A stretch of 64,000 nt of DNA, taken from the NCBI GenBank assembly GCA_046726415.1, contig JBKPAK010000189.1, positions 1,154 through 65,153 on the forward strand, in the 5' to 3' direction. The notes under the pieces are model-generated. The model did not search any database and had not been told where the DNA came from. It was given only the letters and a program-made list of their open reading frames with translations. Within the stretch, counting starts at the first letter, position 1. Each line of letters starts with the position of its first letter. The stretch is from Candidatus Methylomirabilota bacterium. GTDB taxonomy: Bacteria > Methylomirabilota > Methylomirabilia > Rokubacteriales > CSP1-6. A program made the position numbers and the translations under genes. Below, piece after piece: positions 1 through 64,000 of the stretch.

Positions 1-751
1 CCCGCACGCGCCGGGCTCGGTCCTTCCCGCCGTAGCCGGCGTGAAGCGCCACCACGAGGCTGTAGATCAAATGGGTGCCTCCGCAGGTGAGCGAATGGAC
101 GGGCGCTCGCGAAGGTGCCCGTTTCTCGCGCATCGCCTCCGCCAGAGGGGCGGAGGCCTGTTCAAGGGCCTCCAGGGCGCGACCTACCGCGGCGTCCAGG
201 TCGACCGGCTGGCCCCAGGCATTCGTCCAACGCTGCCTGAGCGGCGAGGTCGTCCGGGTCAACGCGATGATGGTCCAGGCCAGTTCCGTCGGGGGAACCG
301 TCTCGTCGTCTGGCTTGAGCAGAAGCCGCGCGTCGTTCACGAGATCCGCGAGGGTTCGGCGCTGACCACCGTGAGCGAAGCTGTATTCGAGCGGCACACC
401 CGCTTCGAGCAGCGTCTTCAAGAACATGTTCGGGTGGATCTCGGCCGTGCGCGGGAATGCCAGCATCGTCCGACCGTTGACCGTGACTGTGGTGATGTGG
501 TCCTCGAGGAGAAAATCGACCGCCCGTCGACCGCCCTCAATCCTGAAGGTCGGGCCCATCGCGCGCACGCCGTGCGCGACGGCCCAAGGGTCACGGGGGG
601 TCGTCGCATGCCGGTGAATGACGTCGTCGCCCTCGCGCGCTTTGGCGGGCTTCGCCGTCGCCACGCTGGCGGCGACCGCTCCGAAAACCAGGAAGTGCCG
701 TCGGCTCAGCGCGGCGTGACAGGTCGAGGGAAAGAAGGGCTCGGTCACCAC
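1..751 (-). CDS. Hypothetical Tat-exported protein, partial (the 3' end lies beyond the window start).
   Basis: My own minus-strand translation starts VTEPFFPSTCHAALSRRHFLVFGAVAASVATA, which has a twin-arginine SRRHFLV motif. It reads through to position 1 without a stop. It is not in the ORF track because it is partial. The opposite-strand ORF 41..811 is Arg-rich wrong-frame text. Confidence 0.5.
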   Translation of the reverse strand, partial: MVTEPFFPSTCHAALSRRHFLVFGAVAASVATAKPAKAREGDDVIHRHATTPRDPWAVAHGVRAMGPTFRIEGGRRAVDFLLEDHITTVTVNGRTMLAFPRTAEIHPNMFLKTLLEAGVPLEYSFAHGGQRRTLADLVNDARLLLKPDDETVPPTELAWTIIALTRTTSPLRQRWTNAWGQPVDLDAAVGRALEALEQASAPLAEAMREKRAPSRAPVHSLTCGGTHLIYSLVVALHAGYGGKDRARRVR

Positions 752-754
752 GGG

Positions 755-1474
755 TCACTTGCCCTGCAACATCTCGAATCCTCGACTCTTCGGCTGCTGA
801 GCTTTCAGTGAGTCGACATGGACCCGAATCTCCTCGAGGTCCTTGGCCGGCGGCGCCCCTTCAATCGCAATCGGCTGTTTGCGCGTCCCGGAAGCCGCGG
901 TCGGGCTTGTGCCCGCGGACGATGCAGGTGCGGACGGCGCCGAGGGGGCTGAGGGGCTAGGTGATAATGACGGGGCCGGGGCAACGGGGCCTGAAGGAGC
1001 CGGGGCATACGAGACAGTGCCTCCGCGAGCCTGCGGCTGAGCGCCAGCCACCCCTCCGGGAGCTTGCGGCTGAGCGCTCGCCACCCCTTCCGGAGGTTGC
1101 GGCTGAGCGCCGGCCACCCCTCCCGGAGGTTGCGGCTGAGCGCTGGCGGTGACGCCTCCCGAAGCTTGCGCGGGCGCGTCGGGAGCAGAGGCAGAAATGC
1201 GGACGACGACCACTCCCGAAGTCCCGGTCAGCTCGACTCGATCCTCGACGATTTTCGTGACGCGGTAGGGGCCGACCTGGTCCCCTTGGCGAACGCGGAC
1301 GAGCTTGTTCTGCGTGTGAGTCGGTTCACCGATCCACGCCCAGGCCTCGCCCTCGGCCCTGATGACAACACCCATGACGGTAAACCGCGGTTGCTCCTGA
1401 GCGGCGGCCAATCCGCTGACGAGCCAGGCGAAGGCCGCGACCATCAGCACGAGCACGAGCTTTTTGGAGTTCAC
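755..1474 (-). CDS. Secreted protein with a PilP/GspC-like N-terminal domain and a Pro/Ala/Gln-rich repeat region.
   Basis: Signal peptide MNSKKLVLVLMVAAFAWLVSGLAAA. The N-domain (FTVMGVVIRAEGEAWAWIG...VRQGDQVGPYRVTKIVEDRVELTG) resembles the pilot domain of PilP/GspC. It is followed by QPQPPGGVAGA repeats and a PSAPSAPS tract. Confidence 0.55.
   Translation of the reverse strand: MNSKKLVLVLMVAAFAWLVSGLAAAQEQPRFTVMGVVIRAEGEAWAWIGEPTHTQNKLVRVRQGDQVGPYRVTKIVEDRVELTGTSGVVVVRISASAPDAPAQASGGVTASAQPQPPGGVAGAQPQPPEGVASAQPQAPGGVAGAQPQARGGTVSYAPAPSGPVAPAPSLSPSPSAPSAPSAPASSAGTSPTAASGTRKQPIAIEGAPPAKDLEEIRVHVDSLKAQQPKSRGFEMLQGK
1030..1150. repeat. About 3.5 tandem copies of a 33-bp unit inside CDS 755..1474; they encode the QPQPPGGVAGA repeats.
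   Basis: The unit (c/g)ttgcggctgagcgc(c/t)(a/c/g)gccacccct(c/t)ccggag is repeated head-to-tail. The unit is 33 bp, so the repeat is in frame. Confidence 0.7.
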
Positions 1475-1617
1475 GATTGAAGCACCTCCCGCCTCTCAGA
1501 TAAGGCGGCTTGGAGGGGGTGTACCGGATGTCAGACGCTGCATCACCCGACGAGTCATAGCACACGGCCCACTCGACGGATAGTGAAAAAGATGCGACAT
1601 TGAGCGCAGAATTTTCC

Positions 1618-3999
1618 CTATTGGAGGAGCCGTTCAACGAGTGGACGGGCGGCCGGGGGCGCCAGTCTTCTCGCTTCGCCGGCGCCGAACTGAGCCCTCG
1701 CCGAATCCCCCAACTGGCCGCAACTGCGGGCGAAAACCGACCAGGCGAGCCATGACCCCCGATCGATCTCCAAGGCTCGCTCGGCCAACCTCAGCCCTCC
1801 CCTGGGATCACCGGTCTGCACCATGGCCAGCGCCCACCGGGCCAGAATATCCGGGTTGGCCGGACTCAACCGGTCTGCCTCCTGGAAGTCCCGAAACGCT
1901 GCGTCGAGTCGCTCCGGTTGACCGGCCGAGGCGCGGGCCAGCTCGACCTGCGCGCTGGCCAGCCAAAGGTGGCCGCGCGAGGGCACATGTCGACGGGCGC
2001 GATCGAGCGCCTCCTGCGCTTCCGTCAGCCAGTCAACGCGCGGTGGGCGGTTCGACTCGGCAGCCATCAGTCGCAGGGAAACATCGGCCGCCGCCTCCGC
2101 CGGAAACGGAAGCCAGGGGGCGAGACCGCTGGCTCGCACGAACTCCCGACGCGCGGTGGCGAGATCGCCGGCGATCCATCGACTGTTTCCCGCCGCGTAG
2201 GCCATGGAGCCTTGGAGCGCACGCGTGGTTCCTACGACGGCGACGGACACGGCGGCGATTAGGCTCCCCAGAAGGGCGAATGCCGGCCACCGGAGCTTCT
2301 CGCGCTTCGCTCGCGGCGCACGGTTTCGCGACTCGACGCTCACCGCCGTCGGCGGCAGCGGGAACGGGAGCGTCAGAATCGCCGCGGCCATCCAGAAGAG
2401 GGCCCGCGGCACGGGTGAGGCAATCCCGAACAATCCCTCCACGAATTGGCCCAGCACCAACGCCAGGCAACCCAGGCGCGCGCCCGCGTCGACGGCGCCG
2501 CTGGCCGAACGGAGCCGCATGACCCCGGTGATGACCACGCTGCTCACCAGCCCGACCCAGAGCAGCATACCGATCGCGCCGGTCGTCACGAGATGGTCGA
2601 GCAATTCGTTGTGCGCTCGATCGAACGTGTACGAGGCCGTCCAATCGCGCTGTCCTCCGCGGAGTGATCTGAGTTCAGCGGGAAGGAAGCGATCGAGGAC
2701 AAGGATCTGCGTCTCGGGTCCGTAACCGACGAGAGTCCGGGACCACGGGGCGGAGCTCGGCACATCCTCGTTGCCGGCGAACCAGCGAACCCAACCGGAG
2801 GCGATCCCCCGCCAAAGGCGCACTCGAACCCACTCGGGAGTACCTTCGCGCAGTGCGCCGATCGCGCTCAGCCGCTCGAACGCGCGAATGGACCTGAGGC
2901 GGTCGAGCGGCGCCAGACCGAGATTCAACGCCGCGACGAACAGGGCGAGGGCCAGGACGCCGGTCCCGAAGATGGCGAGGGTTCTCGCTGCTCGCCGGAA
3001 GACGAGCGCGACCCCTGACGCGACAACCAAGCCGACGACCAGACCGACGAGCGCCCCGCGTGCCGCGGAGAGCACGAGAACGACCACTTGCACAATCACG
3101 AGGCTTCCCAGCAGGGCGATCCGCCAGTTCGGCGGCAGACTCGCCCCCGAGAAGGCGGGAGCCATGCTCCACGCCGCCCCGCCGGCGACGCCCCAGGCCA
3201 AGATGAGGCACCACGTCAACGAGCCGTGATAGGCCGATCCAAGCAGGCCGACGGTGCCGAGCACCCAGGCGGTTGCCACCGCGATGTGGACTCCGCTGAT
3301 CCGACTCGGCTGGGAGCGAGCGGTCATGAGCCGGCCGACGCCGAGTGAGATCAGGGCGATGAGATAGCTCCCCAGAAAGATGTGGTGGCCGAACGTCGAG
3401 CGCACTCGCAGGAGGGCGGCCGCCGGATCCCACCCTGGTGGAAGCGGATCCTGCCCCAAGGCCTGCCCTAGAGCGAGAAGGACGACGGGGAGACTACCGA
3501 TCAGGACGACGTCGATGAGGCTGCCCAAGCGGTCGAGCGTGCGAATCTCGGCCTGGACGATGAGGAAGACCGCGAACGCCGCCAAGATAGCCACGAGGCC
3601 GAACCCCCGACCGAATCCGCCCCAGAGACTCTGTCCGGTCGCGATGGAAAGCCCGGTGGCGAGCACCAGCCATGCCCCGTAGGCGCCGACCGTCCAGCGG
3701 ACGGCGCGCAGGGCGCGGTCCGGCCTCAATGTGGGCGAGGGCGAGGCGCCGAGCGCGCGGCCGGTGAGACAGGCCAGGCCCGTCAGCCCGACCCCGACCA
3801 CAAGGGCCCATACCTTTGGTTCGTCGTAGGGGCCCATGGCGCCGGCGAGAACGGACGACGGGATCGCGAGAAACATGCTGGCCAGGCCGATCTCCACCAG
3901 GCGGGTGGCCATCGTCGCGCTCGGCTCGGCCGCCGGCGACTTTCCCGCCGCGCGACGGGCTGAGCGAGGTGGCAATCGGTCAGCGGGCGCCTTTGCCAC
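1618..3999 (-). CDS. O-antigen ligase family (Wzy_C/WaaL-like) polytopic membrane protein with C-terminal TPR repeats. The start may instead be the internal M at about 3912.
   Basis: About ten predicted TM helices with a periplasmic loop, and a C-terminal TPR-like helical region (LDRARRHVPSRGHLWLASAQVELARASAGQ...). This domain architecture is typical of the family. Confidence 0.7.
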   Translation of the reverse strand: MAKAPADRLPPRSARRAAGKSPAAEPSATMATRLVEIGLASMFLAIPSSVLAGAMGPYDEPKVWALVVGVGLTGLACLTGRALGASPSPTLRPDRALRAVRWTVGAYGAWLVLATGLSIATGQSLWGGFGRGFGLVAILAAFAVFLIVQAEIRTLDRLGSLIDVVLIGSLPVVLLALGQALGQDPLPPGWDPAAALLRVRSTFGHHIFLGSYLIALISLGVGRLMTARSQPSRISGVHIAVATAWVLGTVGLLGSAYHGSLTWCLILAWGVAGGAAWSMAPAFSGASLPPNWRIALLGSLVIVQVVVLVLSAARGALVGLVVGLVVASGVALVFRRAARTLAIFGTGVLALALFVAALNLGLAPLDRLRSIRAFERLSAIGALREGTPEWVRVRLWRGIASGWVRWFAGNEDVPSSAPWSRTLVGYGPETQILVLDRFLPAELRSLRGGQRDWTASYTFDRAHNELLDHLVTTGAIGMLLWVGLVSSVVITGVMRLRSASGAVDAGARLGCLALVLGQFVEGLFGIASPVPRALFWMAAAILTLPFPLPPTAVSVESRNRAPRAKREKLRWPAFALLGSLIAAVSVAVVGTTRALQGSMAYAAGNSRWIAGDLATARREFVRASGLAPWLPFPAEAAADVSLRLMAAESNRPPRVDWLTEAQEALDRARRHVPSRGHLWLASAQVELARASAGQPERLDAAFRDFQEADRLSPANPDILARWALAMVQTGDPRGGLRLAERALEIDRGSWLAWSVFARSCGQLGDSARAQFGAGEARRLAPPAARPLVERLLQ

Positions 4000-5395
4000 C
4001 GAGAACGGCGGGAATGGTCCTCACCAGGATTTTGAAGTCCAGGAGGAGCGACCACTGGTCGACGTAGAGCAGGTCCATGTGCATCCATTCCTCGAAGTCG
4101 ACCGTATTGCGCCCACTGACCTGCCAGAGCCCCGTGATACCCGGACGCACAGCCAGGCGTCGGCGCTGCGCATCTTTGATACGCCTGGCCTCATAGACGG
4201 GAAGCGGGCGAGGTCCAACGAGGCTCATCTCCCCTTTGACGACGTTGACGAGCTGCGGGAGCTCGTCGAGGCTCAGGCGTCGGAGCATGCGTCCGGCCGA
4301 GGTGAGACGAGGATCGTCGGCGACCTTGAAGACGGGGCCACTCATCTCGTTGAGATGAGTCAACTGATCGCGGAGGCCCTCGGCACCCACCACCATGGTC
4401 CGGAACTTGTGCATGCGGAACCGTCGGCCATGAAAGCCCGCGCGCTCCTGGTGAAAGATCACCGGCCCGCGCGAGGTGAGCTTGACGGCCACGGCCATGA
4501 CCAGGAGGAGCGGTGAGCTGACCACGAGCAGGAAGGCGGCGACCAGGATGTCGATGAGGCGCTTGACGAGGAACGCGCCCTGCCGGGTCAGGCTCGGGGA
4601 GAAGCCGTAGAATGGCAGCGCGAACAGTTCTTCCAAGAACGCGTAGGCATGGGCCGGTCGATAGAAGTCCACCAGCACCCGGGTATCCACCCCGAGGCTC
4701 TCGCACGTCTGAAGGGCGTCCGTGAGGCCGTCGAGCCGGTCGGCCGAGACGGCGAAGAAGACCTCGTCGATGACGCCGTCGCCCTGGAGAATGTCTGGCA
4801 GGTCCTGGAGCGAGCCAACCACAGGGACTCCACTCACGGTGCGGCCGGGTTCCTCGGCGTCGAGGCTGAGACAGCCGCGAATGAGCCATTGCGCCTCCGG
4901 ATAGCGGTGTAAGGCCGCGATGACGCTCGCCGCCCGATGGTCGGTTCCCACCACGAGCGCCACATGGGCCCAACCATCGGCCGTCTGTGTCCGGCGCAGC
5001 CAGGCTCTGATGAGTCCACGCTCGGCCCAGAGCCCGGCCCCGCTCATGAGAGCGAAGAGAAGGAGCAAGCTGCGGTTGACGTCGCTCTCCTTGACGAGGA
5101 AGAGCGACGCCGTGAGCAGAAGGAGACCCATACCGCTGACCCCGAACGCCAAGGCCGCCCGCGACCGAGTCGTCCACCCGATTCCGTAACCGCCCAAGAG
5201 GGCGAGGAACCCGATCCACGCCGGCACGGTCACCGCGAGCAGCCACAGGTAGTACTCGAGGGGGCCGGCCGCTCGGCCGAGCGGGTCATCCAGCAGGACC
5301 CGGATCCCGTAGGCGGCAAAAAAGGCGACGACGAGAACGCCGACGTCGGCAGCGAGCAGCCGGAGCGTCCAGCCGAGACGGCGCTTGCCCAGCAT
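3980..5395 (-). CDS. Undecaprenyl-phosphate sugar phosphotransferase (WbaP/EPS priming transferase family).
   Basis: N-terminal TM region, and a C-terminal bacterial sugar-transferase domain (FKFRTM...DELPQL...SLVGPRP...LAVRPGITGLWQVSGR). The start is trimmed to the internal M that abuts the stop of the GT4 gene (TGATG overlap). Confidence 0.85.
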   Translation of the reverse strand: MLGKRRLGWTLRLLAADVGVLVVAFFAAYGIRVLLDDPLGRAAGPLEYYLWLLAVTVPAWIGFLALLGGYGIGWTTRSRAALAFGVSGMGLLLLTASLFLVKESDVNRSLLLLFALMSGAGLWAERGLIRAWLRRTQTADGWAHVALVVGTDHRAASVIAALHRYPEAQWLIRGCLSLDAEEPGRTVSGVPVVGSLQDLPDILQGDGVIDEVFFAVSADRLDGLTDALQTCESLGVDTRVLVDFYRPAHAYAFLEELFALPFYGFSPSLTRQGAFLVKRLIDILVAAFLLVVSSPLLLVMAVAVKLTSRGPVIFHQERAGFHGRRFRMHKFRTMVVGAEGLRDQLTHLNEMSGPVFKVADDPRLTSAGRMLRRLSLDELPQLVNVVKGEMSLVGPRPLPVYEARRIKDAQRRRLAVRPGITGLWQVSGRNTVDFEEWMHMDLLYVDQWSLLLDFKILVRTIPAVLGGKGAR

Positions 5396-6489
5396 CAGCG
5401 GCCACCTTTCGCGATCGCCCAGAAGAGGCGCTCGTAGGCGTCGGTGACGGAATCCCACGAGTAGTGCCTCTCCACGCGCTCACGGCCTCGGGCGGCGTAT
5501 TCGGCGACCAACGCCGGATCTTTGAGCAGTCGATCGAGAACCGCTCGCAAGCTCGCGGGGCCCACCTGTCCATCGTAGACGAACCCGGTGTCGGCAATCG
5601 TCTCGAGGTTCTCGGGAGTGTCGTTGGCCACCACGCAGGTTCCGAAGCCCATGGCCTCGACGAGGGCTGGGTGCGTGCCCCCGACCTCCGAGGTTTCCAC
5701 GAAACAGTAGGCGTTCGACGACAACTCGCGGTATCCCGCCCCAAACAGATACCCGGTGAAGATCACGCGGGGCCCTGCGCGAGCCTTCAGGGAGCGGATG
5801 TAGGTTCCGGCGTAAGGAGCATCTCCGACGATGACGCATTTCATGTCGGTGACCAACCCAGCGAACGCGTCCACGAGGTGATGGGCACAGTTCTCGGGCA
5901 CCAGGCGCCCCACGAACAGCAGGTAGTGGGACGGCTCGAGCCCATACCGGGCGAGCGTGGGCCCCGGGACTGCTCGGATCATGTCGGCGCCATAGGGGAT
6001 GTACGTCGAGTCGACTCCGTACTCGGCTTCGTAGTATTCCTGCACTCGCCGAGAGTCTGTGACCACGCGATGCGGAAAGCGCGTCGCCCAGCGCTCCGAC
6101 TTCCGGATGCACCAACGCGCCAGGCGCCCCCACTTCCTTCGCTTCCAGTCGAGGCCGTCGACGTTGAGCACCACGCCCTGGCCGCCGAGCCGGGGAATCC
6201 AGGTGAGGGCGGCATTGCCCACGTTGAAAAGGAGCGCGATATCGTAGCCCCCTACCAGGGCGTGGAGACACGACAGCAACGAGTGAGTGATCGTATCCAG
6301 ATGCTTCTGCCGGATGGTTGGGAGTTTGACGAGCCGGGTGCCGCGATACTCCCGTCCGCGGTAACGGATGTGGGGAACCCGGCAGTACACCGTCACCTCG
6401 TGTCCTCGGTCCGCCAGGCGGGCCCCGAGCTCCTCCACACACGTTTCGAAGCCGCTGTAGCTCGCGGGGATGCCCCGCGTGCCGAGCAT
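5395..6489 (-). CDS. Glycosyltransferase family 4.
   Basis: GT-B fold motifs (MLGTRGIPASYSGFE..., EGFGLP-like EVGGTHPALVEAMGFGTCVVAND). Start reassigned to M65 of track ORF 5395..6681, because the upstream part overlaps the previous gene. Confidence 0.8.
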   Translation of the reverse strand: MLGTRGIPASYSGFETCVEELGARLADRGHEVTVYCRVPHIRYRGREYRGTRLVKLPTIRQKHLDTITHSLLSCLHALVGGYDIALLFNVGNAALTWIPRLGGQGVVLNVDGLDWKRRKWGRLARWCIRKSERWATRFPHRVVTDSRRVQEYYEAEYGVDSTYIPYGADMIRAVPGPTLARYGLEPSHYLLFVGRLVPENCAHHLVDAFAGLVTDMKCVIVGDAPYAGTYIRSLKARAGPRVIFTGYLFGAGYRELSSNAYCFVETSEVGGTHPALVEAMGFGTCVVANDTPENLETIADTGFVYDGQVGPASLRAVLDRLLKDPALVAEYAARGRERVERHYSWDSVTDAYERLFWAIAKGGR

Positions 6490-6512
6490 GGCAATGCGGA
6501 GGCGCCGACCCT

Positions 6513-7736
6513 TCACCGCCGTCTGCCGCGACAAGGATCCCGTGGATCGGGGCAGGCCGCCCCGGGCGGACAGTCGACCTGGGGCACAACAAAGCCAAGC
6601 TCCTGCGGAGTCAGGGGACTGGGCCAGCGGCCTGGGGCGGCGAAGACCTTTCGAGTTGCCTCGAGGTAACCGAAGCCCCACTCACAGTGGGGCTCAATGG
6701 CCGCGCCTTCGCCGTATTCGTTCCAGGCCTCGATGAGTACGATTCTCCGACCGTCCTTGAGGGGATGCCGATCGACGTAGACCCGAGCGTTGGCCAGCAT
6801 CCGCTCGAATTTGCGGGGAGTGCGCTCGGTCCGGACGAGTGCTTTCTGCCCATGCCATGGGCGGGAGTCCCAACCCGGATCGGTGACGGGAAAGTAGTCG
6901 ATGATGCCCGTCTCGGGGACGAAGTTCCAGATCGCCGAATACCCATAGATGGCGGACTCGTAGTCTGCCCGAAAGGCCGTAGGGTCCATCCCGGCCCGCG
7001 GGTAGTTGTATCCGGTGGTGGCATCGTACCCCTCGTCCTTCTGCATCTGGAGGCGCTCGCGAAATGCAACCTCGCCCGGCCCGGTCACCGCCACCAGGAA
7101 CACGCCGGGCAGCCCTCGCGCGCGGGCTCGCTCGCGCATCTTGGCGAAGGCTCGCTTGACCCCTTCGGATCCCAGGTCCCGGCTGAGCCCCGGACTCGAG
7201 AAGATGATCACCACGGGTCGACCGTCGATCGTGAAATACTCGGGACGCCAGAAGTACTGGTCGATCCAATAGTCGAGCACGGCCATGAGGTCTTCTTCCG
7301 TGTGCGATCGCGGCGGGTTGTGGTTCGCCCAAAGAAGGCAGAACTTCATGAAGGGGCGGAACCGCGAGCGCAGATAGCCCTCGTGCAGCGCGTGCTCGAG
7401 CTGGCGGCTGCCGCGGTCCCAATACCAATCGAACACGAAGAAGGAGATTCCGTGCTCGAGGGCCCACTTGATCTGCCAGTCCATGACGGAGGGATCACCC
7501 TCCCGATAGTATCCGAGCAGCGGTACCCGTTCCGGATACTCATCGAGGACCTGCCAGCGGCTATGGTCGTACCAGCCCGGGAAGTAGTACGCGCCGACAT
7601 GATACGGCTCCGTCGACACGCGCCGGGGCGCAGGCATCGAGTCGCCTTCGGGGAGCGGCCGGCCTTGATGGCAGGCGGCGAGGATCACGAGGGCGACGAC
7701 CACGAGGAGCCTGGAGCTGAGTTGGCGGACCACCAC
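6513..7736 (-). CDS. WbsX-like / glycoside hydrolase family 99-like lipoprotein.
   Basis: Lipoprotein signal (LVILAAC lipobox). The HVGAYYFPGWYDHSRW...FVFDWYW pattern resembles the WbsX/GH99-like family that recurs in O-antigen loci. Confidence 0.55.
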   Translation of the reverse strand: MVVRQLSSRLLVVVALVILAACHQGRPLPEGDSMPAPRRVSTEPYHVGAYYFPGWYDHSRWQVLDEYPERVPLLGYYREGDPSVMDWQIKWALEHGISFFVFDWYWDRGSRQLEHALHEGYLRSRFRPFMKFCLLWANHNPPRSHTEEDLMAVLDYWIDQYFWRPEYFTIDGRPVVIIFSSPGLSRDLGSEGVKRAFAKMRERARARGLPGVFLVAVTGPGEVAFRERLQMQKDEGYDATTGYNYPRAGMDPTAFRADYESAIYGYSAIWNFVPETGIIDYFPVTDPGWDSRPWHGQKALVRTERTPRKFERMLANARVYVDRHPLKDGRRIVLIEAWNEYGEGAAIEPHCEWGFGYLEATRKVFAAPGRWPSPLTPQELGFVVPQVDCPPGAACPDPRDPCRGRRR

Positions 7737-7804
7737 CCGACGGGATCTGACGCTCTCCCAGGCGTCGGGGCGGTCCCCACCTGTGGGCCGGCTGCCGGCT
7801 TCGG

Positions 7805-9028
7805 TCAGAGCGACTGCAGAAAGGCCAGCACGTCGGCCTGATCCGCCGGCTTCAGCGCCACAAAACTCTCCCGCGCCCTGAAGGCCTCACCGCTGTGTAA
7901 GGCGATGACCTGAACAAGGTCGGACGTTCGGCCGTCGTGCAGATAGAACTTCCGCAGGCGGAGACCCCACAGCGGCGGCGTACGCCAGCGCCCACCCGCG
8001 ACCTCGCCATCCGGGATGCGATCGTCGAGCACCGCGCCGACGTAATGAGTGAGGAGGTCCGAGTAGAGCGGCACGTCCACCTCGTTGAGCGCGGGGTTGG
8101 AGCTGGCGCCAGTCTTCATGACCGGGGTATGGCAGGCCGAGCAGCCGAGCTTAGCGAAGAGGGTCTCTCCGCGGCGAACGGCATCCGTGATAGGGCCGCG
8201 GGGGGGAGGACCCAGGAAGGCCAGGAAGGCGCTGATGCTGGTCAACCGGGCGCCGTCGGCGTCGTCGACGTCGGGCGTGGTCTTGCACCCTGGCGGGATA
8301 GGCCGGCCCTGGGGGGAGAGTTCGTTCGGGTACAGGGGGGTGGTGATGCCGAGTTCGTTGATAAGGGCGAGGGCAACGAAGTCCGTGAGGGTGGCCACTG
8401 ACGCTTTCCAACCGTACCGTCCAATGATCCCGTTCTGGGTATTGGGTCGGCCAGCGATGCCGTCGGCATTCGCGTCCGTAGGGTCTGCGCGGGCCAGGAT
8501 GGTGGTGTCGGGGATGGCTTGGATGAGACCGAGCCCGAACACCGGTGAGGGCTGCCGGGGCCCGACAGCCGTCGCCTCATGGGGAACCACCTCCCCAGCG
8601 AGACCGCAGTTGGGCAGGTCCTCGGCCACGCTCTTTCGCTGGATAGTCGGACCTCCGAGATTGAGCAAGGCGTTGAAAGGAAGACTTGGCGTCTGCACGC
8701 CGAACCGATCGGACTCCTGCAAACCGAACCGCCCAAAACGTGTGACGAACGTCCCCGGATCGACGCCGCTGCCTCCTGGTACGGGCACGCTGTGACAGCC
8801 CACGCAGCTCCGGTCATTGAAGACCGGCCCTAGGCCCGTGGCCGGCGTCTCGGCGGTCGTGAATCGACGCCGACCTTCGTGAAAGGCGTTGAGCATCCCC
8901 GCGGGGAGGTTGGGGAGGGGTTCGCCGACTTGGGGGCCCGTCTGAGCTGTAAGAAGGCCGACCGAGCCTGGCCCTTCGGACAGCGCCACGGCGACGAGCA
9001 CGGCGGTCAGGAGCCAACGCCGATGCAC
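7805..9028 (-). CDS. Di-haem oxidoreductase (DUF1111, putative peroxidase / thiol oxidoreductase family).
   Basis: Signal peptide and two CxxCH haem-binding motifs (CVGCHS, CSACHT). Length and overall pattern fit DUF1111. Confidence 0.75.
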   Translation of the reverse strand: MHRRWLLTAVLVAVALSEGPGSVGLLTAQTGPQVGEPLPNLPAGMLNAFHEGRRRFTTAETPATGLGPVFNDRSCVGCHSVPVPGGSGVDPGTFVTRFGRFGLQESDRFGVQTPSLPFNALLNLGGPTIQRKSVAEDLPNCGLAGEVVPHEATAVGPRQPSPVFGLGLIQAIPDTTILARADPTDANADGIAGRPNTQNGIIGRYGWKASVATLTDFVALALINELGITTPLYPNELSPQGRPIPPGCKTTPDVDDADGARLTSISAFLAFLGPPPRGPITDAVRRGETLFAKLGCSACHTPVMKTGASSNPALNEVDVPLYSDLLTHYVGAVLDDRIPDGEVAGGRWRTPPLWGLRLRKFYLHDGRTSDLVQVIALHSGEAFRARESFVALKPADQADVLAFLQSL

Positions 9029-9119
9029 AAGCTTCTCCGCAGCCGCTAATGTAGCGGATCTGGAGGGGTCCGCGTCAAGCGCTTCCGGACTCGTGAGTCG
9101 GTGTCAGAGGCTCTCCAAC

Positions 9120-10007
9120 TCACTTCTTCTCCTGGGGGGCGCCACTCACCTTCTCCTGGCCGGCACCACTCACCCACTGCCAGTTGTCGACGGTCTCGCC
9201 CTTGCGACCCCCGCTCACGCTCGAGTAGGGCGCCCGCGCGTGGTTCTTCTCACCGCCAGTGACGCTCGAGAAGGCCCCAAACCCCTGATTGTCGTAGCCA
9301 CCGTTGACGCTCGAGTAGCCGCCCGGCGCGCTGTTCGCCTGGCCCCCGGTCACGGATGAATAGCCTCCGAGGGCCGCGTTGTGCTGGCCACCACCGACCC
9401 AGCTCCAATAGCCCGTCGCCGAGTTGTGACCGCCGCCACTGACGGCGGTGTAGTAGTTGGCCGCCTCGTTCGACTCTCCGCCGCTCACCGTGGAGAACTC
9501 ACCTCGCGCCACGTTTCTGAAGCCGCCGGTCACCGTCGTGAAGACGCCGGCAATCATGTTCTCATGGCCGGCCACGAACCCTCCGAAGAACGAGAACCGG
9601 TGCCCTGAACCCACCACGAGGTTGTGCGCTCCCTGCCGGTCTTGGGGCTTCAACTTGACATGAGTCGGCGGTTCGTCGTACCCCACGATGAGATTGCCCA
9701 GACCAGACGACCCGGCGGTCATGCCTGAACCGTCCCTGACGTGGATATTGGCGCCTGTGAAGATGATGTGGGGGCCCGCCACCCCATTGATCGGGTCAGA
9801 GGCCACGCTGACGTAGGGCGCCAGCGCCAGCGCCTTGTTCGCCTGCAGGGCCGCCAACTGGCTCTGAAGGGCAGCCACCTCCTTTTGCAGCGCCTGGACG
9901 GCGCTTCTTAGCTGCCGGACGTCGTCAGACGCTAGGCTCGGGGACGAGCCAATCATCATCATCATAGCTCCGCCAGCGACCATGATTCCGATCCTTCGTA
10001 GTCTCAT
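9120..10007 (-). CDS. Secreted protein with an N-terminal coiled coil and 15-residue tandem repeats resembling YadA-head / Hep_Hag (tail-fibre-like beta-roll) repeats.
   Basis: Start taken at M29 (MRLRRIGIMVAGGAMMMMIGSSPSLA, a signal peptide). Heptads follow (LRSAVQALQKEVAALQSQLAALQ). Then about eight repeats of the form xYSSVxGGxxNxAxG (STVSGGESNEAAN, TAVSGGGHNSATG, SSVTGGQANSAPG, SSVSGGEKNHARA, SSVSGGRKGETVD and so on). Confidence 0.6.
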   Translation of the reverse strand: MRLRRIGIMVAGGAMMMMIGSSPSLASDDVRQLRSAVQALQKEVAALQSQLAALQANKALALAPYVSVASDPINGVAGPHIIFTGANIHVRDGSGMTAGSSGLGNLIVGYDEPPTHVKLKPQDRQGAHNLVVGSGHRFSFFGGFVAGHENMIAGVFTTVTGGFRNVARGEFSTVSGGESNEAANYYTAVSGGGHNSATGYWSWVGGGQHNAALGGYSSVTGGQANSAPGGYSSVNGGYDNQGFGAFSSVTGGEKNHARAPYSSVSGGRKGETVDNWQWVSGAGQEKVSGAPQEKK

Positions 10008-10329
10008 TGGGGTCCTCCTCCCATCGCTGTCCATTCGCGCCCATGACACAGAGGGGTCTGCCCGTCTGCTACACGGGCACCGGCCACCCATCGCGGCCGT
10101 GACTCACCAGACGTCCTCTCGCCCGTTGGGGCGATACTGGTCGTCCGCGGGCGTCGAGCGCGGCGGATGACACATAAGTGGCTCCGGACGCCATAGAATC
10201 TGACCAACGCGAGCGCTGTGTCAAATGTTTGTAAGGCGGCATCGTCCGCGCCGGGCTGGAGTGGCCGCCAGGGCGGTCTGCGGCCGTTCGACTGCGGGCA
10301 TCGGATGGTGACTGCCACGCCGCGAGCAG

Positions 10330-10370
10330 AAAGCGGTTGACACCCCAGTGGAAACCGTTGACACCATGGT
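10330..10370. promoter_or_regulatory. Two direct copies of GTTGACACC about 21 bp apart, inside a 1.1-kb gene-poor divergent region.
   Basis: Sequence ...gcgGTTGACACCccagtggaaaccGTTGACACCatgg... Each copy carries TTGACA. Coordinates are approximate. Confidence 0.3.
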
Positions 10371-11177
10371 CCGGCGCGCCGGACACTCCCCTCGGTGTTT
10401 GGTCTCACCGATGCGGTGCGGCGTGTGGCTGTCGCAGGCCTCCGGGCGCAGCTACGCCGCGACAACGCCGGGGGCAAGGTCGCGTTCTGCGCGGGCCCTC
10501 GACGCAGTCCTGTGGCCCCTTCCCGGCGACCCAGGTCTTTGGCCTTCAACGGCAGGGCATTCGGTCACTTCAGCCTCCGTCCCGGACTGGTGTCTGGCCG
10601 CCGCGTCGGTTCTCGACGCGCGCCGATGCCCATCAGCGCCCATCATCTCCAGCGGGGCAGGCTGGGTTCTGGAACCGAAGATCCTCGGAGCTTTCTCTTG
10701 GTGCCTTCGCTCTTGCCCTGTGGCACCTGACGAGGCGTTAGCCGTGTCCCGGTTTGAGCGGGGAGTGGCTGTCCTGTCCGTTCTGGCGATGCAGGCCTCC
10801 TCTGAGTCAACGAGGGTCCGACGCCGATCTCCAAGCTGCTGCCGTCGGCGATCGAGGCCATCGATGAGCCGCGGCGTCAGGAACACGAATCTCATCCGCT
10901 TGCGGGCCATCGATCCTGTTGTCCGCCGCCGCGACCACAACCCTTTCGCTCGCTCGCGCACCAACGAGGCGGACTTGAATAGTGGGCGCGAGAGTGGGCC
11001 GGCTGAGTGGCTTCTTGGAGGCGGGGGTGGCTCTACAAGCGAGATCGAGGTTGGGCTCAACCTCGATCGGGCGCAGACGCGTCAGGTGTGGACACTCAAC
11101 GCCTTCGTCTTCAACGTGCACGATGCGGGCGGCGTCGGTGTGGCCGCGCCGCTCATCGAATCCTAGGGCGCCGCGCG

Positions 11178-12632
11178 ATGAACACTGCGAATCGCCTTCT
11201 CCGCAACAGCGCATGGCTCATCACGGGTCAGGGCTGCGCTCGCGCCATCAACTTTGCCTACGCGGTGTGGCTCGCCCGGACGCTCGGCGTCGACGCGTTC
11301 GGGGCCTACTCCTTCGTCACGGTCACCGTGCTGGCAGGTGGCCTGATGAGCGACGCCGGTCTGAGTTGGCTGACGGTCCGGGACATGGCGAGAGCAAGCG
11401 TGTCATCTCGATTCCTGGTCACGGTCATCGCGCTTCGCGCAGCCTGCAGCCTCGGCGGGTACATTGGCCTTGTGTTCATCCTCCGCGCCTTCCGCTATTC
11501 GCCTGACCTCGTCTGGCTCGTGGTGCTGGGCGGCCTCTCCCTGTTGCCGGCCGGGTTCGCTCAAGTTGCTGAGGCCGTGTATCAGGCCGACGAACGGATG
11601 GATGTGGTGGCGGCTCTGCAGAATCTCAACGTGGTGCTGAATGCAGGGCTCGGCTCGGCAGCCCTGCTCACGGGCGCTGGCCTCGAGGGAGTCGTGGTCG
11701 CGTGGGTGGGTGCCTCGACCGCTCATGCCGTCGCCTATGCCGCGCTGCTACGGCCCCGCTGGAGGCCGTTTGCGACAGGTGTGCATCTCTCCGAGGCGCG
11801 GTCGATCCTGCGCGCGGCCGCACCGTTCGCCGGGCAGGCCTTGCTGAGCGTCGTCTACTTCCGCGCCGGACCCCTCACGGTGGGCTGGCTGCGCAGCGAG
11901 CGAGAACTGGGCATCTACGCCGCCGCCTATCGGGTGGCCGAGGGTCTGACTCTCGTTCCCAGCATGTTCACGATGGCGCTCTTTCCGATCATGGCGCAGC
12001 TGCACCGCGACAGTGCCGACGCCCTGGGTCGGTTGTACCTAGCGTCGCAGCGGGCCTCGGCCGTCATCTTTGGCCCAGTGGTCGTGGTCGGGGTCGTCTA
12101 TGCCCGCGAGCTGGTGGATCTTCTCTATTCCTCGCGCTACGCCTTGGCCGGCGATCCCCTCATGCTCCTCATGGCCGGCCTCATGTTCGTCATGCTGCAT
12201 GCATCGACCAGCGCCGTGTTGTTGTCAGGGACCGCGCTCGGCCCCGTAGTCCGCCACACCGGCGTGGTGGCTGGGCTCAGCGTCGCGCTGAACCTCGCCT
12301 TCGTTCCGTTGGGGGGGGCAACCGGAGCGGCCCTCGCGAACGTTCTTGCTCAAGCCGCTACGTGGCTGATCTTCCTTCGCCTCATATTTTTGCGCCTCCC
12401 CATCGCGCCGGGCGCGTTCCTCGACGCGGTCGGCAAGCCGGCGATCGCGCTCGCGGTGTTGGCCGGTGTCCTCGCCATAGGCAGAGTGTGGGCGCCGATC
12501 GGCGGCCCCGTCCTGGGGTCTGGCGTGTACGCGTTGGCGGTGTGGCGACTCGGCATCATTCGGCCCGAGGAAGCCCTTCTCGTGCGCCAGCTCTTGGCTC
12601 GAGTCCTGCTGCCCTCTCTCCGCCGAGGCTGA
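11178..12632 (+). CDS. Wzx-type polysaccharide flippase (oligosaccharide flippase / MOP superfamily).
   Basis: About 12-14 TM helices, with MNTANRLLRNSAWLITGQGCARAINFAYAVWLAR typical of Wzx N-termini. Start at M58 of track ORF 11007..12632. Confidence 0.8.
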   Translation: MNTANRLLRNSAWLITGQGCARAINFAYAVWLARTLGVDAFGAYSFVTVTVLAGGLMSDAGLSWLTVRDMARASVSSRFLVTVIALRAACSLGGYIGLVFILRAFRYSPDLVWLVVLGGLSLLPAGFAQVAEAVYQADERMDVVAALQNLNVVLNAGLGSAALLTGAGLEGVVVAWVGASTAHAVAYAALLRPRWRPFATGVHLSEARSILRAAAPFAGQALLSVVYFRAGPLTVGWLRSERELGIYAAAYRVAEGLTLVPSMFTMALFPIMAQLHRDSADALGRLYLASQRASAVIFGPVVVVGVVYARELVDLLYSSRYALAGDPLMLLMAGLMFVMLHASTSAVLLSGTALGPVVRHTGVVAGLSVALNLAFVPLGGATGAALANVLAQAATWLIFLRLIFLRLPIAPGAFLDAVGKPAIALAVLAGVLAIGRVWAPIGGPVLGSGVYALAVWRLGIIRPEEALLVRQLLARVLLPSLRRG

Positions 12633-12699
12633 CGATGCGCCCGGACCGCCACTCCTCCCCCCGCGATGGCCACATCGGGCCGGGACGAGAGGAGCCACA

Positions 12700-13671
12700 G
12701 TGCGTGACGGCGGAGCCGGTCGCCCGCCAACCCATGCTCGGCGCGCGAAACGAGGAGGAGGCCGCACCATCAACACGGTGACGGTGATCATCGTCAACTG
12801 GAATACTGCCGACCTCGCGCGCCGTTGCATCGAATCCGTGGCCGCCACCACCTCCGTTCCCTGGGAGATTGTCGTCGTCGACAATGCCTCATCCGACGAC
12901 AGCGTCACCGTGATCAGGACGAGCTTCCCGTGGGTCCGGCTCGTGCAGAATTCGTCCAATCTGGGCTTCGCCCGGGCGAACAACCAGGTGCTGCGGGCGG
13001 CCGGCGCGGAGTTCGTCTTGCTGCTCAATCCAGACACGGTTGTGCACAACCACGCCATCGACGGCATGGTGGGCTTTCTCAGGGAGCGACCACGGGCGGC
13101 TGCCGTCGGCTGCATGCTCCTCAACGAGGATGGGTCGCTGCAGCCCTCCTGCCGCAGCTTTCCCTCCCCCCTCAAGCATCTGGCGGAGGTACTGCGTCTG
13201 CCGCGGCTCTGTCGGCACGTTCCCATCCTGAGCCGGCAGTATGTCTTGGCGTGGAAGCATGACGAGGTTCGCGCGGTGGACTGGGTCTCCGGAGCCGCCC
13301 TCATGATGCGTCAAGAAGCGATCCGCGACGTGGGAGTGCTCGACGAAGACTACTTCATGTACGGCGAAGAACTCGATTGGTGCTTTCGCGCGAGGCGCAG
13401 GGGCTGGCTGATCTACTACATGCCCGACGCCCGGGTCACGCATCTCGGTGGCCGCAGCACCGCCCTTGCGGCGCCGGCGATGTTCATCCACAGCTATCGC
13501 AGCACGCTGCGCTTCTACCGGAAGTTCTACTCGCCAGCCGCGGTCGCCGGCTTGCGACTGGTCGTCGCCCTGCGCATGGCGGCAAGGGCGGTGAAGTTAC
13601 TTTTGCTCGGGCCGCCAGACGCGCGCACGACCCACCTGAAAGCCTGTTGGACGGTCCTGCGGCTCCGGTGA
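12700..13671 (+). CDS. Glycosyltransferase family 2.
   Basis: VTVIIVNWNTADLARRCIESV...VVDNASSDDS, a DxD-type Rossmann GT-A fold, and a rhamnosyltransferase-like C-terminal half. The start may instead be the GTG at about 12778. Confidence 0.8.
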   Translation: MRDGGAGRPPTHARRAKRGGGRTINTVTVIIVNWNTADLARRCIESVAATTSVPWEIVVVDNASSDDSVTVIRTSFPWVRLVQNSSNLGFARANNQVLRAAGAEFVLLLNPDTVVHNHAIDGMVGFLRERPRAAAVGCMLLNEDGSLQPSCRSFPSPLKHLAEVLRLPRLCRHVPILSRQYVLAWKHDEVRAVDWVSGAALMMRQEAIRDVGVLDEDYFMYGEELDWCFRARRRGWLIYYMPDARVTHLGGRSTALAAPAMFIHSYRSTLRFYRKFYSPAAVAGLRLVVALRMAARAVKLLLLGPPDARTTHLKACWTVLRLR

Positions 13672-14287
13672 CTCCACGGGCGGGGCACAGGCAGGTTCAA
13701 CTGACGCAGTGCAGAGGGAGCGATCACCATATCGAACGGTGCGCTCAGGATTGCGACGACCTTGTCCAGGTGGTCGAGGTGGGCCGAGAGCTGTCTGATG
13801 AGGAACGCGTGATGCGCGCGGAAGCGTCCGGCCAGGGCCTGTCGGGGAAGTCGTCGGCATTGTTGCCCAACGTCCCACAGGCCAGCCCGCCCCCGCACGG
13901 CGGGCCCGGCGGTTCCCGCGACTAGGTCTCCAACATGGCGCGGCCGCCCGTGGAGGGCCCGCCAAACGAATGGACGCCTCGCCCCGGCGCGGGATAGCTT
14001 TTGGGCGATGGCATGCTCGTGGGGACCGACCCCTGCCGTGCGGCAACGGGATCCGGGGGGGCAGAAGGCCAATCGGGGGCGAAACTGCGCCGCAGGCAGG
14101 CGCGGAAGGAATAGTCCGCTATGCCGCCCAAGTCTGAGGGGCTGGTGCGTTGGGCTTGCCACGCTGATCCCACGGGACGAGTACGGCCTGATGCCCTCCT
14201 GAGGCTGATGAGGAGCCGAGGACTGGACCTCGGCCACGGGCGAGTGCACGGGCCTCCTGTTGCACTGGGCATTCATGGCCGCACGCC

Positions 14288-15052
14288 ATGATTTCGGGGC
14301 GAAAGGTGACGGTCGTGATGCCCGCGTACAACGCCGAGGCGACGCTCCAGAAGACCGTCCTCGAGATTCCGAGGAACGTCGTCGACGACATCATCGTCGT
14401 GGACGACCAGTCGCGTGACCGCACCGTCGACGAGGCGCGGCGGCTCAAGCTCCACACGATCATCCACCCGAAGAACCGCGGCTACGGGGGGAACCAGAAA
14501 ACCTGCTACGCGGAGGCGCTTCGGCGCGGGGCGGAGATCATCGTCATGGTGCATCCCGACTACCAATACACCCCGCGGCTCATCCCAGTGCTGGCCGCCT
14601 GCATCGGAAGCGGTCTCTACGACGTGGCCCTCGGATCGCGCATCCTCGGCGGGCAGGCGGTCGCCGGAGGCATGCCGCGTTACAAGTACGTCAGCAACCG
14701 CTTCCTGACCGCGGCGGAAAACCTTCTCGTTGGTGCGAAGCTCTCCGAGTACCACACCGGCTACCGGGCGTTCTCCCGACGGGTCCTGGAGGAGGTACCG
14801 CTCGAGGAGAATGATGACGACTTCGTGTTCGACAACCAGATGCTCTTGCAGGCCATCTGGTTCGGCTTCGCCATCGCCGAAGTGACCTGCCCCGCGCGCT
14901 ACACTGAAGAGTCCTCGTCCGTCACGTTCCGGCGCAGCGTCGTCTACGGCGTCGGCGTGTTGCGGGCGGCGGTGCTGTTCCGGTTGGCGCGGCTGGGCCT
15001 TGCTCGACCACGGTTCCTGGCACGCAACGGCCGAAGGCTCGCGTTGAGTTGA
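14288..15052 (+). CDS. GT2 polyprenyl-phosphate sugar synthase-like glycosyltransferase (Dpm1/ArnC/GtrB-like).
   Basis: KVTVVMPAYNAEATL...VVDDQSRDRT...HPKNRGYGGNQKTCY matches Dpm1/ArnC-type GT2 enzymes. Confidence 0.8.
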   Translation: MISGRKVTVVMPAYNAEATLQKTVLEIPRNVVDDIIVVDDQSRDRTVDEARRLKLHTIIHPKNRGYGGNQKTCYAEALRRGAEIIVMVHPDYQYTPRLIPVLAACIGSGLYDVALGSRILGGQAVAGGMPRYKYVSNRFLTAAENLLVGAKLSEYHTGYRAFSRRVLEEVPLEENDDDFVFDNQMLLQAIWFGFAIAEVTCPARYTEESSSVTFRRSVVYGVGVLRAAVLFRLARLGLARPRFLARNGRRLALS

Positions 15053-15249
15053 CCCGCTGCTCGGTGTGCGGCGGCGCACTCGCGCCAGGGCTCGCCGGGG
15101 TGCGCGATCGTGAGACCGGCGAGACCTTCGATGCGGCCCCCTCTGGCATAGCCTCGAGCATGAGCCGGAACCCCCTCACGCGCATGATCTCGGAGACGGC
15201 GCATCGCGCACATCAGCTCCGCCGATCGCCCGCGCTGCGCCCTGAAGCG

Positions 15250-16848
15250 TTACTCGAGCTCCCAGAGCTCGAGGCGCTCGAGCACCTCGCCTCCCCACGC
15301 CCACGGGAGCAGGCCCCAATAGTTCGAGTAGAAGCCGGCCCCGAGCGCGAAGCTCATGATGCGCCCGCCGGGGCGCGCGTCCTCGATGCGCGCGAGCAGC
15401 CTGCGCTGTGGGAAGCGCCCGATTCCGTCGCCTAAGCTGCGCAGGCTCGAGACCGCGAGGTCGCCGCGCTCCGGATACGGTGGCGTCGAAGTGAGCGGAC
15501 GCGCCCCGGCTCGCTCCGCGTACCACTGGAAGCCCCAGTGGCCAGCGAACCATACGCGCCGGCCCGCGGCCACGTGGGGCGTGATCCATTCCGCGGCGGC
15601 GCGCCGCCCGAGCTCCGCGAAGGAGGCGTCGGCGTGCAGGATCGCCACGCCTAGCGCGACGCCCGCCGCCACGGTTGCGCCGACGAGCACGCGCGAGAAG
15701 GCGCGTGACCGAAGGGCGACCGATCGGCCGATCAGAATCGCCGCGGCGGGCGCCGAGGCGAGCAGATATTTCGAGGGCATGTGAGGATACGGCGTGACCG
15801 CGAGAGGAAGCAGCAGCCACAACCCGAGCACGAGCTGCACCGCATCGCGGCGGCGGAAACCGTCGGCGAACACGTCCCACAGCGCGCTCGCGGTGAGGGC
15901 GATCACGGGCACGAGCCAGAGGAAGCGGCCGTCGCTCGCAGGGAAGAGCACCAGTGCTAGGCCGAGGGCAGCGACGCAGAGGAGCGGCTGTCGCACGAGC
16001 GCGCGCCAGCGGAGCGCCGCCCACGGGAGCGAAAACGGCAGCACGAGCGTCCAGTGCACGCCAAAGGCCGCGACGTTCGACGCGAGGTTCTTGAGCGAGC
16101 TGAAGGTCTGCGCCGCGCCCAGCCACGCGCTCGGCGCGCCCTCGGGATCGCGGGTCAGCAGCGTCAGCCCGACCACCGCCGCCGGCGCGAGCGCGATCGG
16201 GAGGAACGCCATGAGCCGCGTCTTGCGCCAGCTCGCGCGCGCGAGGAAGTCCCGGGGTAGCGCCAGCGCCGCAATGGCGAGCAACAGCAGGAGATGCGGG
16301 CGCGCAAGCGCAGCCAACGCAAGCGCCGCGGTCGCGACCAGGCATTGGTGCCCGTGCTGGTCGTCGCGCCAGGCGAGCACGCGCTCCAGTCCGAGCGCGC
16401 CGAACGCCATCGCCGGGATGTCCGGCATGGCAGTACCGGCCATAGCTAGCGCGGCGGGGGTCGCGGCGAGCAGGAGCGCCGCCGCGCGCGCCGCATCGGG
16501 CGATCCTCCGAGGCGCAAGGCGAGGGCCGCGGTCGCGGCGATCGCCAGCGCCAAGAGCAGGAGCTGTTCGAGATGCGCGATCCACTCGTGTCCACCGGAC
16601 GCGACCGACGGCACGAGCAGGTACGCCATCCCCGGCCCGCTCGGCATGATGGCCGACATGCGGCGCGGCTCGGTCGACTCCGACCACACCATCTCGAAAG
16701 CCGTTGGGTGCACCGGATCGTTGAGCAGCTGCTCCGCCTGCCGCAGAAACATTGTGTCGTCGATCGTGAAGGCCTTGTCGAGGAACGGGACGAGGACCAC
16801 GGTCGCGAGGAGCAGCGCCGGCGCGGCGCAGCGAAGCGCGCTCAGCAT
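15250..16848 (-). CDS. GT-C fold membrane glycosyltransferase, ArnT/PMT_2 (GT39/GT83)-like.
   Basis: Polytopic membrane protein. Start at M79 of track ORF 15250..17082 (MLSALRCAAPALLLATVVLVPFLDKAFTIDDTMFLRQAEQL). The other long ORFs over this region are Arg-rich wrong frames. Confidence 0.65.
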   Translation of the reverse strand: MLSALRCAAPALLLATVVLVPFLDKAFTIDDTMFLRQAEQLLNDPVHPTAFEMVWSESTEPRRMSAIMPSGPGMAYLLVPSVASGGHEWIAHLEQLLLLALAIAATAALALRLGGSPDAARAAALLLAATPAALAMAGTAMPDIPAMAFGALGLERVLAWRDDQHGHQCLVATAALALAALARPHLLLLLAIAALALPRDFLARASWRKTRLMAFLPIALAPAAVVGLTLLTRDPEGAPSAWLGAAQTFSSLKNLASNVAAFGVHWTLVLPFSLPWAALRWRALVRQPLLCVAALGLALVLFPASDGRFLWLVPVIALTASALWDVFADGFRRRDAVQLVLGLWLLLPLAVTPYPHMPSKYLLASAPAAAILIGRSVALRSRAFSRVLVGATVAAGVALGVAILHADASFAELGRRAAAEWITPHVAAGRRVWFAGHWGFQWYAERAGARPLTSTPPYPERGDLAVSSLRSLGDGIGRFPQRRLLARIEDARPGGRIMSFALGAGFYSNYWGLLPWAWGGEVLERLELWELE

Positions 16849-17289
16849 CGGGCCACCACACCTCGCCCGCGCCTCGCGCGCGGGGCCAGCCGCAGCCTGA
16901 CCTCGCTCAGCCCGCAGGGCAACGTCTCGGGGAGGTCGCCGCACGCTGCTCACCTTGCGACGCGCGGCGCGGCCCGCCGTGACTGGGATCGCGATGGCGA
17001 CGGCGGCGGACACGCTGAGCAACGAGGCCGTAATTGGCTCAAGCAGGGATTGTCGGCTCCACATCTGCATGGCGTCAACCATCTGGCGGCCGTGTCTCCC
17101 GGGGTTGGGACGGCGTTGGACACTGAGCGTCCGTGCGGCACTGCCGACCGCCGACCAGGCGACGTTCGACCGGCTTCTGCGGCCGCGGCGGCGCGGGCGC
17201 CAGCCCCGCCCGCTCGCCGCCTCGTCGCCGGCCTGTGCACCCAGGTGCCCGTCCGCACCCAGGGCGGGTGGACCGGCGTCCCCCAGGGG

Positions 17290-18000
17290 CGGTACAGAGT
17301 GGTCTTGTCTTGCATTGCGGCGAGGCCACCGCGGAGTATAACCTCACGACCTTCGTCGTAGTGGACGTGGCCTCGATGTGGACCGAGCTGCTGGCGATCC
17401 GGGGCCGGCCCTATCACTGCGTGAGCGATGGGATGGAGTATGCCCGCCGGCCCTTCCCGTTCGCGATCCGCGAATGGCGCCATAACGGCGGCGAGTCCTC
17501 AACGAACTCTTGATCGGCGGGTGTCGCCGGCAGCAGGGATCCGTCCTTCTTCCGGGCGCTGGGCTCGTCGGTCGTCCTTGCCCCCAGCACCGCCCAGGTC
17601 GACGGTCCCGACAATGGCCGAGGAATCGACTTCACTTCCCTGAGAGGTTGCGAGGAGCTGATCACCGGTCAGGCCGGAAAATTCTGGTTCGACCGACCCA
17701 ACCGCGAGCGCGCCGTGATCGTGTTCGAGCATCGAATCGAGTCCCCAGAGACGATCCTCCCGACCGTTCGCTCCGGGGCCTTCAATTCTGGCCGCAAGCG
17801 GCTCCTCGAGAGTAGCCCTAGATGCCCTGCGGGACCGTCGATCCCGGCATCTCCACTTGTCCAAGAGGCGCTAGCCACGAGGGACGACCGGTGCGGGCGT
17901 TTGTCCCAATTTTTGCCCCTGGCCGAAGGAATCGTACGATACGGGGCGAGATGGATGGCGTCAATCATACTGGAAGCGCCGGCGGCGTGGAGCGTGACCC
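17290..18000 (+). pseudogene. Decayed fragment of a YfhO-like paralogue (C-terminal third), with frameshifts and an internal deletion.
   Basis: FRALGSSVVLAPSTAQVDGPDNGRGIDFTSLRGCEELITGQAGKFWFDR...RAVIVFEHRIESPETILPTVRSGAFN aligns with residues of gene 18569..21001 (FRVLGLSAVLVPNTAQVYGLDDARGIDFTSLRRYEEMITGHAGNFWFYR...RALIVFEHRVESPETILQTVRSGGFD). Further similarity (VDPGIS, NFCPWPKESY versus NYFPGWKAYV) continues in shifted frames. Confidence 0.55.
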
Positions 18001-18329
18001 GTCGGTGGCGCAGGCGTGTGAGCCGCAACGCTGCCCGCGATCACAGATCCGGCACGGACGGGCGTCGCACCCTGCGACGCGCACTCGCGGGCGACGCCTC
18101 AGGCTCGCCGCGGAGGCGTTCCCGGGTTGACGTTCGCCATCAAGCTTGTCCTCCTTCCGCTCGCGCTGCTGCCGGTCCTCGCGCGCCGCCGCCGCGGCCT
18201 TCGGCGCTCGCGATCTCGTCTGCTGGCAACTCTGCGTTGACGCTCGGCCTTGCCCTGCTGCCGATCGGTCTGGCGCGAACGATCCGCGAACCGCGAACGG
18301 GGCGCGTCGCTCGAAGCCTGGTCGCCCAC

Positions 18330-18500
18330 CGCGCCAGCATGATCGTCTCGGGCCGTGGTGACATCCTCGCCGAGGCGAGCGCTACCGCCGAGGACATGGT
18401 GGTCGCCGACGTCGATCTCGCCGTGCTTTCCGGGCTCCGGGAGCTCTGGGCTACCACGGTCACCGAGGGCCGGACCCGCGCCGGCCCGGTGGCCGACGCC
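18330..18500 (+). pseudogene. Isolated C-terminal fragment of a carbon-nitrogen hydrolase (nitrilase superfamily) gene.
   Basis: HRASMIVSGRGDILAEASATAEDMVVADVDLAVLSGLRE matches the conserved CN-hydrolase C-terminus (GHSMIVxPxGxVLAEA...EGVLVADIDL...R). No N-terminal catalytic region is present in any frame upstream. Confidence 0.4.
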
Positions 18501-18568
18501 TCGGCCTGCGCGCTCCATCCCAAGGCATCGTCGGCGCGGCCGGTGGAGCGGTCTCCGCACGCGATGTC

Positions 18569-21001
18569 GTGAGTGTCTGCCGTGAGCCGGGGGCGGGCTC
18601 GGTAGTGGCGAGGCCGAAGACGCGTCGTTCCGCGCCGCCTGACGACGTCGCTCTGGCCGCGAGGGATCGGATCTTCGCCGGCTCCACGGCGGCAACCGTC
18701 ACTGGGGTGGCGGTGCTCGCGGTGGTGCTCGCCGTCTTGCTTCGCGAATCGCTGTTTCTCGGCAGGGGACTGGTCCCGGCCGACGGAGTTCTTCGTTTCC
18801 CGCCATGGGCCCCTACCTGGCGGGTGGCGCCATCCAACTATCTGCTGGCCGACCAGTACGAGGTTTTTGTCCCGCTGCGGCAGTTCTTTCACGACGAGAT
18901 CCTGAAGGGACGCCTCCCGCTCTGGAACCCGCACCTGGGAAGCGGAATGCCGAGCCTGGCGTCGATGCAGGGGGCGGCGCTCTATCCCCTCAATTTGCTG
19001 CTGTCGCCGATCGACCCGTTCGTGGCCAGTGGCGTCGCCGCCTTCATCAAACTCCTGCTCGCGGGGACGTTCACGATGATGTACATGCGCTGCCTCGGTG
19101 TGGTGCCTGGGGCCGCGCTCTTCGCCGGGCTCGTCTACGCGCTGTCGGGATTCATGATCGTCTGGCTCGGCCATCCGCACGTGAACGGCGCCATCCTGCT
19201 TCCTCTCTTGCTGTATCTGATCGAGCGACAGTTCAATGAGCGCCTGGGATTGCGTTGCTGGATCGGCGTCGCGATCGTCTTCGGCGTCATTCTCCTCGGC
19301 GGCCATCCGCCCACGGTCGTGCACATCACCATGGCGGCGGTGGCCTATTTCGTGTTTCGGTGGGCGGAGCCCTGCAGGGAACGACGGGTGACGCGAATGC
19401 TCATGCTCGCCGGTGCCCTGACCGCGGGCGTGCTCGTGGCGGCGGCGCAGGTGCTTCCGTACCTCGAGTACTACCGCGAGAGCTCGAGCGCAGTGTCATC
19501 CGCTGCTCTAGACCGAGCGGGCAGTCGTCTCGCACCGCACACGCTGATTCACTTCTTCCTGCCGTTTCTGTCCGGAAGCCCGGCGGCCGGCTTCGAGCAT
19601 GTGCCGGCCGCCCTCGGACTTTGGTCGCCATCACCGAACAATAACTTCAACGAGCGGACGGCGTACGTGGGGGTGCTCGCCCTTTTTCTGGCCTTCGTCG
19701 GCGCCATTCGGCGGCGCTGCCGGGTCGGCCTCTTCCACGCCGGTCTGGCGCTTGTCTGCCTCCTCATCATCTACGGTGTCCCGCCCTGGCCGACCGTCAT
19801 GCGCGCCCTGCCCGGGTTGAAGGACGTGAACCATCAGCGCCTGCTGCTCGTCGTCGACTGGAGCCTGGCCGTGCTCGCCGGGCTCGGCCTGGACACGCTG
19901 GCTCGCGCGCGCGCGCGGACGCAGTGGCGAGCGCTGGCCATCGCGTTCACCGCCGCCGTGATCCTCGGGCTCGCGGCACTCTGGAGTGTGATCGGCTCCC
20001 CATTCGCGAGGCTCGACGGGCCGGCGCGTTCATTCCTCATGGGGCAGATGGGGGTCCTGGGGGCCGGGCTGCTCGTCACCATACTCGCGACGCTCGGGCG
20101 GCTGCCGGGGCGCTGGGTCCAGGCCATCTGCGTGGGATGGGCGGCGATGGACCTTCTGTGGTTCGCGACTGGATACAACCCGGCGATTTCCCGGGAGCGC
20201 TACTATCCCCCCACCGAGTCCATCCGCTTCCTTCAGAGCGATCCATCCACCTTCCGGGTGCTGGGCCTGTCGGCCGTGCTTGTGCCCAACACGGCCCAGG
20301 TCTACGGCCTCGACGATGCACGGGGCATCGACTTCACTTCCCTGAGACGTTACGAGGAGATGATCACCGGTCACGCGGGAAACTTCTGGTTCTACCGGCT
20401 CGCCGACCGCCTGCCCCCGCCGCTCGATCTGCTGAACGTGAAGTACGTGCTGGTGCCCCAGCGTCCCACCGTCCCCGAGGGGTTCGAGCTCGTGTACGAC
20501 AAGGAGATCGCCATCCTCCGATACCGACACCATCGGGAGCGTGCGTTGATCGTGTTCGAGCATCGAGTCGAGTCGCCAGAGACCATCCTGCAGACCGTGC
20601 GCTCGGGCGGCTTCGATCCGGAGCGGATGCTGCTCCTCGAAGAGAAACCGGAGTTGCCCCCCGGGGCCGTCGACCCCGGCATCTCCGCCGCACAGGTCCG
20701 GATCGCGAAGTATGAGCCCGACGAGGTCACGGTCGAGGCAGTCACGCCGCGCCCAGGGTTCCTCTTGCTCCTGGACAACTACTTTCCGGGGTGGAAGGCG
20801 TACGTGGCCGAGCGCGAGGTGCCTCTCTATCGCGCCGACTTCACCTTTCGCGCGGTCGCGTTGCCGGCTGGGCGGTGGACGGTGAGGTTCGTGTACCGGC
20901 CCGTGAGCTTCCGCGCCGGGGCCGCGATATCGCTGACGGTCGTCGTGGCGCTCACAGTCCTGTGGTTCGGCGAACGCCGTCTATGCGTGAACGAACCTTG
21001 A
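18569..21001 (+). CDS. YfhO-like GT-C fold polytopic membrane protein (putative glycosyl/polymer transferase).
   Basis: 810 aa. The N-terminal roughly 450 aa are multi-TM, followed by a large extracytoplasmic C-domain and a terminal TM helix (AAISLTVVVALTVLWF). This architecture matches the YfhO family. Confidence 0.65.
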   Translation: MSVCREPGAGSVVARPKTRRSAPPDDVALAARDRIFAGSTAATVTGVAVLAVVLAVLLRESLFLGRGLVPADGVLRFPPWAPTWRVAPSNYLLADQYEVFVPLRQFFHDEILKGRLPLWNPHLGSGMPSLASMQGAALYPLNLLLSPIDPFVASGVAAFIKLLLAGTFTMMYMRCLGVVPGAALFAGLVYALSGFMIVWLGHPHVNGAILLPLLLYLIERQFNERLGLRCWIGVAIVFGVILLGGHPPTVVHITMAAVAYFVFRWAEPCRERRVTRMLMLAGALTAGVLVAAAQVLPYLEYYRESSSAVSSAALDRAGSRLAPHTLIHFFLPFLSGSPAAGFEHVPAALGLWSPSPNNNFNERTAYVGVLALFLAFVGAIRRRCRVGLFHAGLALVCLLIIYGVPPWPTVMRALPGLKDVNHQRLLLVVDWSLAVLAGLGLDTLARARARTQWRALAIAFTAAVILGLAALWSVIGSPFARLDGPARSFLMGQMGVLGAGLLVTILATLGRLPGRWVQAICVGWAAMDLLWFATGYNPAISRERYYPPTESIRFLQSDPSTFRVLGLSAVLVPNTAQVYGLDDARGIDFTSLRRYEEMITGHAGNFWFYRLADRLPPPLDLLNVKYVLVPQRPTVPEGFELVYDKEIAILRYRHHRERALIVFEHRVESPETILQTVRSGGFDPERMLLLEEKPELPPGAVDPGISAAQVRIAKYEPDEVTVEAVTPRPGFLLLLDNYFPGWKAYVAEREVPLYRADFTFRAVALPAGRWTVRFVYRPVSFRAGAAISLTVVVALTVLWFGERRLCVNEP

Positions 21002-21153
21002 GTAGCCGGCTCGCCATTCGGCACCGGCGGGGCGATGACGGCCCTGACAGGCTGTGAAATCTCCGTGTCCCGGTGCCTCGGTGGTGAAGGTGTTCTTGTC
21101 ACATCAGCATTCGTAGAGCGGTTCGGCGTTTCTCGTGGCCCTCGACATCGAAG

Positions 21154-21915
21154 TCATCGCAAATCGGTCGCGAGCTCAGCGCCGGATCTCCCGGGCGCGG
21201 CGAAGATGTGCAACTTTGGATAAATTGCGAACGGCATCTTGAGCCAGCGGATCGACATGAACACGGGATACCACGCCCAGTAGTTGAACCCCTCGGGGTC
21301 GATCCGGCGCGCCTCGCACGACCCGAAGCGCGCCCGCAGCATGCGCTCGTAGAACCCCCGAGTGTACATCACGACCAGGGGCTGATTGAATGCCTTCAGG
21401 AATCCCCGGGTGAGCGGTAGCAGACCTCGCTGCAGCGGGTACCAAGCCGGGTGTGGGCAGTACTCCAGAATGAACACCCTCCCCGGCGGGCGCAGCCAGC
21501 GCTGGGCCCGCGCCATCGCCTCGTCGATGCGCGCCTCAGACGACCGCCAGCTTCCCTGCGGCGTGTGATGCAGCATCAGCGGAAAGACGACCGAATCGAA
21601 GCTCCCCGGGTGGAACTCGCACGTGTAGAGGTCACCGATGATGCCACGTGCGCGCGGCGGGCAGTACACCTTGAGCATCTCCGGCGACAGGTCGAGGACG
21701 GTGAGGTTACGCAGATGGTCACCCCACGCGAAGAAGTCCCAGATCCCGCCGATCGCCAGGGCATCACCGCGCACCTCGGTGTTCAGGTAATCGGCGGCGA
21801 CGAGGTCGAGCTTACCCGTCATGCGCTTCAGCGCCTCGTAGTGATTCGTCGCCTGCTGTCGGTCGAAGAACTCACGAAGTTTTTGATGCGATGGGGACTG
21901 CCGCGCTTGTGTCAT
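21154..21915 (-). CDS. Class I SAM-dependent methyltransferase (Methyltransf_11-like).
   Basis: VLDLSPEMLK...DSVVFPLMLHH motifs. Its start overlaps the stop of the upstream gene (ATGA). Confidence 0.6.
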   Translation of the reverse strand: MTQARQSPSHQKLREFFDRQQATNHYEALKRMTGKLDLVAADYLNTEVRGDALAIGGIWDFFAWGDHLRNLTVLDLSPEMLKVYCPPRARGIIGDLYTCEFHPGSFDSVVFPLMLHHTPQGSWRSSEARIDEAMARAQRWLRPPGRVFILEYCPHPAWYPLQRGLLPLTRGFLKAFNQPLVVMYTRGFYERMLRARFGSCEARRIDPEGFNYWAWYPVFMSIRWLKMPFAIYPKLHIFAAPGRSGAELATDLR

Positions 21916-22802
21916 GGGTTGCCTTCTACGTCTTCACGGTCCTTCCGTCGGCCGAGACGCTTGAGCAGGTCGCTGGCGAAGCGGTCGCTGAGGCCAAACC
22001 TGCGCTTCACTTTGTCGTAGCCGCGCAGAGCCATCTTATCGAGATAGATCCACACGGCCCGCGCCCCATCGCCCGGGCGCGCGCGATACTCCGTCGAGCG
22101 CACCATGAACGGCTGCGGCTCGTCGGTGAAGTAGTAGAGCGCCAGTGACTTGCGCGTGAACGAGGTGGGACAGATCATCGGGTCCGGATGCCCGTGAAAC
22201 GAGTCAGGATCGGTGCGGAAGATGACGGCTCGGTTGAACACCGGCGCGATGCGCTGAACGCAGCGCTTGATCTGCCGATCCCAGAGTTCCAGCTGGCCGC
22301 CGTACGACTCCTGCCAGTCGCGGTTCAAGTACACCAGGAGATTGACACGGCGGCGCCAGCGCGCGTGGTGCGGGTGCCCGGTGAAGTCGGCGTGTATGTT
22401 CAGGTAGCCGCCATTTCCCGACTGGTGCAGCCCGCCGCCCATCAGCGCCTCGTCGGCGATCAGTGCTTCGATGCCGGTGAGCTGCTCGACAAAGCGCACG
22501 AAGCGCGTCGAGTTGAGCTCGTCGATGGTGGCGCGGAGAGCGGGCCTGAAGGAGCCGCGGTCGGACTTCCCGTACTTGCGCTCGTTGACGTGCGTGTAGT
22601 GGATCCACTCGCTCGAATCGAGGGGGGGGAACTCGCGCAGGCACAGATCCGCGGCCGCGGGGCTCAGGAAGTCGTCGATGACGAGGTGGGGGTACGGGTC
22701 GGCCTCACGAAAGCGTCGGGCCAGCTCTTCCAGCTGAGCCGTCCAGCGCGCATACGGCAGAATCCCACCCTCCGAATGGCGTTCGACGGCGCCGCTCTCC
22801 AT
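21912..22802 (-). CDS. 2OG-Fe(II) oxygenase superfamily protein (prolyl-4-hydroxylase-like).
   Basis: HADFTGHPHH...RRVNLLVYLN...FHGHP, the HxD...H facial-triad pattern of 2OG oxygenases. Confidence 0.7.
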   Translation of the reverse strand: MESGAVERHSEGGILPYARWTAQLEELARRFREADPYPHLVIDDFLSPAAADLCLREFPPLDSSEWIHYTHVNERKYGKSDRGSFRPALRATIDELNSTRFVRFVEQLTGIEALIADEALMGGGLHQSGNGGYLNIHADFTGHPHHARWRRRVNLLVYLNRDWQESYGGQLELWDRQIKRCVQRIAPVFNRAVIFRTDPDSFHGHPDPMICPTSFTRKSLALYYFTDEPQPFMVRSTEYRARPGDGARAVWIYLDKMALRGYDKVKRRFGLSDRFASDLLKRLGRRKDREDVEGNP

Positions 22803-23261
22803 GTTGTCGCCCCTTCGAAGCTCTATTCAGACCACCTTCTTCTGTACGCGCCATTGAGGAGCTCTGCGGTGGATGCTTGCCCCTCACGGATCCCTTCTGT
22901 CGCTTCTGCCTCGCGGCGGACAACCCTCGCACCGCGCCGATCCCGTAGGCGAGCATCTGCGTCACCGGGCGCACCGTCCTGGACGCGCTCCTCCACGCCC
23001 GTGGTTCCCGTGACGGGGCACTGTCCCGAGAACGTCGGCGAGTACCGGTTCTTCGTCCCCGCCTGATCAATCGATGCCGTCGCCGCCGAACGCCTTCGTC
23101 TCCCCCTCTGTCCAGCCCCCCACGACCAACTCGTGAATGGGGCCGTCGCGGAGCGGAGGGAGCGAGCGCACCAGGGCGAACCACCTAGAGGCCTGGTGGG
23201 CGGTCGGCGACGGCGGTGACCGAGCGTTCGCGAAGGCGTCACGCCCCGGGTGGAAGATGCC

Positions 23262-24422
23262 TCATCGCGGGCCCGTGAATTCCGACGGCACCCGGTTCGG
23301 TTTCCCAGCTCGGGCGAGCACCGTCTTGTACACGTGGACATGCTCGGTGCAGATCTGGCGAAGCGCGGCGTCCTCATCGCGGCGCGAGGACGCGCCTCGG
23401 CGCAGGAGCGCGGGAAGCAAGTCGACGATATTCGTGGCCGTGAAGCGTTCCTCCGCGACGAAGTGCACGTCGGGATAGCGGCCGGTGACCGAGTCGGGCG
23501 TGTTGGCGCCCATGGTGGTGATCAGGGGAGTGCCGTGAGCGACCACCACGTGGAACGTCGTATTGCGCATGGCGACGCCACCCGCGAACGGAAGAACGCA
23601 GGCATCGGCAGTCTGGAGGTACCTCGAAACGCGGTCCGCGGAGAGAAAGCCCGTCCACCGCACGCGATCGGCGATGCCGCGCTCGATGGCCAGTCGAATG
23701 AGCGACTGAAGGTAGCGCTCGCCCTCGGCGGCGGCATACTCGGCCACTCCGCCAATCATGAGCAGAACGGCCACACGCTTTCGTCGCCCGAGCTCGGCGA
23801 GCACGTCGAGCAGAATCTCGAGCCGATGGACGGGCTTGATGAGCCCGAAGAAGGCGAGCACGGGGGTCGACTCGTCGACGCCCAGCTCTCGCCGCACGGC
23901 GGCGACGTCGGCCGGCGTGACGGGAATGCTGGTCGTCTGGCGGACGACGGTGACGCGATCCTTGAGGAAGGGAACGGCGCGCCGGAGCCGCGCCCCTTCG
24001 ACTTCATCGGGGGTGATCACGTGGTTAGCCAAGCTGGCCAGAAGCATCGAGGCGAACCGCCCCAGGCCCCGGCGGGCTGACCACTCGTGGATCGTCACCA
24101 CCGTCGGTACGCCGAGGGTGAGACGCGCGACGAGCGGCAGAAAGAGGATCGCCAGCGAGCGGCCATACCCGGCGGCGGGATATTGGATGTGGAGGAGATC
24201 GGCGCGGACGGCGCGCAGCAGCCTGGGGAGCTGAAGAACGCGCCAGTTGGGGAGCAGCGGCAGCACGCCGCCCTCGTCCCGCGCGTCAACCTCGGGGTGG
24301 CGCGTGGTGATCACGCGAACCCGCAGGCCCTGAGCGCGCAGGCCCGCCGCGAGCGTTGCCGTGTGATCGCCCACCCCACAGGGGATCGGCGGATAGGAGC
24401 CGCAAACAACGCAGACCGTCAT
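23262..24422 (-). CDS. Glycosyltransferase family 4.
   Basis: GT-B fold, MTVCVVCGSYPPIPCGVGDH..., EGFGLP-like motif region. Confidence 0.8.
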   Translation of the reverse strand: MTVCVVCGSYPPIPCGVGDHTATLAAGLRAQGLRVRVITTRHPEVDARDEGGVLPLLPNWRVLQLPRLLRAVRADLLHIQYPAAGYGRSLAILFLPLVARLTLGVPTVVTIHEWSARRGLGRFASMLLASLANHVITPDEVEGARLRRAVPFLKDRVTVVRQTTSIPVTPADVAAVRRELGVDESTPVLAFFGLIKPVHRLEILLDVLAELGRRKRVAVLLMIGGVAEYAAAEGERYLQSLIRLAIERGIADRVRWTGFLSADRVSRYLQTADACVLPFAGGVAMRNTTFHVVVAHGTPLITTMGANTPDSVTGRYPDVHFVAEERFTATNIVDLLPALLRRGASSRRDEDAALRQICTEHVHVYKTVLARAGKPNRVPSEFTGPR

Positions 24423-24864
24423 CGTCTTTCGGCTCTGTCACTGGCGATGGCGTTCGCCGGGGCCGCTCGGTGGGCGTTCGGTGGGTAGCCGTCGTCGGTC
24501 AACAAATCGATGCTAGCACAGCATTTGCCGGGCGCCGGCCCGCGTCGAGGAGTGCCGAGGGCAGGCCCGACTGTACGTCGCATTCCCTCTCCTTCACGTT
24601 CCGGGTTGTGAGAATTGAGCCGGGGCGGGTCGCGCTCTGAGCTCGACGTTCGGAGGTGTCTGGCCAGCCACGTCGAGCAGCGGGAGACGTCGATGACGAC
24701 GTGGGCGCGCTTGGTTCGGCGTGGCGGACTAGGCTAAGGGCTCGACGGGCCGCTGTCCAGCTGCCCGTGAAACGTCATCCGGTTGGTCCGGTGCCTGCTC
24801 CAGAACAGATGGCCCACTTGAAGGTGTAGGCGCACGCTTTCGCGACGCGAAACGGCAAGGGTCG

Positions 24865-25641
24865 CTAACCGGCGACAACTCGACCCGGGACAGCTCCGTT
24901 GACGGCCATGTAGATCCGATCGTCGTTGAATGGATCCACGTGCACCTCCGGTCGATCGAAGCCGCCCTGGGTGGTAGTGCAGTCGGTCGATCGGAACACG
25001 TACTCCACGCCACGACTAGTCGAGCCAGGACTGGTGCAGGGAAGGCCGAGCGTGGCGTGATCGTCGTCCCGCCTAACCCCCTGATGAATCAAGAGCAGGT
25101 CACCCCCGGGCAGACGCAGTAACTGGGAGTCGTTTGAGCCCTGCGGTCCACAACTCCCGCCACAGCCTTGTTCCGTCGTCGCAGTCGAGAACCCCTGCCG
25201 CGGTGACGAGTGGCCACTGACTCGAGCCGTAGACGACATCGCTCGTCGGGGAGCAGTGCGATCTATCTCCCTCGAAGCACGCCATACTCGATCGCCAGAT
25301 TCGTGGAGTCGAGTCAACGGAAAATAGAATCGCACCCTTCGGGCCACAATGGCCTCTGTGCGGCGGCACGGCGAGCGCAACGTGCTCCCAAGTCGGAATG
25401 GCCACGAGCTTGTCGTTTACTGTGTTCACGAAATGGGTGGGAGGTCGGAAAAAAAGGAAAGGGGAGAGTGACAATGTATCACACCCAGACAGGATGATGA
25501 GCGTCGCGGGCACGATTACCCCGAACCGCAGAGAGGCTGCGCTGCCGAGCCATCATCGTCTGCTGCGAGGACGTGAGGAGGGTACATCCCAGAACCCACC
25601 AGAGCGACCGTCAAGAGCAGAAGCCACATCGGGGTTCGCAT
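24865..25641 (-). pseudogene. Probable frameshifted remnant of a secreted BNR/Asp-box-like protein. Signal peptide in one frame, body in two others.
   Basis: MRTPMWLLLLTVALVGSGMYPP (signal peptide, then a stop after 41 aa). Protein-like text continues in two other frames (DVVYGSSQWPL; VFRSTDCTTTQGGF...VHVDPFNDDRIYMAVNG). A low-GC patch with an A-run lies here. Confidence 0.3.
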
Positions 25642-25699
25642 TGTCATCTCCTCGGCCACCCTTTCCCTACCTCGTCAGAGGAAGACATTCGCGCCCCCG

Positions 25700-26781
25700 G
25701 CGACCACGGCGCGCGGCGCACGGAGTGGCAGGACGGGTGAAAGCCGCTGCCTCAAATTTGCGTAGGTGGCGGCGTCCCTCCCCGTCCACGTTCGAGCGCG
25801 TCTACGCGCTACGCAACGACTATCCCTTCGCCTCGGTCAATATGAGCATCGGCGGTGGACGCTTCTTCTCAACTGCGACTCGGATGCTCGAAAGGTGGCG
25901 ATTGACAACCTCAAGTCCGTTGGGATCGCCACCGTCATCTCCTCGGGCAACGACGGCTTCACCGATTCCATGAGTGCCCCCGCATGTATCTCAACCGCCT
26001 GAGCGTGGGCTCCACGCAGGATGGTTCCTTAGGCACGACGACGGACGCCATTTCGAGCTTCTCTAACAGCGCGTCCTTTCTCTCGCTGCTCGCTCCGGGC
26101 CAGCCGATCAACTCCCCGATCCCTGGCAACGCCTTTGCGAACTTCCAGGGAACCTCCATGGCGGCTCCCCACGTGGCGGGCGCCTGGGCCATGCTCAAGC
26201 AGACGACGCCGTCGGCGACGGTGCCGGAGATCCTCAGGGCGCTTCAGACGACCGGGCTGCCGATCACCGACCCACGCAACGGCATCACCACGTCTCGCAT
26301 CGAGATCTTCGACGCGTTACCGGCAATCGGCCCTCCGCCCGACGGGTACAAAACCTACACCGTCGCGCCGTGCCGGCTCGTCGACACCGGTCTCGCGGGC
26401 GGCCCCATCGCCGCCCACGGCTTTCGAGCGTTCTTGGCCGCCGGAGCGCTCAGCGGGCAGGGCGGAGCATCTGACTGCCTCGTCCCACTGGGGCCCAGCA
26501 AGGCCGTGCACATCAATGTGGTAGCGGTGAACCCAAGCGGCCCTGGCCACCTCACCATCCATCCGTACCCGACGCCACTTCCCCTCGCGAGCACCCTCAA
26601 TTTCTCAACGGGCGAGACCATCGCGAACGGCGTCTTGATCCCAATCTGCGATTCAAGCGTCACGTCGTGCTCGTATGATTTCACGGTAACCATGGGACCC
26701 ACGGCCGCTCACGTGGTCATCGATGTGACCGGTTACCTGGCCCCCACCGCCGTGATAGGGAGAGAAGCCCCGACTCATTGA
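25700..26781 (+). pseudogene. Subtilisin-like (S8) serine peptidase, N-terminally truncated and broken by at least two frameshifts, ending in a 4-Cys C-terminal module.
   Basis: Three track frames each carry consecutive S8 motifs. DHGARRTEWQDG* is the His-motif relic with a stop. YALRNDYPFASVNMSIGGG in frame 25398; VGIATVISSGNDGFTD in frame 25766; GTSMAAPHVAGAWAMLKQ (catalytic Ser) in frame 25984. No Asp-motif region is present upstream. Confidence 0.65.
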
Positions 26782-26805
26782 CCGCCGGCACAGGAGGGGA
26801 ACGAG

Positions 26806-27311
26806 GTGACGATGACCCAGCGGTGTGTTGGCGCGCTACTTTCAGTATCCGTCTTGGTTGGCGCGTTCTGCGCCGGGGCGACGCCCACCCGGGCGGGCGG
26901 GCCCTACGATACGCTTACCGTCCCACCCTGTCGGATTGTCGACACCCGGATCGTCGGCGGCCCATTCCCCCCTCCGGCTCCAGGAGCTTCCAGGTCGCCG
27001 GAACCTTTCCGAGTCAGGGGGGACAGACGAACTGTGGAGTGCCCTTGGGACCAGCCAAAGGCGTGTTCATCAACGTTGTGGCAGTGGGACCTAGCGGACT
27101 GGGCCATCTCACCGTCCACCCTTGGCCGTCGTCCCTGCCGTTGGCCAGCACATTGAATTTCTCTGCCGGCCAAACGATCGCCAACGGCGTCCTCGTGCCG
27201 ATCTGCGACACCGACACCGTCTCCTGCTCATTCGATTTCACGGTTACCATGGGCCCGGCATCGGCGCACATCGTGATCGATGTCACCGGCTATCTCCAGC
27301 CGACTCCGTGA
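26806..27311 (+). CDS. Small secreted protein made of the same 4-Cys module. It has a 1-nt frameshift in a C-run at about 26970 (pseudogene or sequencing error).
   Basis: Signal peptide [25 protein letters not shown]...[20 protein letters not shown] (frame 26806). It continues as ...[46 protein letters not shown]...[36 protein letters not shown] (frame 26778). The two frames rejoin if one C is removed from the cccccc run. Confidence 0.55.
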
Positions 27312-27387
27312 TATCGGCTTTGCACCGCTGCCTCGGGGAGGATCGGGTAGCTCAGCCATTCGGCCCTTGGCGGACGCTCATCGCAGC

Positions 27388-28503
27388 TCAGCGTGTCGCG
27401 ACAGCGCGGTACACCGCCAGCGTGCGACGGGCGGTCTCCTCCCAGGAGTACTGGCGGCTCCGCACCAGGCCGCGCCGGGCCAGTTCATCCGCGAGGGCGC
27501 GATCGAGAAGGACCCGCCCCATCGCGGCCGCCAGCGCCTCGACGTCTTCGGGGTCGACCAGCAGACCCGCATCGCCGACGAGCTCTGGTATGGAAGCTCG
27601 CGTCGAGGCGATCACCGGAGTACCGCACGCCATCGCCTCGAGGATCGGAAGCCCGAACCCCTCGAAGAGCGAAGGATACACGAAGGCGGCCGCGGCGCTG
27701 TAGAAGGCCGGAAGATCCTCCTCAGGCAGGAGACCAACCCACCGTACCCTGCGGTCCTGGCTTGGCTGACCCGTCTGCTTGAGCATCTGCTCGGCTCCGA
27801 AGTCGGGCTTGCCAGCAACGACCACCTGGGGGTCCGCAGTGCCGCTCGTCCTGAGGAGGACGGCTGCGCGGATGAGTCGACCGAGATTCTTCCTCCGATT
27901 CAGCCGGCCGAGCGCGAAGACGAAGCCGGGCTGGAGGCCGTAACGCGAGAGCACCTTGACCGCGTCGTTGACCGGGCAGGGCCGAAGGCTTGTCTGCGCG
28001 GCCAGTGGGATCGCCGTGATCCGATCGGAGTCGACGCCGTAGCGGTTCGCGATGTCTCGCCGGGAAAATTCGGAGTCGGTGATGATGTGCGACGCTCGGG
28101 CGAGGCTCTTCGGGACGAGCACGCGCATGGCTACCCGCAGCCCTCGTGGAAAGGCCTCTGGTACGTGGAGGAAGCCGAGGTCGTGAATGGTGACGACGAG
28201 AGGTCCACCGTAGCCCAGTGGAGTGAAGTACTGCACATGCAAACAGTCGACCCTGGCGCGAGCAGCGGCCCGGCCGAGAGCGAAGGCGAGGCGGGCAACA
28301 CCGGCACCCTGCGTGACGCGCACCGTCTGAAGCGGGCGCCGACCATCGAGGGCACCATAGAAACGGTGCGCGGGATCCGCCGCGAAGAGGGTGAGGTCGT
28401 CCTTGCCGTTGCCGTTGAGGAGTGCCGAGATCAGGCCCCGACAGTACGTCGCATTCCCCTCACCTTCACGTTCCGCGCTATGAGAATCGATCCCGACATT
28501 CAT
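27388..28503 (-). CDS. Glycosyltransferase family 4.
   Basis: GT-B fold: N-terminal MNVGIDSHS...[12 protein letters not shown], and a C-terminal [20 protein letters not shown] motif. Confidence 0.8.
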
Positions 28504-28841
28504 CGGGCGGCCCGGCGAGCCGATCCAAGATGACGAGAGCCCGCGAGCCTCTTTTGGGCGAGGTCCCCTCTATCTTGCCAAAGTACTGACGGGGATACTC
28601 TCATCCTTTTCCGTTCCGTCACTCACAGTATGGTCGTTCCTCGCCGTTTCTCGATGGGCGAACCGGGCCGCGCCACCAAACGCTGGTATCGACGCGAGTG
28701 TCAACATGACCAGGCGGCGGTTGCTGATCTCGCGTCGCGCCCCGCGACGTTCGACGTTCCGAGGTGTCCGGCCAGCCCCATCGAGCAACCAACAGAACGA
28801 TGATGCAATGTGTGGTACTGGAGCACGGACCCGCCTAAATT

Positions 28842-30529
28842 CTACGGGGCCGCAGTATAACCGGTGACGTCGATGACCACGTGGCTGGCACTGGGGCCCG
28901 CCTGGAGGACGAGGTCGGACATGCACGTGCTCCCCGCCGCCTCATCACAAATCGGCAGTAGGATCCCGTTCGCGACGTTCTGGCCCGGCGTGAAGTTGAT
29001 CGTGCTCGCCAGCGGTGGTGACCAGCCGAACGGAAATACCGTGAGATGGCCGAACATCGTCGGGCCGACCGCCACGACGTTCACGTGTACCCCCGTGGCC
29101 GTGGTGGGCACGCCGCACGTGCTAGCGGCGCCCTGGTTGAGCCCCGAGCCGGTTACGCGAACGTTGCGGCAAGCGTTCCCGGCCAGGACTCCGCCGCCCC
29201 CTGGATTGCGCGTGTCGAGCACACGGCAGGGTGGCACCGTAAAGGTCTTGTTGGCCCCCGGCTGGAGGCCAATGTAGCGAATCTTGCGGAAGCTCCCGGC
29301 ACCACCCGTCCCAGGCGACTGCGACAGGTAGTAGAGCGCCCCGTCGGGGCCCACCGCCATGTCTGCCACGCCGTCGGCGAGATCGGTCGCCCAGAACTCC
29401 GGGGTCGCTCCTGGAATCTTTTCCCAGATCCCGGTCACGCAGTTGAAGCGGAGCGCGTATAGGAAGCGGCGATAGTAGTCGGCGGCGAGTGAACGCCCTG
29501 GTAGTTAGGCGGGAAAAGCTCGACCCCTGCTCCGGCCGGCGCCTTGTACACCGGGCCGCCGATGATGGCATCGGCGGTCCCTCCAGCATTCACATATTCG
29601 AGGATCGGGGCAACGAGGTTAAGCGGATCCGGCTCCCCGCCATTGCAATCGGCGAACGGCAGGGTGCCCTCGAAGTAAGGCCAGCCGAAGTTGTCGCCGC
29701 CGGTCGGTGTCCCCCGGCTGGCTTCCTCACGCTGCGCATTGCCGACATCCCCGACGAACACGGCTCCGGTAAGCGGATCGATCGAGAACCGGAAAGGATT
29801 GCGCAGCCCGTACGCCCACACGAGCCTTGCGTTCACGTTCGCGCTGCCGGCGAAGGGGTTGCCGGCCGGAACCATCGTGGCCAGATCGAGCGGCGTGATC
29901 GAGTCGTCCACCTTAACCCTGAGGATCTTCCCCTTGAGTTGGGCCAGATCCTGCGCGGCGCAGGCGTCTGCGTCGTCCCCGATGCTGATGTACAGCATGT
30001 TATCGAGGCTGGAGCGGATCGTGCCGCCGTTGTGATTGCCCGCGACATCCGGGATCTGGTTGATCAAGAGCTGCTTCGATGTGGGGCTGATCGTGAGGTT
30101 CGTCGAGTTCGGATCGCCGAGATTGCCGGCCAGGGCATAGCGGGCCAGATGCGAGTTCTCGCTCCCGTTGTCGGAATATAGGACGTAGACGAACGGCCGC
30201 GCCGGGAAATCCGGATCCACCGCGATGCCGAGAAGCCCGCGCTCACCGTTGAACTCCACTTCGGGCATGGCGAGCAGCGCGTCCGCGACCAGGGTGCCGT
30301 TGACGACAAGGCGGATCTCTCCTGACTGCTGAATGATCAAGACGCGACCATCGGGGAGAAAGGCGAAGCCGACTGGCCAGGCGAGCCCGTTCGGCCCGCC
30401 AGGGACAACCGCGGCCTCCTCGAAGTTCGGGGGCAGCTCGATGGCCGCCGCGCGCGACGCGATGGTCGCGATCATGACGGCCATGATGAGCTTCAGCGCC
30501 ACCTTCGAAACAACGGATGGGCGTACCAC
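28842..30529 (-). CDS. Secreted PQQ-dependent sugar dehydrogenase (soluble aldose dehydrogenase, beta-propeller) fused to a C-terminal 4-Cys module. It is interrupted by a frameshift at about 29470.
   Basis: Track ORF 29435..30529 has a signal peptide plus GLLGIAVDPDFPARPFVYVLYS...GWPYFEG (sugar-dehydrogenase family). It ends just where the adjacent frame (track ORF 28842..29438) continues as SLAADYYRRFLYALRFNCVTGIWEK...TFTVPPCRVLDTR...PICDEAAGSTC...HVVIDVTGY. Confidence 0.7.
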
Positions 30530-30609
30530 CCTTGGTACTCTACCAAAACCGCCTCCGGCCGCGCCGCGGCGTGGCCGCCGAAGGATGGTAATCTGTCCCC
30601 GCGCGGCCC

Positions 30610-32352
30610 ATGCACGACCAGGATCTGCTCAGCGCCATTAGCGTCAGCATCATCGCCGCCGCGCTCCTGGCCCTCCTCGCCCGCTCCATCAAGCAACCCC
30701 TGATCCTCGGGTACATCCTCGGCGGCGCCCTCCTCGGGCCCAACGTCGGGCTCGGCATGGTGACCGACGAGGCGAGCATCGAGCTGATCTCCGAGATCGG
30801 CCTGATCCTCCTCCTGTTCATCATCGGGCTCGAGCTGAGCATCCCGCGACTGCTCCAAACGGGCCGTACCATCATCGTAAGCGGACTTCTGCAGTTCCCC
30901 ATCTGCGCGGTGCTCGCGTGGTTCGCCGCCGCCCCCATCGCCGTCATGACCGGCGGGCCCTTCGATCGCCTGTATCTCGGGGTGACGCTGAGCCTCTCCT
31001 CAACCCTGATCGTGGTAAAGCTCTTGTCGGACAAGTTCGAGATGGGCACCTTGGGCGGGCGCATCACGCTGGGCGTGCTCGTCTTCCAGGACATCTGGGC
31101 CATCGCCTTCCTGGCCCTCCAACCCAACCTGGGCTCGCTCAGGGCCGGGCCCTTGATCGCGTCGTTGGCGGCCGGGGCGGGGCTGGTGGCCGGGGCGGCC
31201 GCCCTGTCGCGCTGGATCCTTCCGCGGCTCTACCGCGCGATCGCCAAGTCGCCGGAGATGGTGCTCGTCGCCTCCATGGCGTGGTGCTTCCTGGTGGCCG
31301 GGACGGCGGGAGCGCTCGGACTCTCGAAGGAGATGGGGGCCCTCATCGCCGGGATGACCATCGCCTCGTTCCCCTACGGCACCGAGGTCATCGGGCGCCT
31401 GTCTGGCGTGCGCGACTTCTTCGTGACCCTGTTCTTCGTGGCCCTGGGGTTGAAAGTTCCCGCGCCATCGTTGCCCCTCATCCTCCTCGCCTGCGCCGTC
31501 GCGCTCTTCGTGGTGGCCAGCCGCTTCGTGTCGATCTACGCCATCTTCGCCGGACTCCGCCTCGACGCGCGCACGGCGGGCGTGGTGGCCATCAACCTGT
31601 CGCAGATCAGCGAGTTCTCCCTCGTGATCGTGAACCTCGGAACCGAACATGGGCACGTGAGCGAAGGCGTCGGCTCGCTCGTCCTCTACACGTTGCTCCT
31701 CATGTCGGTGACCTCGACCTACACCACCTTGTTCAACCACGAGATTGCCACCCGGATCGCCCGCGCCCTGGCGATGATCGGGATCCTGCGCTGGTTCGGC
31801 GCCCGCCGCGAGGAAGCCCCGACGCCCAGCGCTCACCCCGTCGGCCACCACGACCTGTTCCTGCTCGGGGTGTCCCGGGAAGGACTCGCCTTTCTCGAGC
31901 ACCTCGAGCGGACGCGACCAGAGATGAAGAACCGCGTGGTGGCTATCGACTTCAACCCCGAGACCCTGGAGCGACTGCGGGCGGCGGGAGTGGAGTCGCA
32001 CTACGGCGACATCTCGAATCCGGAGACCTTGCAGCACGCGGGGATCGGCCGGGCCTCGGTGATCGTGTCGAGCATCTCCGACTGGTTCCTGAAGGGCATC
32101 GACAACCAGCGCCTGCTCCGTTGGGCGCGCAGCCTCGCTCCCAACGCGCAGGTCATCGTCACCGCCGACACGCTGACGGGGGCGACCGGGCTCTACAACG
32201 CCGGGGCCGACTACGTCCTTCTGCCCGCGACGCTCTCCGCCGAGCATCTGTACACGGTGCTCAGCAGCGAGGCTCCGGATGCGCTCGCCGAGGCCAGGCG
32301 ACGCCAGGCGCGCGAGCTGTTCCAGAAGGAGCTTCCGGAAGAGGTCCACTGA
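30610..32352 (+). CDS. Monovalent cation:proton antiporter (CPA2, KefB/KefC-like) with a C-terminal RCK/TrkA-N domain.
   Basis: N-terminal Na+/H+ exchanger TM domain, and a C-terminal Rossmann-like region (LFLLGVSREGLAFLEHL...VVAIDFNPE). Confidence 0.85.
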   Translation: MHDQDLLSAISVSIIAAALLALLARSIKQPLILGYILGGALLGPNVGLGMVTDEASIELISEIGLILLLFIIGLELSIPRLLQTGRTIIVSGLLQFPICAVLAWFAAAPIAVMTGGPFDRLYLGVTLSLSSTLIVVKLLSDKFEMGTLGGRITLGVLVFQDIWAIAFLALQPNLGSLRAGPLIASLAAGAGLVAGAAALSRWILPRLYRAIAKSPEMVLVASMAWCFLVAGTAGALGLSKEMGALIAGMTIASFPYGTEVIGRLSGVRDFFVTLFFVALGLKVPAPSLPLILLACAVALFVVASRFVSIYAIFAGLRLDARTAGVVAINLSQISEFSLVIVNLGTEHGHVSEGVGSLVLYTLLLMSVTSTYTTLFNHEIATRIARALAMIGILRWFGARREEAPTPSAHPVGHHDLFLLGVSREGLAFLEHLERTRPEMKNRVVAIDFNPETLERLRAAGVESHYGDISNPETLQHAGIGRASVIVSSISDWFLKGIDNQRLLRWARSLAPNAQVIVTADTLTGATGLYNAGADYVLLPATLSAEHLYTVLSSEAPDALAEARRRQARELFQKELPEEVH

Positions 32353-32447
32353 GGGGGTCGCCCTCACCGAGCCCGCGGCCGCTCCGCTCTGGCCGGTGCT
32401 ATATTTCCCCCACCCTTGAACCACTCGCACCGAGTCAGGAGATCCCG

Positions 32448-33617
32448 ATGAGTACCGTCAAAGCCCTGATTGGTCAGGCTGTCGACAGCCTCGCCGATGA
32501 GCTGGAACAGCTTTCCCACCAGATCCACGCCAACCCGGAACTCGGCTATCAGGAGATCAAGGCGGCCGGCTGGCTTTGCGATTTCCTCGCCGCCCAGGGC
32601 TACGAGGTCGAGCGGGGGGTGGCAGGAATCGACACGGCGTTTCGAGCCATCATCGACAACGGCGACGGCCCCACCATCGCCATCCTGTGCGAATACGACG
32701 CCCTCCCCGCCATCGGCCACGCCTGCGGGCACAACGTGATCGCCGCCTCTGGCGCCGGAGCCGGAGCGGCCCTGGCGCGCGTGAGGGCCACGCTGCCCCG
32801 CGGACGCCTGGTGGTCGTCGGGACCCCGGCCGAGGAAGGTGGTGGTGGCAAGGTCCGACTCCTCAAGGGGAACGTCTTCAAGTCCGTGGATGTCGCTATG
32901 ATGGTGCACGGGTGGGACCGGTGGATCGGGCACCAGGATCTTCTGGGTATCGTCCGCGTGGGCTTCGAGTTCACCGGCAAGGCCGCCCACGCCGCCGCCG
33001 ACCCCTGGGAAGGCGTCAACGCGCTCGATGCCGTCGTCCAAACCTTCAACAACGTCAGCATGCTGCGCCAGCAGATTCGCCCTGATGCGCGCATCCATGG
33101 CATTGTGACGAATGGCGGCGCGGCCGCCAACATCATCCCGGAGGCGGCGGCCGCCCTGTTCTACGTGCGCGCGGCGAAGCTCGACTACATGTGGGAGCTG
33201 CACCGTCGGGTGATCGCGTGCGCGGAGGGCGCCGCCCGGGCCACGGGATGCTCACTCAAGGTCGTGGAGAACGAACACGCCTATGAGCCGATGAAGCGCA
33301 ACGAGACGCTTCTCGACCTCTTCCGCGCAAACCTCCAGGCCCTCGGGGCGGTGGAGTCTCCCGAGGTCCGCGACCGCCTGGGTTCATCGGACGTCGGCAA
33401 CGTGAGCCAGGTGATTCCGGCCATTCAACCCCTCGTGAAGATCGCCCCCGAAGGTACCCCGATTCACTCCCGTGCCTTCGAGGCCGCGGCCGCCGCGCCC
33501 CTCGCCCGGGAGGGAATGCTGATCGCCGCCAAAACCATGGCCATGACGTCGTTCGATCTGCTCGCCGATCCCTCCCTGGTGGCCAAGGCCCGGCAGGAGT
33601 TCGAGGCCACGCCGTGA
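32448..33617 (+). CDS. M20D-family amidohydrolase (AbgB / hippurate-hydrolase-like peptidase).
   Basis: MSTVKALIGQAVDSLADELEQLSHQIHANPELGYQE...ILCEYDALPAIGHACGHNVIAASG matches M20D metal-binding motifs. An aggag RBS precedes the ATG. The upstream part of track ORF 30918..33617 is a wrong-frame read-through. Confidence 0.8.
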   Translation: MSTVKALIGQAVDSLADELEQLSHQIHANPELGYQEIKAAGWLCDFLAAQGYEVERGVAGIDTAFRAIIDNGDGPTIAILCEYDALPAIGHACGHNVIAASGAGAGAALARVRATLPRGRLVVVGTPAEEGGGGKVRLLKGNVFKSVDVAMMVHGWDRWIGHQDLLGIVRVGFEFTGKAAHAAADPWEGVNALDAVVQTFNNVSMLRQQIRPDARIHGIVTNGGAAANIIPEAAAALFYVRAAKLDYMWELHRRVIACAEGAARATGCSLKVVENEHAYEPMKRNETLLDLFRANLQALGAVESPEVRDRLGSSDVGNVSQVIPAIQPLVKIAPEGTPIHSRAFEAAAAAPLAREGMLIAAKTMAMTSFDLLADPSLVAKARQEFEATP

Positions 33618-33708
33618 GCGAAGTTGCCCTCGCTCAGATCAAGCCGAGGGTCGCGGCCCTCGATCGACCTCCTCGCGCCCTCGCGAAGACAAAGGAGGAA
33701 TTCACGCG

Positions 33709-34077
33709 ATGACCCGTCAACGTTGCCGGTCCGCCATCCTGAGTGGCGCCCTCCTGCTCGGCGCAGTCGCGCTCGCGGTGCCCCTCATCGCGGGAGAGAT
33801 CGCCCTCACCGTGGTGAACATCGAGACACCACAAGGCGTGAAGATCTGGGAACCGCCGACCATCGTGGCCAAGAAGGGCGACACCGTGGCCCTGAAGCTG
33901 ATCAACCGCCACGCGGAGGAGCACGGGTTCGAGATTGAGGCCTTCGGCGTGAAGGAAGTCGTCGACGGGAACAAGGCCAAGGACGTGAGCTTCAAGGCCG
34001 ATAAGGCCGGGATCTTTCCCATCAAGTGCCAGCTCCATCCCGCGCACGTGGTGGGCCAGTTCGTCGTCCTGGAGTGA
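33709..34077 (+). CDS. Secreted cupredoxin-domain protein (Cupredoxin_1-like, putative type-1 copper site).
   Basis: Signal peptide. KLINRHAEEHGFEI and KCQLHPAHVVGQ form a His/Cys/His/Gln ligand pattern. Confidence 0.55.
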   Translation: MTRQRCRSAILSGALLLGAVALAVPLIAGEIALTVVNIETPQGVKIWEPPTIVAKKGDTVALKLINRHAEEHGFEIEAFGVKEVVDGNKAKDVSFKADKAGIFPIKCQLHPAHVVGQFVVLE

Positions 34078-34083
34078 AGCCCG

Positions 34084-34866
34084 GTGGGCTGGCGAGCGCG
34101 GGCGGTCATGGCCCTGAGCGCTCTGCTTTGCGTGGCCCACTCCTCGTTCGGCCAGCCCGCTGACCCTACGCGCGGCCGAAAGGTCTACGAGGCGAACTGT
34201 GCCATCTGCCACGGCGAGCATGGTGACGGCAAGGGGCAGGCTGCCCACCACTTCGCCTCGGCTCCCCGCGACCTGACCACGGGCCGCTACAAGTTCCGCT
34301 CGACGGCCACCGGACAGCTCCCAACCGATGACGACCTCCGGCGGAGCGTCGTGACCGGGATCCCGGGCACCGGCATGGTGCCCCAGGACCATCTGATCGA
34401 CACGGACGTTCGGTCCGTCATCGACTTCATCAAGAGTCTGTCGCCGAAGTTCGCGACGGCCACACCCCCGAAACCGCTCCCGATCCCCTCCCCGCCGGCC
34501 CGGACCCCCGAGGCCATCGCGCGAGGCCGCAAAGCCTACGAGAAGGGCGAATGCCGAGAGTGCCACGGCCCCGAGGGCCACGGCGATGGCCCATCGGCGA
34601 AGGACCTCAAGATCAAGCCCTCCGATCTCACCCGCCGACCGCTCAAGGGCGGAGCGACACCTCGCGACATCGCCCGCACCCTTTTCACCGGACTCGACGG
34701 CACTCCCATGCCGTCCTACCACTTGATCCTCGACGATGACGAGCTCTGGGATCTCGCGTACTACGTGGACTCGCTCGGCACGCCGCCGGTCGTCACCGAC
34801 GACGAGCGCGCCGGATGGCACGTGGTGAGGATGCACCAGCGTCGAGGCCCCGCATCCCCCCGCTAG
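34084..34866 (+). CDS. Di-haem c-type cytochrome (class I, two CxxCH motifs).
   Basis: Signal peptide, CAICHG and CRECHG. Confidence 0.75.
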   Translation: MGWRARAVMALSALLCVAHSSFGQPADPTRGRKVYEANCAICHGEHGDGKGQAAHHFASAPRDLTTGRYKFRSTATGQLPTDDDLRRSVVTGIPGTGMVPQDHLIDTDVRSVIDFIKSLSPKFATATPPKPLPIPSPPARTPEAIARGRKAYEKGECRECHGPEGHGDGPSAKDLKIKPSDLTRRPLKGGATPRDIARTLFTGLDGTPMPSYHLILDDDELWDLAYYVDSLGTPPVVTDDERAGWHVVRMHQRRGPASPR

Positions 34867-34892
34867 CCAGGGCGCCGCGAGCCGGCCGCGCT

Positions 34893-36488
34893 TCAGGACC
34901 GGTGGCGGCGGTGCTCGGCAGCGCGCTCGGCCTCGAGGCGTTCCAGGGCCACCCCCGAGTGGTCGGCAAAGCGCATGGCAGCCGCGATGGCCGGGTGCCC
35001 CGCCTGCTCGGCGATCAACCGGTGCATCGCCTGACAGATCCGCCGATAGGAGGGGTGTCCCTGGGGGGTCGTGCGCAACTCGATGACGTGCATGGCCTCG
35101 CGCGCGTTCATCTGCATGACGAATCGAACTCGGTACGCCATTGACACTGCGTAGGAGGCCACCTCGGGCATCCCGGCGCTGGCGATAGCCTCCCAGGTCG
35201 CAGCGGACTCGTCCATCACCTGTTCCCACTCGGCCTGGCCGCCGGCAGCGGCCACGGCTTCGGGCATGACGTAGCCGTGAGTCGTCGCGAGACGCTGCCA
35301 CTCGAGCGTCAGCAGGCGGTGCCGCTGTAGATCGCGGAAGGCCCCGTAGTCGCCGACGATGTCGAACCGGTATGATGTCCGCTCGAAGGCACGCCCTGGC
35401 TTGTGGCGCCGGTTCCCACGCGTGCCCACGTAGGATTCGAGGAGGCGGCGGCGCTCGTCCGCGGTCATCCGGCGAGCCATGGCGAGAAGCTGATCGTCGG
35501 GAAGTCCGGACGCAGCGTAGAGAGCTGCCGCCACTACTTTCACCTCACCCTCTGGATCGAAATCGGCGAGGGTCACTTCCCCCCGGGGCTCCGGCTTCAG
35601 GCCGGAGAGCACGCGTTCGGTGGCGGCCTCAGCCCCCGCCCTGGTCTCCGCGAGATAGGCCGACCACGCCCCTCCGCGCTCAGCGACGTCCACCCGCCGC
35701 AGGAAGGCAGGGATCACCTTGCGCAACTCGGTGAGCATGAGCTCTGCATAGGCGCGGACCTCGGCCAAGCGGTGTGCGCGCATTCGGAGGAGGAGCTGCT
35801 CGTAGCCTTGCCCGGTTCCGAAGATGCCTACATTGGAGACGGTGGCTGCCGGCAGGAGACCGCGCAGGGTGTCGAGCGCCTTGGCGCGAATCGTCATCCG
35901 GTACACGTTCTCGGATTCGTCGGCGGCCCTCGGGAATTGCGTCGCATAGTAGTCGCGCATCCGGGGAAGCCACGCGGCGTAGGTGGTGAAGGCGCGGTCC
36001 AGCGCGGCCATGTAATGCTGGCGAAGGACTCCCTCTAGTTCCACCGGGACGTGGTAGCGAAACCGGTCATCAGGCCGGTCGTCGTACGGGATATATCGCG
36101 TCGACTGCTCGAGATACGCCATCAGGCGGCCCCACTCGAGGACCTTGGTGAGGATGTTCGACGCGCCCTCGCAGGCCAGGTGCAGCCCGCCGAGCTGAGC
36201 CACCGAGTCATCGCCGTACTCGACGAAGACTCGTTCGTAGAGCTGCTCGGCGCGCGACGTCCCGACCTCGGTCAACGAGGCGCGCGCGCGGGATGTGTCG
36301 AAGCCTCCGGGAGCCAGGAATTCGTCGAGGAACAGCCGGCGGAGCGATTTGGGTGAGCGCGAGTAGCGCGCGAACAGCGCCCCTTTCACGACCTCGGGGA
36401 GGTTGACGAGCGCGAACACGGGACCATCGAGGTTGGTGAAGTAGGGCGCGAGTCGGGCGCGTTCCGCTGGGGTGAACTCGTCGCTCAT
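34893..36488 (-). CDS. Flavin-dependent thymidylate synthase (ThyX)-like protein, unusually long, with apparently two ThyX-like halves.
   Basis: The second half has AFRDLQRHRLLTLEWQ (ThyX RHR motif context FxRxxxRHR). The first half has VFALVNLPEVVKGALFARYSRS, resembling the ThyX N-terminal ARVS motif. Start at M94 of track ORF 34893..36767 (MSDEF...). Confidence 0.5.
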   Translation of the reverse strand: MSDEFTPAERARLAPYFTNLDGPVFALVNLPEVVKGALFARYSRSPKSLRRLFLDEFLAPGGFDTSRARASLTEVGTSRAEQLYERVFVEYGDDSVAQLGGLHLACEGASNILTKVLEWGRLMAYLEQSTRYIPYDDRPDDRFRYHVPVELEGVLRQHYMAALDRAFTTYAAWLPRMRDYYATQFPRAADESENVYRMTIRAKALDTLRGLLPAATVSNVGIFGTGQGYEQLLLRMRAHRLAEVRAYAELMLTELRKVIPAFLRRVDVAERGGAWSAYLAETRAGAEAATERVLSGLKPEPRGEVTLADFDPEGEVKVVAAALYAASGLPDDQLLAMARRMTADERRRLLESYVGTRGNRRHKPGRAFERTSYRFDIVGDYGAFRDLQRHRLLTLEWQRLATTHGYVMPEAVAAAGGQAEWEQVMDESAATWEAIASAGMPEVASYAVSMAYRVRFVMQMNAREAMHVIELRTTPQGHPSYRRICQAMHRLIAEQAGHPAIAAAMRFADHSGVALERLEAERAAEHRRHRS

Positions 36489-36604
36489 GCTGAGCGATGG
36501 TAGCACCGAGGACGGGCGCCACCTCTGAGAGGGCGGCGTCCCGATGATCCGATGACCCGGCCGCGGCTTCGACGGCCCCAGCGAGACCGCGGTCGAAGCA
36601 GGCG

Positions 36605-37699
36605 TCAGGAGATCGCGACCGAGTTGCCCGGCGAGCCCGTGGCCCCTTTGAGCACCAACGGATTGAAGGACCAGGCGAACTCGTACACGCGATCCTGGGC
36701 CAGCGCCGCGAGGTTGAGATTCTCGTTGATGTAGATCCCGTTCATGACGAGCCAAATCGTGTGGCACTCGAAGGGCCGGTTGGCATCCTCTCCGGGCACC
36801 GCCTCGACTGGCCAGGTATCCGCGCCGACGACGGCGATCTTCTTGTCGGCGAGCCAGTTCGCCACGGTCTTGCCGGGGCCGGGACAGCCTTTGTTGTACT
36901 CGTCGTTGAACTTCTTCCAGAGCTTGCTGTGCCCGGTGTGAAAGAGGACGACGTCGCCCTCACCCGGCTCGCGGAGGCCCGCCATGCGCAGGGTGCCCAT
37001 CACGTCGTCCATGGTGATGATGTAGTCGATGGCCAGCCGATCAAAGCCCCTGTAGCGCGCGACGTCGAGGAGGATGCCGCGCGTGAAGAAGGGCTGGCAG
37101 TTGTGGATCCCGAGCTTCTGGAGACCATAGGCGCCGCCCACTTGTTCCTGGGTAAAGCCGTTGTAGTAGCGGAGCTCGTTGCCCACCTTGTTGCCGATGT
37201 GGCCGAGGCCGTCGAACTGGGAGCCGACCTGGCCGACCTCACCGCTGAACATCTCATCGTTGTAGTACAGGTTGTGGTTGCCAAACGGCCCGCCCGTCGG
37301 CCCTCCGGGGATCGTGACGGAGACGTGGCGGGCGCCGAAGAGCGGGATGCCCGTCTCGAGCACTTGGCTCAGCGGATAGATCCGGCCTCGCTTGATGAGC
37401 GCCGCGGCCTCGAGGACCTTGGCCGGGGTGATGCGGTTATTCGCACCGCGCTCATCGGCGGGGCCCCAGGGCGAGGGCCACCAGTTCCGCCCCATCGGAT
37501 TGGCGGGGGCTTGGGCCTGAGCCTGACCCGCCTGACCCGCCACCACTCCGGCCGCCACGCTCGCGACGAACCCGGTCTTGACGAAGTCACGTCGAGAAAC
37601 GTCGCTCTCGGGCCCCTCGCGCCGGTCGGCCTCCTCCGCGTGCGCGCACGGCTCCTGGTGCTGATGCCCGAAGTATCGCCTCAGCCACTCACCTTGCAT
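36605..37699 (-). CDS. Cyclase-family protein (kynurenine-formamidase-like fold) with a Tat signal.
   Basis: SRRDFVKTGFVASVAAGVVAGQAGQAQA is a twin-arginine signal. HxGxH-like LFHTGHSKLW is typical of the putative-cyclase family. Confidence 0.7.
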   Translation of the reverse strand: MQGEWLRRYFGHQHQEPCAHAEEADRREGPESDVSRRDFVKTGFVASVAAGVVAGQAGQAQAQAPANPMGRNWWPSPWGPADERGANNRITPAKVLEAAALIKRGRIYPLSQVLETGIPLFGARHVSVTIPGGPTGGPFGNHNLYYNDEMFSGEVGQVGSQFDGLGHIGNKVGNELRYYNGFTQEQVGGAYGLQKLGIHNCQPFFTRGILLDVARYRGFDRLAIDYIITMDDVMGTLRMAGLREPGEGDVVLFHTGHSKLWKKFNDEYNKGCPGPGKTVANWLADKKIAVVGADTWPVEAVPGEDANRPFECHTIWLVMNGIYINENLNLAALAQDRVYEFAWSFNPLVLKGATGSPGNSVAIS

Positions 37700-37801
37700 G
37701 GGTTGCTCCTCCTCGTCGTCGAGTGCGCCGGCCCGTCAACCGTTCTCCAAGAAGCTCGTCTCGGACTGCGGGATGCCTTTCACAACGCGTCTCGCACCTT
37801 G

Positions 37802-37890
37802 GGACCCAGCCCCGCGGCGTCCTGCGGCTCGGGCTCCAGAACCTCGCCTCGGACGGCGGGGACCCCAGCCCCGCGGCGTCCTGCGGCTCG
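37802..37890. promoter_or_regulatory. Perfect direct repeat of about 28 bp (gacc(c)cagccccgcggcgtcctgcggctcg) occurring twice with a 60-bp period in a divergent promoter region.
   Basis: Both copies were read directly from the sequence. They lie between the cyclase start (37699) and the LLM oxidoreductase start (38005). Confidence 0.35.
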
Positions 37891-38004
37891 CACGACGCCC
37901 CGGCCTCGCCGCGGCGCTGTGCGAAGCGTGCCGTGCACCGTAAGTCGCTTGCGCGCGAGGTGTCAAGTGACCGGGTGCAGCACCGCATGCTAGGCTCACC
38001 GATC

Positions 38005-38994
38005 ATGGCCAGGCTGAAGATCGGCTTCATTCCTACGGAAGGTGGTCACTACTACCGCGAGGCGCTGGATGAGGTCACGCGGGCCGAGGAGCTGGGCTTC
38101 GACTCCGTGTGGATGGAGGAGCACCACGCCGTCACCAATCATTACTGGCCATCTCCGCTCACTGTCCTCGCCGGCTTTGCCACGCGCACGTCGCGCGTGG
38201 TGCTGGGCACGGACATCGCCGTAGCGCCGTTTCATCATCCCGTGCGACTGGCCGAGGACGTGGCCATGCTCGACGTGATGTCGAACGGGCGCACCATCCT
38301 CGGCATCGCCATCGGCTACAAGCCGGACGAGTTCACCCTGTACGGTGTGGACCTCGAGAAACGCGGGGCACGCTTCGAAGAACAGCTCGCGATCATGAAA
38401 GGGCTCTGGACCCAGGATCGGCTCGCCTTCCGTGGCTCGTACTACAGGGTCGACGGGCGACTCGAGCCGAAACCGGTCGCCAAACCCCATCCTCCCATCT
38501 GGATCGGGGGCTGGGGGGAGCTGACCTTGCGGCGCGCGGCGACCCTGGCCGACAACTGGATTCCGGGCCCGACCGCCGATCTGCAACGCCTGCAGGCGGG
38601 CAAGCGCGCCTTCATCGAACATCGCCGCGCAGCGGGACGAACGGAACCCATTGGGGAGTGGCCCCTCACGCGCGACGTGATCATCGCCGACACCGACGCG
38701 AAGGCGCGGGAGCTCGCGGAGCAACACATCATGGTCGCCTACCGCAAGGAGTACGCCGGCGGCTGGCGGCATCCGTTCATCGACGCGAGCATTGCCACGG
38801 ACCTCGACAAGCTCATGGAAGACCGTTTCATCATCGGCGGACCCGAACAGTGCATCGCCCGAATCCGGCGATTCGTCGAGCACTACGGGATGACGCACCT
38901 CATCTGCCGCACGTTCTTTCCGGGAATGCCGCATGAGCACATCATGCGCGAGTTGGAACTGCTGGCCCACGAGGTCGTACCAGCCTTCAAATAG
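38005..38994 (+). CDS. LLM-class (luciferase-like) flavin-dependent oxidoreductase.
   Basis: MARLKIGFIPTEGGHYYREALDEVTRAEELGFDSVWMEEHH is the canonical LLM N-terminus. Start at M95 of the track ORF. Confidence 0.75.
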   Translation: MARLKIGFIPTEGGHYYREALDEVTRAEELGFDSVWMEEHHAVTNHYWPSPLTVLAGFATRTSRVVLGTDIAVAPFHHPVRLAEDVAMLDVMSNGRTILGIAIGYKPDEFTLYGVDLEKRGARFEEQLAIMKGLWTQDRLAFRGSYYRVDGRLEPKPVAKPHPPIWIGGWGELTLRRAATLADNWIPGPTADLQRLQAGKRAFIEHRRAAGRTEPIGEWPLTRDVIIADTDAKARELAEQHIMVAYRKEYAGGWRHPFIDASIATDLDKLMEDRFIIGGPEQCIARIRRFVEHYGMTHLICRTFFPGMPHEHIMRELELLAHEVVPAFK

Positions 38995-39032
38995 GTCCTA
39001 CCAAAACTCCTAACTATCTGATATACTTCGGT

Positions 39033-40115
39033 TTGCGCCTCAACGATGACGCGCGAAAGGGGTGCTCACCGATCGCAAACGGCACGTATCGGGTCGATCG
39101 TTCCTACGCTTGGAACTACGCGCATTCGCCGTCTCTTCCCCGCGTGCGCCGGCTTCCGGGTGGCCCCGGAGGCCACCTCTTCGAGTACCGGCTGAACTCC
39201 AACCTGGGGGTGTCGGCCGGCCCGCTTCTCAATTCGAAGTGGGTGGAGGGCTATGCGCGGCTGGGCTTCGATATCCTGACCTACAACACCGTTCGATCTA
39301 CCTTCTGGCCGGCGTACAACTTGCCCAATATCCGCCACGTCGAGAACCGCGAGCAGGTGGCCGTCACCTCTCGCCGCCCCCTGCACGCCGCCCATCCGAC
39401 GCTCGCCGTCTCGCTCGGCAATCCCTCTTCGGAGCCCGACGTCTGGCGGAAAGACGTTCGGCGGGCCAGGGAGCGCATGGGGCGGGGGCAGGTCCTCATC
39501 GTCAGTGTCATCGGCACGCCGACGCCCGGGGGAGATGCGGAAGCCTTCGTGACCGACTACGGGCGGTGCGCGGCGTGGGCGGCGGAGGCCGGGGCGGACA
39601 TTGTCGAGGTGCACCTCGCCACGCCGGACCCCTTCGCCGAGCAAGCCCAGATGGTGTTCGAAAATTTCCTGCTGTCCGCGCAGATCCTGCACCGGGTGCG
39701 GACGACCATCTCGGTACCTGTGCTGGCCAAGCTCGGGGCCTTTCGGACCCCGCGAGCTCTCCACGAGACGGCGACCAAGCTGGCTCCGTGGGCGCACGGC
39801 TTCGTGCTGGTGTCGGGGATCCAGCGGCGCATCATCGACGAAGAGGGCAACGCCGCCTTCGATGGCCGCGATCGCGCTGACGTGGTCGGTGCCGACATGT
39901 TCGCGGTCTGTTCGCGGCAGGTTTCTGAGATGTTGGCGTGGCGCAAAGCCGGCGCCTGGGAACGGGCGGTGCTGGCCGTCGGGGGGATCACCACCGTCGA
40001 GCGCGTCGACGCGATGCTGCGCGGAGGCGCCGACGCTGTGCTGGTGGCCACCGCCGCGCTCTACGATCCGCTGTTCGCGACGCGCTTCCGCCAGTCGCGC
40101 GCCTCCGCCGCCTGA
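39033..40115 (+). CDS. Dihydroorotate / dihydropyrimidine dehydrogenase-family TIM-barrel flavoprotein (class-1 DHOD-like) with an N-terminal extension of about 40 aa.
   Basis: LNSNLGVSAGPLLNSKWVEGYARLGFDILTYNTVRS and the later VLAKLGAFRT...GADAVLVATAALYDP pattern match DHOD-family barrels. Confidence 0.65.
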   Translation: MRLNDDARKGCSPIANGTYRVDRSYAWNYAHSPSLPRVRRLPGGPGGHLFEYRLNSNLGVSAGPLLNSKWVEGYARLGFDILTYNTVRSTFWPAYNLPNIRHVENREQVAVTSRRPLHAAHPTLAVSLGNPSSEPDVWRKDVRRARERMGRGQVLIVSVIGTPTPGGDAEAFVTDYGRCAAWAAEAGADIVEVHLATPDPFAEQAQMVFENFLLSAQILHRVRTTISVPVLAKLGAFRTPRALHETATKLAPWAHGFVLVSGIQRRIIDEEGNAAFDGRDRADVVGADMFAVCSRQVSEMLAWRKAGAWERAVLAVGGITTVERVDAMLRGGADAVLVATAALYDPLFATRFRQSRASAA

Positions 40116-40259
40116 CGGCGTCGCGCGCTCTCGCTGCCTGAGACCCTGGAGGCCTCGAAGGAGCCCGTTAAGCCTCACCGTTGGGACGACCCGGGCCAGC
40201 GTTAGCGCAGCGACGCGGGCCAGGCAGACGGTCTGAAGCCCTATGCTAGGCTACGGCCG

Positions 40260-41255
40260 ATGCGGTGGGTCCTCGTGGTCGGGTTCGAGCACGCCGCGGA
40301 CTTCGGACTCGACGTTCGCGACGAGCTGACGGCCATGGGCCACGACGTGCGCACCTTCGCGTATCGGCGCGCCAATGTTCTCTACAAAAACCGAAGCACC
40401 AAGGCCGCCTACCAGCTCTTCATCCTGCGCCGGCTGGAGCGGCTGTGCGCGACCTGGCGCCCGCACCTCGTGCTCGTGCTGAAGGGAAGCCCCATCACGC
40501 CAGGACTGATCCGCCGCGTGAAAACCCGCGCCGACACCCTCTTCCTCAACCTCTTTCCCGACAACCCGCTGTGGATGATGCCCTTCGAGCACATCGAAGC
40601 TTACGACGTCTTCTTCACCAAGGACCGCTACGCCATGCGCGCGCTCCAGCTGGTGGGACTGCGAAACCTCTACTATCTGCCCCTCTACTGCGTGCCGGCG
40701 TTCCAGCATCCGGTGGCGCTGACCCCCGAGGAGGCCTCCGGGCTTGGCGGCGTGGCCGCGCTGGTGGGGAGGCACTATCCCTTCCGGGAGCGCTTCGTGC
40801 GAGAGCTGGCGGACTATCCGCTGCGCGTCTGGGGACCTGGCTGGGAGCGCGTGACCGACCCGCGCGTCCGCGCGCGCGTGGCGGGGGCGGGCGTGTGGGG
40901 AGAGGCCAAGCTGAAGATCTACTCGGGTGCGCCGCTCTCGGTCAACCTGCATCATCCGATGAACGACGTGGTCGGGGTGAACATCCGGACGTTCGAGCTG
41001 GCCGCGGCGGGGGCCTGTCAGGTCGTCGATCTGAAGGAGGATCTGGGGGCTCTGTTCAAGCCCGGCGACGAAGTCGTGGCCTTTCGGGACCTGGCCGATT
41101 TGAGGCGCCAGCTCGACTATTACCTGACGCACCCCGAGGAGGCGCGCGCCATCGGCGAGAATGCGCGCCGACGGGCCCTCGCCGAGCACACCCTGCAACA
41201 TCGCCTCGAGGAAGTCGTCTTCGCCGTCGAGGAGCGATTCGGCCGGCGGTCATGA
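40260..41255 (+). CDS. CgeB-like glycosyltransferase (DUF3880 / Glyco_trans_1_2).
   Basis: MRWVLVVGFEHAADFGLDVRDELTAMGHDVRTFAYR...NIRTFELAAAGACQVVD is a CgeB-family pattern. Its stop overlaps the thrC start (ATGA). Confidence 0.6.
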   Translation: MRWVLVVGFEHAADFGLDVRDELTAMGHDVRTFAYRRANVLYKNRSTKAAYQLFILRRLERLCATWRPHLVLVLKGSPITPGLIRRVKTRADTLFLNLFPDNPLWMMPFEHIEAYDVFFTKDRYAMRALQLVGLRNLYYLPLYCVPAFQHPVALTPEEASGLGGVAALVGRHYPFRERFVRELADYPLRVWGPGWERVTDPRVRARVAGAGVWGEAKLKIYSGAPLSVNLHHPMNDVVGVNIRTFELAAAGACQVVDLKEDLGALFKPGDEVVAFRDLADLRRQLDYYLTHPEEARAIGENARRRALAEHTLQHRLEEVVFAVEERFGRRS

Positions 41256-42490
41256 CCGAATCCCTGGCGCAGGTTTTGGGCTGCATCGACTGTGGCGCCA
41301 CCTTTCCCCTCACCTATCGGCTGCAATGCGCGCGATGCCGCGGCCTGCTCGAAGTGCGTTACGACCTCGACGTGATGCGTCGCGGTGGCCCGGCGCTGCT
41401 GAGCGGCCGGGGACTCTGGCGCTACGCGATCGCCCTGCCCGTGCCCGATCCAGCCCATCGCGTGACCTTGGGTGAGGGCCAAACCCCCTACCTCGAGTGC
41501 CCGCGATTGGCCGGCGAGTTGGGCGTGCGCAGCCTGGCCGTGAAATTCGACGGCGCGAATCCCACGGGCAGCGTGAAGGACCGAACCTCGGCGACGGCCG
41601 TCGGCGCCGCCCGCCAGTTCGGCTTTCACGCCATCTCGGTGGTCAGCACGGGCAATGCCGGTTCGTCCATCGCGGCCTACGCCGCCCGCGCAGGATTGCG
41701 CGCGTTCGTGTTCGCTTCCGAGCGGGCCTCCGCGCCCAAGCTCCTCCACATGGCCGCGACGACATCCGACCTCATCCTATACGCCGGGGGGTACGACGAT
41801 CTCATCGGCCACTGGGACCGCCTGGTTGACGATGGCTTGTTTTTCGATGGTGGCGCCTCACGCAACCCCTACAAGCACGAGGGGAAGAAAACTCTCGCCT
41901 ACGAGATTGCCGAGCAGAGCGGATGGACGCCGCCAGACGCGATCGTCGCTCCAGTCGCAGTGGGAGAGACGTTCATCGCCACCGCGCGCGGCTTCCAGGA
42001 GCTCGCGGCCGCGGGTTGGATCGCCCGCTGCCCTCTGCTGATCGCCGCTCAGGCCACGCGCGCCAACGCCATCAGCCGGGCTCACACCGCCCGCGCGCCG
42101 CTGACACCGATGGCGATCACTCACACCGTCGCGGAGGGCCTTGCCGCGGGCAATCCTGGCCGCAAGGGCGAGTGGGTCCTGCGCCTCCTGCGCGAGGGCG
42201 ATGGCCTCGCCGCGGATGTGGAGGATGACGAGATCCTGGCCGCCCAGCGGCGCCTGGCCCGCAGCGAAGGCCTCTGGGCGGGTCCCACGGGCGTGGCACC
42301 GCTGGCCGTACTGATCAAGCTGCTGGCCGAGCGCCGTGTCGATCCCGACCAGCGCTTCGGGGTTCTCGTCACGGAGACCGGGCTCAAGACCGAAGCGGCC
42401 CTCCCGGCTCGCCAGGGCGTGGTCCACGACTACCAGTCGCTGCGTCGCCTCGTCGAGGAGCGACTGGCCGAGTGCGCTGGCCGCATCTGA
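41252..42490 (+). CDS. thrC: Threonine synthase (PLP-dependent, short form).
   Basis: FDGANPTGSVKDRTSATAV contains the PLP-lysine motif, and there is an N-terminal Cys-rich segment. Start at MTESLAQVLG. Confidence 0.8.
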   Translation: MTESLAQVLGCIDCGATFPLTYRLQCARCRGLLEVRYDLDVMRRGGPALLSGRGLWRYAIALPVPDPAHRVTLGEGQTPYLECPRLAGELGVRSLAVKFDGANPTGSVKDRTSATAVGAARQFGFHAISVVSTGNAGSSIAAYAARAGLRAFVFASERASAPKLLHMAATTSDLILYAGGYDDLIGHWDRLVDDGLFFDGGASRNPYKHEGKKTLAYEIAEQSGWTPPDAIVAPVAVGETFIATARGFQELAAAGWIARCPLLIAAQATRANAISRAHTARAPLTPMAITHTVAEGLAAGNPGRKGEWVLRLLREGDGLAADVEDDEILAAQRRLARSEGLWAGPTGVAPLAVLIKLLAERRVDPDQRFGVLVTETGLKTEAALPARQGVVHDYQSLRRLVEERLAECAGRI

Positions 42491-42494
42491 CCGC

Positions 42495-43112
42495 GTGCCG
42501 CTGAGCCGAGCGTTCTACGAGAGGCCGGCCCGGGTCGTCGCCCGCGATCTCCTCGGCTGCGTGCTCGTCTCGCGCCACGGGGGAGTGATCACTTCGGGGC
42601 GCATCGTGGAAACCGAGGCGTACCTTGGTCCCGAAGACGCGGCATCGCACGCGGCGTTTCGCCCTGGTAGTCGGGCGCTCTTCTATGGCGCAGGCGGTAT
42701 CGCGTATGTGTACCAGGCCTATGGCATGCACTGCTGCCTGAACGCGATCTCCGGCCCGGTCGGACTCGCGGGGTGCGTGCTCATCCGCGCCCTGGAGCCG
42801 CTGGAGGGCGCCGACGTGATGGCTCGGCGGCGTGGCGTCCCCACCGACTCGCCCCGGCTCGCCAGCGGCCCTGGCAACCTCACGCGGGCCCTGGCCATCA
42901 CGGTGGGCGACACAGGCGTGGATCTCACCGTCGGTCCACTCACCATCGGACCGGCTCTCGCTGACCGACGCCCGCGGATCGCCAGGGGCCCCCGCGTCGG
43001 TATCACGCGCGACACCGCGCGGATTCTGCGCTTCTGGATCGCCGCCAGCCCCTGCGTCTCGCGGGGCGCGGCGACAAAGCCGCGAATGTCCTCGGATCTG
43101 GGTCTCCCGTAG
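42495..43112 (+). CDS. DNA-3-methyladenine glycosylase (AAG/Mpg family).
   Basis: GTG start 5 nt after the thrC stop. ARDLLGCVLV...GRIVETEAYLGPEDAASHA...GIAYVYQAYGMHCCLN matches the Mpg family. Confidence 0.8.
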   Translation: MPLSRAFYERPARVVARDLLGCVLVSRHGGVITSGRIVETEAYLGPEDAASHAAFRPGSRALFYGAGGIAYVYQAYGMHCCLNAISGPVGLAGCVLIRALEPLEGADVMARRRGVPTDSPRLASGPGNLTRALAITVGDTGVDLTVGPLTIGPALADRRPRIARGPRVGITRDTARILRFWIAASPCVSRGAATKPRMSSDLGLP

Positions 43113-43219
43113 GAGGGAATCGGAACCATGCGAACAACATCTCGATTTTGCTCACCATTTTGTTGACACTCTTCGAAACGCCTGCGTATCATGCTGGAAA
43201 CGCCAACTGAGGAGCGAGC

Positions 43220-43945
43220 GTGCCCACCGAAAACCTAAGCTCCAGCGTCCTGGAACTTCTGCTCACCGCCGGGCCCGTCGCCAAGGCCGTTCTGATCATT
43301 CTGCTCATCTTCTCCATCGTGAGCTGGGCGCTCATCGTCGAGAAGTGGTGGCAATTCCGGCGGGTGCGCCGGCAGAGTGTCGCTTTCCTCAGGGTATTCC
43401 GGGAAGGACGCCGATCTTCAGCGCTGGTGGGTGCCTCACGCAAGCTGCGGGATAGCCCCCTGGCGAACCTCTATCTGGCCGGATACCATGAAGTCGCGGG
43501 AATCTCGGAGATCGCCGACCGTGTACTGGACGAAGCGGATGAGGGGCTTCCCCCCGATCGCCTCGACGCCGTCCACCGGGCTTTGCGGCGCACCGCCGGA
43601 CAAGAGGTTTCCCGGCTCGAGCGCTACCTCCCCTTCCTGGCCACCACGGCCAGCGCCGCGCCTTTCATCGGCCTGTTCGGGACGGTGTGGGGGGTCATCA
43701 CGGCGTTCCACGGGATCGGCCAGCAGGGTTCGGCGAGCCTCGCCGTGGTCGCGCCAGGCATTTCCGAAGCCCTCATCGCCACGGCAGCGGGACTGGGTGC
43801 GGCCATCCCGGCCGTGATGGGGTACAACTATTTCGTGAACCGCGTTCGCCACTGGGCCACGGAGATGGATGGCTTCATGTTCGACTTGCTCAACCTGTTG
43901 AGCCGCCCCGCCCCGCGGGTGGCGCGGCCGGCGAAGGATGTTTAA
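43220..43945 (+). CDS. tolQ: TolQ (MotA/TolQ/ExbB proton-channel family).
   Basis: GTG start preceded by ggag. Three TM helices in the typical arrangement. Leads a tolQRAB-pal-cpoB array. Confidence 0.85.
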   Translation: MPTENLSSSVLELLLTAGPVAKAVLIILLIFSIVSWALIVEKWWQFRRVRRQSVAFLRVFREGRRSSALVGASRKLRDSPLANLYLAGYHEVAGISEIADRVLDEADEGLPPDRLDAVHRALRRTAGQEVSRLERYLPFLATTASAAPFIGLFGTVWGVITAFHGIGQQGSASLAVVAPGISEALIATAAGLGAAIPAVMGYNYFVNRVRHWATEMDGFMFDLLNLLSRPAPRVARPAKDV

Positions 43946-44366
43946 GCTAGAGACGTCCGAAGGAGTACGCAGTCGCACCAGCTCCGCGCTGGCCGAGATC
44001 AACATCATCCCGTTTGTCGACGTCGTGCTCGTGCTGCTCCTGATCTTCATGCTCACCGCGCCCATGATGTATCGCGGAATCGATGTGAACCTGCCCAAGG
44101 CGTCGGCCAAGCCCACGGCCGTTGAAGAGCGGATGGTCCTGACCGTGACCAAGGATCGGACGCTCTACCTCAATGACAAGCCGGTCCCGGTCGCGTCACT
44201 GGACACCCAGCTGGCGGCCGTGTTTCGCGATCGAAAGGACAAGACGCTCTACCTCAAGGCCGATTCCGGCTTGTCGTACGGCACCGTGGTCGAAACGATG
44301 GACCGCGTGCGTCGCGCGGGCATCGAGCGGCTCGGGATGGTGACGGAGCCAGTTCGTCCGCAATGA
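43938..44366 (+). CDS. tolR: TolR (ExbD/TolR family).
   Basis: INIIPFVDVVLVLLLIFM N-terminal TM helix. Its start overlaps the tolQ end. Confidence 0.85.
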   Translation: MFKLETSEGVRSRTSSALAEINIIPFVDVVLVLLLIFMLTAPMMYRGIDVNLPKASAKPTAVEERMVLTVTKDRTLYLNDKPVPVASLDTQLAAVFRDRKDKTLYLKADSGLSYGTVVETMDRVRRAGIERLGMVTEPVRPQ

Positions 44367-44376
44367 TGCGGCGCCG

Positions 44377-45291
44377 TTGATGGCTGCCACCGTCACCCTC
44401 AGGATGCGTCCCCGACCGGCGAGCGGGCCCGCCGTACGTCGCTATCCGCTCCCGGTGAGAAGTCTCCTCCTGTCGTCGTGCGTCCATGCGATCGTTCTCG
44501 GCGCCATCATTGGAGTCGCCCTGCTGTGGCGTCCCGAGCCGACGCGGACCTACTTCGTGAATCTCGCGCCCTCGGTTCCGGCTCTCGGGAGTCCGGTGGG
44601 AAAGCCGACGACACCGACGACCGCGCCACCGGCGCCTCGGGTCGAGGAGCCTCCGAAGCCGACGAAGTCCGCCGCGCCCGAATTGCCGGTCCGGGACGTC
44701 GCGCCAAAGCCGATCCGCCCCGCGGCCCCCCCGGATCTGCCGGCCCGCCCGGCCACGCCTCCGGCGCTGCCCGCGCGCACCGCCACCAAGCTCCCGGAGA
44801 TGCCCACGCGCGAGGTTCCGCGCGACACTCCAAAATCCGGTCAGAAGGAATTGCCTTCCCTGTCGACGCCAGCCCCACCGACCTCGACGGCGTCGAAGCC
44901 CAGTCCCGCGCCGGCCGCGAGCGAAGCGGCTCCTGCCCCTCCCCCAGCTGCGCTCGGCCGACCCACCGGCGCGCCTCAGGGGGCCGGAACGATGGCGAGC
45001 GTAGAGGGAGACTTTCCTTTCCAATGGTACCTGACCGCCGTCCAGCGCAAGGTCTACGAGCAGTGGACTCAACCGCTGTCGAGCGCGCAGGGACAGCGGG
45101 CGATCATCGTATTCGAGATCGCGCGCAACGGCGAGGTCAGCCGCGCCCGCGTCGAGAAGACCTCCGGGGACGCCACCTACGATCTGGCGGCGCTTCGCGC
45201 CGTGGCCAATGCCAATCCTCTCCCACCGCTCCCTGCGGAATTCAAGGGCACCATGATCCGAGTGCATTTTGGGTTCGAATACAAAGGCTGA
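44377..45291 (+). CDS. tolA: TolA-like protein (Pro-rich spacer plus TonB/TolA C-terminal domain).
   Basis: N-terminal TM helix, a long Pro/Ala/Thr-rich region, and a C-terminal FPFQWYLTAVQRKVYEQW...RVHF TonB_C-like fold. Lies between tolR and tolB. Confidence 0.65.
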   Translation: MMAATVTLRMRPRPASGPAVRRYPLPVRSLLLSSCVHAIVLGAIIGVALLWRPEPTRTYFVNLAPSVPALGSPVGKPTTPTTAPPAPRVEEPPKPTKSAAPELPVRDVAPKPIRPAAPPDLPARPATPPALPARTATKLPEMPTREVPRDTPKSGQKELPSLSTPAPPTSTASKPSPAPAASEAAPAPPPAALGRPTGAPQGAGTMASVEGDFPFQWYLTAVQRKVYEQWTQPLSSAQGQRAIIVFEIARNGEVSRARVEKTSGDATYDLAALRAVANANPLPPLPAEFKGTMIRVHFGFEYKG

Positions 45292-45321
45292 GGCCGACGA
45301 GGCCTCTTTGAGGGGCTTATT

Positions 45322-46647
45322 GTGAAGATCCGTCGGGCCGCGCTCCTGCTCGCTCCCCTGTTCCTGGTGGCGCCGCTGCTGCTCGTCGCGAAGCTGCCGG
45401 CGCCGCACGCGCAAGGGGTCGATGTCTTCCTCAACGTCACGGGTGGTGGAGCGAAGAAGCTGAACATCGCCATTCCCGAGTTCACCCTGGTCAGCGGCAC
45501 GGACACCGGGGGGGCCGGCAAGGCGCTTGCCGGCGTGATCGGAGCGGACCTGAACTTCTCGGGTTTGTTTCAAGTGGTCAGTGCCACCGGTCCCGTCCCT
45601 CCCAACAATCCCGACGCGCTCCAGAAGCTGTGGAGCGACTTCGCCGCGGCCGGCGCCCATGCTGGGTTGCATGGACTCTTGACGGTCCGAGGGGACCGGC
45701 TCGACGTGGAAGCCAGACTCTACGACCTCACGTCGGCGGATCAGCGTCCGATCGCTGCGAAGAAGTTCGAGATGCCCGCCGCCCAGATGAGGCGACTCGC
45801 GCATCGCATTGCCGACGATGTGGTGCTCCAGTTCACCGGGCAGCGCGGAATTGCCGACACGAAGCTGGCGTTCACGCGCGTCGCCGGTAACGTCAAGGAG
45901 ATCTACGTCGCGGATTACGACGGAGCAGGGGCGAGCGCCGTAACCCAGAATCGTTCCGTGAATCTGAGCCCCGCGTGGAGCCCCGACGCCCGCTCGCTGG
46001 CCTTCACGTCGTTCTCCAAGGGCTATCCCGACCTCTACCGGATCTTCCCGTTCGAGCGGCGTCCGGAGCAGGTGCTGGCGGCCTTCGCCGGGATCAACAC
46101 GTCACCCGCATGGAGTCCCGACGGTCAGCATGTCGCCCTGACGCTGTCGAAGGATGGCAACCCCGAGATCTATCTTCTGACCCTCGCCACGGGAGCCTTC
46201 CGTCGGCTTACCCGCCATCCGGCCATCGACACCGAACCGACGTGGTCGCCCGACGGGCGACAGATCGCCTTCGTCTCCGATCGTTCCGGCGGACCGCGAA
46301 TCTACGCGATGGACCTCGATGGCGGCAACGTGCGCCCACTGACCGAGGGTGGGCATCACACGCAGCCGCGCTGGTCCCCGCGGGGAGACGTCGTCGCGTA
46401 CACGGCGCGCGAGGGGCGATTCAACATCTGGGCGGTCAATGCCGATGGCTCGAATGCGCGGCGCCTCACCGAGGGAGGCGACAATCAGAGTGCCAGCTGG
46501 TCCCCCGACGGCCGCCATCTCGCCTTCCAGACCAGCCGACTCGGCGGCTGGCAGATCTTTGCGATGTTCGCCGACGGTTCGGAACAGAATCTCCTCATCC
46601 GTGGCGGATCGGATACAAGTCCATCGTGGTCACCCAGGCTACCGTGA
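45322..46647 (+). CDS. tolB: TolB periplasmic beta-propeller protein.
   Basis: GTG start and signal peptide. Repeated SPAWSPDG / WSPDGR blades. Confidence 0.9.
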   Translation: MKIRRAALLLAPLFLVAPLLLVAKLPAPHAQGVDVFLNVTGGGAKKLNIAIPEFTLVSGTDTGGAGKALAGVIGADLNFSGLFQVVSATGPVPPNNPDALQKLWSDFAAAGAHAGLHGLLTVRGDRLDVEARLYDLTSADQRPIAAKKFEMPAAQMRRLAHRIADDVVLQFTGQRGIADTKLAFTRVAGNVKEIYVADYDGAGASAVTQNRSVNLSPAWSPDARSLAFTSFSKGYPDLYRIFPFERRPEQVLAAFAGINTSPAWSPDGQHVALTLSKDGNPEIYLLTLATGAFRRLTRHPAIDTEPTWSPDGRQIAFVSDRSGGPRIYAMDLDGGNVRPLTEGGHHTQPRWSPRGDVVAYTAREGRFNIWAVNADGSNARRLTEGGDNQSASWSPDGRHLAFQTSRLGGWQIFAMFADGSEQNLLIRGGSDTSPSWSPRLP

Positions 46648-46694
46648 TACGATCGATTTTGCTGCGACTATCGCGCACGTCACAAGGAGGCGAC

Positions 46695-47312
46695 ATGGTC
46701 ATCCGTGCGGTCAGTCTTCTGGGTGTTTCGCTCCTCGTCACGGCCACGGTGCTTGCCGGGTGCGCGAAGCGCCCCGCCATGACCCAGGCCTCCGCGCCGC
46801 CTCCGCCTGCGGCGGTGGTCGCCCCGAAGCCACCTCCCCCCACCGTGGTGCAAGAGACGGTCAGGGAGACGGTCGTCGCGACCCCCGCTCCGGAGCCGGC
46901 GACGCCACCAGCCACCGCCGCGCCCGCTACGCCCGCTCCCACTGTGCGGCCGTCGCCCAAAGAGTTCGCCGTCAACGCGAACGTCAAGGACATCTTCTTC
47001 GACTTCGACAAGTACAACATCAAGCCGGAGTTCGCGAAGGTCCTCGACGACAACGCGGGATGGCTGAAGGCGAACCCCGGGCAGCTCGTGCTGATCGAGG
47101 GGCATTGCGACGAGCGTGGCACGGTCGAGTACAACCTCGTGCTCGGCGAGCGGCGGGCGAAAGCCGCCATGAACTATCTGGTCGCCCAGGGCGTGCAGGC
47201 GAGCCGCTTCACCGTCATCAGTTACGGCAAGGAGCGTCCGTTCTGCACCGAACACAACGAAACATGCTGGTCTCAGAACCGGCGCGCCCACTTCCTCACC
47301 AAGGCGCAGTAG
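46695..47312 (+). CDS. pal: Peptidoglycan-associated lipoprotein Pal (OmpA-like domain).
   Basis: aggagg RBS, lipobox LAGC, and OmpA_C motif (NIKPEF...LIEGHCDERGTVEYNLVLGERRAKA). Start at M241 of track ORF 45975..47312. Confidence 0.9.
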   Translation: MVIRAVSLLGVSLLVTATVLAGCAKRPAMTQASAPPPPAAVVAPKPPPPTVVQETVRETVVATPAPEPATPPATAAPATPAPTVRPSPKEFAVNANVKDIFFDFDKYNIKPEFAKVLDDNAGWLKANPGQLVLIEGHCDERGTVEYNLVLGERRAKAAMNYLVAQGVQASRFTVISYGKERPFCTEHNETCWSQNRRAHFLTKAQ

Positions 47313-48349
47313 CCACTGTAACCGCGGCGAGGGGGAGCGCGCTCCTCCTCGCCGGGGCTCTCTGCCTCGGCGGATGCGCGGGGATGGCCGAGGTGACTGG
47401 CTCGGCCACCCAAGAGGATCTGCACCAGGTCCAGACCGACCTCTCCCGGCTCCAGCTGACCGTTCAGCGGATGCAGGGCAGTCTCGAGGCCGCCGCCGGG
47501 GCATCGGCCGGACGTTCGCGCGAGCAGATCACACAGGTCGAGCAACAGGTGACCGCATTGTCTCGACGAATCGAGGGTCTGACCACCTCGGTCACCGCGC
47601 TGAGCACTCGCGTCGACGAACTCAGCTCGCGGCTCGATGCGCAGGCGCGGCAGTCACGCGCCGCTCCGTCGGCTCCACCACGCCCCGCGATGTCCGCACC
47701 TTCGGCGCCGCCGGCCCCCGGTGTGCCACCGGCTAGTGCTCCGACCCCTGCCCCAGCCGCGCCGTCGGCTGCCACTCCGACTCCTGCCCAGCCCGCGACT
47801 CCGACCCCTGCCCCAGCTGTCCCCCCGGCCGCTACTCCGACCCCGGCCACCCCGTCGGCCAATATTCCGGCACCAGCCCCGCCGGTGGCGGTGCTGCCCC
47901 CTGGCGCTCGGGCCACGACAAGTGCTCCCGGCCCTCAGGACGCCTACCAGGCGGCATATATCGATTTCAGCAAGGGGAGCTATGCTTTGGCCGTCACCGG
48001 GTTCCGCGAGTTCCTGCGCCGCTATCCGGAACATGCGCTGGCTGGCAACGCTCAATACTGGATAGGCGAGGCCCAGCTTGGACTCGCGCGAAGCCAGGCG
48101 AACTCCGGGCAAGGGGATCGCGCCGCGCAAGCTCTGGAGCAGGCCGTGCAGGAGTTCCGGAAGGTGGTGGCGAACTACCCGCGCAGCGACAAGGCACCTG
48201 CCGCGCTTTACAAGGAAGCGCTCACCCTCATCGAGCTAAAGCAGCCGGCGGTCGCGCAAGCCCGCCTGCAGTACCTCGTTGATAATTTCCCTCAGGCTGC
48301 GGAGGCGCCGCTCGCCCGCGAGCAACTGGCAGCGCTGAAGGACCGCTAG
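47264..48349 (+). CDS. cpoB: CpoB/YbgF (Tol-Pal associated coiled-coil plus TPR protein).
   Basis: Signal/lipobox LGGCA, a coiled coil (LSRLQLTVQRMQ...), a Pro/Ala/Thr-rich linker and a C-terminal TPR (YQAAYIDFSKGSYALAVTGFREFLRRYPE). ATG at 47264 overlaps the pal 3' end. The alternative start is downstream. Confidence 0.75.
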   Translation: MLVSEPARPLPHQGAVATVTAARGSALLLAGALCLGGCAGMAEVTGSATQEDLHQVQTDLSRLQLTVQRMQGSLEAAAGASAGRSREQITQVEQQVTALSRRIEGLTTSVTALSTRVDELSSRLDAQARQSRAAPSAPPRPAMSAPSAPPAPGVPPASAPTPAPAAPSAATPTPAQPATPTPAPAVPPAATPTPATPSANIPAPAPPVAVLPPGARATTSAPGPQDAYQAAYIDFSKGSYALAVTGFREFLRRYPEHALAGNAQYWIGEAQLGLARSQANSGQGDRAAQALEQAVQEFRKVVANYPRSDKAPAALYKEALTLIELKQPAVAQARLQYLVDNFPQAAEAPLAREQLAALKDR

Positions 48350-48370
48350 CTCGCCGCTCCGGGCTCCTGC

Positions 48371-48847
48371 TCACTCGTCGAAGACCCAGACCACGGCGAC
48401 CTTGTCCGGCGTGTGATACACCATCGTCCCACCCGGGTACTGCGTGTTGGCCGCGGTGACGACGACCGATTCCTCGGACGCCCGTGGTGCCCAACCCTGG
48501 TACCACAGACCGACGGACAGCACCACCACGGCTGCCGCCGCGACACCGCTGAGCCCCCACCGCGCACCGGTGCGCGGCCACCGGCGCCGCCGTGCAACGG
48601 CCACCTGGCTGGCCGTGCCGTCCGCGATGCTCCTCACAATTCCCGGCCAGAAGCCAGTCCAGTCCGGATCGGCCGGGAAGACGATCGCTTGCTGGAGGAG
48701 CCCTTTCACGCGGCGCAGTGCGTCGATCTCTTGGCGGCAGCGATGGCACGCGTCGAGATGCCGTGTCATCGCCCGGGACGCCCCGGGATCAAGTGCGCCA
48801 TCGAGGTACGCGCCGACCCGTCGGCGAGAGAGGAGACAGATCACCAC
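48371..48847 (-). CDS. Anti-sigma factor, zf-HC2 (putative zinc-finger) family, single-pass membrane protein.
   Basis: CLLSRRRVGAYLDGALDPGASRAMTRHLDACHRCRQEID is the HxxxCxxC zf-HC2 signature, followed by TM helix VAAAAVVVLSVGLWY. Start placed at a GTG (VVICLL) to avoid overlapping the divergent hydrolase gene. Track ORF 48371..48910. Confidence 0.65.
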   Translation of the reverse strand: MVICLLSRRRVGAYLDGALDPGASRAMTRHLDACHRCRQEIDALRRVKGLLQQAIVFPADPDWTGFWPGIVRSIADGTASQVAVARRRRWPRTGARWGLSGVAAAAVVVLSVGLWYQGWAPRASEESVVVTAANTQYPGGTMVYHTPDKVAVVWVFDE

Positions 48848-48891
48848 GGCTGTTGGACGCTGCTCCCCGGGGCCGGTATTCTCATGCACCC

Positions 48892-49536
48892 ATGATAGCC
48901 GAGCGGGCAATCGCGCTCAGAACTCGCGATGGGATCAGCCTGGACGGGCGGCTCGCCGAATCGCCGGATTCCCGAGCTGGCGTCGTGGTATGTCACCCGC
49001 ACCCGCTATACGGCGGGGACATGGACAACCCGGTGGTCGTCCGCGCGGCCGAGGTTTGCGCCGGCCTGGGCCTGGCGGCGCTCCGCTTCAACTTCCGGGG
49101 GGTCGGTCAATCGTTGGGGAGGCACGGAAGCGGGCTTGACGAGCGGCTCGACGTCGAAGCCGCGCTCCACCAACTGCGCTCCACACTCTCCGTCGACGGA
49201 GACGTAGCCCTGGCGGGCTACTCCTTCGGCGCTTCAGTGGCGGCTCAGGTAGCTGCCGGGAGGGCCGATCTGACCGGCCTTTGCCTCATCGCGCCTCCCT
49301 TGGCGATCGAGGGGATGGCCCTCCCACCAGCTCTCGCCCAGTTCGGAGGATCGCTATGCGTGGTAGGCGGCACGCGTGACGAGTACTGCCCCGTGGCCTC
49401 CTTGCGCGCCCTGGGGCACAAGTTTCCCAACGCGCAGGTGACGATCGTAGAAGGCGCGAATCACTTCTTCTTCGGCAGGCTGTTCCCGCTGGGGGAGACA
49501 GTAGGCGCCTGGGCTCGCGCGGCCTGCATGAGTTAA
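48892..49536 (+). CDS. Alpha/beta-fold hydrolase (YqiA/S33-like serine hydrolase).
   Basis: GVVVCHPHPLYGGDMDNPVV...LAGYSFGASVAAQ (GxSxG nucleophile elbow). Start at M101 of track ORF 48592..49536. Confidence 0.7.
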   Translation: MIAERAIALRTRDGISLDGRLAESPDSRAGVVVCHPHPLYGGDMDNPVVVRAAEVCAGLGLAALRFNFRGVGQSLGRHGSGLDERLDVEAALHQLRSTLSVDGDVALAGYSFGASVAAQVAAGRADLTGLCLIAPPLAIEGMALPPALAQFGGSLCVVGGTRDEYCPVASLRALGHKFPNAQVTIVEGANHFFFGRLFPLGETVGAWARAACMS

Positions 49537-49575
49537 TGGCCGGCCGGAAAAGGCCCTATCGACGCGGCCCATGTC

Positions 49576-50202
49576 CTACGGCCGGGGAAGCCTTCTCGGA
49601 GTGGCCGTGCCGGCTGAAAAGATAATGCGGATGCCCTCCTCCACGCCCATCCCGGTATGGATGACGTCGTCGTGCGGCACGACCACCACCTCACCCAGGT
49701 ACAAATTGTTGGTAGGCACGAAGACCGTTACCATCTCCTGCTTGCCGGTCGGCGTGTCCACCAAAACCTCGCTCGTCACGAAGCCGAAGGCATAGGTACC
49801 CTCGCGAGGGTGCTGGACGAGTACCACGGCCTTGAAGGCACTGCGACGCTCGGGCGAGAAGGAATCGATCAGCATCTTCACCGAGGGATACAGCATTCGG
49901 TAGATGGGAAGGTTGAGGAGCACCCGCTCGCCCCAGCCGATCACCCGCCGCCCCACCACGTTGCGGGCGATGATCCCCATGACCAGGACGATGCCGACCG
50001 CGGTAAGGAAGCCGAGGCCGGGGGGGGGATGCCCGAACACTCGTGCGTAGACCGGCGCGAAGAAGTCGTCGATCTTGCTCCAGAAGATCCAGAGGAGCCA
50101 GGCGGTGGCGATAGCGGGCACGGTCACAAAGAACCCGGCCACCAAGCGAACCTTGAGCCAGGTCTTCAACCACGTCACCATCGCTAGGTAGCATGTCATC
50201 AC
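49576..50202 (-). CDS. DUF502-family membrane protein.
   Basis: Two N-terminal TM helices and NLPIYRMLYPSVKMLIDSF...VLVQHPREGTYAFGFVT, a DUF502 pattern. Confidence 0.6.
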   Translation of the reverse strand: MMTCYLAMVTWLKTWLKVRLVAGFFVTVPAIATAWLLWIFWSKIDDFFAPVYARVFGHPPPGLGFLTAVGIVLVMGIIARNVVGRRVIGWGERVLLNLPIYRMLYPSVKMLIDSFSPERRSAFKAVVLVQHPREGTYAFGFVTSEVLVDTPTGKQEMVTVFVPTNNLYLGEVVVVPHDDVIHTGMGVEEGIRIIFSAGTATPRRLPRP

Positions 50203-50936
50203 AGGGATCCAGGGCCGTCAAGGAACGCCCCTGTGCGCTCGTCACCGGCGGTGCCGTGCGCGTGGGACGCGCCATCGCCATGGCCCTCGCGCGGGAAGGC
50301 ATGGACGTCGCCATCGCATACTACGGCTCCAGGCAGGAGGCCCTCTGCACTCGGCGAGACCTCGAAGCCCTCGGGGCCCGCGCGGTGGCTATTCGGGCCG
50401 ACCTCACCTCGCCGATGGCAGCGGGCCGCCTTGTGCGTGAGGCCGCGGCGGCGCTCGGGGGCCTCGATGTCCTTGTCAACAACGCAGCGGTCTTCGCGCG
50501 CACGCCGTTCCGCTCCGTCACGCCGGCGACCTATGACCGCTTCCTCGATCTCAATCTGCGCGGCGCGTTCTTCTGTGCGCAAGCCGCCGCGGCCTTGATG
50601 GCTCGGCGCGGTGGCCATATCGTGAACATAGGCGACATCGCCTACCGGAAGGCCTGGCCCGGCTACATCCCGTATACGCTATCCAAGGCGGGCGTGGTCG
50701 CGCTGACGCGGAGCCTGGCGGTGGCGCTGCGTCCGAGGCGCATCGCGGTGAACTGCGTGGCGCCAGGAGCGGTACTACGGCCGGCCGGCTTTGCCCGCGC
50801 GCGCTGGAGGACCCTAACCCGCGGCCACGAGGGCTCGGCCGAGGACGTGGCGAAAGCGGTGGTCTTCTTCGCGACCTGTCCACCCTATATCACCGGCCAG
50901 ATTCTCGGTGTGGACGGCGGCGAAGGCGCCTGTTGA
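50193..50936 (+). CDS. SDR-family short-chain dehydrogenase/reductase.
   Basis: ALVTGGAVRVGRAIA (TGxxxGxG), NNAA, and the YTLSK catalytic YxxxK. Confidence 0.85.
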   Translation: MSSQGSRAVKERPCALVTGGAVRVGRAIAMALAREGMDVAIAYYGSRQEALCTRRDLEALGARAVAIRADLTSPMAAGRLVREAAAALGGLDVLVNNAAVFARTPFRSVTPATYDRFLDLNLRGAFFCAQAAAALMARRGGHIVNIGDIAYRKAWPGYIPYTLSKAGVVALTRSLAVALRPRRIAVNCVAPGAVLRPAGFARARWRTLTRGHEGSAEDVAKAVVFFATCPPYITGQILGVDGGEGAC

Positions 50937-50944
50937 CGAGCCGC

Positions 50945-51215
50945 CCTGCCGCCGCCTACGAGCAGTCGACGGCCCAGACCTGAAGCCCCCACGAGCAGTG
51001 GGCGACACCTGCTGCCGCCCACGAGCAGTTGACTAGCCGGACCTGAAGCCGCCCACGAGCAGTTGACTAGCCGGACCTGAAGCCGCCCACGAGCAGTTGA
51101 CTAGCCGGACCTGAAGCCGCCCACGCAGTTGACAAGCCGGACCTGAAGCCGCCCACGCAGTCGACAAGCCGAACCTGAAGCCGCCGACGAGCAGTCGACG
51201 AGGCGGGGAGGAGCG
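50945..51215. repeat. Non-coding tandem array of about 8 copies of a 32-34-bp unit. Three central copies are identical: gccgcccacgagcagttgactagccggacctgaa.
   Basis: Head-to-tail copies were read directly. Outer copies are degenerate (cagtcgac/cagtgggc variants, and a 2-nt deletion in two copies). There are no spacers, so it is not CRISPR-like. The unit length is not a multiple of 3. Confidence 0.85.
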
Positions 51216-51285
51216 AACGCTCCCCCCCGCCGTCGCCAAATTGGCGGTGGGGGGTGTCGGGGGGAGCGGCGCTCGCTCCCCCGAC
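51202..51285. terminator. Two GC-rich stem-loops between convergent genes (SDR on the plus strand, MBL on the minus strand); likely bidirectional terminators.
   Basis: GGCGGGGAGGAGCG-aa-CGCTCCCCCCCGCC (14-bp stem, 1 mismatch) and GTCGGGGGGAGCG-gcg-CTCGCTCCCCCGAC. The second lies 3 nt from the MBL stop. No U-tract, as is common at high GC. Confidence 0.4.
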
Positions 51286-51288
51286 GTC

Positions 51289-51996
51289 TCACGGAAGGAC
51301 GATGCGGCCCCCACCCATGGCACGCAGGAATTCGCCGAGCGACGTGAAGCGCATGAAGGCGTTGTCGCGCTTCTCGTCTCCGAGTGTCGACGAGGCGCCG
51401 CCATAGTTGTGCCCGGGAAGGAGGACGGTTTCGTTGGGCAGCGCTCCCAGCCGCTGGGTCAGCGAGTAGTACATCTCGGTGGGATCGCTTCCGGGAAGGT
51501 CCGTGCGCCCACACGAGCCGATGAAGAGGGTATCCCCCGATACAAGACGGCCGTCCACGAGAAAGCACTGCGAGCCCGGAGTGTGCCCCGGCGTGTGCAA
51601 GAACGTCAGGGTGAGACGTCCCACCGCAAGGGTGTCGTGATGATCGACCTTCACGAGATCCGACCCGAAGCCCTTCAAGAATTCGCGCTCGGCCTTGTGT
51701 ACGTAGACCTTGAGCGCGACGCGCTCGAGCAGCTCGTCAACGCCTGGGATACGTCCGGGCATCCCCCAGGAGGCGAGGCTGCCACCCACGTGATCCTGAT
51801 GCGTGTGGGTCACGAGCGCGCCTTTAAGGATCATCCCGTCGCGCGCCGCGGTGTCCACGATGGTGTCGATCTCCCAGGCTGGATCGACCACGACGCATTC
51901 CCGCGCGAGGGGGTCGCCGATGAGGTACACGAAGTTCTGCATCGGCCCCAGCTCCATCTGCTTCAGGTAGATATCCGGCTCGACCGGCGCGCTCAT
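51289..51996 (-). CDS. MBL-fold metallo-hydrolase (glyoxalase-II-like).
   Basis: THTHQDHVGG (HxHxDH), HTPGHTPG and GDTLF motifs. Start at M121 of track ORF 51289..52356. Confidence 0.8.
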   Translation of the reverse strand: MSAPVEPDIYLKQMELGPMQNFVYLIGDPLARECVVVDPAWEIDTIVDTAARDGMILKGALVTHTHQDHVGGSLASWGMPGRIPGVDELLERVALKVYVHKAEREFLKGFGSDLVKVDHHDTLAVGRLTLTFLHTPGHTPGSQCFLVDGRLVSGDTLFIGSCGRTDLPGSDPTEMYYSLTQRLGALPNETVLLPGHNYGGASSTLGDEKRDNAFMRFTSLGEFLRAMGGGRIVLP

Positions 51997-52000
51997 GAGG

Positions 52001-53764
52001 CTACCCCTTGAAGTCGTCGGGGACGTTAGGAAGATCGCCCAGCTGACGCGCCTCCAGCGCATAAATGGCCGGTGAGGCCTTGGTACGCACGAAGACGCGA
52101 TCTCCGTCCCGTTTGCCGACGAGGACCGTTCCGATCTCCTGGCCGCCAGCGCCACCCAACGCAATCTCCAGCTCCGGTGCGTCCAATCCGTAGCGGGCGG
52201 CATCCTCGCCACTCGGAGCCACCACGTCCTTCCATTTGAGCGCCCGCGCGGTGTAGACCAGATCGTCGACCTTTCCGCCCTTGGCCGGCCCCTTGGTCGG
52301 CTCGACCATGCGCCATTCGTCACCGTCCTTGCGCTCGAGCACGACGGTTTTCCCACCTCGCGTGACGGTCACTCGCCGGATGTCTTTGGGCTCCACGTTG
52401 CCCAGCAGTCGGCGGTCGCGAAGGTCGTTCACGGTCCGCCCGAGATCGTCGAGCGCCGTCGCGTCCACGAGTACCAGGGGACCCCGTCCGGCAACGGCGG
52501 CGTACGCCGAGGGTTGATTGCCTCGACGTTCCGTGGAGGGTGCGAGAAGCAGGGTCGTGGCCGCGCCCGCCTCGTCGGTGACGGTGACCCGCAACGCGGG
52601 CTTGGCGAGATAGCGCGAAATGCCCGAGGCGTCCTCGGTGAGAAAGGCCTGTGCCTTCAGTTCCCGCAGCTTGCGGACCAGCGCCCCCGCCTCCACCTGG
52701 TCGGCGGCCAGCGATTCCGGGGAGGCGATCCGCCACTGATTCTTCTCTCGGATGAGGGTCACCGCGCCCTTGGGACCATCGATCTCGATCTTGGCGGCCT
52801 TCTCGCGATCGAAGGCCAGCACGGTCTTGTCCCGCAACACGGCCACGTTCTTCGGGAGCGCCTTCCAGAGCTCCTCGGGAAGCAGGAGCACACTGGTCTC
52901 GCCAGGTCGCATGGCGTAGACGCCCTGCTTGGTGGGATCGACCTGGCCGACCAGGAGGCTCTTGGTGGCCCGGTCCTTGTCGCGTCCGGTGTGGACGTCG
53001 ACTCGCGTTGGGCGATCCAGCCCGTAGCTCTGGAGCGATGATGGGGACTCGGCCGCGAATTCCTTGACGCGCGCTGCGCCGAGCTTTTCCAGAAAGTCGC
53101 CGACGACGTCGGCATCGGCGGCCAGGGGCGCAGGCCGCGTCAGCCTCCACTTGCCGTCGGCCGACTCCAGCGCCAACGGGCCCTCGGAAGTGGTGATGTC
53201 GAGGCCGGCGACGCTCGAGCGATCGAAGGCGAGCACCGACTTGTCCCGGTAGTCCGTCACGGGGCGGGTGGCGTCGCGGAGGACACTCTCCGGAAGGGCG
53301 ACCACGGCAGACTTGCCCCGTTCCTGTCCGTACACCCAGACGCCGGTCGGGTTCTTCGCCCCGAGGCGCAAGCCGATCTGCTTTCCATCCTTGAGGGTGA
53401 GGGTGACGTCAGCCTTGGGCACGTCGAGCCCGTACTCGGCAAGAGAGGCGGGGTTGGCGGAGATCTCGCGGTCGGCCTTGGCCGTGAGAACAGATGTAAT
53501 GAGCTCCTCAATGGCGCCCCGGTCACCGCGCGTCGCCACTGGCGCCACCAGGCGCCAGGCGTCACCCTCGCGCTGGAACTTCACCACCTCAGCCCCTCGC
53601 TTGATCTCTACCGCCGTTACGTCGGCCGGCTCGGCGCTGAACACGCGTCCCTTGCGACCTTCGGCTTTCTCCCGCTCGGGACCCAGGCGGATCTCGTAGA
53701 CGTAGTAGAAGCCGCCGAGAAGGGCGAGGATGACGGCGAGGACGGCCGTCGTCTGCCAGCGCAT
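52001..53764 (-). CDS. DUF4340 domain protein (partner of GldG-type ABC auxiliary proteins).
   Basis: N-terminal TM (MRWQTTAVLAVILALLGGFYYVY), then repeated KDGxxWRLxxP-type segments typical of DUF4340. Start at M17 of the track ORF. Confidence 0.6.
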   Translation of the reverse strand: MRWQTTAVLAVILALLGGFYYVYEIRLGPEREKAEGRKGRVFSAEPADVTAVEIKRGAEVVKFQREGDAWRLVAPVATRGDRGAIEELITSVLTAKADREISANPASLAEYGLDVPKADVTLTLKDGKQIGLRLGAKNPTGVWVYGQERGKSAVVALPESVLRDATRPVTDYRDKSVLAFDRSSVAGLDITTSEGPLALESADGKWRLTRPAPLAADADVVGDFLEKLGAARVKEFAAESPSSLQSYGLDRPTRVDVHTGRDKDRATKSLLVGQVDPTKQGVYAMRPGETSVLLLPEELWKALPKNVAVLRDKTVLAFDREKAAKIEIDGPKGAVTLIREKNQWRIASPESLAADQVEAGALVRKLRELKAQAFLTEDASGISRYLAKPALRVTVTDEAGAATTLLLAPSTERRGNQPSAYAAVAGRGPLVLVDATALDDLGRTVNDLRDRRLLGNVEPKDIRRVTVTRGGKTVVLERKDGDEWRMVEPTKGPAKGGKVDDLVYTARALKWKDVVAPSGEDAARYGLDAPELEIALGGAGGQEIGTVLVGKRDGDRVFVRTKASPAIYALEARQLGDLPNVPDDFKG

Positions 53765-53771
53765 GGGACGG

Positions 53772-55289
53772 CTACTTCGCGGCGCGCCGCCGCACGGCGG
53801 CCACCACACCACCGGCCAGGACGACGGCCGGCAGCACCACCACCGGCAGCAGAAACACCAGCAAGCCCTGCTGGGAGGTGAGGAACACCGGCGCGGACTT
53901 CGTCTCCTTCGGACGGATGGAGATCTGATCCTCCTGCTCGGCGAGCCAGCTCACCGTGTTCAGGAAGAGGTCGCGATTTCCCTGCAAGTTGAGGAACTGG
54001 TTGGAGGCGAGATTCGAGGTGCCGTACACCACGATGCGAGCCTTGTCCTTGGTGACCACGACCGCCACCGAGGGGCCCTTGATGTCCTTGTCGTCGGCTC
54101 GCACCTCGCCGCGATTGAGGGCGGCGCGGTCCGTCTCCCCCCAGCTCTGCGGGCTGGTCTTCACCAGCGGCTGGACGTTCACGCCCCGCGGCGGGGCCTT
54201 GGCCGAGGAGACGCTGCGCGTAAGCGGGAACAGCGTAGTGATGCCGGCCATGTCGCGCGTGATGGGATGGGGCTCGTACTGCTGCACGATCGGCACCTCG
54301 GGACCGATCCCGAACATACGGCCAATGGGATTGGACTCGATGACGAGATCGTCGCCCAGGTCGACTCCGTAGGCGGCCAGGAACTTCTTCATCCCTTCGT
54401 TCTGGAAGGGATTGACCATGACGAGGAGCTTGCCGCCGCGGCCCAGGTACGCGTTCAGGGCGTCGATCTCCGGAGAGAGCGGATCGGTGCGCGGACCAGG
54501 ATCGATCACCACCGCCGCGTCGTCGGAGATCTTCCCCTCGCGGGTCAAGGCCAGCGGTTTCACCTCGTAGTTCGCACCCTCCAGGGCCTTCTTGGCTTCG
54601 CTGAAGCCGGCGCGGTCGGAGCTGTTCAGCTCGTGCTCGCCGTGGCCCTGGATGACATAGACGACGCGCTTGCCCTCGCGCGTCAGCCGCACCAGGCCGT
54701 TGGTGACCTTCTCTTCCTCAGCGTCGGTCACTTTCTCCGATTTGTCCTTGGTCTCCAGCACCACCGTGCCGTACGTCTCCACGTTGTAGCGGCGAGCGAG
54801 CCCCGGCTCGCGGTCGGGATCGACGACCTTCCAGGAGAAGCGCCCGCCCGCGTAGCGGGCGTATTGCTTGAAGAGATCTTCGGCCACGCGCTTTCCCGGC
54901 TGGTCGCTCCGGAAGAAGGCCACCGCGCTGACGTCAGTTTTCAGGTCTCGCAGGAGCTGGATGGTTTGCGGCGCCAGACTATTCCGGCGGTTCTCGGTGA
55001 GATCGAGACGGGCATTGTGCCGATAGGACACCGCCTCCACGATGGCAATGATGCCGAGGAGCAGCACGATCATGAGCGCGGTATTGAGCCCATAGCGGGC
55101 GGTTCGCCCGCGCAGGGTCGCGCGCGCCTCCCGCAGGTAGACCAGGAGCGACAGGACGACCAGAACGGCGCCCACGCCTACCAGCCACGGTCGGACCCGC
55201 AGCCAGTCGGGTCGCGCGAACGGCAGGATCACGGCCGCCGCCAACACGGCCAAGCCGACGTAGCCCGCCCACTCGAGGAGCTTGCGCAT
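53772..55289 (-). CDS. GldG-like ABC-transporter auxiliary component (ABC_transp_aux family).
   Basis: N-terminal and C-terminal TM helices flank a large periplasmic domain (VVYVIQGHGEHEL...KLLVMVNPF). Start at M113 of the track ORF. TGATG overlap with the upstream permease. Confidence 0.7.
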   Translation of the reverse strand: MRKLLEWAGYVGLAVLAAAVILPFARPDWLRVRPWLVGVGAVLVVLSLLVYLREARATLRGRTARYGLNTALMIVLLLGIIAIVEAVSYRHNARLDLTENRRNSLAPQTIQLLRDLKTDVSAVAFFRSDQPGKRVAEDLFKQYARYAGGRFSWKVVDPDREPGLARRYNVETYGTVVLETKDKSEKVTDAEEEKVTNGLVRLTREGKRVVYVIQGHGEHELNSSDRAGFSEAKKALEGANYEVKPLALTREGKISDDAAVVIDPGPRTDPLSPEIDALNAYLGRGGKLLVMVNPFQNEGMKKFLAAYGVDLGDDLVIESNPIGRMFGIGPEVPIVQQYEPHPITRDMAGITTLFPLTRSVSSAKAPPRGVNVQPLVKTSPQSWGETDRAALNRGEVRADDKDIKGPSVAVVVTKDKARIVVYGTSNLASNQFLNLQGNRDLFLNTVSWLAEQEDQISIRPKETKSAPVFLTSQQGLLVFLLPVVVLPAVVLAGGVVAAVRRRAAK

Positions 55290-56050
55290 CAGCCCTTCCA
55301 GCGGCGCGCTTCCAGCGAGCGCAGGGTCAAGAACAGGGCGAAGGCGATGAAGGTCACGTAATAGATGATGTCCCGGGTGTCCAGCACGCCCTTTCCGAAG
55401 TTGTCGAAGTGCTCGGTGAGTGACAGATGGGACAGGACGCGTCCGGTGGCGCCTCCCACCGTGTCGGCCGACCAGCCGATGACCCAGAAGATCAGCAAGA
55501 TGCCGAAGGTGGTCATGGCCGCCACGATCTGATTCTCCGTCAGCGAGGAGGCGAAGAGCCCGGCGGCGATGAAGGCGGCCCCCAGCAACAGGAGCCCGAT
55601 GTAGCCGGTCAGGATGGGTCCCCACTCCGGCCGCGCGAAAGAGAGGAGGAGTCCAGGGTACAGCAGGGTGAGAACTAGCATGATCACGTAGAGGACTAAG
55701 GCGGCCAGGAACTTACCGAGGAGGACGGCGCCGTCGCGCACAGGATAGGTGAGCAGGAGCTCGATCGTGCCTGATCGGCGCTCCTCCGCGAAGAGCCGCA
55801 TGGTCACCAGCGGCATGAGGAGAAGCAGGATGACGCTCACGTTGGAGAAGAGCGGGCGCAGCACCATATCGGTGACGTTGAGGTCTCGCCCCATCTGAGG
55901 ATTCATGGCCGTCTGGAGGGAGGCGCGCGTGAAGAAGTCGAAGATGGCGAAGAAGAAGTAGCCGGCCAGGACCAGAAAGACGGCGATGACCACGTAGGCC
56001 GTGGGCGACGTGAAGTAGAGTCGCATCTCCTTTTTGAAGATCGGCCACAC
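55289..56050 (-). CDS. ABC-2 type transporter permease (GldF-like).
   Basis: VWPIFKKEMRLYFTSPTAYVVIAVFLVLAGYFFF resembles GldF N-termini, with six TM helices. Start set to the GTG downstream of the ATPase stop. The N-terminal 50 aa of the track ORF are Arg/Gly-rich read-through. Confidence 0.75.
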   Translation of the reverse strand: MWPIFKKEMRLYFTSPTAYVVIAVFLVLAGYFFFAIFDFFTRASLQTAMNPQMGRDLNVTDMVLRPLFSNVSVILLLLMPLVTMRLFAEERRSGTIELLLTYPVRDGAVLLGKFLAALVLYVIMLVLTLLYPGLLLSFARPEWGPILTGYIGLLLLGAAFIAAGLFASSLTENQIVAAMTTFGILLIFWVIGWSADTVGGATGRVLSHLSLTEHFDNFGKGVLDTRDIIYYVTFIAFALFLTLRSLEARRWKG

Positions 56051-56052
56051 CC

Positions 56053-57054
56053 TCACGCGTGGGCACTCCCTTCCCCGGTTCCGTCGGTGTCCCCAGTTCC
56101 GTCGGTGGCAACATCCGGCTGCGCCTCTTCGCCGGCCACGATGCGCATGAACACCTCCTCCAGCGTGGTGCCCACCCGCCGCAGCTCCGTCAGCTCCCAC
56201 GTCCGCGCGGCGGCCAACCGGAAGATCTCAGCGCGCACGTCGCGCCCCGGGGCGGCCTCGACCAGCCAGGCGCCGGCCCCGTCCGCGGTGGATTCGGCGA
56301 CGCCGAGGACGCCGGGAATACTGCAGAGCCCGTCGCGGACCGCGGCCGCCGGCCCCTCGATCTGCACCTGAACGCGGGAGACCGGGAAGAACTGCTCGAC
56401 CAGGGTGTCGATGGGGCCCTGGGCCACGATCGAGCCCTTGTTGATGATGATCACGCTCCCGCACACCATGGAGACCTCCGGCAGGATGTGCGTGGAAAGG
56501 ATGACGGTGTGGCTGCCGGTCAGAGACTTGATGAGGGCGCGGATCTCCGTGATCTGCTGCGGGTCAAGTCCGATGGTCGGCTCGTCGAGGATCAACACTT
56601 GAGGATCGTTGACGATGGCCTGGGCGATCCCCACCCGCTGGCGATAGCCCTTGGACAGGGCGCCGATCAGGCGGTTCTGCACGTCGGCGATGAGGCAGCG
56701 ATCCATGACCTCCGCCACCCGCGCCTTGCGCTGCGCCCGCGGCACGCCCTTCACGTCGGCCACGAAGTCGAGGTAGGGGGCCACCCGCAAGTCGGAGTAC
56801 AGCGGGACATTTTCGGGCAGATAGCCGATGCGCCGACGAACGTCGAGTGAGTCGCGGAACACATCGAAGCCCGCCACGTGGGCGCTGCCGCTGCTCGCCG
56901 GCATGAAGCACGACAGGATGCGCATGGTCGTCGTTTTCCCCGCCCCGTTCGGGCCGAGGAAGCCGACAATGGTTCCCGGCGCCACGCGGAAGGACACATC
57001 GCGGATGGCGGTCACCGGACCGTAGTGCTTGGTCAATCCCTGGACTTCGATCAT
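56053..57054 (-). CDS. ABC transporter ATP-binding protein (GldA-like).
   Basis: Walker A GPNGAGKTT, signature LSKGYRQRVGIAQA, Walker B VLILDEPT. Confidence 0.9.
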   Translation of the reverse strand: MIEVQGLTKHYGPVTAIRDVSFRVAPGTIVGFLGPNGAGKTTTMRILSCFMPASSGSAHVAGFDVFRDSLDVRRRIGYLPENVPLYSDLRVAPYLDFVADVKGVPRAQRKARVAEVMDRCLIADVQNRLIGALSKGYRQRVGIAQAIVNDPQVLILDEPTIGLDPQQITEIRALIKSLTGSHTVILSTHILPEVSMVCGSVIIINKGSIVAQGPIDTLVEQFFPVSRVQVQIEGPAAAVRDGLCSIPGVLGVAESTADGAGAWLVEAAPGRDVRAEIFRLAAARTWELTELRRVGTTLEEVFMRIVAGEEAQPDVATDGTGDTDGTGEGSAHA

Positions 57055-57069
57055 GCGGCCGAACCCAAA

Positions 57070-57495
57070 TTATACACCCTCGGCGGTCGCAGATCCGTCT
57101 GTCGCGATCGGCATGATCGCCTGCAACCATGGCGGCATGGCGATCATCTTGCCGCTGGCGGGATTCCAGCAGGCGTGCAGGGTCGAACCGGTGGCCACCA
57201 CATCCCCCGTCTCGCTGCGGATTTCATAAGAGAAGCGGAAGCTGGCGCGCTTGCGCTCGCTAATCCAGCACCGGACATCCAGGAGGTCATCGAGGTGGGC
57301 CGGGCGCAGGTAGCGCACGGTGGCCTCCACCACCGGCAAACGGATGCGCCGGTCGACCTCTGAGATGGGCAGGCCGTGCTGCCGAAGGAATTCCACGCGC
57401 CCGACCTCGAAGTAGGTCAGGTAGTTGCCGTAGTAGACGACGTTCATGCAGTCCGTATCCTTGTACCGGACGCGGAGGGAGGTCCGGGATACCAT
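57070..57495 (-). CDS. YbgC/4HBT-family acyl-CoA thioesterase (hotdog fold).
   Basis: RVRYKDTDCMNVVYYGNYLTYFEVGRVEFLRQHG is the YbgC-type motif. Confidence 0.8.
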   Translation of the reverse strand: MVSRTSLRVRYKDTDCMNVVYYGNYLTYFEVGRVEFLRQHGLPISEVDRRIRLPVVEATVRYLRPAHLDDLLDVRCWISERKRASFRFSYEIRSETGDVVATGSTLHACWNPASGKMIAMPPWLQAIMPIATDGSATAEGV

Positions 57496-57498
57496 GCG

Positions 57499-58434
57499 CT
57501 AGAGGTACTGGCCGTAGCGAATCTTCTCCACAACTCCGCGCACGCGCTTGTATTCGTCGATGGCCATGAGCAGATCCTCGGTGCTCACCGGCGTGGCTTC
57601 GTGGCGCTCGGCCGCTCGGTGGACCTTCACTTCCAGGGCGCGCTGCACGATCTGCGAAATCTCCGCGCCACTCATCCCGCCCATGACCGGCAGCACCGTC
57701 CGGTAGTCGATGTCGGCGAACACCGACCGTCCAGCTAGCCGCTCGATCTTCGCCCGGATCAGGTCGAAGATTTCCTGCTGGGCGGCCGCATCGGGAAGCG
57801 CCACCTCGATGAGATGGTCGAGCCGCCCCGGGGCCACCAGCGCCGGATCGATCGCGTCGGTGCGGGTGGTCGAGGCCAGGACGAGAATGCGCGAGGCCGC
57901 GTCGAGGCCGTCCAGTTTTTCGCACAGGGCCGCCACCAAGCGCGCGCTCGCCTCGCGCGCCTGGGGCGGGGGCAGGAGATGCTCGAGGGCGAGCGCGTCG
58001 GCCTCGTCGAGAAAGAGGACGCCCCGTCCCTCGTTGGCGGCGATGCGAAGGATCTCCTGGAGCAACTCTCCCGTGTTCACCCCGAACTTGGTGGTCAGGT
58101 TGGTGAGCTTCAGGTGGTAGAAGATCGCTTGGGCCGCGGTCGCCAGCGCCCGGGCCAGAGTGGCCTTCCCGGTACCGGGCGGACCATAGAGGAGGAGACC
58201 CCGGGGAGGCCGGATGCCCCACTGCGCGTACAGCTCCGGCGACGTCAGGGTATAGGCGAAGCCCCGCACGGCGGCCTTGGCCTCGCGGAGTCCGCCGACG
58301 TCGTCGAAGGAGACGCTGGGGCGAATGCTGGTCTCCACTCGCCCCGTCAGATCGCCGAACTTCTCGCCAAGCTTGGCAAAGACGTCCTCGATCCGCCGCT
58401 GAATCGCCCACTGGAGATCGCTGAGGTCGGACAT
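57499..58434 (-). CDS. Stand-alone classical-clade AAA+ ATPase.
   Basis: VSFDDVGGLREAK...LLYGPPGTGKA (Walker A), VLFLDEADAL (Walker B), and sensor/arginine-finger region ...APGRLDHLIEV. Its stop is 4 nt from the thioesterase start. Confidence 0.8.
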   Translation of the reverse strand: MSDLSDLQWAIQRRIEDVFAKLGEKFGDLTGRVETSIRPSVSFDDVGGLREAKAAVRGFAYTLTSPELYAQWGIRPPRGLLLYGPPGTGKATLARALATAAQAIFYHLKLTNLTTKFGVNTGELLQEILRIAANEGRGVLFLDEADALALEHLLPPPQAREASARLVAALCEKLDGLDAASRILVLASTTRTDAIDPALVAPGRLDHLIEVALPDAAAQQEIFDLIRAKIERLAGRSVFADIDYRTVLPVMGGMSGAEISQIVQRALEVKVHRAAERHEATPVSTEDLLMAIDEYKRVRGVVEKIRYGQYL

Positions 58435-58452
58435 GGCCAGCCTCTCGCGAGA

Positions 58453-58974
58453 TCAGATCTGCGGACGGCGGGGGGGGGTGAGGAGTTCGCTTTTGTCGAA
58501 CACCCGGTTCTCGACGAGCACCGGCACCTTGGCGCGGATGGCCAACGCGATGGCGTCAGACGGTCGCGCATCCAACTGAAGCGGTGCCGCCGAGCTCTGC
58601 AGATACACGTTCGCGTAGTAGATGCCATCCCTGAGATCCGTGATGACGACCCGGGTGACGCTGACGTGAAGGCGCCCGAACAGGGTGAGGAACAGATCGT
58701 GCGTCAAGGGGCGGATCGGCACCACCCCCTGAAGGGGGACGGCAATGCTGGTCGCCTCCGCAGGACCAATGGCCATGAGCAGCTGTCGCTTGTCGCGCTT
58801 ACCCTCCAGCACGACCACGGGGTTCTGGGTCCGCGCGTCCTGCATGACGGCGAGCACCTCGACCTCCTGGGTCGAGAGTGGCGCGGGGGCATCGGCCCGC
58901 TCGCGCGCCGATGCAGTGTGAGCGAGAGCGACGATGACCAGGACGAATACTCCGAGTCGACCGTGGCGTCCCAT
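58453..58974 (-). CDS. Secreted bifunctional-nuclease (BFN/DUF151) domain protein.
   Basis: Start at M30 of the track ORF (MGRHGRLGVFVLVIVALAHTASA, a signal peptide). PVVVLEGKRDKRQLLMAIGPAEATSIA...THDLFLTLF matches the BFN-domain pattern. Confidence 0.6.
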   Translation of the reverse strand: MGRHGRLGVFVLVIVALAHTASARERADAPAPLSTQEVEVLAVMQDARTQNPVVVLEGKRDKRQLLMAIGPAEATSIAVPLQGVVPIRPLTHDLFLTLFGRLHVSVTRVVITDLRDGIYYANVYLQSSAAPLQLDARPSDAIALAIRAKVPVLVENRVFDKSELLTPPRRPQI

Positions 58975-59047
58975 GTTTCCCCCACTTCCGCTAGGATGCC
59001 GCCAGTATAAGCCGGTTCCCACCGCGCCCAGCACCGCCGCGACGGGG

Positions 59048-59986
59048 ATGGACCGCAACAAACCGCACGAAACCGTCGAGGCTCGGGAAGGAGAAGTGCC
59101 TGACCGCGCGGAAGCACAGACGGTCCGCTACAATGGGCGGCACGCCGATTCTCGCATGCTGACCACCGAAGCTCTCCTCCGCCGCTCCATCGACGTCGAT
59201 GGTGCCGGCCTGCGGCTCACTCTCGATGGCGCGTTCCAGGGGCTTCCGGGAACCGCGCACGGCGGGAGCGTACTCGCGGCCTTCGATGCGATCGCCGGCG
59301 TGGCCGGGATCCGCCAGCTCAGCGGCGCCTATCTCAAGCGCGTGCCCCTCGGCGTCGCCCTCCGCCTCGAGGTAGCGCGTGGCGACGGAGCGGCGGCTTG
59401 CCGCCTTGCTCAGGGCAGTGCCGTCCTCGTCGAAGGCGGTGTGGTCTCGTCCTCGCTCCCCGAGCCGAGGGTGGAGATCGACGCGACCGACGGGCTACCG
59501 CTGCCGGTGTCGAAGACCTGCTTCGTGTGCGGCGTCGACAATAGAGCCGGACTGTGCGCGCGCCTGCGGTTCGACGAGCAGGGCGTCTTCGGTCTGTGGA
59601 TACCGCCCGGGCGATTCCGGACGGAGGAGGGCGGCCTCGCACCGCTCGCCCTGACCGCGATCTTGGATGAGGCCGCCTTCTGGCTGGGCGCGCTGGCCTC
59701 AGGGGAGTCGGGCATGACTACCGACCTGGCGGTGACGCTCGCCTCTCCGATCTTCTTCGCCTCCCCCGTCATCCTTCGAGGCGAGCGCGCGCACGCGCGG
59801 CCGATGACCGCCGATCCGCGGTATTGGCAGACCCACGTCGCGGCGTGCGACGCGGCGGGACGCGTCGTGGCCGCGGCCGACATCACGTTCGTGGCCGTGC
59901 GTGGAGCAGCGCGCAAGCTGGCGGCGTGGCTTGCACCCATGAATCCGCCCGACCTCATGCCCAAAATCTTTCCCGCCTACGCATGA
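59048..59986 (+). CDS. Tandem hotdog-fold thioesterase-like protein (PaaI-like HGG domain plus a second hotdog domain).
   Basis: GTAHGGSVLAAFDAIAG (PaaI-type), then a second CFVCGVDNRAGLCARLRF module. Start uncertain (M at 59048 or 59156). Divergent from the BFN gene. Confidence 0.5.
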   Translation: MDRNKPHETVEAREGEVPDRAEAQTVRYNGRHADSRMLTTEALLRRSIDVDGAGLRLTLDGAFQGLPGTAHGGSVLAAFDAIAGVAGIRQLSGAYLKRVPLGVALRLEVARGDGAAACRLAQGSAVLVEGGVVSSSLPEPRVEIDATDGLPLPVSKTCFVCGVDNRAGLCARLRFDEQGVFGLWIPPGRFRTEEGGLAPLALTAILDEAAFWLGALASGESGMTTDLAVTLASPIFFASPVILRGERAHARPMTADPRYWQTHVAACDAAGRVVAAADITFVAVRGAARKLAAWLAPMNPPDLMPKIFPAYA

Positions 59987-60873
59987 GGCCCGCGCCCGGC
60001 CGTCCGCGCTGGCCACCAGCGGCGCTGGCGTGGACGAGCGCGGCGGTTGCCCTGGCCTTCGCCGCCAGCTGCACGCCATCCCCTCCTGGCTTCAGTAGCC
60101 CGAGCGTCCCCTACGTGTCCACGCCCTTGGATGTCGGCGTGGAGATGTTGAAGCTCGCCGGGGTCACCAGCAATGACCTCGTGTATGACCTGGGTTCAGG
60201 CGATGGTCGGCTGGCCATCGCCGCCGCCACGCTCTTCGGGGCTCGGGCCGTCGGGGTGGAGATCGACGCCAAGCTCATCCAGGACAGCCGGGAGGCCGCC
60301 GCCAGGGCGGGGGTGGCCGACCGCGTGACCTTCGTCTGGGGCGATCTCTTCACGGTGGATCTGCGTCCGGCAACCGCCGTTCTGCTCTATCTGCTGCCGG
60401 AGATCAATCTGAGACTCCGCCCCAAGCTCCTGGCCGAGCTGAGGCCCGGCACACCGGTGGTGTCCCACAACTTCGACATGGGGGAATGGACACCCGACCG
60501 CCTGGTGCGTGTTGTGACTACCGATGGTACCTACCGTCTGTACCTTTGGATCGTCCCAGCGCAGGTCCAGGGTACGTGGGCCATGACCCTGACCATGCCG
60601 GATGGCGACATGGCCGCCAGCCTCGTCTTCGAGCAGAACTTCCAGCGCTTGTCCGGGGTCTTGCAGACGCCGACCGGCCCGGCGCCCCTCGTGGACACGA
60701 GCCTGCGCGGCGACGCCATCGCCTTCTCGACCACCTTCGGCATGAAGCCCGGTCTGCGAACGGTCCGCTTTCGAGGCTTGGTCACCGGCGACAGCACCGC
60801 CGGAACGGCCGAGGTGACGGGCGGGCTCGCCATCGATCCGGGGCGGTGGGTGGCTCGGAGGCTGTCGCGCTGA
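59983..60873 (+). CDS. Class I SAM-dependent methyltransferase; lipoprotein.
   Basis: Lipobox AASC. VYDLGSGDGRLAIAAA (motif I). ATGA overlap with the previous gene. Confidence 0.65.
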   Translation: MRPAPGRPRWPPAALAWTSAAVALAFAASCTPSPPGFSSPSVPYVSTPLDVGVEMLKLAGVTSNDLVYDLGSGDGRLAIAAATLFGARAVGVEIDAKLIQDSREAAARAGVADRVTFVWGDLFTVDLRPATAVLLYLLPEINLRLRPKLLAELRPGTPVVSHNFDMGEWTPDRLVRVVTTDGTYRLYLWIVPAQVQGTWAMTLTMPDGDMAASLVFEQNFQRLSGVLQTPTGPAPLVDTSLRGDAIAFSTTFGMKPGLRTVRFRGLVTGDSTAGTAEVTGGLAIDPGRWVARRLSR

Positions 60874-60929
60874 GCCCGCTCGTCGGACGCGAGGCGTTGG
60901 CCCCGCCGTCCTCCGGTGACCCCGGCACG

Positions 60930-61292
60930 CTACCGCGTCAGACGACTCCCTTCCAACCAGGCCCCCCATTGGTCGGGAGTGTGCCCGACCCCGACGCGAT
61001 TCCCGCAGCGGACGAGAGGCGTGCGGAGCAATCGGGGTTCCGTCAGCGCGCGGTCGAGAAGGCGTTCAGGAGAGTCCCCGGCCACATGGAGACCGAGAGC
61101 GCGCAAGCGCGGGCTCTCGCGATTGACGAGCGTGGCCGCTCCGAGGCGCTCCTTGAAGCGGCGCAGCTCACCCGCAGAGGCCGGGCGGTCGTCGAGGTCG
61201 ACGAAGTGGACGGCGATCCGGCGCTCGGCGAAGAATCGCTGCGCCTTGCGGGTGTCCGGGTCGTTCCGGAAGCCGAAGATCTGAACGTTCAC
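60930..61292 (-). CDS. ArsC/Spx-family (YffB-like) small thioredoxin-fold protein.
   Basis: VNVQIFGFRNDPDTRKAQRFFAERRIAVHFVDL...RTPLVR matches the ArsC-family pattern. GTG start overlaps the PHP gene stop (GTGA). Confidence 0.65.
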   Translation of the reverse strand: MNVQIFGFRNDPDTRKAQRFFAERRIAVHFVDLDDRPASAGELRRFKERLGAATLVNRESPRLRALGLHVAGDSPERLLDRALTEPRLLRTPLVRCGNRVGVGHTPDQWGAWLEGSRLTR

Positions 61293-62131
61293 GCCGCCCG
61301 CGCGCGGGCCATGCGCTCCTGCAGCGCCTCCCATACGGCCAGGGGGACGGCCGGCGTGCCTGGCGGGTTGAGGCGACCGGTGTGAGGGCCATGGAAGTCG
61401 GAGCCGCCGGTGGCCACCAGACCGCAACGCCGACACAGCTCGAGGTAGCTCGCCAGCTGTCCGGCTGAATGCTCCGCGTAGTAGCACTCGATCCCCATCA
61501 AGCCGGCAGCGATCAGCTCGCCAATCAGCTCGTCCCGCCCACCCACTCCGGGGTGAGCCAAAACCGGCACCCCTTTGGCCTTCCGGATGACGTCGACCGC
61601 CTCGGCGGGCGTGAGCCGATGGCGCGCCACGTGGGCAGGACCGCCTGTGTGCAAGTAGCGGTTGAAGGCCTCCCGCACCGACTTGACGTAACCGCGCGCG
61701 ACCATCACCCGAGCGATGTGTGGGCGGCCCGGCGAGCCTTCCTTGACGATGGCGAACACCTCGGCCGGATCGATGGGCAGCCCGAGCTCTGCGAGTCGAC
61801 CCGCCATGCGATGGACGCGCGCTATGCGCTCGGCGCGCTGGGCTCGCAGAAAGTCCTGGAACCAGGCCGCGGCGTGGTCCACGCCATAGCCGAGGATGTG
61901 AACTTCGCCGCCGCCCTCCACGTCGCAGTTGATCTCGAGCCCGGGAACGATCGTCAGCCCCGGACAGGCTCCGGCCGCCGCCTCGGCCTCGGCGAGCCCG
62001 TCCGTGCTGTCGTGATCGGTGACGGCCAGGACGCGCACGCCGTGTCGCCAGGCCAGCTGCACCAGGTCGCGCGGCGCCAGCACGCCGTCCGAGGCCGTCG
62101 TGTGGCTGTGGAGGTCGATGGCGCCGCCCAT
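61289..62131 (-). CDS. PHP-domain phosphoesterase (HisJ-like / nucleoside bisphosphate phosphatase family).
   Basis: IDLHSHTTASDG...AVTDHD...HPG metal-binding motifs. Confidence 0.8.
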   Translation of the reverse strand: MGGAIDLHSHTTASDGVLAPRDLVQLAWRHGVRVLAVTDHDSTDGLAEAEAAAGACPGLTIVPGLEINCDVEGGGEVHILGYGVDHAAAWFQDFLRAQRAERIARVHRMAGRLAELGLPIDPAEVFAIVKEGSPGRPHIARVMVARGYVKSVREAFNRYLHTGGPAHVARHRLTPAEAVDVIRKAKGVPVLAHPGVGGRDELIGELIAAGLMGIECYYAEHSAGQLASYLELCRRCGLVATGGSDFHGPHTGRLNPPGTPAVPLAVWEALQERMARARAA

Positions 62132-63684
62132 CAGCGGAGTTCAGTGAGATACGTGAGGATCGTGCGCACGCCCACGCCGGTGGCGCCCTTGGGGGCCAAA
62201 GGGCCGTCTTTCTCGACGAAGGCCGGGCCGGCGATGTCGAGGTGCGCCCACGGCAGCCCCCCCGCGAATTCCCGCAGGAACAGCCCGGCGGTGATGGCGC
62301 CACCGCCGCGCGGCCCGACGTTGTTGAGATCGGCGATCTCGGACTTGAGATGCTCGCGGTACTCGTCGATGAGCGGCAGCTGCCACAGGTGTTCGCCCGC
62401 CGCCTCGGCGGCGGCTCGCAGCCGGTTGGCGAGTCCTTGATGACTGGCCATCAGCCCCGAGCAGAGCGGACCCAGCGCGACGACACAGGCGCCGGTGAGC
62501 GTGGCGAGGTCGATCATCTCGTCGGGCTTGATGGTCTGAACGGCGTAGCTCAGCACGTCGGCCAGGGTGAGACGCCCCTCCGCATCCGTGTTGCCGATCT
62601 CGATGGTCGTGCCATTCATGGCGCGCAATACGTCGCCCGGCCGAAACGCCGTCCCCGACGGCATGTTCTCGGTGGCGGCGATCAGGCCATGCACCTCGAC
62701 GCGCGGCTTGAGTCCCGGCAGGGCCCTTATGATGCCGAGCACGGCCGCCGCGCCGGACATGTCGTCTTTCATGCGCAGCATCCCCTCCGCCGTCTTGAGA
62801 TCGAGCCCGCCCGCGTCGAAGGTGATGCCCTTGCCGATGATGACGACGCGGCGGGTGGGCCGCCCGGCGGGACGGTACGTGAGGTGGATGAACTTCGGGG
62901 GCTGCTGGCTGCCGGCCGCCACGCCGAGGAAGGCGCCCATCCCCAGCTCGGCACACTCCGCGCGGTCGAGCACCTTCACGCTGAGCCGCGGCTGCTGGCC
63001 GATCGTCTCGGCCACCTCGGCCAGGTGGGTCGGATGCACCTCGTTGGCCGGCGCGTTGACGAGATCTCGCGCAAACCACGTGGCCCGCGCGAATGCTTCG
63101 CCCGTGCGAACGCCTTCGCCAACCTCGCGAGCGCCCCGACCGTCCGCGGGCACGACCAGCGCTTCCCCGACAAACTTCTCCGCCGTCTCGCGCTTGTAGC
63201 GCTCGAAGGCGTAGGTCCCCAGAATGAGGCCCTCGACCACCGCATGGGCGCGCCGGCGCGGCGGCAGGCGATCGCCCAGCACCTCGATGGCCACGGTACG
63301 CGCTCCGAGATCCCGCGCGCGGCGGATGCCGTTGGCCGCCGCACGCCGGATCGCCTCCAAGGTCAACTCCCGCCGCGACCCCAGCCCCACCACCACCACG
63401 CGCGGGCTCGGCAGGCGATCGCCAGCGTGGACGTGGGTCACTGCCCCGGTCTTGCCCGAGAACTTCTCGGCGTCGAGGACAGCCTTGATGAATCCGCCCG
63501 CTCGCCGGTCGAGGGCGAGGACCGTCTCCGGCAAGCGCTTCTCGTTTGCAAAGAGACCCACCACAAGGGCATCAACGGTCAGGTCGCCCAGCGCCTTGCG
63601 GGCCACGCCGACTTTCAGCGCGCGCGACGACGGAGCAGTCGCGCGTTCGGTGTCCGGGGTTGCCGTTTCGGCCGGGGCCTTCAC
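62131..63684 (-). CDS. pepA: Leucyl aminopeptidase (M17 family).
   Basis: NTDAEGRL signature, and VIIGKGITFDAGGLDLK. Start placed at the GTG (VKAPAE) abutting the Nudix stop. The upstream 85 aa of the track ORF overlap the Nudix gene and are Arg-rich. Confidence 0.8.
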   Translation of the reverse strand: MKAPAETATPDTERATAPSSRALKVGVARKALGDLTVDALVVGLFANEKRLPETVLALDRRAGGFIKAVLDAEKFSGKTGAVTHVHAGDRLPSPRVVVVGLGSRRELTLEAIRRAAANGIRRARDLGARTVAIEVLGDRLPPRRRAHAVVEGLILGTYAFERYKRETAEKFVGEALVVPADGRGAREVGEGVRTGEAFARATWFARDLVNAPANEVHPTHLAEVAETIGQQPRLSVKVLDRAECAELGMGAFLGVAAGSQQPPKFIHLTYRPAGRPTRRVVIIGKGITFDAGGLDLKTAEGMLRMKDDMSGAAAVLGIIRALPGLKPRVEVHGLIAATENMPSGTAFRPGDVLRAMNGTTIEIGNTDAEGRLTLADVLSYAVQTIKPDEMIDLATLTGACVVALGPLCSGLMASHQGLANRLRAAAEAAGEHLWQLPLIDEYREHLKSEIADLNNVGPRGGGAITAGLFLREFAGGLPWAHLDIAGPAFVEKDGPLAPKGATGVGVRTILTYLTELR

Positions 63685-64000
63685 GAAGTGCTCCCCGCGG
63701 CCAGCGCCATTGCTCGGCGGATCATGTCGATCAGTCCCTCCGTGACGTCGAGTGAGTGTACGTGCTCGGCTGGAACCCAGCGAACCTCGGCCGCGTCCGT
63801 GCCAGCACAGATGGCGTCGGATTCCGGATACGCGAGGTAGTCGATGAGGACGTAGTGATACCGGACGCGCCCGGCGTCGTCGCGAATGATGCGCTCCACC
63901 ATCCCGGCCACTCCCTCCACGCGGACGTCGATGCCGCACTCTTCGACCACTTCGCGACGGGCGGCGTCGGCGGTGCTCTCGCCGAGGTCGACGAGGCCGC
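63681..64000 (-). CDS. NUDIX hydrolase, partial (the 5' end lies beyond the window end).
   Basis: EECGIDV...RYHYVLIDYLA is the Nudix-box / fold C-terminal portion. It reads to the window edge. Confidence 0.65.
   Translation of the reverse strand, partial: GLVDLGESTADAARREVVEECGIDVRVEGVAGMVERIIRDDAGRVRYHYVLIDYLAYPESDAICAGTDAAEVRWVPAEHVHSLDVTEGLIDMIRRAMALAAGSTS

Follow-up and report, generated by a model that had tools for sequence, protein, structure and literature searches.

The window, a stretch of 64,000 nucleotides from a Candidatus Methylomirabilota bacterium, contains three repeats of a secreted module, and the evidence supports well the view that they are paralogues within a large family of extracellular beta-jelly-roll domains of about 125-135 residues that has no name. 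The best overall explanation that we can offer for this family, to which we assign a probability of about one half, is that the jelly-roll self-associates in threes and thereby binds or anchors secreted cargo. The domain is found in tens of thousands of clusters among the exoproteins of soil and sediment bacteria, on peptidases, dehydrogenases, propellers, and adhesin-like arrays, with no Pfam or NCBIfam name and no solved structure. RefSeq labels the proteins that contain it either as hypothetical or by their partner domain, and naming the module would improve the annotation of many such exoproteins in the Actinomycetota, Acidobacteriota, Rokubacteria, and other lineages.

Three module copies in the window

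A six-frame hmmsearch of the window with a module HMM recovered three copies and no more (Table 1). A sequence-only reading of this DNA had described three colinear modules of about 135 residues, and this description is borne out: as proteins, the copies are 67% (1 and 2), 49% (1 and 3), and 53% (2 and 3) identical, and their pairwise alignment scores lie 44-72 standard deviations above shuffled controls. The DNA identity between them is only 61-69%, indicating that they are old paralogues and not the products of a recent duplication. Copy 1 reads GYKTYTVAPCRLVDTG ... VIDVTGYLA and copy 3 reads ANKTFTVPPCRVLDTR ... VIDVTGYTAAP.

The four cysteines proposed to be conserved are present in all three copies, at module positions 10, 45, 102, and 109; copy 3 has a fifth, Cys29. 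The residues that define the family signature (P9, R11, D14, T15, R16, N58, N86, N95, D127, G130, and Y131) are likewise found in every copy, with the exception of R16 in copy 1. The DTR motif was therefore wrongly attributed to all three copies, as copy 1 reads DTG at a position occupied by arginine in 96% of 774 family copies.

Table 1. Module copies and module-bearing genes in the window.
Feature	Position	Strand	Details
S8 peptidase-module pseudogene remnant	25791..26781	+	catalytic C-terminal part and module left
Module copy 1	26344-26745	+	C-terminus of ORF 25984-26781; module HMM E 5.9e-61
Stand-alone module pseudogene	26806..27311	+	signal peptide (30 residues, followed by GGPYD); 1-nt deletion at ~26962
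Module copy 2	26899-27308	+	two frames around the deletion at ~26962
Secreted PQQ-type sugar dehydrogenase (GSDH) with C-terminal module	28842..30529	-	GSDH 3e-41; 1-nt deletion at ~29489
Module copy 3	28845-29255	-	behind the GSDH domain; module HMM E 1e-53

A decayed peptidase pair and a sugar dehydrogenase

Copies 1 and 3 had been assigned to the C-termini of a broken S8 peptidase and a PQQ sugar dehydrogenase, respectively, and both assignments hold: a Pfam search matched Peptidase_S8 to residues 3-90 of ORF 25984-26781, in its N-terminal part, and a GSDH match precedes copy 3. The peptidase gene has lost its N-terminal catalytic half, the region matching 1-585 of the related locus L082, and in a tblastn search the L082 protein falls in three different frames of what is left. 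Single nucleotides are missing at ~25871 and ~25999, and one has been inserted at ~26741. In intact relatives of the window locus, a gene for a 600-aa S8-module protein is followed by a gene for a 168-aa protein.

Copy 2 was taken to be a stand-alone protein with its own signal peptide. The signal peptide, encoded from 26806, is confirmed; the ORF is not intact, since a deletion, placed by alignment to the intact L082 gene, leaves part of it in the frame of 26806 and part in that of 26778. The module HMM matches copy 2 over positions 16-133 (E 2.2e-56) and, in the other frame, over positions 1-23 (E 1e-07). When repaired, the stand-alone protein shares 87-90% identity from end to end with intact proteins of 164-168 aa (P0001 and P0002). 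It is not a lipoprotein, since the cysteine in its signal peptide is not conserved among homologues.

The stand-alone lesion recurs in the related loci L001 and L085-L091, and in ten related contigs frameshifts have made pseudogenes of both the S8 and the stand-alone gene. Because identical lesions appear in contigs from nine other samples, sequencing error is ruled out as their cause. In the source genome, the S8-module/stand-alone pair is thus reduced to pseudogenes.

The gene for the dehydrogenase-module protein, by contrast, is functional in the population. Among the related contigs, which were reached through the neighboring glycosyltransferase, eight encode the protein as an intact chain of 553 aa. 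Aligned to these, the window gene has a single gap, a 1-nt deletion private to the window, and no sequence identical to the broken 364-aa ORF was found by look-up; the frameshift stems from either a private variant or an assembly error. For the window alone, the more modest result is one functional dehydrogenase-module gene beside a decaying S8/stand-alone pair. The locus is situated at the margin of a surface-polysaccharide gene cluster.

A large family without a name

Clustered at 50% identity, the module family comprises 35,482 clusters at E<=1e-3, 26,976 at 1e-10, and 9,848 at 1e-30, with hosts in the Actinomycetota, Acidobacteriota, Gammaproteobacteria, Rokubacteria, Chloroflexi, and others, including both monoderm and diderm phyla. 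Its members share, in order, the motifs P-x-R-x-x-D-T-R, N-(V/L)-T, G-x-L-T-x-x-P, P-x-x-S-x-L-N-F, and A-N-G and a terminal D-(V/I)-x-G-Y. It is well supported that the window copies belong to a Rokubacteria/Methylomirabilia-type subfamily, in which the module is single-copy and is held by a C10-C45 disulfide and a second, short-loop disulfide, C102-C109. These pairings are predicted from covariation among 774 family copies, which backs the earlier guess of two disulfides: C10 and C45 occur together in 364 copies and one without the other in 12, and C102 is paired with C109 in 83 of 86.

The sequence-only reading had proposed a candidate novel domain that could not be assigned to a named family. 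HMM searches of the copies against Pfam, NCBIfam, and PDB matched no established family; a domain with this many clusters is, however, no rare local novelty. At E<=1, neither Pfam (for the module part of any window copy) nor NCBIfam (for the three copies) gave a match, and PDB sequences contained no module match in single-sequence or profile searches. Across 61 diverse family members there is no single Pfam family common to all, and our literature searches turned up no description of the domain.

PPC, the T9SS CTD, PKD, and choice-of-anchor domains, which had been listed for exclusion, are excluded at the HMM level. The Pfam models for PPC (PF04151) and PKD (PF00801 / PF18911) did not match the module part of any copy, nor did the Pfam and NCBIfam models for the T9SS CTD (Por_Secre_tail) match the copies; no NCBIfam choice-of-anchor model matched the three window copies at E<=1. 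Where PKD does occur, in the family proteins P0068 and P0072, it forms a domain of its own that precedes the modules. A T9SS CTD is expected as one copy at the extreme C-terminus in T9SS lineages, whereas the module is found in triplets and sextets, at N-terminal or internal positions, and alone, and its hosts include Actinomycetota, Chloroflexi, and Rokubacteria.

Two further named models were considered and rejected. The CoaZ repeat matches just 2 of 52 relatives and so cannot be the common module. The NCBIfam model NF041519 ("bluetail", for putative surface proteins) has a curated cut-off of 21 bits, and its best score, summed over stretches of ~15 residues, is 20.4 bits; its likeness consists of sub-threshold matches of ~15 residues on the last strand of the module (VDVxGYF) in 4 of 52 triple-copy proteins, with only positions 28 to 42 of the 55-position model aligned, and the window copies are unmatched.

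Predicted fold and structural comparisons

The structural check proposed with the original observation yielded a fold but no significant PDB match. The AlphaFold model of copy 1 (pLDDT 91.6, eight strands) predicts an ordinary jelly-roll beta-sandwich, and Foldseek found no PDB match under E 1e-3. In the predicted structure, the module has the jelly-roll topology of TNF/C1q domains. The TNF/C1q-like trimers, among them C1q, Cbln1, the collagen VIII NC1 domain, the BclA CTD, PRD1 P5, and the N-terminal lectin of Bc2L-C, are built of domains the size of the module, and assemble as homo- or heterotrimers whose ligands are bound at the apex or at interfaces. They have no sequence relationship to the module, whose own trimerization we infer.

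A second structural comparison is with the C-terminal tip of the Bd2133 MAT fibre of Bdellovibrio bacteriovorus (PDB 8OK3 / 8OND), a twisted beta-sandwich of ~120 aa that forms a trimer with ions on its three-fold axis and has been proposed to be adhesive (PMC10769870). Like the module, it is a small beta-sandwich that forms the C-terminal end of a protein secreted or displayed on the surface. The two differ in that they share 9-11% identity with no sequence or profile match, that Bd2133 is carried on a trimeric beta-helix fibre and the module on enzymes, and that the tip, so far as can be judged, appears to lack the PxRxxDTR and DVxGY signature. The similarity could be convergence within a common fold.

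Jelly-roll CBMs (CBM6, CBM16, CBM35, and CBM36) resemble the module as non-catalytic accessory beta-sandwiches on secreted enzymes. The module could accordingly be a monomeric CBM-like unit that aims each enzyme at its polysaccharide substrate, with the stand-alone form acting as a free lectin; the recurrence of PQQ sugar dehydrogenase fusions in two phyla and the surface-polysaccharide cluster bordering the window locus are in keeping with this. Nevertheless, we consider it unlikely, given that the fold matches are weak (TM-scores to CBMs of just 0.28-0.46), that there is no CBM HMM match, and that none of the 71 partner proteins scanned contains a glycoside hydrolase or lyase, the partners being peptidases, propellers, and Ig-like arrays instead. 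A monomeric lectin would also leave unexplained the strong preference for three or six copies and the tight adjacency of stand-alone genes described below.

The least probable of the alternatives is that the module is a stabilizing C-terminal jelly-roll extension with no binding role, as exemplified by the Ca2+-binding beta-jelly-roll of Tk-SP, a Thermococcus subtilisin. The invariant residues D14, N58, N86, N95, and D127 could bind a metal, yet this explanation does not account for stand-alone secreted proteins, triplets, or fusions to non-enzymatic Ig-like arrays.

Copy number and placement in the chain

The architecture of the family points to units of three. Among the top-scoring matches, a sample that favors multi-copy proteins, 88 proteins have one copy, 14 have two, 193 three, 2 four, 4 five, and 15 six, with peaks at three and six. 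Repeats are 57.5% identical within a protein and ~37% identical between proteins, with no positional orthology, which argues that the number three has been re-created or maintained and not merely inherited. The three-copy protein P0095 is predicted as one compact body (pLDDT 94, pTM 0.91), a model whose three-fold packing we deduce from the pTM alone, and single-chain C1q/TNF-type trimers align over about two of its domains.

Surface-anchoring modules offer a functional analogy. SLH and CWB2 modules pack as a pseudo-trimer of three tandem copies, are found at either end of diverse surface proteins, and hold non-covalently to a wall polymer; the SLH fold is helical and the CWB2 fold alpha/beta. 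The module family resembles them in its preference for three copies, its occurrence at either terminus, and its diverse cargo; it differs in having a wholly different fold and no sequence relation to either.

The cargo includes S8, M4, M10, and M12 peptidases, sugar dehydrogenase, beta-propellers, and Ig-like arrays. Such heterogeneity, the many paralogues per genome, and the C-terminal position of the module block in 101 of 147 proteins would fit a sorting or secretion tag for dedicated machinery, akin to the T9SS CTD or a PEP-CTERM-type signal. We regard this possibility, raised in the sequence-only reading, as very unlikely because the module also occurs in triplets, at N-termini, and as stand-alone proteins, in monoderm as well as diderm phyla, with the Actinomycetota, Chloroflexi, and Acidobacteriota all represented. 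In the other 46 of the 147 proteins, the block stands at the N-terminus or inside the chain, the known CTD, PPC, and choice-of-anchor models in Pfam and NCBIfam are all unmatched, and an unsystematic look at the neighborhoods noticed no conserved sortase-like gene. With 130 residues, disulfides, and strong conservation of its core, the module has the look of a stable domain with a function of its own. Binding or anchoring is a plausible role, and modules seem to work in groups of three, giving secreted enzymes a unit for binding or anchoring.

Stand-alone genes and a possible mode of action

In single-copy lineages, stand-alone ORFs are usually neighbors of a large module-bearing ORF, as in the window: 25 of 30 have one on their own strand within 300 nt, and of the five that do not, three sit at contig ends. 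Partnership is further supported by the grouping of stand-alone modules with one another, and not with attached modules, in 27 of 28 cases, and by strong purifying selection on their mature parts among paralogous loci (dN/dS 0.02-0.17 at pS up to 0.29), while their signal peptides diverge. From the occurrence of fused triplets in some proteins and of cargo plus stand-alone genes in others, we propose co-assembly by Rosetta-stone logic, with the module functioning as a (pseudo)trimeric binding or anchoring domain.

The module would have no catalytic role. It would self-associate in threes, as TNF/C1q domains and the Bd2133 fibre tip do, and the trimer would form a multivalent unit that keeps diverse secreted cargo at a polymeric surface, be it the envelope glycan of the cell itself or an external one. 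In mostly monoderm lineages, three modules are fused in one chain. Diderm lineages, that of the window included, have one module per cargo protein, and the other subunits would come from the small secreted stand-alone protein of the adjacent gene, perhaps with a 2:1 stoichiometry, which is pure conjecture. A stand-alone gene adjoins just 28 of the 87 single-module cargo ORFs, so a partner, if needed, would often have to act in trans.

Extended across phyla, this proposal describes a surface-display system based on threes, with fused triplets in monoderms and hetero-trimers of cargo and conserved stand-alone proteins in diderms, that anchors or targets cargo to a surface glycan. We consider the extended form doubtful. 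If it were true, the hetero-trimers would be a bacterial counterpart of C1q/TNF heterotrimers, and peptidases, dehydrogenases, and adhesin-like proteins would be anchored or targeted to surface glycan. The dichotomy between fused triplets and cargo plus stand-alone protein is in any case a concrete testable hypothesis on oligomerization or surface retention.

The stand-alone proteins themselves might instead be the major subunit of a surface polymer or lattice, fibre-like or S-layer-like, into which cargo is built through its own module. The presence of several stand-alone paralogues per genome and the extreme conservation of the mature sequence over several loci of one genome would suit a polymer. 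Against this, the cysteine covariation fits intramolecular pairs and not inter-subunit links, and the fused forms end at three or six copies without open-ended arrays, so that we judge a lattice to be improbable.

A secreted jelly-roll family without a name

The sequence-only reading had described an unassigned secreted module occurring three times, on an S8 peptidase, alone, and on a PQQ sugar dehydrogenase (GSDH). ORF listing, translation and a six-frame scan of the whole 64 kb with a module HMM bear this out, with exactly three copies and no fourth. Pfam recognizes Peptidase_S8 in the N-terminal 90 residues of the ORF that ends in copy 1 (6e-13) and a GSDH domain upstream of copy 3 (3e-41). 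Pairwise protein identities of the copies are 67%, 49% and 53%, with alignment scores 44-72 SD above shuffles; their DNA identity of 61-69% indicates that they are old paralogues.

Module copies and surface-polysaccharide genes in the window
Feature	Position	Strand	Context
Module copy 1	26344-26745	+	C-terminal end of ORF 25984-26781
Module copy 2	26899-27308	+	behind signal peptide starting at 26806
Module copy 3	28845-29255	-	after GSDH / PQQ sugar dehydrogenase domain
Wzx-like flippase	11007-12632		surface-polysaccharide cluster
YfhO-like membrane protein	18569-21001		surface-polysaccharide cluster
Methyltransferase	21154-21915		surface-polysaccharide cluster
2OG-Fe(II) oxygenase	21912-22802		surface-polysaccharide cluster
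GT4 glycosyltransferase	23262-24422		surface-polysaccharide cluster
GT4 glycosyltransferase	27388-28503		surface-polysaccharide cluster

The module is a genuine domain, conserved and secreted, with a jelly-roll fold braced by disulfides. An AlphaFold2 model built on a 54-sequence alignment predicts eight strands in an all-beta domain (pLDDT 91.6, pTM 0.84), a common jelly roll in a family without a close solved relative. The window copies have cysteines at module positions 10, 45, 102 and 109, with an additional fifth in copy 3. Across 774 aligned copies this four-cysteine form is a minority subfamily (80 copies); 280 have only C10 and C45, and 347 have none. C10 and C45 occur together in 364 copies and singly in just 12, and C109 is present in 83 of the 86 copies with C102; this covariation supports the putative pairs C10-C45 and C102-C109, the latter an i, i+7 loop joining strands 6 and 7. 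Relatives without cysteines at 10 and 45 often have a different pair, suggesting that an alternative disulfide evolved independently. In the actinomycetotal proteins P0084 and P0132 this pair is found in 'WPC' after strand 4 and 'G..C' before strand 7; column 75 is cysteine in 6% of copies and column 109 in 17%.

Neither single-sequence nor profile queries matched Pfam (E<=1), NCBIfam (E<=1) or PDB sequences, no one Pfam family is common to 61 diverse members, and no NCBIfam family is common to 52, so the module remains unassigned in these libraries. RefSeq labels members from Streptomyces, Arthrobacter and Curtobacterium 'hypothetical protein' or by the partner domain, and we did not find the module described in the literature. 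The NCBIfam family 'bluetail' was rejected as its identity, the matches being sub-threshold and confined to the last beta-strand motif.

This nameless family is very large: a profile search against 1.84 billion cluster representatives recovered 35,482 proteins at E<=1e-3, 26,976 at 1e-10 and 9,848 at 1e-30. In a genome scan the closest relatives (55-57% identity) belong to Rokubacteria and Methylomirabilia MAGs, consistent with the window's G+C of 67%. More distant members are found in Gammaproteobacteria MAGs, whose genomes encode many paralogues each, in Thermoanaerobaculia, Acidobacteriota and Holophagales, in Ilumatobacteraceae and other Actinomycetota, and in Chloroflexi and Dormibacteria. 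One three-copy protein (L052, 1947-4196) lies on a contig binned as DPANN (Candidatus Micrarchaeaceae archaeon), either by horizontal transfer or as a binning artefact. The wide occurrence and ordinary fold temper the module's novelty.

Modules often occur in threes or beside a stand-alone module gene

Among 318 family proteins, drawn from top-scoring matches and hence favouring multi-copy proteins, 193 have three copies per chain and 88 have one; two, four, five and six copies are found in 14, 2, 4 and 15 proteins, respectively. Repeats inside one protein are 57.5% identical, versus about 37% across proteins, and show no positional orthology (0.36 observed, 0.33 expected), indicating that triplets have been re-created or homogenized yet kept at three. 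The three-copy protein P0095 is modelled as a single compact body (pLDDT 94, pTM 0.91).

In single-copy lineages, including the relatives of the window, 25 of 30 stand-alone genes directly adjoin a large gene ending in one module, and contig ends account for three of the other five. Tight arrays alternating attached and stand-alone genes are frequent, and 27 of 28 stand-alone modules group with each other rather than with attached modules. The mature sequences of stand-alone paralogues within a genome hardly differ (dN/dS 0.02-0.17 at pS up to 0.29), unlike their signal peptides. Paralogues in one Acidobacteriota MAG (L015 7902-8381 versus L016 4518-4991, and L017, L018 and L019) have unrelated signal peptides, and their mature domains differ by 1 nonsynonymous versus 4-19 synonymous changes, reflecting either very strong purifying selection or gene conversion limited to the mature part.

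Because modules are fused in some genomes and encoded by adjacent separate genes in others, Rosetta-stone logic leads us to infer that they would bind one another, preferentially in threes like their best structural neighbours. The resulting assembly would be a non-catalytic binding or anchoring unit serving diverse exoproteins; the SLH and CWB2 triplets are a functional analogue only. Alternatively, though less probably, the module could be a polymer subunit. Of the new findings, the contrast between triplet and cargo-plus-stand-alone organization is the most interesting and lends itself to testing.

The partners are indeed diverse. Three-copy blocks accompany PKD, FN3, RCC1, Kelch, PD40 and PQQ-like propellers, S8, M4 and sedolisin peptidases and one beta-lactamase; single modules accompany Sortilin/BNR-type propellers, M10 and M12 peptidases, CARDB, TIG, PKD and SBBP, as well as GSDH and S8, as in the window. 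The module could instead be a monomeric CBM; no glycoside hydrolase was seen among the scanned partners of either type. Of 147 proteins, 101 have the block at the C-terminus, 37 at the N-terminus and 9 at an internal position. Two further readings, a sorting tag and a stabilizing extension, are unlikely. We favour the self-associating binding or anchoring unit.

Decay of the S8-module and stand-alone genes

Two of the three module host genes in the window are pseudogenes, which the sequence-only reading overlooked. In intact relatives, whose identity to the repaired copy 2 is 87-90%, the S8 peptidase-module protein is 600 aa long, and a 168-aa stand-alone module gene follows 55 nt downstream. 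Compared with the intact contig L082 (88.5% DNA identity), the window is missing the N-terminal half of the S8 gene entirely; the remnant has lost single nucleotides at about 25871 and 25999 and gained one at about 26741, the last being the cause of the odd tail at the C-terminus of copy 1. The stand-alone gene is split between two frames by the loss of one nucleotide at about 26962. A further change in copy 1 is the loss of Arg16, a residue with 96% conservation across the family. Contig L001, from another sample, has the same broken ORFs (99.75% identical, ungapped), and eight more contigs from other samples encode a 264/265-aa S8 ORF and an 88-aa ORF (56-aa in one contig). Such recurrence across samples shows that these are real, population-wide pseudogenes and led us to reject read errors as the source of the lesions.

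Contigs L085-L091 align as two blocks omitting window positions 25482-25533, 52 bp that L001 retains; the pseudogene region thus exists as two or more circulating haplotypes. At 24729-25650 on the minus strand, the signal peptide MTMRTPMWLLLLTVALVGSGMYPPHVLAA precedes coding fragments that lie in at least two frames and end '...RSTDCTTTQGGFDRPEVHVDPFNDDRIYMAVNG'; no fragment matched Pfam, and this looks like another decayed secreted-protein gene. Added to the remnants of the S8 and stand-alone genes, it forms a small graveyard of exoprotein genes flanked by two intact GT4 genes.

The dehydrogenase-module gene and its neighbourhood

In each of the eight further contigs with broken S8 and stand-alone ORFs, the GSDH-module gene is intact and encodes 553 aa. 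Relative to these, the window lacks one base at about 29489, which is either a private variant or an error of assembly. The fusion is recurrent, as MAGs of Thermoanaerobaculia and Acidobacteriota also encode intact examples. The module genes occupy the edge of a gene cluster for surface-polysaccharide biosynthesis (11007-28503), circumstantial evidence compatible with an envelope glycan as candidate ligand.

Elsewhere, the S8/stand-alone locus appears to have rearranged further. In P0060 and P0064, chimeric ORFs from related metagenome contigs, the end of the S8 domain is fused directly to the beginning of the module from the stand-alone gene, followed by out-of-frame sequence. A different strain seems here to have undergone another deletion between the two copies of the module, which would imply decay through recombination of paralogous modules. 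Mobile elements may also contribute: an intact stand-alone module gene on L081 is followed, about 700 nt downstream, by genes for an IS91-family transposase and a phage-type integrase (1200-3223).

Follow-up and report, generated by a model that had tools for sequence, protein, structure and literature searches.

A double-length ThyX of a Rokubacteria/Methylomirabilota organism belongs to a large duplicated-domain family with predicted composite active sites

Introduction

In a 64-kb stretch of DNA from a Rokubacteria/Methylomirabilota organism, hereafter termed the window, a gene encoding a ThyX-like protein of 531 residues is neighboured by genes for a cyclase, an LLM-class oxidoreductase and an FMN-type TIM barrel. 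Canonical ThyX is a homotetramer of chains of about 220-250 residues. The locus thus raises two questions: whether the long chain is a covalent fusion of two ThyX domains, and whether the four genes act together. The original prediction regarded a fused pseudo-dimer as unusual, and read the cluster as a co-regulated module for the modification or catabolism of pyrimidines rather than housekeeping thyX. All four predicted open reading frames were found at their proposed positions (Table 1).

Table 1. Coordinates of the features at the thyX locus, numbered from the first base of the window
Feature	Coordinates	Strand	Evidence
thyX, duplicated-domain type, 531 aa	34893..36488	-	ORF, Pfam Thy1, AF2 model, Foldseek
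N-terminal ThyX domain, residues about 1-290	35619..36488	-	Profile match, residue map, family frequencies
C-terminal ThyX domain, residues about 291-531	34893..35618	-	Profile match, hhalign
Cyclase/formamidase-fold protein (PF04199), variable neighbour	36605..37699	-	Pfam, 69.6 bits
Two adjacent REP-like hairpin copies (partial 37801-37831, full 37840-37896)	37801..37896	+	Exact repeat, nhmmer
LLM-class oxidoreductase, F420-dependent TIGR03619 (Rv2161c) subfamily	38005..38994	+	PF00296, TIGR03619
FMN-type TIM barrel, DHOD/DPD fold, second gene of the LLM-barrel pair	39033..40115	+	Foldseek; weak DHOD model matches

Overall architecture of the fused ThyX

The 531-residue protein starts at the ATG of MSDEFTPAER, the same point at which its alignment with relatives begins. 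The Pfam family Thy1 (PF02511) matched it in two separate stretches with a score of 137 bits (cut-off 24.8). By family profile, residues 77-265 in the first half match M. tuberculosis ThyX with an E-value of 3.5e-13, which bears out the ThyX homology previously claimed for this half, and residues 371-501 in the second half match T. maritima ThyX with an E-value of 6e-6. Moreover, the two halves align in register with each other (E 8e-5). Alignment against T. maritima ThyX using hhalign gave a probability of 96.8% for the C-terminal half and only 56% for the N-terminal half.

The AF2 model of the full-length chain has a pLDDT of 93.7 and a pTM of 0.91. Structural similarity search using Foldseek revealed that the best 50 PDB matches are all ThyX chains with a probability of 1.00, among which no double-length chain is present. 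Both halves adopt the fold of canonical ThyX/FDTS (TM0449 of T. maritima and Rv2754c of M. tuberculosis; PF02511), with target-normalised TM values of 0.6-0.73. Overall, two tandem ThyX domains are covalently joined in the 531-residue chain, which makes it a ThyX pseudo-dimer.

Distribution of the duplicated-domain family

Far from being unusual, the fused form makes up a family of 4,586 clusters at 50% identity with an E-value threshold of 1e-3, and of 1,060 clusters at a threshold of 1e-30. At least 595 species genomes carry it, from several phyla including Rokubacteria, Acidobacteria, Acidimicrobiia and candidate-phyla bacteria, and members also occur in the reduced-genome Woesebacteria. 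The present protein is collinear over its full length with hundreds of proteins of 505-580 residues, and its close homologues (525-555 residues, 70-100% identity) are already named FAD-dependent thymidylate synthase. In three relatives (P0234, P0192 and P0226) the double ThyX is further fused to thymidylate kinase, and in another (P0197) to dUTPase; these fusions tie the family to ordinary dTMP synthesis. Within this large family, which already carries an annotation, the 531-residue protein is nothing out of the ordinary.

The chlamydial ThyX CT632, of about 529 residues, may be of the duplicated type as well. It was reportedly the subject of a biochemical study by Griffin et al. 2005. The duplication of the ThyX domain was noted in 2009 by Valas and Bourne, who described it as the sole thymidylate synthase of the Chloroflexi except Dehalococcoides (PMC3224940). 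The present protein shares this architecture but comes from another phylum, Rokubacteria. The sole description of the duplicated form that we found in the literature terms it uncharacterised.

Partition of the active-site residues between the two domains

Residues were mapped by profile alignments to an approximate T. maritima sequence, of which residues 122-198 were checked, and their frequencies were counted over 55 diverse family members. The N-terminal half keeps E127, S129, R131, Y132 and R209, corresponding to the substrate-recognition peptide (E86/S88/R90/Y91) and R147 of T. maritima. These residues, found in this half only, occur in 54, 55, 54, 53 and 55 of the 55 members, respectively. 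Missing from the same half are R78/H79, replaced by W119/G120, and R165, replaced by Q227. The C-terminal half keeps the RHR triplet R389-H390-R391 (R78/H79/R80), lying in the second half as originally predicted, together with N461/R463 (N163/R165) and R472 (R174). Of these, R389, H390, R463 and R472 are confined to the C-terminal half, with frequencies of 55/55, 53/55, 55/55 and 54/55. It lacks E86/S88/R90, a segment that is deleted or variable in the family, as well as R147, which is mostly replaced by Gln.

Once the two halves are combined, the set of residues that contact dUMP in canonical ThyX (R78, H79, R80, E86, S88, R90, R147 and R174; for their roles see PMC3498832 and PMC5003785) is complete and at least 96% conserved, and the FAD-contacting residues are likewise the same. 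In contrast to canonical ThyX, in which the motif RHRxxSxxxxSxR is contiguous, no single domain contains it: the N-terminal half reads WGR..A....STR and the C-terminal half RHR..T without SxR, so that the motif is complete only across both halves, with RHR from the latter and SxR from the former. A further difference concerns His53, which in T. maritima ThyX is located near the folate/flavin site. Neither half has an equivalent, the aligned residues being D93 (54/55) and P364 (49/55), which suggests that the handling of folate or NADPH may differ. The FAD/folate/NADPH chemistry is presumably common to the fused and the canonical form. Since ThyX is an antibacterial drug target, a form with half as many predicted sites and no His53 equivalent could inform its enzymology.

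The observed partition agrees with the make-up of the dUMP site of PolB, which is built from two monomers: Arg82/His83 and Arg193 come from one, and Glu94', Ser96', Arg98' and Arg166' from its neighbour (PMC5003785). We propose that the C-terminal domain would contribute one monomer's share of the canonical site, namely R78, H79, R80, the FAD-binding N163/R165 and R174, whereas the N-terminal domain would contribute the share of the neighbouring monomer, namely the substrate-recognition peptide E86/S88/R90/Y91 and R147. By dimerising, the fused chain would thereby mimic the canonical homotetramer. As the two domains differ in which active-site residues they keep, such a dimer is predicted to possess two complete composite FAD/dUMP sites, compared to four in the canonical tetramer, and its remaining two sites would be degenerate. 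The predicted degenerate pockets retain R80, a semi-conserved Arg or Lys at the position of R174 and an invariant GDDS motif, and could therefore serve anew, for example in regulation or in binding another ligand. On balance, we lean towards duplicated ThyX being an obligate pseudo-heterotetramer whose active-site residues have been irreversibly divided, with two catalytic sites and two degenerate pockets per dimer. In an enzyme that builds its sites from several subunits, this protein offers a clear natural example of a domain that was duplicated and whose two copies then lost complementary active-site residues.

Function of the fused ThyX

Two other readings of the enzyme were weighed against this model. 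Both halves might be catalytically complete, giving four sites per dimer, with the complementary losses being artefacts of alignment. R80 is indeed present in both halves, the N-terminal half has Arg or Lys at the position of R174 in 42 of 55 members and Arg at that of R165 in 15 of 55, and its alignment to T. maritima ThyX is of modest confidence, at the 56% probability given above. However, the N-terminal triplet is W-G-R instead of RHR and varies in the family, the deletion or variability of the E86-S88-R90 segment and the frequent replacement of R147 in the C-terminal half speak against a second full set, and independent HMMER alignments to PDB sequences gave the same registers; four complete sites are thus quite improbable. 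Slightly less so, but still unlikely, is that the protein is a specialised paralogue acting on another substrate, such as a PolB-like UMP C5-methylase or another nucleotide modifier, and not the thymidylate synthase of the cell. Homologues of altered specificity do exist: the nearest precedent for a pyrimidine-modifying ThyX is PolB of polyoxin biosynthesis, a UMP/dUMP C5-methylase that has the ThyX fold and, as a flavoenzyme, works on a pyrimidine nucleotide (PMC5003785). In addition, the protein scored 52.1 bits under the NCBIfam thyX equivalog TIGR02170, a model built on single-domain ThyX with a cut-off of 87.9, and the His53 equivalent is missing. By contrast, PolB is single-domain and homotetrameric and is encoded in a nucleoside-antibiotic cluster, whereas the fused ThyX has duplicated domains and its family occurs in many phyla without any biosynthetic-cluster context. 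The composite site conserves every dUMP-contacting residue, fusion to thymidylate kinase or dUTPase occurs in some members, and the duplicated ThyX was reported as the only thymidylate synthase of most Chloroflexi (PMC3224940).

We thus consider it likely that the 531-residue protein is the flavin-dependent thymidylate synthase of this organism, in a widespread duplicated-domain form, and that it has no relation to the neighbouring cyclase, LLM-barrel pair and intergenic repeat. The enzyme would catalyse the reaction dUMP + CH2-H4folate + NADPH -> dTMP. From the relatives that carry thymidylate kinase or dUTPase in the same chain, and from the absence of conserved specialised neighbours, we infer a catalytically active enzyme with a housekeeping role, contrary to the original prediction. 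No thyA or second thyX gene was found in the window, which alone says little for the whole genome.

The cyclase, the LLM oxidoreductase and the TIM barrel

The cyclase, encoded on the same strand as thyX, carries the twin-arginine motif VSRRDFVK and a hydrophobic stretch, both of which are conserved in five homologues (L001, L003, L005, L006 and L008). This conserved Tat signal agrees with the export proposed earlier and indicates a probably periplasmic location. The LLM-class assignment of the next gene also holds (PF00296, 214 bits), but its supposed likeness to RutA does not: TIGR03619 is its best match and the only NCBIfam match over the cut-off (187.7 versus 166.9 bits), and no RutA model is present among its best 25 of 33 NCBIfam matches.

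For the barrel, the predicted DHOD/DPD likeness applies to the fold. Foldseek matched its model, which has a pLDDT of only 76, to the FMN domain of DPD and to class 1A DHOD with E-values of 1e-13 to 1e-15, a target-normalised TM of about 0.75 and 15-17% identity. The likeness does not extend to the sequence models, since the protein scored under the cut-off of every DHOD model (for instance 36.4 versus 330 bits). The catalytic loop ELNLSCPN of DHOD/DPD aligns to EVHLATPD, a provisional result that comes from a weak alignment with an approximate reference sequence, and the position of the catalytic base, Cys or Ser in DHOD/DPD, is variable in the barrel's family.

A dispersed REP-like element in the intergenic region

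A perfect direct repeat does occur twice in the divergent intergenic region, but with a length of 27 bp instead of the reported 28 bp; its copies (37805-37831 and 37864-37890) are 59 bp apart, and zero matches of this kind are expected by chance. The exact 27-mer was found in 29 metagenome contigs, yielding 20 distinct 61-nt instances with distinct flanks. The element has a consensus of about 55 nt with a predicted hairpin of -31 kcal/mol. Only two copies were detected in the window by nhmmer, and several copies of the element are located 3-40 nt past stop codons, as judged from rough ORF calls. It resembles REP/BIME repeats in being short, GC-rich and hairpin-forming, with many unrelated intergenic copies, often just past stop codons and sometimes in tandem; however, its sequence is unrelated to that of enterobacterial REP, and zero Rfam families match it. 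We regard it as a REP-like hairpin element that is dispersed in soil bacteria and was not described earlier. A role as a locus-specific operator was considered and rejected, as the element is dispersed in at least 17 other contexts.

Neighbourhood of thyX in relatives

Gene neighbourhoods were compared over 83 thyX loci, comprising the ten closest (70-83% identity) and 73 from other phyla (Acidobacteria, Acidimicrobiia and others). The co-regulated module of the original prediction would join the thyX-like gene, the cyclase, the LLM and the DHOD-like barrel in one pathway for pyrimidines or a related heterocycle, with the direct repeat as operator. In its favour, the four genes are adjacent here, several flavin-type enzymes stand side by side, the barrel has the DHOD/DPD fold, and all three neighbours are found near thyX in four of the 83 loci (L001, L005, L006 and L008). 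However, in the other phyla none of the 73 loci has any of the three beside thyX, and the full set is broken in six of the ten closest, in which the neighbours occur in varying subsets alongside unrelated genes that are equally collinear (glycosyltransferase, threonine-synthase-like, 3-methyladenine glycosylase and ExbBD). The LLM-barrel pair also exists without thyX within 7 kb (L086 and L087). The proteins themselves point the same way: a Tat signal is conserved in the cyclase and absent from ThyX, the LLM falls in an F420-dependent subfamily and not with RutA, and the barrel, provisionally, lacks the catalytic Cys/Ser and Asn motif of DHOD/DPD. Together with the dispersed nature of the repeat, this makes a common module very unlikely.

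The neighbouring flavoenzyme genes are thus not a conserved partner module of thyX. The cyclase, present in only seven of the 83 loci, is not part of thyX function. Local synteny of the lineage would place it, the LLM-barrel pair and the repeat beside thyX. As the module reading fails, little follows from the finding as posed: the locus carries a routine thymidylate synthase gene, whose form is already known from the annotation of many uncultured phyla.

The LLM gene adjoins the barrel gene, LLM first, in L001, L002, L005, L006, L008 and L084-L088, so that the F420-type LLM and the DHOD-fold barrel form a conserved pair independent of thyX. This pair and the dispersed hairpin repeat are loose ends of the analysis, as is the recurrent adjacency of an M20 amidohydrolase gene to thyX.

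Two ThyX domains in one chain

All four open reading frames of the original prediction were found as described. The G+C content of the window is 64-70%, and the nearest homologues of the 531-residue protein carry the names Rokubacteria or Methylomirabilota.

Features of the region around the double-length thyX gene
Feature	Position	Strand	Description
M20 amidohydrolase	32448-33617	+	TIGR01891, 199 bits; 1.3 kb from thyX
Nitrosocyanin-like cupredoxin and two-domain cytochrome c	33709-34866	+	cupredoxin TIGR03096, 69.6 bits, under cut-off, followed by the cytochrome c
ThyX-like gene	34893-36488	-	531 aa; Pfam Thy1 in two stretches, 137 bits
Cyclase-family gene	36605-37699	- (same as thyX)	364 aa; Pfam Cyclase
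Repeat-bearing element	37801-37896		one full and one partial copy
Direct repeat, copy 1	37805-37831		27 bp
Direct repeat, copy 2	37864-37890		27 bp
LLM-class gene	38005-38994	divergent from cyclase/thyX	329 aa; Pfam Bac_luciferase
TIM-barrel gene	39033-40115	divergent from cyclase/thyX	360 aa; weak Pfam Oxidored_FMN/DHO_dh matches
LLM-barrel pair	38005-40115		adjacent genes

Single-sequence search against PDB sequences aligned residues 84-268 with Mycobacterium tuberculosis ThyX (E 8e-5) and residues 421-496 with Thermotoga maritima ThyX. With a profile built from 55 diverse family members, these matches extended to residues 77-265 (E 3.5e-13) and 371-501 (E 6e-6), respectively, so that the first half is not a mere extension lacking ThyX homology. 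The two halves (residues ~1-290 and ~291-531) are too diverged to match each other in pairwise BLASTP, and a profile-profile comparison was therefore needed, in which hhalign aligned them in the correct register (E 8e-5). An AlphaFold2 model from the same alignment is confident throughout (pLDDT 93.7, pTM 0.91). Its best structural matches in the PDB are all single-domain ThyX chains, with no double-length chain among the best 50. Altogether, the profile matches, the half-to-half alignment and the model bear out the proposed fused pseudo-dimer.

Active-site residues divided between the halves

Each half-family was aligned to T. maritima ThyX and residues were counted over the 55 sequences; residues 122-198 of the reference were checked against the PDB sequence match. 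The key positions are distributed over the two halves, except for the equivalent of R80, which is present in both.

Active-site positions kept in one half of the fused ThyX (Tm, T. maritima numbering)
Half	Residue	Sequences	Tm residue	Other half
C	R389	55/55	R78	W119, variable
C	H390	53/55	H79	G120, variable
C	N461	52/55	N163	T225
C	R463	55/55	R165	Q227
C	R472	54/55	R174	R235 (R 24/55, K 18/55)
N	E127	54/55	E86	deleted
N	S129	55/55	S88	deleted
N	R131	54/55	R90	E396, variable
N	Y132	53/55	Y91	W397, variable
N	R209	55/55	R147	S445, family mostly Q

In published structures, the ThyX active site lies where monomers of the tetramer meet (PMC5954106, PMC3498832). In the ThyX homologue PolB, one monomer holds the nucleotide through Arg82/His83 and Arg193, to which the neighbouring monomer adds Glu94', Ser96', Arg98' and Arg166' (PMC5003785). 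These two per-monomer sets match exactly those kept by the C-terminal and N-terminal halves of the fused protein. A complementary division of the active site between the halves is well supported by sequence, and it is the single feature of some interest in this protein. We infer that a dimer of the fused chain would reproduce the tetramer with two complete and two degenerate sites. One departure from canonical ThyX is the missing equivalent of His53, replaced by D93 in the N-terminal half and P364 in the C-terminal half. At this position, the N-terminal half carries a near-invariant GDDS motif, with D93 in 54 of the 55 sequences.

A widespread form of ThyX

The double-length chain had been regarded as unusual, a view that the database searches overturned. 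In a word-indexed search with at least 8,000 matches, the best 120 all measure 524-573 residues and carry a ThyX or FAD-dependent thymidylate synthase annotation. When representatives at 50% identity were searched exhaustively with HMMER, 4,586 clusters reached E<=1e-3, of which 1,060 reached E<=1e-30. Most have 505-580 residues and matched along their entire length, and Acidimicrobiia, Dormibacteria and Woesebacteria are among the named members. Scanning one genome per species yielded at least 595 confirmed relatives, in Rokubacteria, Vicinamibacterales and other Acidobacteria, Acidimicrobiia, Binatia and others. Valas and Bourne (2009) wrote of a duplicated ThyX that it "has not been characterized" (PMC3224940); our literature search found no description of a fused, tandem or pseudo-dimeric ThyX beyond theirs, and gave no value for the length of chlamydial ThyX. 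The 531-residue protein typifies a ThyX form that is known, widely annotated and structurally unsolved.

Ordinary thymidylate synthesis is the role suggested by four observations: the composite dUMP site is complete across the halves, a duplicated ThyX is reported as the sole thymidylate synthase in Chloroflexi other than Dehalococcoides (PMC3224940), the fused form is present in candidate-phyla bacteria with reduced genomes, and it occurs naturally fused to thymidylate kinase or dUTPase. Such fusions were sought among the longer HMMER representatives, three of which (P0234, P0192 and P0226; 764-781 residues) have an N-terminal thymidylate kinase domain and one (P0197; 703 residues) an N-terminal dUTPase domain, all above the Pfam cut-offs. 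Thymidylate kinase catalyzes the step directly after thymidylate synthase and dUTPase the step directly before, and these fusions join consecutive steps of dTMP/dTDP synthesis. The 64-kb window holds no thyA, folA or second thyX, which says little about the genome as a whole.

Gene neighbourhood and intergenic repeat

The original prediction joined thyX, the cyclase, the LLM enzyme and the barrel into a co-regulated module acting on pyrimidines or a related heterocycle. We searched 83 fused-thyX loci (three from exact look-ups and 80 from the species-genome scan) by tblastn with all window neighbours. The cyclase was found in seven loci, the LLM orthologue in six and the barrel in six, all within the ten closest relatives (ThyX identity 70-83%). 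The three occur together in only 4/83 loci (L001, L005, L006 and L008); the cyclase is missing from L002, the LLM gene and the barrel are missing from L003, where AzlCD separates the cyclase from thyX, and different subsets occur in L004, L007, L009 and L010. Collinearity in these relatives is just as strong for unrelated genes, including a glycosyltransferase, a threonine-synthase-like PLP enzyme, 3-methyladenine glycosylase, ExbBD, a cation antiporter and the cupredoxin plus cytochrome c. None of the three was detected by tblastn in the 73 loci from other phyla, where the neighbours are, for instance, peptide deformylase, a ThiI-like protein and TatC. The LLM-barrel adjacency is tight in every barrel locus examined; in L084 thyX lies 2 kb away across AzlCD, and in L086 and L087 there is no thyX within 7 kb. 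With neighbours that vary even in the ten closest loci and an LLM-barrel pair that exists without thyX nearby, the module is not supported. Moreover, five homologues share the cyclase N-terminus, in which a hydrophobic stretch comes after MQ..WL...VSRRDFVK; this supports the predicted Tat export and argues against a pathway common to the cyclase and cytoplasmic ThyX.

The direct repeat cited among the grounds for co-regulation is real and present in two copies in the 305-bp divergent spacer, with a length of 27 rather than 28 bp. A regulator-binding operator is rejected, because the repeat is absent from the orthologous spacers of relatives and dispersed in unrelated loci. Twenty-nine soil-metagenome contigs (L089-L117) carry the exact 27-mer, in at least 17 contexts with mostly unrelated flanks and sometimes as tandem copies 60-63 bp apart. 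It belongs to an element of ~55 nt (consensus GCTCGCCTCGGACGGCGGGGC-CCCAGCCCCGCGGCGTCCTGCGGCTCG-CAC) with a predicted hairpin of -31 kcal/mol; beyond the full and the partial copy in the spacer, the window holds none. By rough ORF calling, stop codons precede several copies by a few to 40 nt. The element matched no Rfam family, and neither tandem-repeat nor promoter/terminator scanning of the intergenic region added anything useful. It behaves like a dispersed element of the REP type.

Identity of the neighbouring enzymes

The likeness of the LLM enzyme to RutA did not hold: only TIGR03619, an F420-dependent subfamily, scored above cut-off (187.7 vs 166.9 bits), and no RutA model is among the best 25 of 33 matches. 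A sequence search of the PDB found no relatives of the barrel, which automatic pipelines name dihydroorotate dehydrogenase (DHOD) and NCBI names hypothetical. Its predicted model (pLDDT 76) matches the FMN domain of dihydropyrimidine dehydrogenase (DPD) and class 1A DHOD (E ~1e-14, target-normalised TM 0.75), so the earlier fold assignment stands. We do not adopt a DHOD or DPD identity, since the ELNLSCPN loop aligns to EVHLATPD in a weak local hhalign match against a DHOD reference, and the base position of the catalytic loop is variable across the barrel family. In Rokubacteria (L084-L088, L001, L002, L005, L006 and L008), the F420-type LLM enzyme and this DHOD-fold barrel, which apparently lacks the catalytic loop of DHOD, sit side by side as a tightly conserved pair.

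The cyclase has an unusually long conserved region (~35 residues) ahead of the twin-arginine motif. Around QVGSQFDGLGH, by eye, it has Gln at two His positions of HxGTHxDxPxH, the metal motif of kynurenine formamidase-type members. Its homologue lies in two separate frames in L001 (6794-7762) and L005 (around 4819), which points to frameshifts or errors of assembly in these two contigs.

On the other side of thyX, the cupredoxin and cytochrome c genes form a pair convergent with it, which is kept in L002 and L003. A homologue of the M20 amidohydrolase (42-48% identity) lies directly upstream of fused thyX on the same strand in ~25 Acidimicrobiia loci (for example L044, 5329-6915, L066 and L076), and within a few kb of it in Rokubacteria loci.

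Follow-up and report, generated by a model that had tools for sequence, protein, structure and literature searches.

A tandem repeat array between convergent SDR and MBL-fold hydrolase genes of an uncultured soil Rokubacteria population is probably a young, hypervariable minisatellite

Introduction

What kind of element is a run of direct repeats of about 34 bp which lies between two convergent genes in an uncultured soil bacterium of the Rokubacteria (Methylomirabilota), and does it have any role there? The repeats were noticed in a 64,000-nucleotide stretch of DNA, which in its full length is called the window here. An initial annotation, made from the letters of this stretch, took them to be neither CRISPR nor protein-coding, and left a choice between an iteron or regulator-binding array, a phase-variable site, a decayed REP-like element and a recently expanding or contracting minisatellite. 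The array is probably a young, lineage-specific and hypervariable minisatellite (VNTR) in a non-coding convergent gap of the chromosome of an uncultured soil Rokubacteria/Methylomirabilota population, and nothing that was seen points to regulation or mobility.

The array and its gene neighbourhood

Tandem Repeats Finder (TRF) reported a single array at 50932-51206 with a period of 34, 8.4 copies, 84% matches and a score of 326, by far the top-scoring repeat of the 64-kb window. Its units of 34 or 32 bp are all direct and arranged head to tail, with a homogeneous centre and decayed edges (Table 1). Read in register, it is composed of three copies that are exact, two of 32 bp and about three that are decayed or incomplete. 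The description as eight 34-bp repeats given in the initial annotation is therefore roughly correct; its three perfect central copies with degenerate edges were recovered by the in-register reading. The exact 34-mer GCCGCCCACGAGCAGTTGACTAGCCGGACCTGAA is found three times in the window and in none of 100 dinucleotide-preserving shuffles. The spacing from start to start equals the unit length (34, 34, 32, 32), and the units abut without spacers, which bears out the exclusion of CRISPR.

Table 1. Features of the array, the gap and the two flanking genes, in window coordinates
Feature	Position	Strand	Basis and remarks
SDR-family oxidoreductase gene, 247 aa	50193-50936	+	ORF list; Pfam adh_short_C2, E 5e-48
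Vestigial partial repeat copy, GTTGACGAGCCGCCCTGCC, cf. GTTGACTAGCCGGACCTGAA	50932-50950		TRF array start, direct reading; overlaps SDR stop codon
Degenerate left-edge unit, 34 nt	50951-50984		In-register reading
Degenerate left-edge unit, 29 nt	50985-51013		In-register reading
Three perfect 34-nt units, type c, GCCGCCCACGAGCAGTTGACTAGCCGGACCTGAA	51014-51115		In-register reading; exact-match count
32-nt unit, type d, AG deleted	51116-51147		In-register reading, allele comparison
32-nt unit, type e, AG deleted	51148-51179		In-register reading, allele comparison
Truncated last unit, 20 nt, GCCGCCGACGAGCAGTCGAC	51180-51199		Fused to 5' arm of hairpin 1
Hairpin 1, G-run/C-run stem-loop	51196-51235, core 51202-51231		Inverted-repeat search, folding
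Small inverted repeat GCCAAATTGGC	51235-51245, between the hairpins		Direct reading; paired in - strand fold
Hairpin 2	51251-51290, core 51256-51287		Folding; alignment with L170, L090 and L010
MBL-fold hydrolase gene, 235 aa	51289-51996	-	ORF list; Pfam Lactamase_B, E 6e-17; gene calls on related contigs

Within the unit, GCCGCC, ACG, GAC and CCTGAA are invariant across all unit types. The TTGAC(T/A) and GTCGAC cores that had been pointed out before are indeed present, TTGACT or TTGACA in four units of the window and GTCGAC in the remaining ones, the 32-nt units d and e carrying TTGACA and GTCGAC, respectively. When all unit types are considered the core varies between TTGACT, TTGACA, GTCGAC and GGGCGAC, and the 2-bp indel alters the internal spacing such that the core is offset against the rest of the unit in about half of the units.

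The ORF list and Pfam agree with the annotated convergent SDR and MBL-hydrolase genes on the two sides, the array being situated between their stop codons and 3' of both. The SDR gene, named 'pteridine reductase' by JGI, has homologues which are named SDR in Rokubacteria/Methylomirabilota, and its stop codon TGA (50934-50936) falls within the vestigial leftmost repeat copy. The neighbours are described as housekeeping (OmpA, a BamD-like protein, a hydrolase, DUF502, SDR, MBL, DUF4340 and an ABC auxiliary protein), with no replication, partition or regulator gene among them and no cas gene in the fetched neighbourhood. A replication landmark at the array was also considered and rejected, as the GC skew has no switch near 51 kb.

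The two strong hairpins that had been noted behind the array were reproduced by folding, with energies of -24 to -38 kcal/mol. For hairpin 1 (folded as 51196-51240) the + strand yielded -30.4 kcal/mol (z -5.1) and the - strand -38.3 kcal/mol (z -7.4); for hairpin 2 (51250-51292), which adjoins the MBL stop codon, the values were -29.1 kcal/mol (z -3.3) and -24.0 kcal/mol (z -3.4), respectively. Hairpin 1 is lineage-specific, is 82% similar to hairpin 2 and is probably the first stem-loop met by SDR transcripts. Both are G+C-rich stem-loops, which is one hallmark of an intrinsic (Rho-independent) terminator. Direct reading found no T run behind either stem on either strand, and a terminator scan returned no site in the SDR-MBL gap; they may nevertheless terminate transcripts or make them more stable in this organism of 67% G+C.

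Variation among strains

Copy-number variation among strains, which the initial annotation had advised to look for, was found when contigs from other metagenomes carrying an SDR gene that differs by 0-8 of 744 nt from that of the window were compared, all of them short-read assemblies in which copy numbers of identical units could be mis-assembled. On the contigs with complete gaps the SDR gene differs by 0-2 nt, the value of 8 being reached when truncated contigs are included. Common to all alleles, and marking the locus as orthologous, are the SDR and MBL genes, the two left-edge units (constant between 50951 and 51013 except for single-base substitutions) and a right flank of 109 nt, in which the inverted repeat GCCAAATTGGC is identical throughout. 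What changes is the number and order of three to six internal units. The complete gaps measure 286 nt (units c-o-h, in L005, L009 and L171 from three different samples), 318 nt (c'-d'-o-h, L181), 320 nt (c-o-h-h, L006), 350 nt (c-c-d-d-e, L003), 352 nt (c-c-c-d-e, the window itself) and 382 nt (l-m-d-d-d-e, L002), and two more allele types are seen on truncated contigs (c-d-g-g-h... in L001 and s-s-s... in L173). Type c, present three times in the window, thus occurs once or twice or as variants in the other strains, and type d in one to three copies in the other alleles.

These differences in unit number and order exist between strains with identical or near-identical flanking genes. The SDR gene of the window does not differ by a single nucleotide from that of L001, nor do those of L003, L005, L006 and L009 differ from each other, and their arrays are nevertheless different. 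Gain and loss of whole units by slippage predicts adjacent identical units and differences by one unit, and both were found in the alleles (ccc, dd, ddd, hh, gg and ss; c-o-h versus c-o-h-h). Out of the options of the initial annotation, the recently expanding or contracting minisatellite is the one which these strain differences show directly.

As identical tandem copies are a classic source of collapse and expansion in assembly, and many contigs break in or beside the array, the length differences might be artefacts of short-read assembly around an array which in truth is monomorphic. This is extremely unlikely. The alleles differ in unit types and in their order, beyond mere counts of identical units, and the 286-nt allele c-o-h came out of three independent sample assemblies (L005, L009 and L171). 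The two array lineages, ending in d-e and in o-h, are each paired with their own variant of the right-hand hairpin flank, so that the groups of alleles track distinct substitutions in unique sequence, which argues for inheritance rather than assembly noise. Moreover, the longest run of identical units comprises 102 nt, which is below the usual length of Illumina reads, about 150 nt as a general figure and not one specific to these samples. That many contigs break off within the array or the hairpins (L001, L004, L007, L008, L172-L174 and L176-L184) is just what variation of a repeat among members of a population should produce.

Relatives without the array and the search for further copies

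The nearest relatives outside the population lack the array. Three relatives have the same convergent gene pair with a single hairpin and no array, namely L170 with an SDR protein 87% identical and a gap of 127 nt, and L010 and L090, both with an SDR protein 84% identical, with gaps of 71 and 99 nt, respectively. In most other Rokubacteria the SDR-MBL gap measures 7-100 nt. When the array-free gaps were aligned to the flanks of the window the sole convincing alignment was the hairpin beside the MBL stop, and the single G-run/C-run hairpin of these relatives is the positional counterpart of hairpin 2. The string 'CGAACGAGCAGGGGAGG' in L090 is a suggestive candidate for an ancestral seed, too short to count.

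A DNA-binding protein might instead recognise the units, much as happens in iterons, plasmid centromeres or operator arrays; it would bind the TTGAC/GTCGAC core of each unit, and its occupancy would be tuned by the number of copies. In favour of this, all units have a short near-palindromic core (AGTTGACT or AGTCGAC) in constant phase, a number of positions do not vary between unit types, and the array is lost in no allele. However, the core is not conserved between units and is displaced by the 2-bp indel in about half of them, the number of units varies freely among strains with identical flanking genes, and relatives with SDR proteins 84-87% identical have the same gene pair without an array. 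The neighbours are housekeeping genes, blastn against plasmid and phage collections gave no similarity to the unit, and as the array is located 3' of both genes there is no promoter for it to control. A role as binding sites is therefore quite unlikely, and the iteron or regulator-binding option of the initial annotation was abandoned on the grounds of the variable core, the shifted spacing and the lack of a replication or partition gene nearby.

Unrelated repeats were encountered in the same gap of other Rokubacteria. A hairpin-containing unit of 53 bp stands in tandem in L042, L110 and L032, and an element GGAGCGCCACGGC...GCGCTCC is found in L026, L064, L102 and L037, where it occurs in either orientation, while L015, L059 and L131 have it in tandem. 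A match to the core of the 53-bp repeat with three mismatches at 45131-45158 of the window was taken as chance, since it lies inside a long + strand ORF, most likely a gene. The SDR-MBL convergent gap might be a place where unrelated arrays arise or land repeatedly across Rokubacteria, and the array might then be non-neutral, serving as a spacer of variable length or a multi-site 3' UTR which buffers convergent transcription or recruits a protein, so that SDR or MBL expression would be tuned among strains by the number of copies. The probability of this reading is small. All strain alleles retain at least three internal units and none is without the array; this retention, together with the invariant positions, fits either youth or constraint.

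These dispersed hairpin-containing repeats in the SDR-MBL gap of other Rokubacteria also give some weight to the idea that a dispersed REP/BIME-like or MITE-like family has formed a local cluster here, inserted by a mobile process, and of the host genome itself it is the 64 kb of the window that were searched. No second copy of the unit exists in the window, neither as an exact unit nor with up to three mismatches nor by blastn-short with 7-nt words. A repeat of period 33 at 1020-1170 is unrelated, being a coding repeat of 11 amino acids within a - strand ORF. Among the fetched loci outside this population (about 160 of 184) the unit was not found either, and exact searches with degenerate patterns of 23-26 nt were empty in the genome_contigs, viral_contigs and metagenome_contigs collections. 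The metagenome result is uninformative on the source community, as the source samples are evidently absent from that collection: the pattern occurs in L001, from JGI sample 3300082286, and yet the scan was empty. The species is likewise absent from the genome collection, the best hit there having an SDR protein 84% identical.

The initial annotation had held that the array would be unremarkable if its unit belonged to a common dispersed REP family, and this turned out negative in the 64-kb window, in the about 160 related loci and in the sequence collections. The unit is furthermore devoid of an inverted repeat or stem-loop, the defining feature of REP elements, which speaks against the decayed REP-like option as well. 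Both edges of the array grade into flanking sequence, on the left into the region of the SDR stop codon and on the right into an arm of hairpin 1, and this favours a local origin. Membership in a dispersed family is accordingly rather improbable.

Coding, RNA and regulatory signals

The view that the array does not encode protein was corroborated. Unit c contains stop codons in all three frames of the + strand, and a translation of the - strand found no homologue among 5.8 billion predicted proteins. As an indirect test for further arrays, over which spurious ORFs might have been predicted, this search is weak, since those called here on L001, L172 and L173 were also not returned.

A promoter scan detected no promoter-like site in the gap. 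TTGACA/TTGACT as a -35 promoter element was rejected, since a -10 partner is absent and the scan was negative. The phase-variable site, too, fell away, as the array is placed 3' of both convergent genes and no promoter-like site was predicted.

The array might act as RNA, either as a repeat-bearing 3' UTR or small RNA to which a protein or RNA attaches in several copies (a sponge or architectural RNA) or as a modulator of SDR mRNA stability. Intergenic tandem repeats of Borgs have been proposed as regulatory RNAs (PMC9879509), and the array, preceding the first strong stem-loop, is probably co-transcribed with SDR. Folding points the other way. A single unit yields -2.8 kcal/mol on the + strand (z +1.4) and -6.7 on the - strand (z +0.95), weaker than shuffles, and on neither strand do units or triple units reach a better fold than shuffled sequence (z +0.5 to +1.4). 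For the whole gap z is -1.6 on the + and -2.4 on the - strand, the stable stems recurring in both being the two hairpins. Rfam 15 gave no match at gathering score in the window, and when E values up to 1 were allowed for the gap the best was 0.26, with all candidates at least 40 bits under the family cut-off and mainly over the hairpins, which is chance level. Besides the missing promoter-like site, the sequence and number of the units are not conserved even within the species. A function as RNA is for these reasons improbable.

Origin and significance

For the minisatellite that remains as the preferred reading, the seed seems to have been local sequence at the gene's stop codon and terminator. 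It probably originated by duplication of sequence between the SDR stop codon and an ancestral terminator-like hairpin, and whole units would since have been gained, lost and homogenised by replication slippage or by unequal sister-strand recombination of neighbouring copies. Given its position behind the SDR stop codon and ahead of the first strong stem-loop, the array is probably transcribed passively within the SDR 3' UTR. From the absent signals it can be argued that it probably has no sequence-specific function, and its effects would be practical ones, namely length polymorphism at the strain level and broken short-read assemblies.

It may be called young since relatives whose flanking SDR protein is 84-87% identical lack it, and strains with identical flanking genes are already polymorphic for it. 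With 286-382 bp between conserved gene ends, the locus is a strain marker of PCR size for sub-populations of an uncultured soil Rokubacteria species; the array also accounts for the breaks at this point in short-read assemblies of the population, and it provides a clean example, outside the pathogens, of a minisatellite caught young. Its value is mainly practical; no new mechanism is opened and no long-standing question resolved.

Comparison with known repeat systems

With CRISPR arrays the locus shares direct repeats of about 30-36 bp, but the units abut without spacers, the repeats are not conserved and the fetched neighbourhood is free of cas genes. Arrays of iterons or of plasmid centromeres, of which the 43-bp sopC repeats of plasmid F are an example, have rep or par genes as neighbours, are carried by plasmids or phages and show sequence conservation. 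They resemble the present array in that units of tens of bp follow each other in one orientation, each with a short inverted-repeat core, and differ from it in view of its chromosomal housekeeping context, its variable core, its free copy-number variation and its lack of plasmid or phage similarity.

The REP/BIME (palindromic unit) clusters of enterobacteria are, like the array, made of short extragenic repeats; they often stand at gene 3' ends beside terminators and contribute strongly to the small segments in which strains differ (PMC2884548, PMC3184786). REP units are imperfect palindromes which form stem-loops, number hundreds per genome and alternate in orientation in BIMEs (PMC2884548, PMC3184786), whereas the unit described here has no palindrome and is repeated in one orientation, with no second locus in the 64-kb window. 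The intergenic repeats of the Borg extrachromosomal elements are, like this array, recently formed and of independent origin (PMC9879509). Borg repeats are perfect, A-rich and pervasive on an archaeal extrachromosomal element (PMC9879509); the array here is single, G+C-rich, partly decayed and located on a bacterial chromosome.

No publication that links 'Rokubacteria' with 'tandem repeat' came up in a literature search. The closest counterparts are the bacterial minisatellites or VNTR loci used in MLVA typing, such as the MIRU-VNTR loci of Mycobacterium tuberculosis (PMC3635867) and the minisatellites of Xanthomonas (PMC4045669). MIRUs are 40-100 bp long and form a family at many loci per genome, often between genes of one operon (PMC3635867), in contrast to the unit of 32/34 bp, seen at a single locus in the 64-kb window and the collections, between convergent genes, and unrelated to MIRUs in sequence. 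In common with MLVA loci in general, the array has mostly intergenic, head-to-tail units of tens of bp which are hard for short reads, a copy number that changes among close strains much faster than point substitutions arise, and a probable passive transcription with neighbouring genes. It has what defines a minisatellite or VNTR, a tandem unit in the range of about 10-100 bp repeated beyond chance, a count which varies between strains and conserved flanks, as seen in short-read assemblies. The kind of element is already known, and it is this locus that is new.

The Array and Its Flanking Genes

One outstanding tandem array was detected in the 64-kb window by Tandem Repeats Finder, which gave the next non-overlapping array a score of 179 (see table). 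The eight 34-bp repeats described in the initial annotation were confirmed as an array, while exact 34-mers are limited to three units; these lie inside degenerate or partial outer copies, in line with the central identity and degenerate edges originally noted. The perfect 34-mer occurs three times, compared with no occurrence in 100 dinucleotide-preserving shuffles. The array does lie between convergent genes for an SDR oxidoreductase and an MBL-fold hydrolase, a pair conserved in Rokubacteria/Methylomirabilota relatives, and is set among housekeeping genes of the chromosome (OmpA, BamD-like protein, alpha/beta hydrolase, DUF502, DUF4340, ABC-transporter auxiliary protein). The window has a G+C content of 67%, and relatives of the SDR protein are annotated as Candidatus Rokubacteria, Rokuibacteriota or Methylomirabilota.

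Features of the window and the basis of their assignment
Feature	Position	Strand	Description	Basis
Second-strongest tandem repeat	1020–1170		period 33, 4.5 copies, score 179	
ORF containing it	755–1474	−	239 aa, N-terminal hydrophobic segment	
SDR oxidoreductase gene	50193–50936	+	convergent with MBL gene	
SDR C-terminus	50925–50936		...GGEGAC*	
Tandem array	50932–51206		period 34, 8.4 copies, 84% matches, score 326	Tandem Repeats Finder
Vestigial copy	50932–50950		GTTGACGAGCCGCCCTGCC; overlaps SDR stop codon	reading in register
Degenerate unit	50951–50984		34 nt	reading in register
Degenerate unit	50985–51013		29 nt	reading in register
Three perfect units	51014–51115		34 nt, each GCCGCCCACGAGCAGTTGACTAGCCGGACCTGAA	reading in register
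Two units lacking an AG dinucleotide	51116–51147, 51148–51179		32 nt	reading in register
Truncated unit	51180–51199		20 nt, runs straight into hairpin	reading in register
Hairpin 1, core	51202–51231		−30.4 (+) and −38.3 (−) kcal/mol; z −5.1 and −7.4	folding
Small inverted repeat	51235–51245		GCCAAATTGGC	
Hairpin 2, core	51256–51287		−29.1 (+) and −24.0 (−) kcal/mol; z −3.3 and −3.4	folding
MBL-fold hydrolase gene	51289–51996	−	convergent with SDR gene	

The SDR protein is one residue longer than several relatives, which end in ...GGExx*, and the TTGAC motif in the vestigial first copy provides its stop codon; the end of the gene may thus have been slightly altered when the repeats formed. The second-strongest repeat encodes an 11-residue Gly/Ala/Pro/Gln-rich motif (GGVAGAQPQPP-like); this coding repeat bears no relation to the 34-bp array.

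The two strong hairpins reported to follow the array were borne out by folding (z −3.3 to −7.4); they are G-run/C-run stem-loops and the stable stems recurring in minimum free energy and centroid structures of the whole gap between the two stop codons. Neither carries a U-tract. The inverted repeat between them forms the gap's sole A/T-rich spot and does not vary in any strain allele. Among loci L178–L183 several contigs end within, or garble, the hairpins beside the MBL stop (L182 reads GGGGGGTGGGGGGGGAGGCGCCCCCCCCCCCCCCC), so these homopolymer-rich hairpins too degrade short-read assembly at the locus.

Variation among Near-Identical Strains

Strain contigs were collected by exact-protein look-ups with the SDR protein, its cluster members (at most 5 of 247 residues different) and the identical MBL protein, which returned contigs from more than 15 other soil metagenome samples. 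All share this gap together with its two left-edge units and its 109-nt right flank; the interior varies, although the 744-nt SDR genes differ from that of the window by only 0–8 nt.

Interior units of the array in the window and in strain contigs (c, perfect 34-nt unit; d and e, 32-nt units; h, o, l and m, units of other strains)
Gap (nt)	Units	Source
286	c-o-h	L005, L009, L171 (three samples)
318	c'-d'-o-h	L181
320	c-o-h-h	L006
350	c-c-d-d-e	L003
352	c-c-c-d-e	window
382	l-m-d-d-d-e	L002

A gap of 318 nt, measured between the two gene calls, was likewise seen on a 74.8-kb contig, and incomplete arrays were read on truncated contigs (c-d-g-g-h... in L001 and s-s-s... in L173). The window and L001 have different arrays with no difference in 744 nt of the SDR gene, and L003, L005, L006 and L009 share one identical SDR gene with three different arrays; the pace of change in the array thus far exceeds that of point substitution. 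Stretches in which one unit type repeats (ccc, dd, ddd, hh, gg, ss), alleles differing by a single unit (c-o-h versus c-o-h-h) and the homogeneous centre with decayed edges are what unit-wise slippage or unequal exchange should produce. The suggestion of a recently expanding or contracting minisatellite is thereby upheld, as both number and order of units differ among these strains.

Many contigs terminate inside the array or the hairpins, which fits a repeat polymorphic within samples. That the length differences are an assembly artefact is hardly credible, because the unique right flank exists in two sequence forms that track the two array lineages (...d-e and ...o-h), which argues for inheritance.

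Origin of the Array and Search for Other Copies

In the nearest relatives outside the population the gene pair is kept with gaps of 127 nt (L170, 87% identical SDR protein) and of 71 and 99 nt (L010 and L090, 84%). Each has one G-run/C-run hairpin beside the MBL stop codon, and the 34-bp unit is absent from these three gaps. In an alignment of the window gap from which the array was taken out, hairpin 2 matches the single hairpin of the relatives and so is the ancestral stem-loop, the array and hairpin 1 having been added in this lineage. At both edges the array merges into unique sequence, the left one overlapping the SDR stop codon, and the right edge has GACGAGGCG in common with the 5' arm of hairpin 1. 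We infer an origin of the array in local sequence rather than an insertion by a mobile element.

No further copy with up to three mismatches was found in the window, and blastn of the window with 7-nt words gave nothing past chance 10–14-mers. Among 184 fetched loci unit patterns matched only contigs of this population, with no match in the approximately 160 loci outside it. Exact 23–26-nt patterns were absent from a genome collection in which the species is not represented, a metagenome collection without the source samples and a viral collection, and plasmids and phages gave no blastn match to the unit. As far as can be tested, with 64 kb of the organism's own genome covered, the array is not part of a dispersed family, a question which the initial annotation had proposed to check by BLASTN. 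The unit has no palindrome, which disqualifies it as a REP/BIME and speaks against the decayed REP-like element among the origins first offered; membership in a dispersed REP-like family is considered very unlikely. The data show a hypervariable, lineage-specific array, seen at a single locus.

The same gap holds other repeats in other Rokubacteria. A hairpin-containing unit of about 53 bp, GTGCGAGTTGAGCCGCGTCCGCGGCGAGACGAGCGGTGAAATGATCGAAAATC, which differs from the 34-bp unit, occurs there in two to three tandem copies (L042 2401–2564, L110 1613–1729, L032 about 2570–2760; SDR proteins 70–73% identical), and a related 54-bp pair lies at another site (L029 1283–1391); this looks like a dispersed, array-forming family. 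In L026, L064, L102 and L037 the gap contains a REP-like element in which G runs come after GGAGCGCCACGGCTTYGCCGGGGYGCTCC; it lies between TCTAG/CTAGA ends, and its orientation in L026 and L064 is opposite to that in L102 and L037, which suggests that the segment can invert or that the insertions took place independently. Elsewhere the element forms tandem arrays of 48–93 bp (L015 1560–1815, L059 3218–3353, L131 3376–3520) and is absent from the window. In some Rokubacteria an extra small ORF-sized insert takes the place of repeats, with gaps of 298 nt (L034, L103, L104) and about 711–731 nt (L017–L019, L096, L099), making the SDR-MBL gap a frequent site of gene-content change.

Possible Function

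Stop codons interrupt unit c in each of the three plus-strand frames, and the open minus-strand frames of the array have no homologue, in agreement with its description as not protein-coding. On neither strand do single units or the perfect triple unit fold better than shuffles (z +0.5 to +1.4), and Rfam yielded no family at gathering score, weak matches being at chance level; a functional repeat RNA is accordingly considered very unlikely. The putative binding core varies by unit (TTGACT, TTGACA, GTCGAC, GGGCGAC) and is displaced by a 2-bp indel in about half of the units, so a protein-binding array is highly improbable; the iteron or regulator-binding array once considered failed also on genomic context, which likewise speaks against a centromere array. 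No sigma-70-like promoter was predicted in the gap, and none is expected since the genes converge; this speaks against phase variation by promoter spacing, and with it against the phase-variable copy-number site. There is no sign of sequence-specific function in the array.

Taken as a whole, the data are probably best explained by an array which would itself be neutral and in which units are gained and lost through replication slippage or unequal sister-strand recombination; VNTRs of bacteria are usually attributed to these mechanisms (discussed in PMC9879509 and PMC2884548). With the SDR stop codon on one side and the first stem-loop on the other, the array would be passively transcribed as SDR 3' UTR, and the hairpins may end or stabilise the convergent transcripts, though neither has a U-tract. 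A combined reading, with this convergent gap as a recurrent hotspot of repeats in Rokubacteria and a spacer or 3' UTR role for the array, is considered very unlikely.

Comparison with Known Systems

The absence of spacers rules out CRISPR, as already stated initially. The array has what defines a bacterial minisatellite or VNTR, namely tandem units of tens of bp, copy-number polymorphism among strains and conserved unique flanks. It is a real feature and a new member of this class, in an uncultured phylum that has been little studied; a full-text literature search for 'Rokubacteria' together with 'tandem repeat' gave no match. The array can serve as a strain marker and explains assembly breaks, and will not surprise a specialist. 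It works like MIRU-VNTR loci (PMC3635867); what sets it apart from a MIRU is its different unit, the single locus at which it was seen, and neighbours that converge instead of forming an operon. A close parallel are the intergenic tandem repeats of Borg elements, which likewise formed recently, are missing from close relatives, vary within populations, have partial repeats at their flanks, sometimes begin where an ORF ends and have a unit length that is no multiple of three (PMC9879509). Compared with these, the present array is G+C-rich, partly decayed, solitary and located on a bacterial chromosome.
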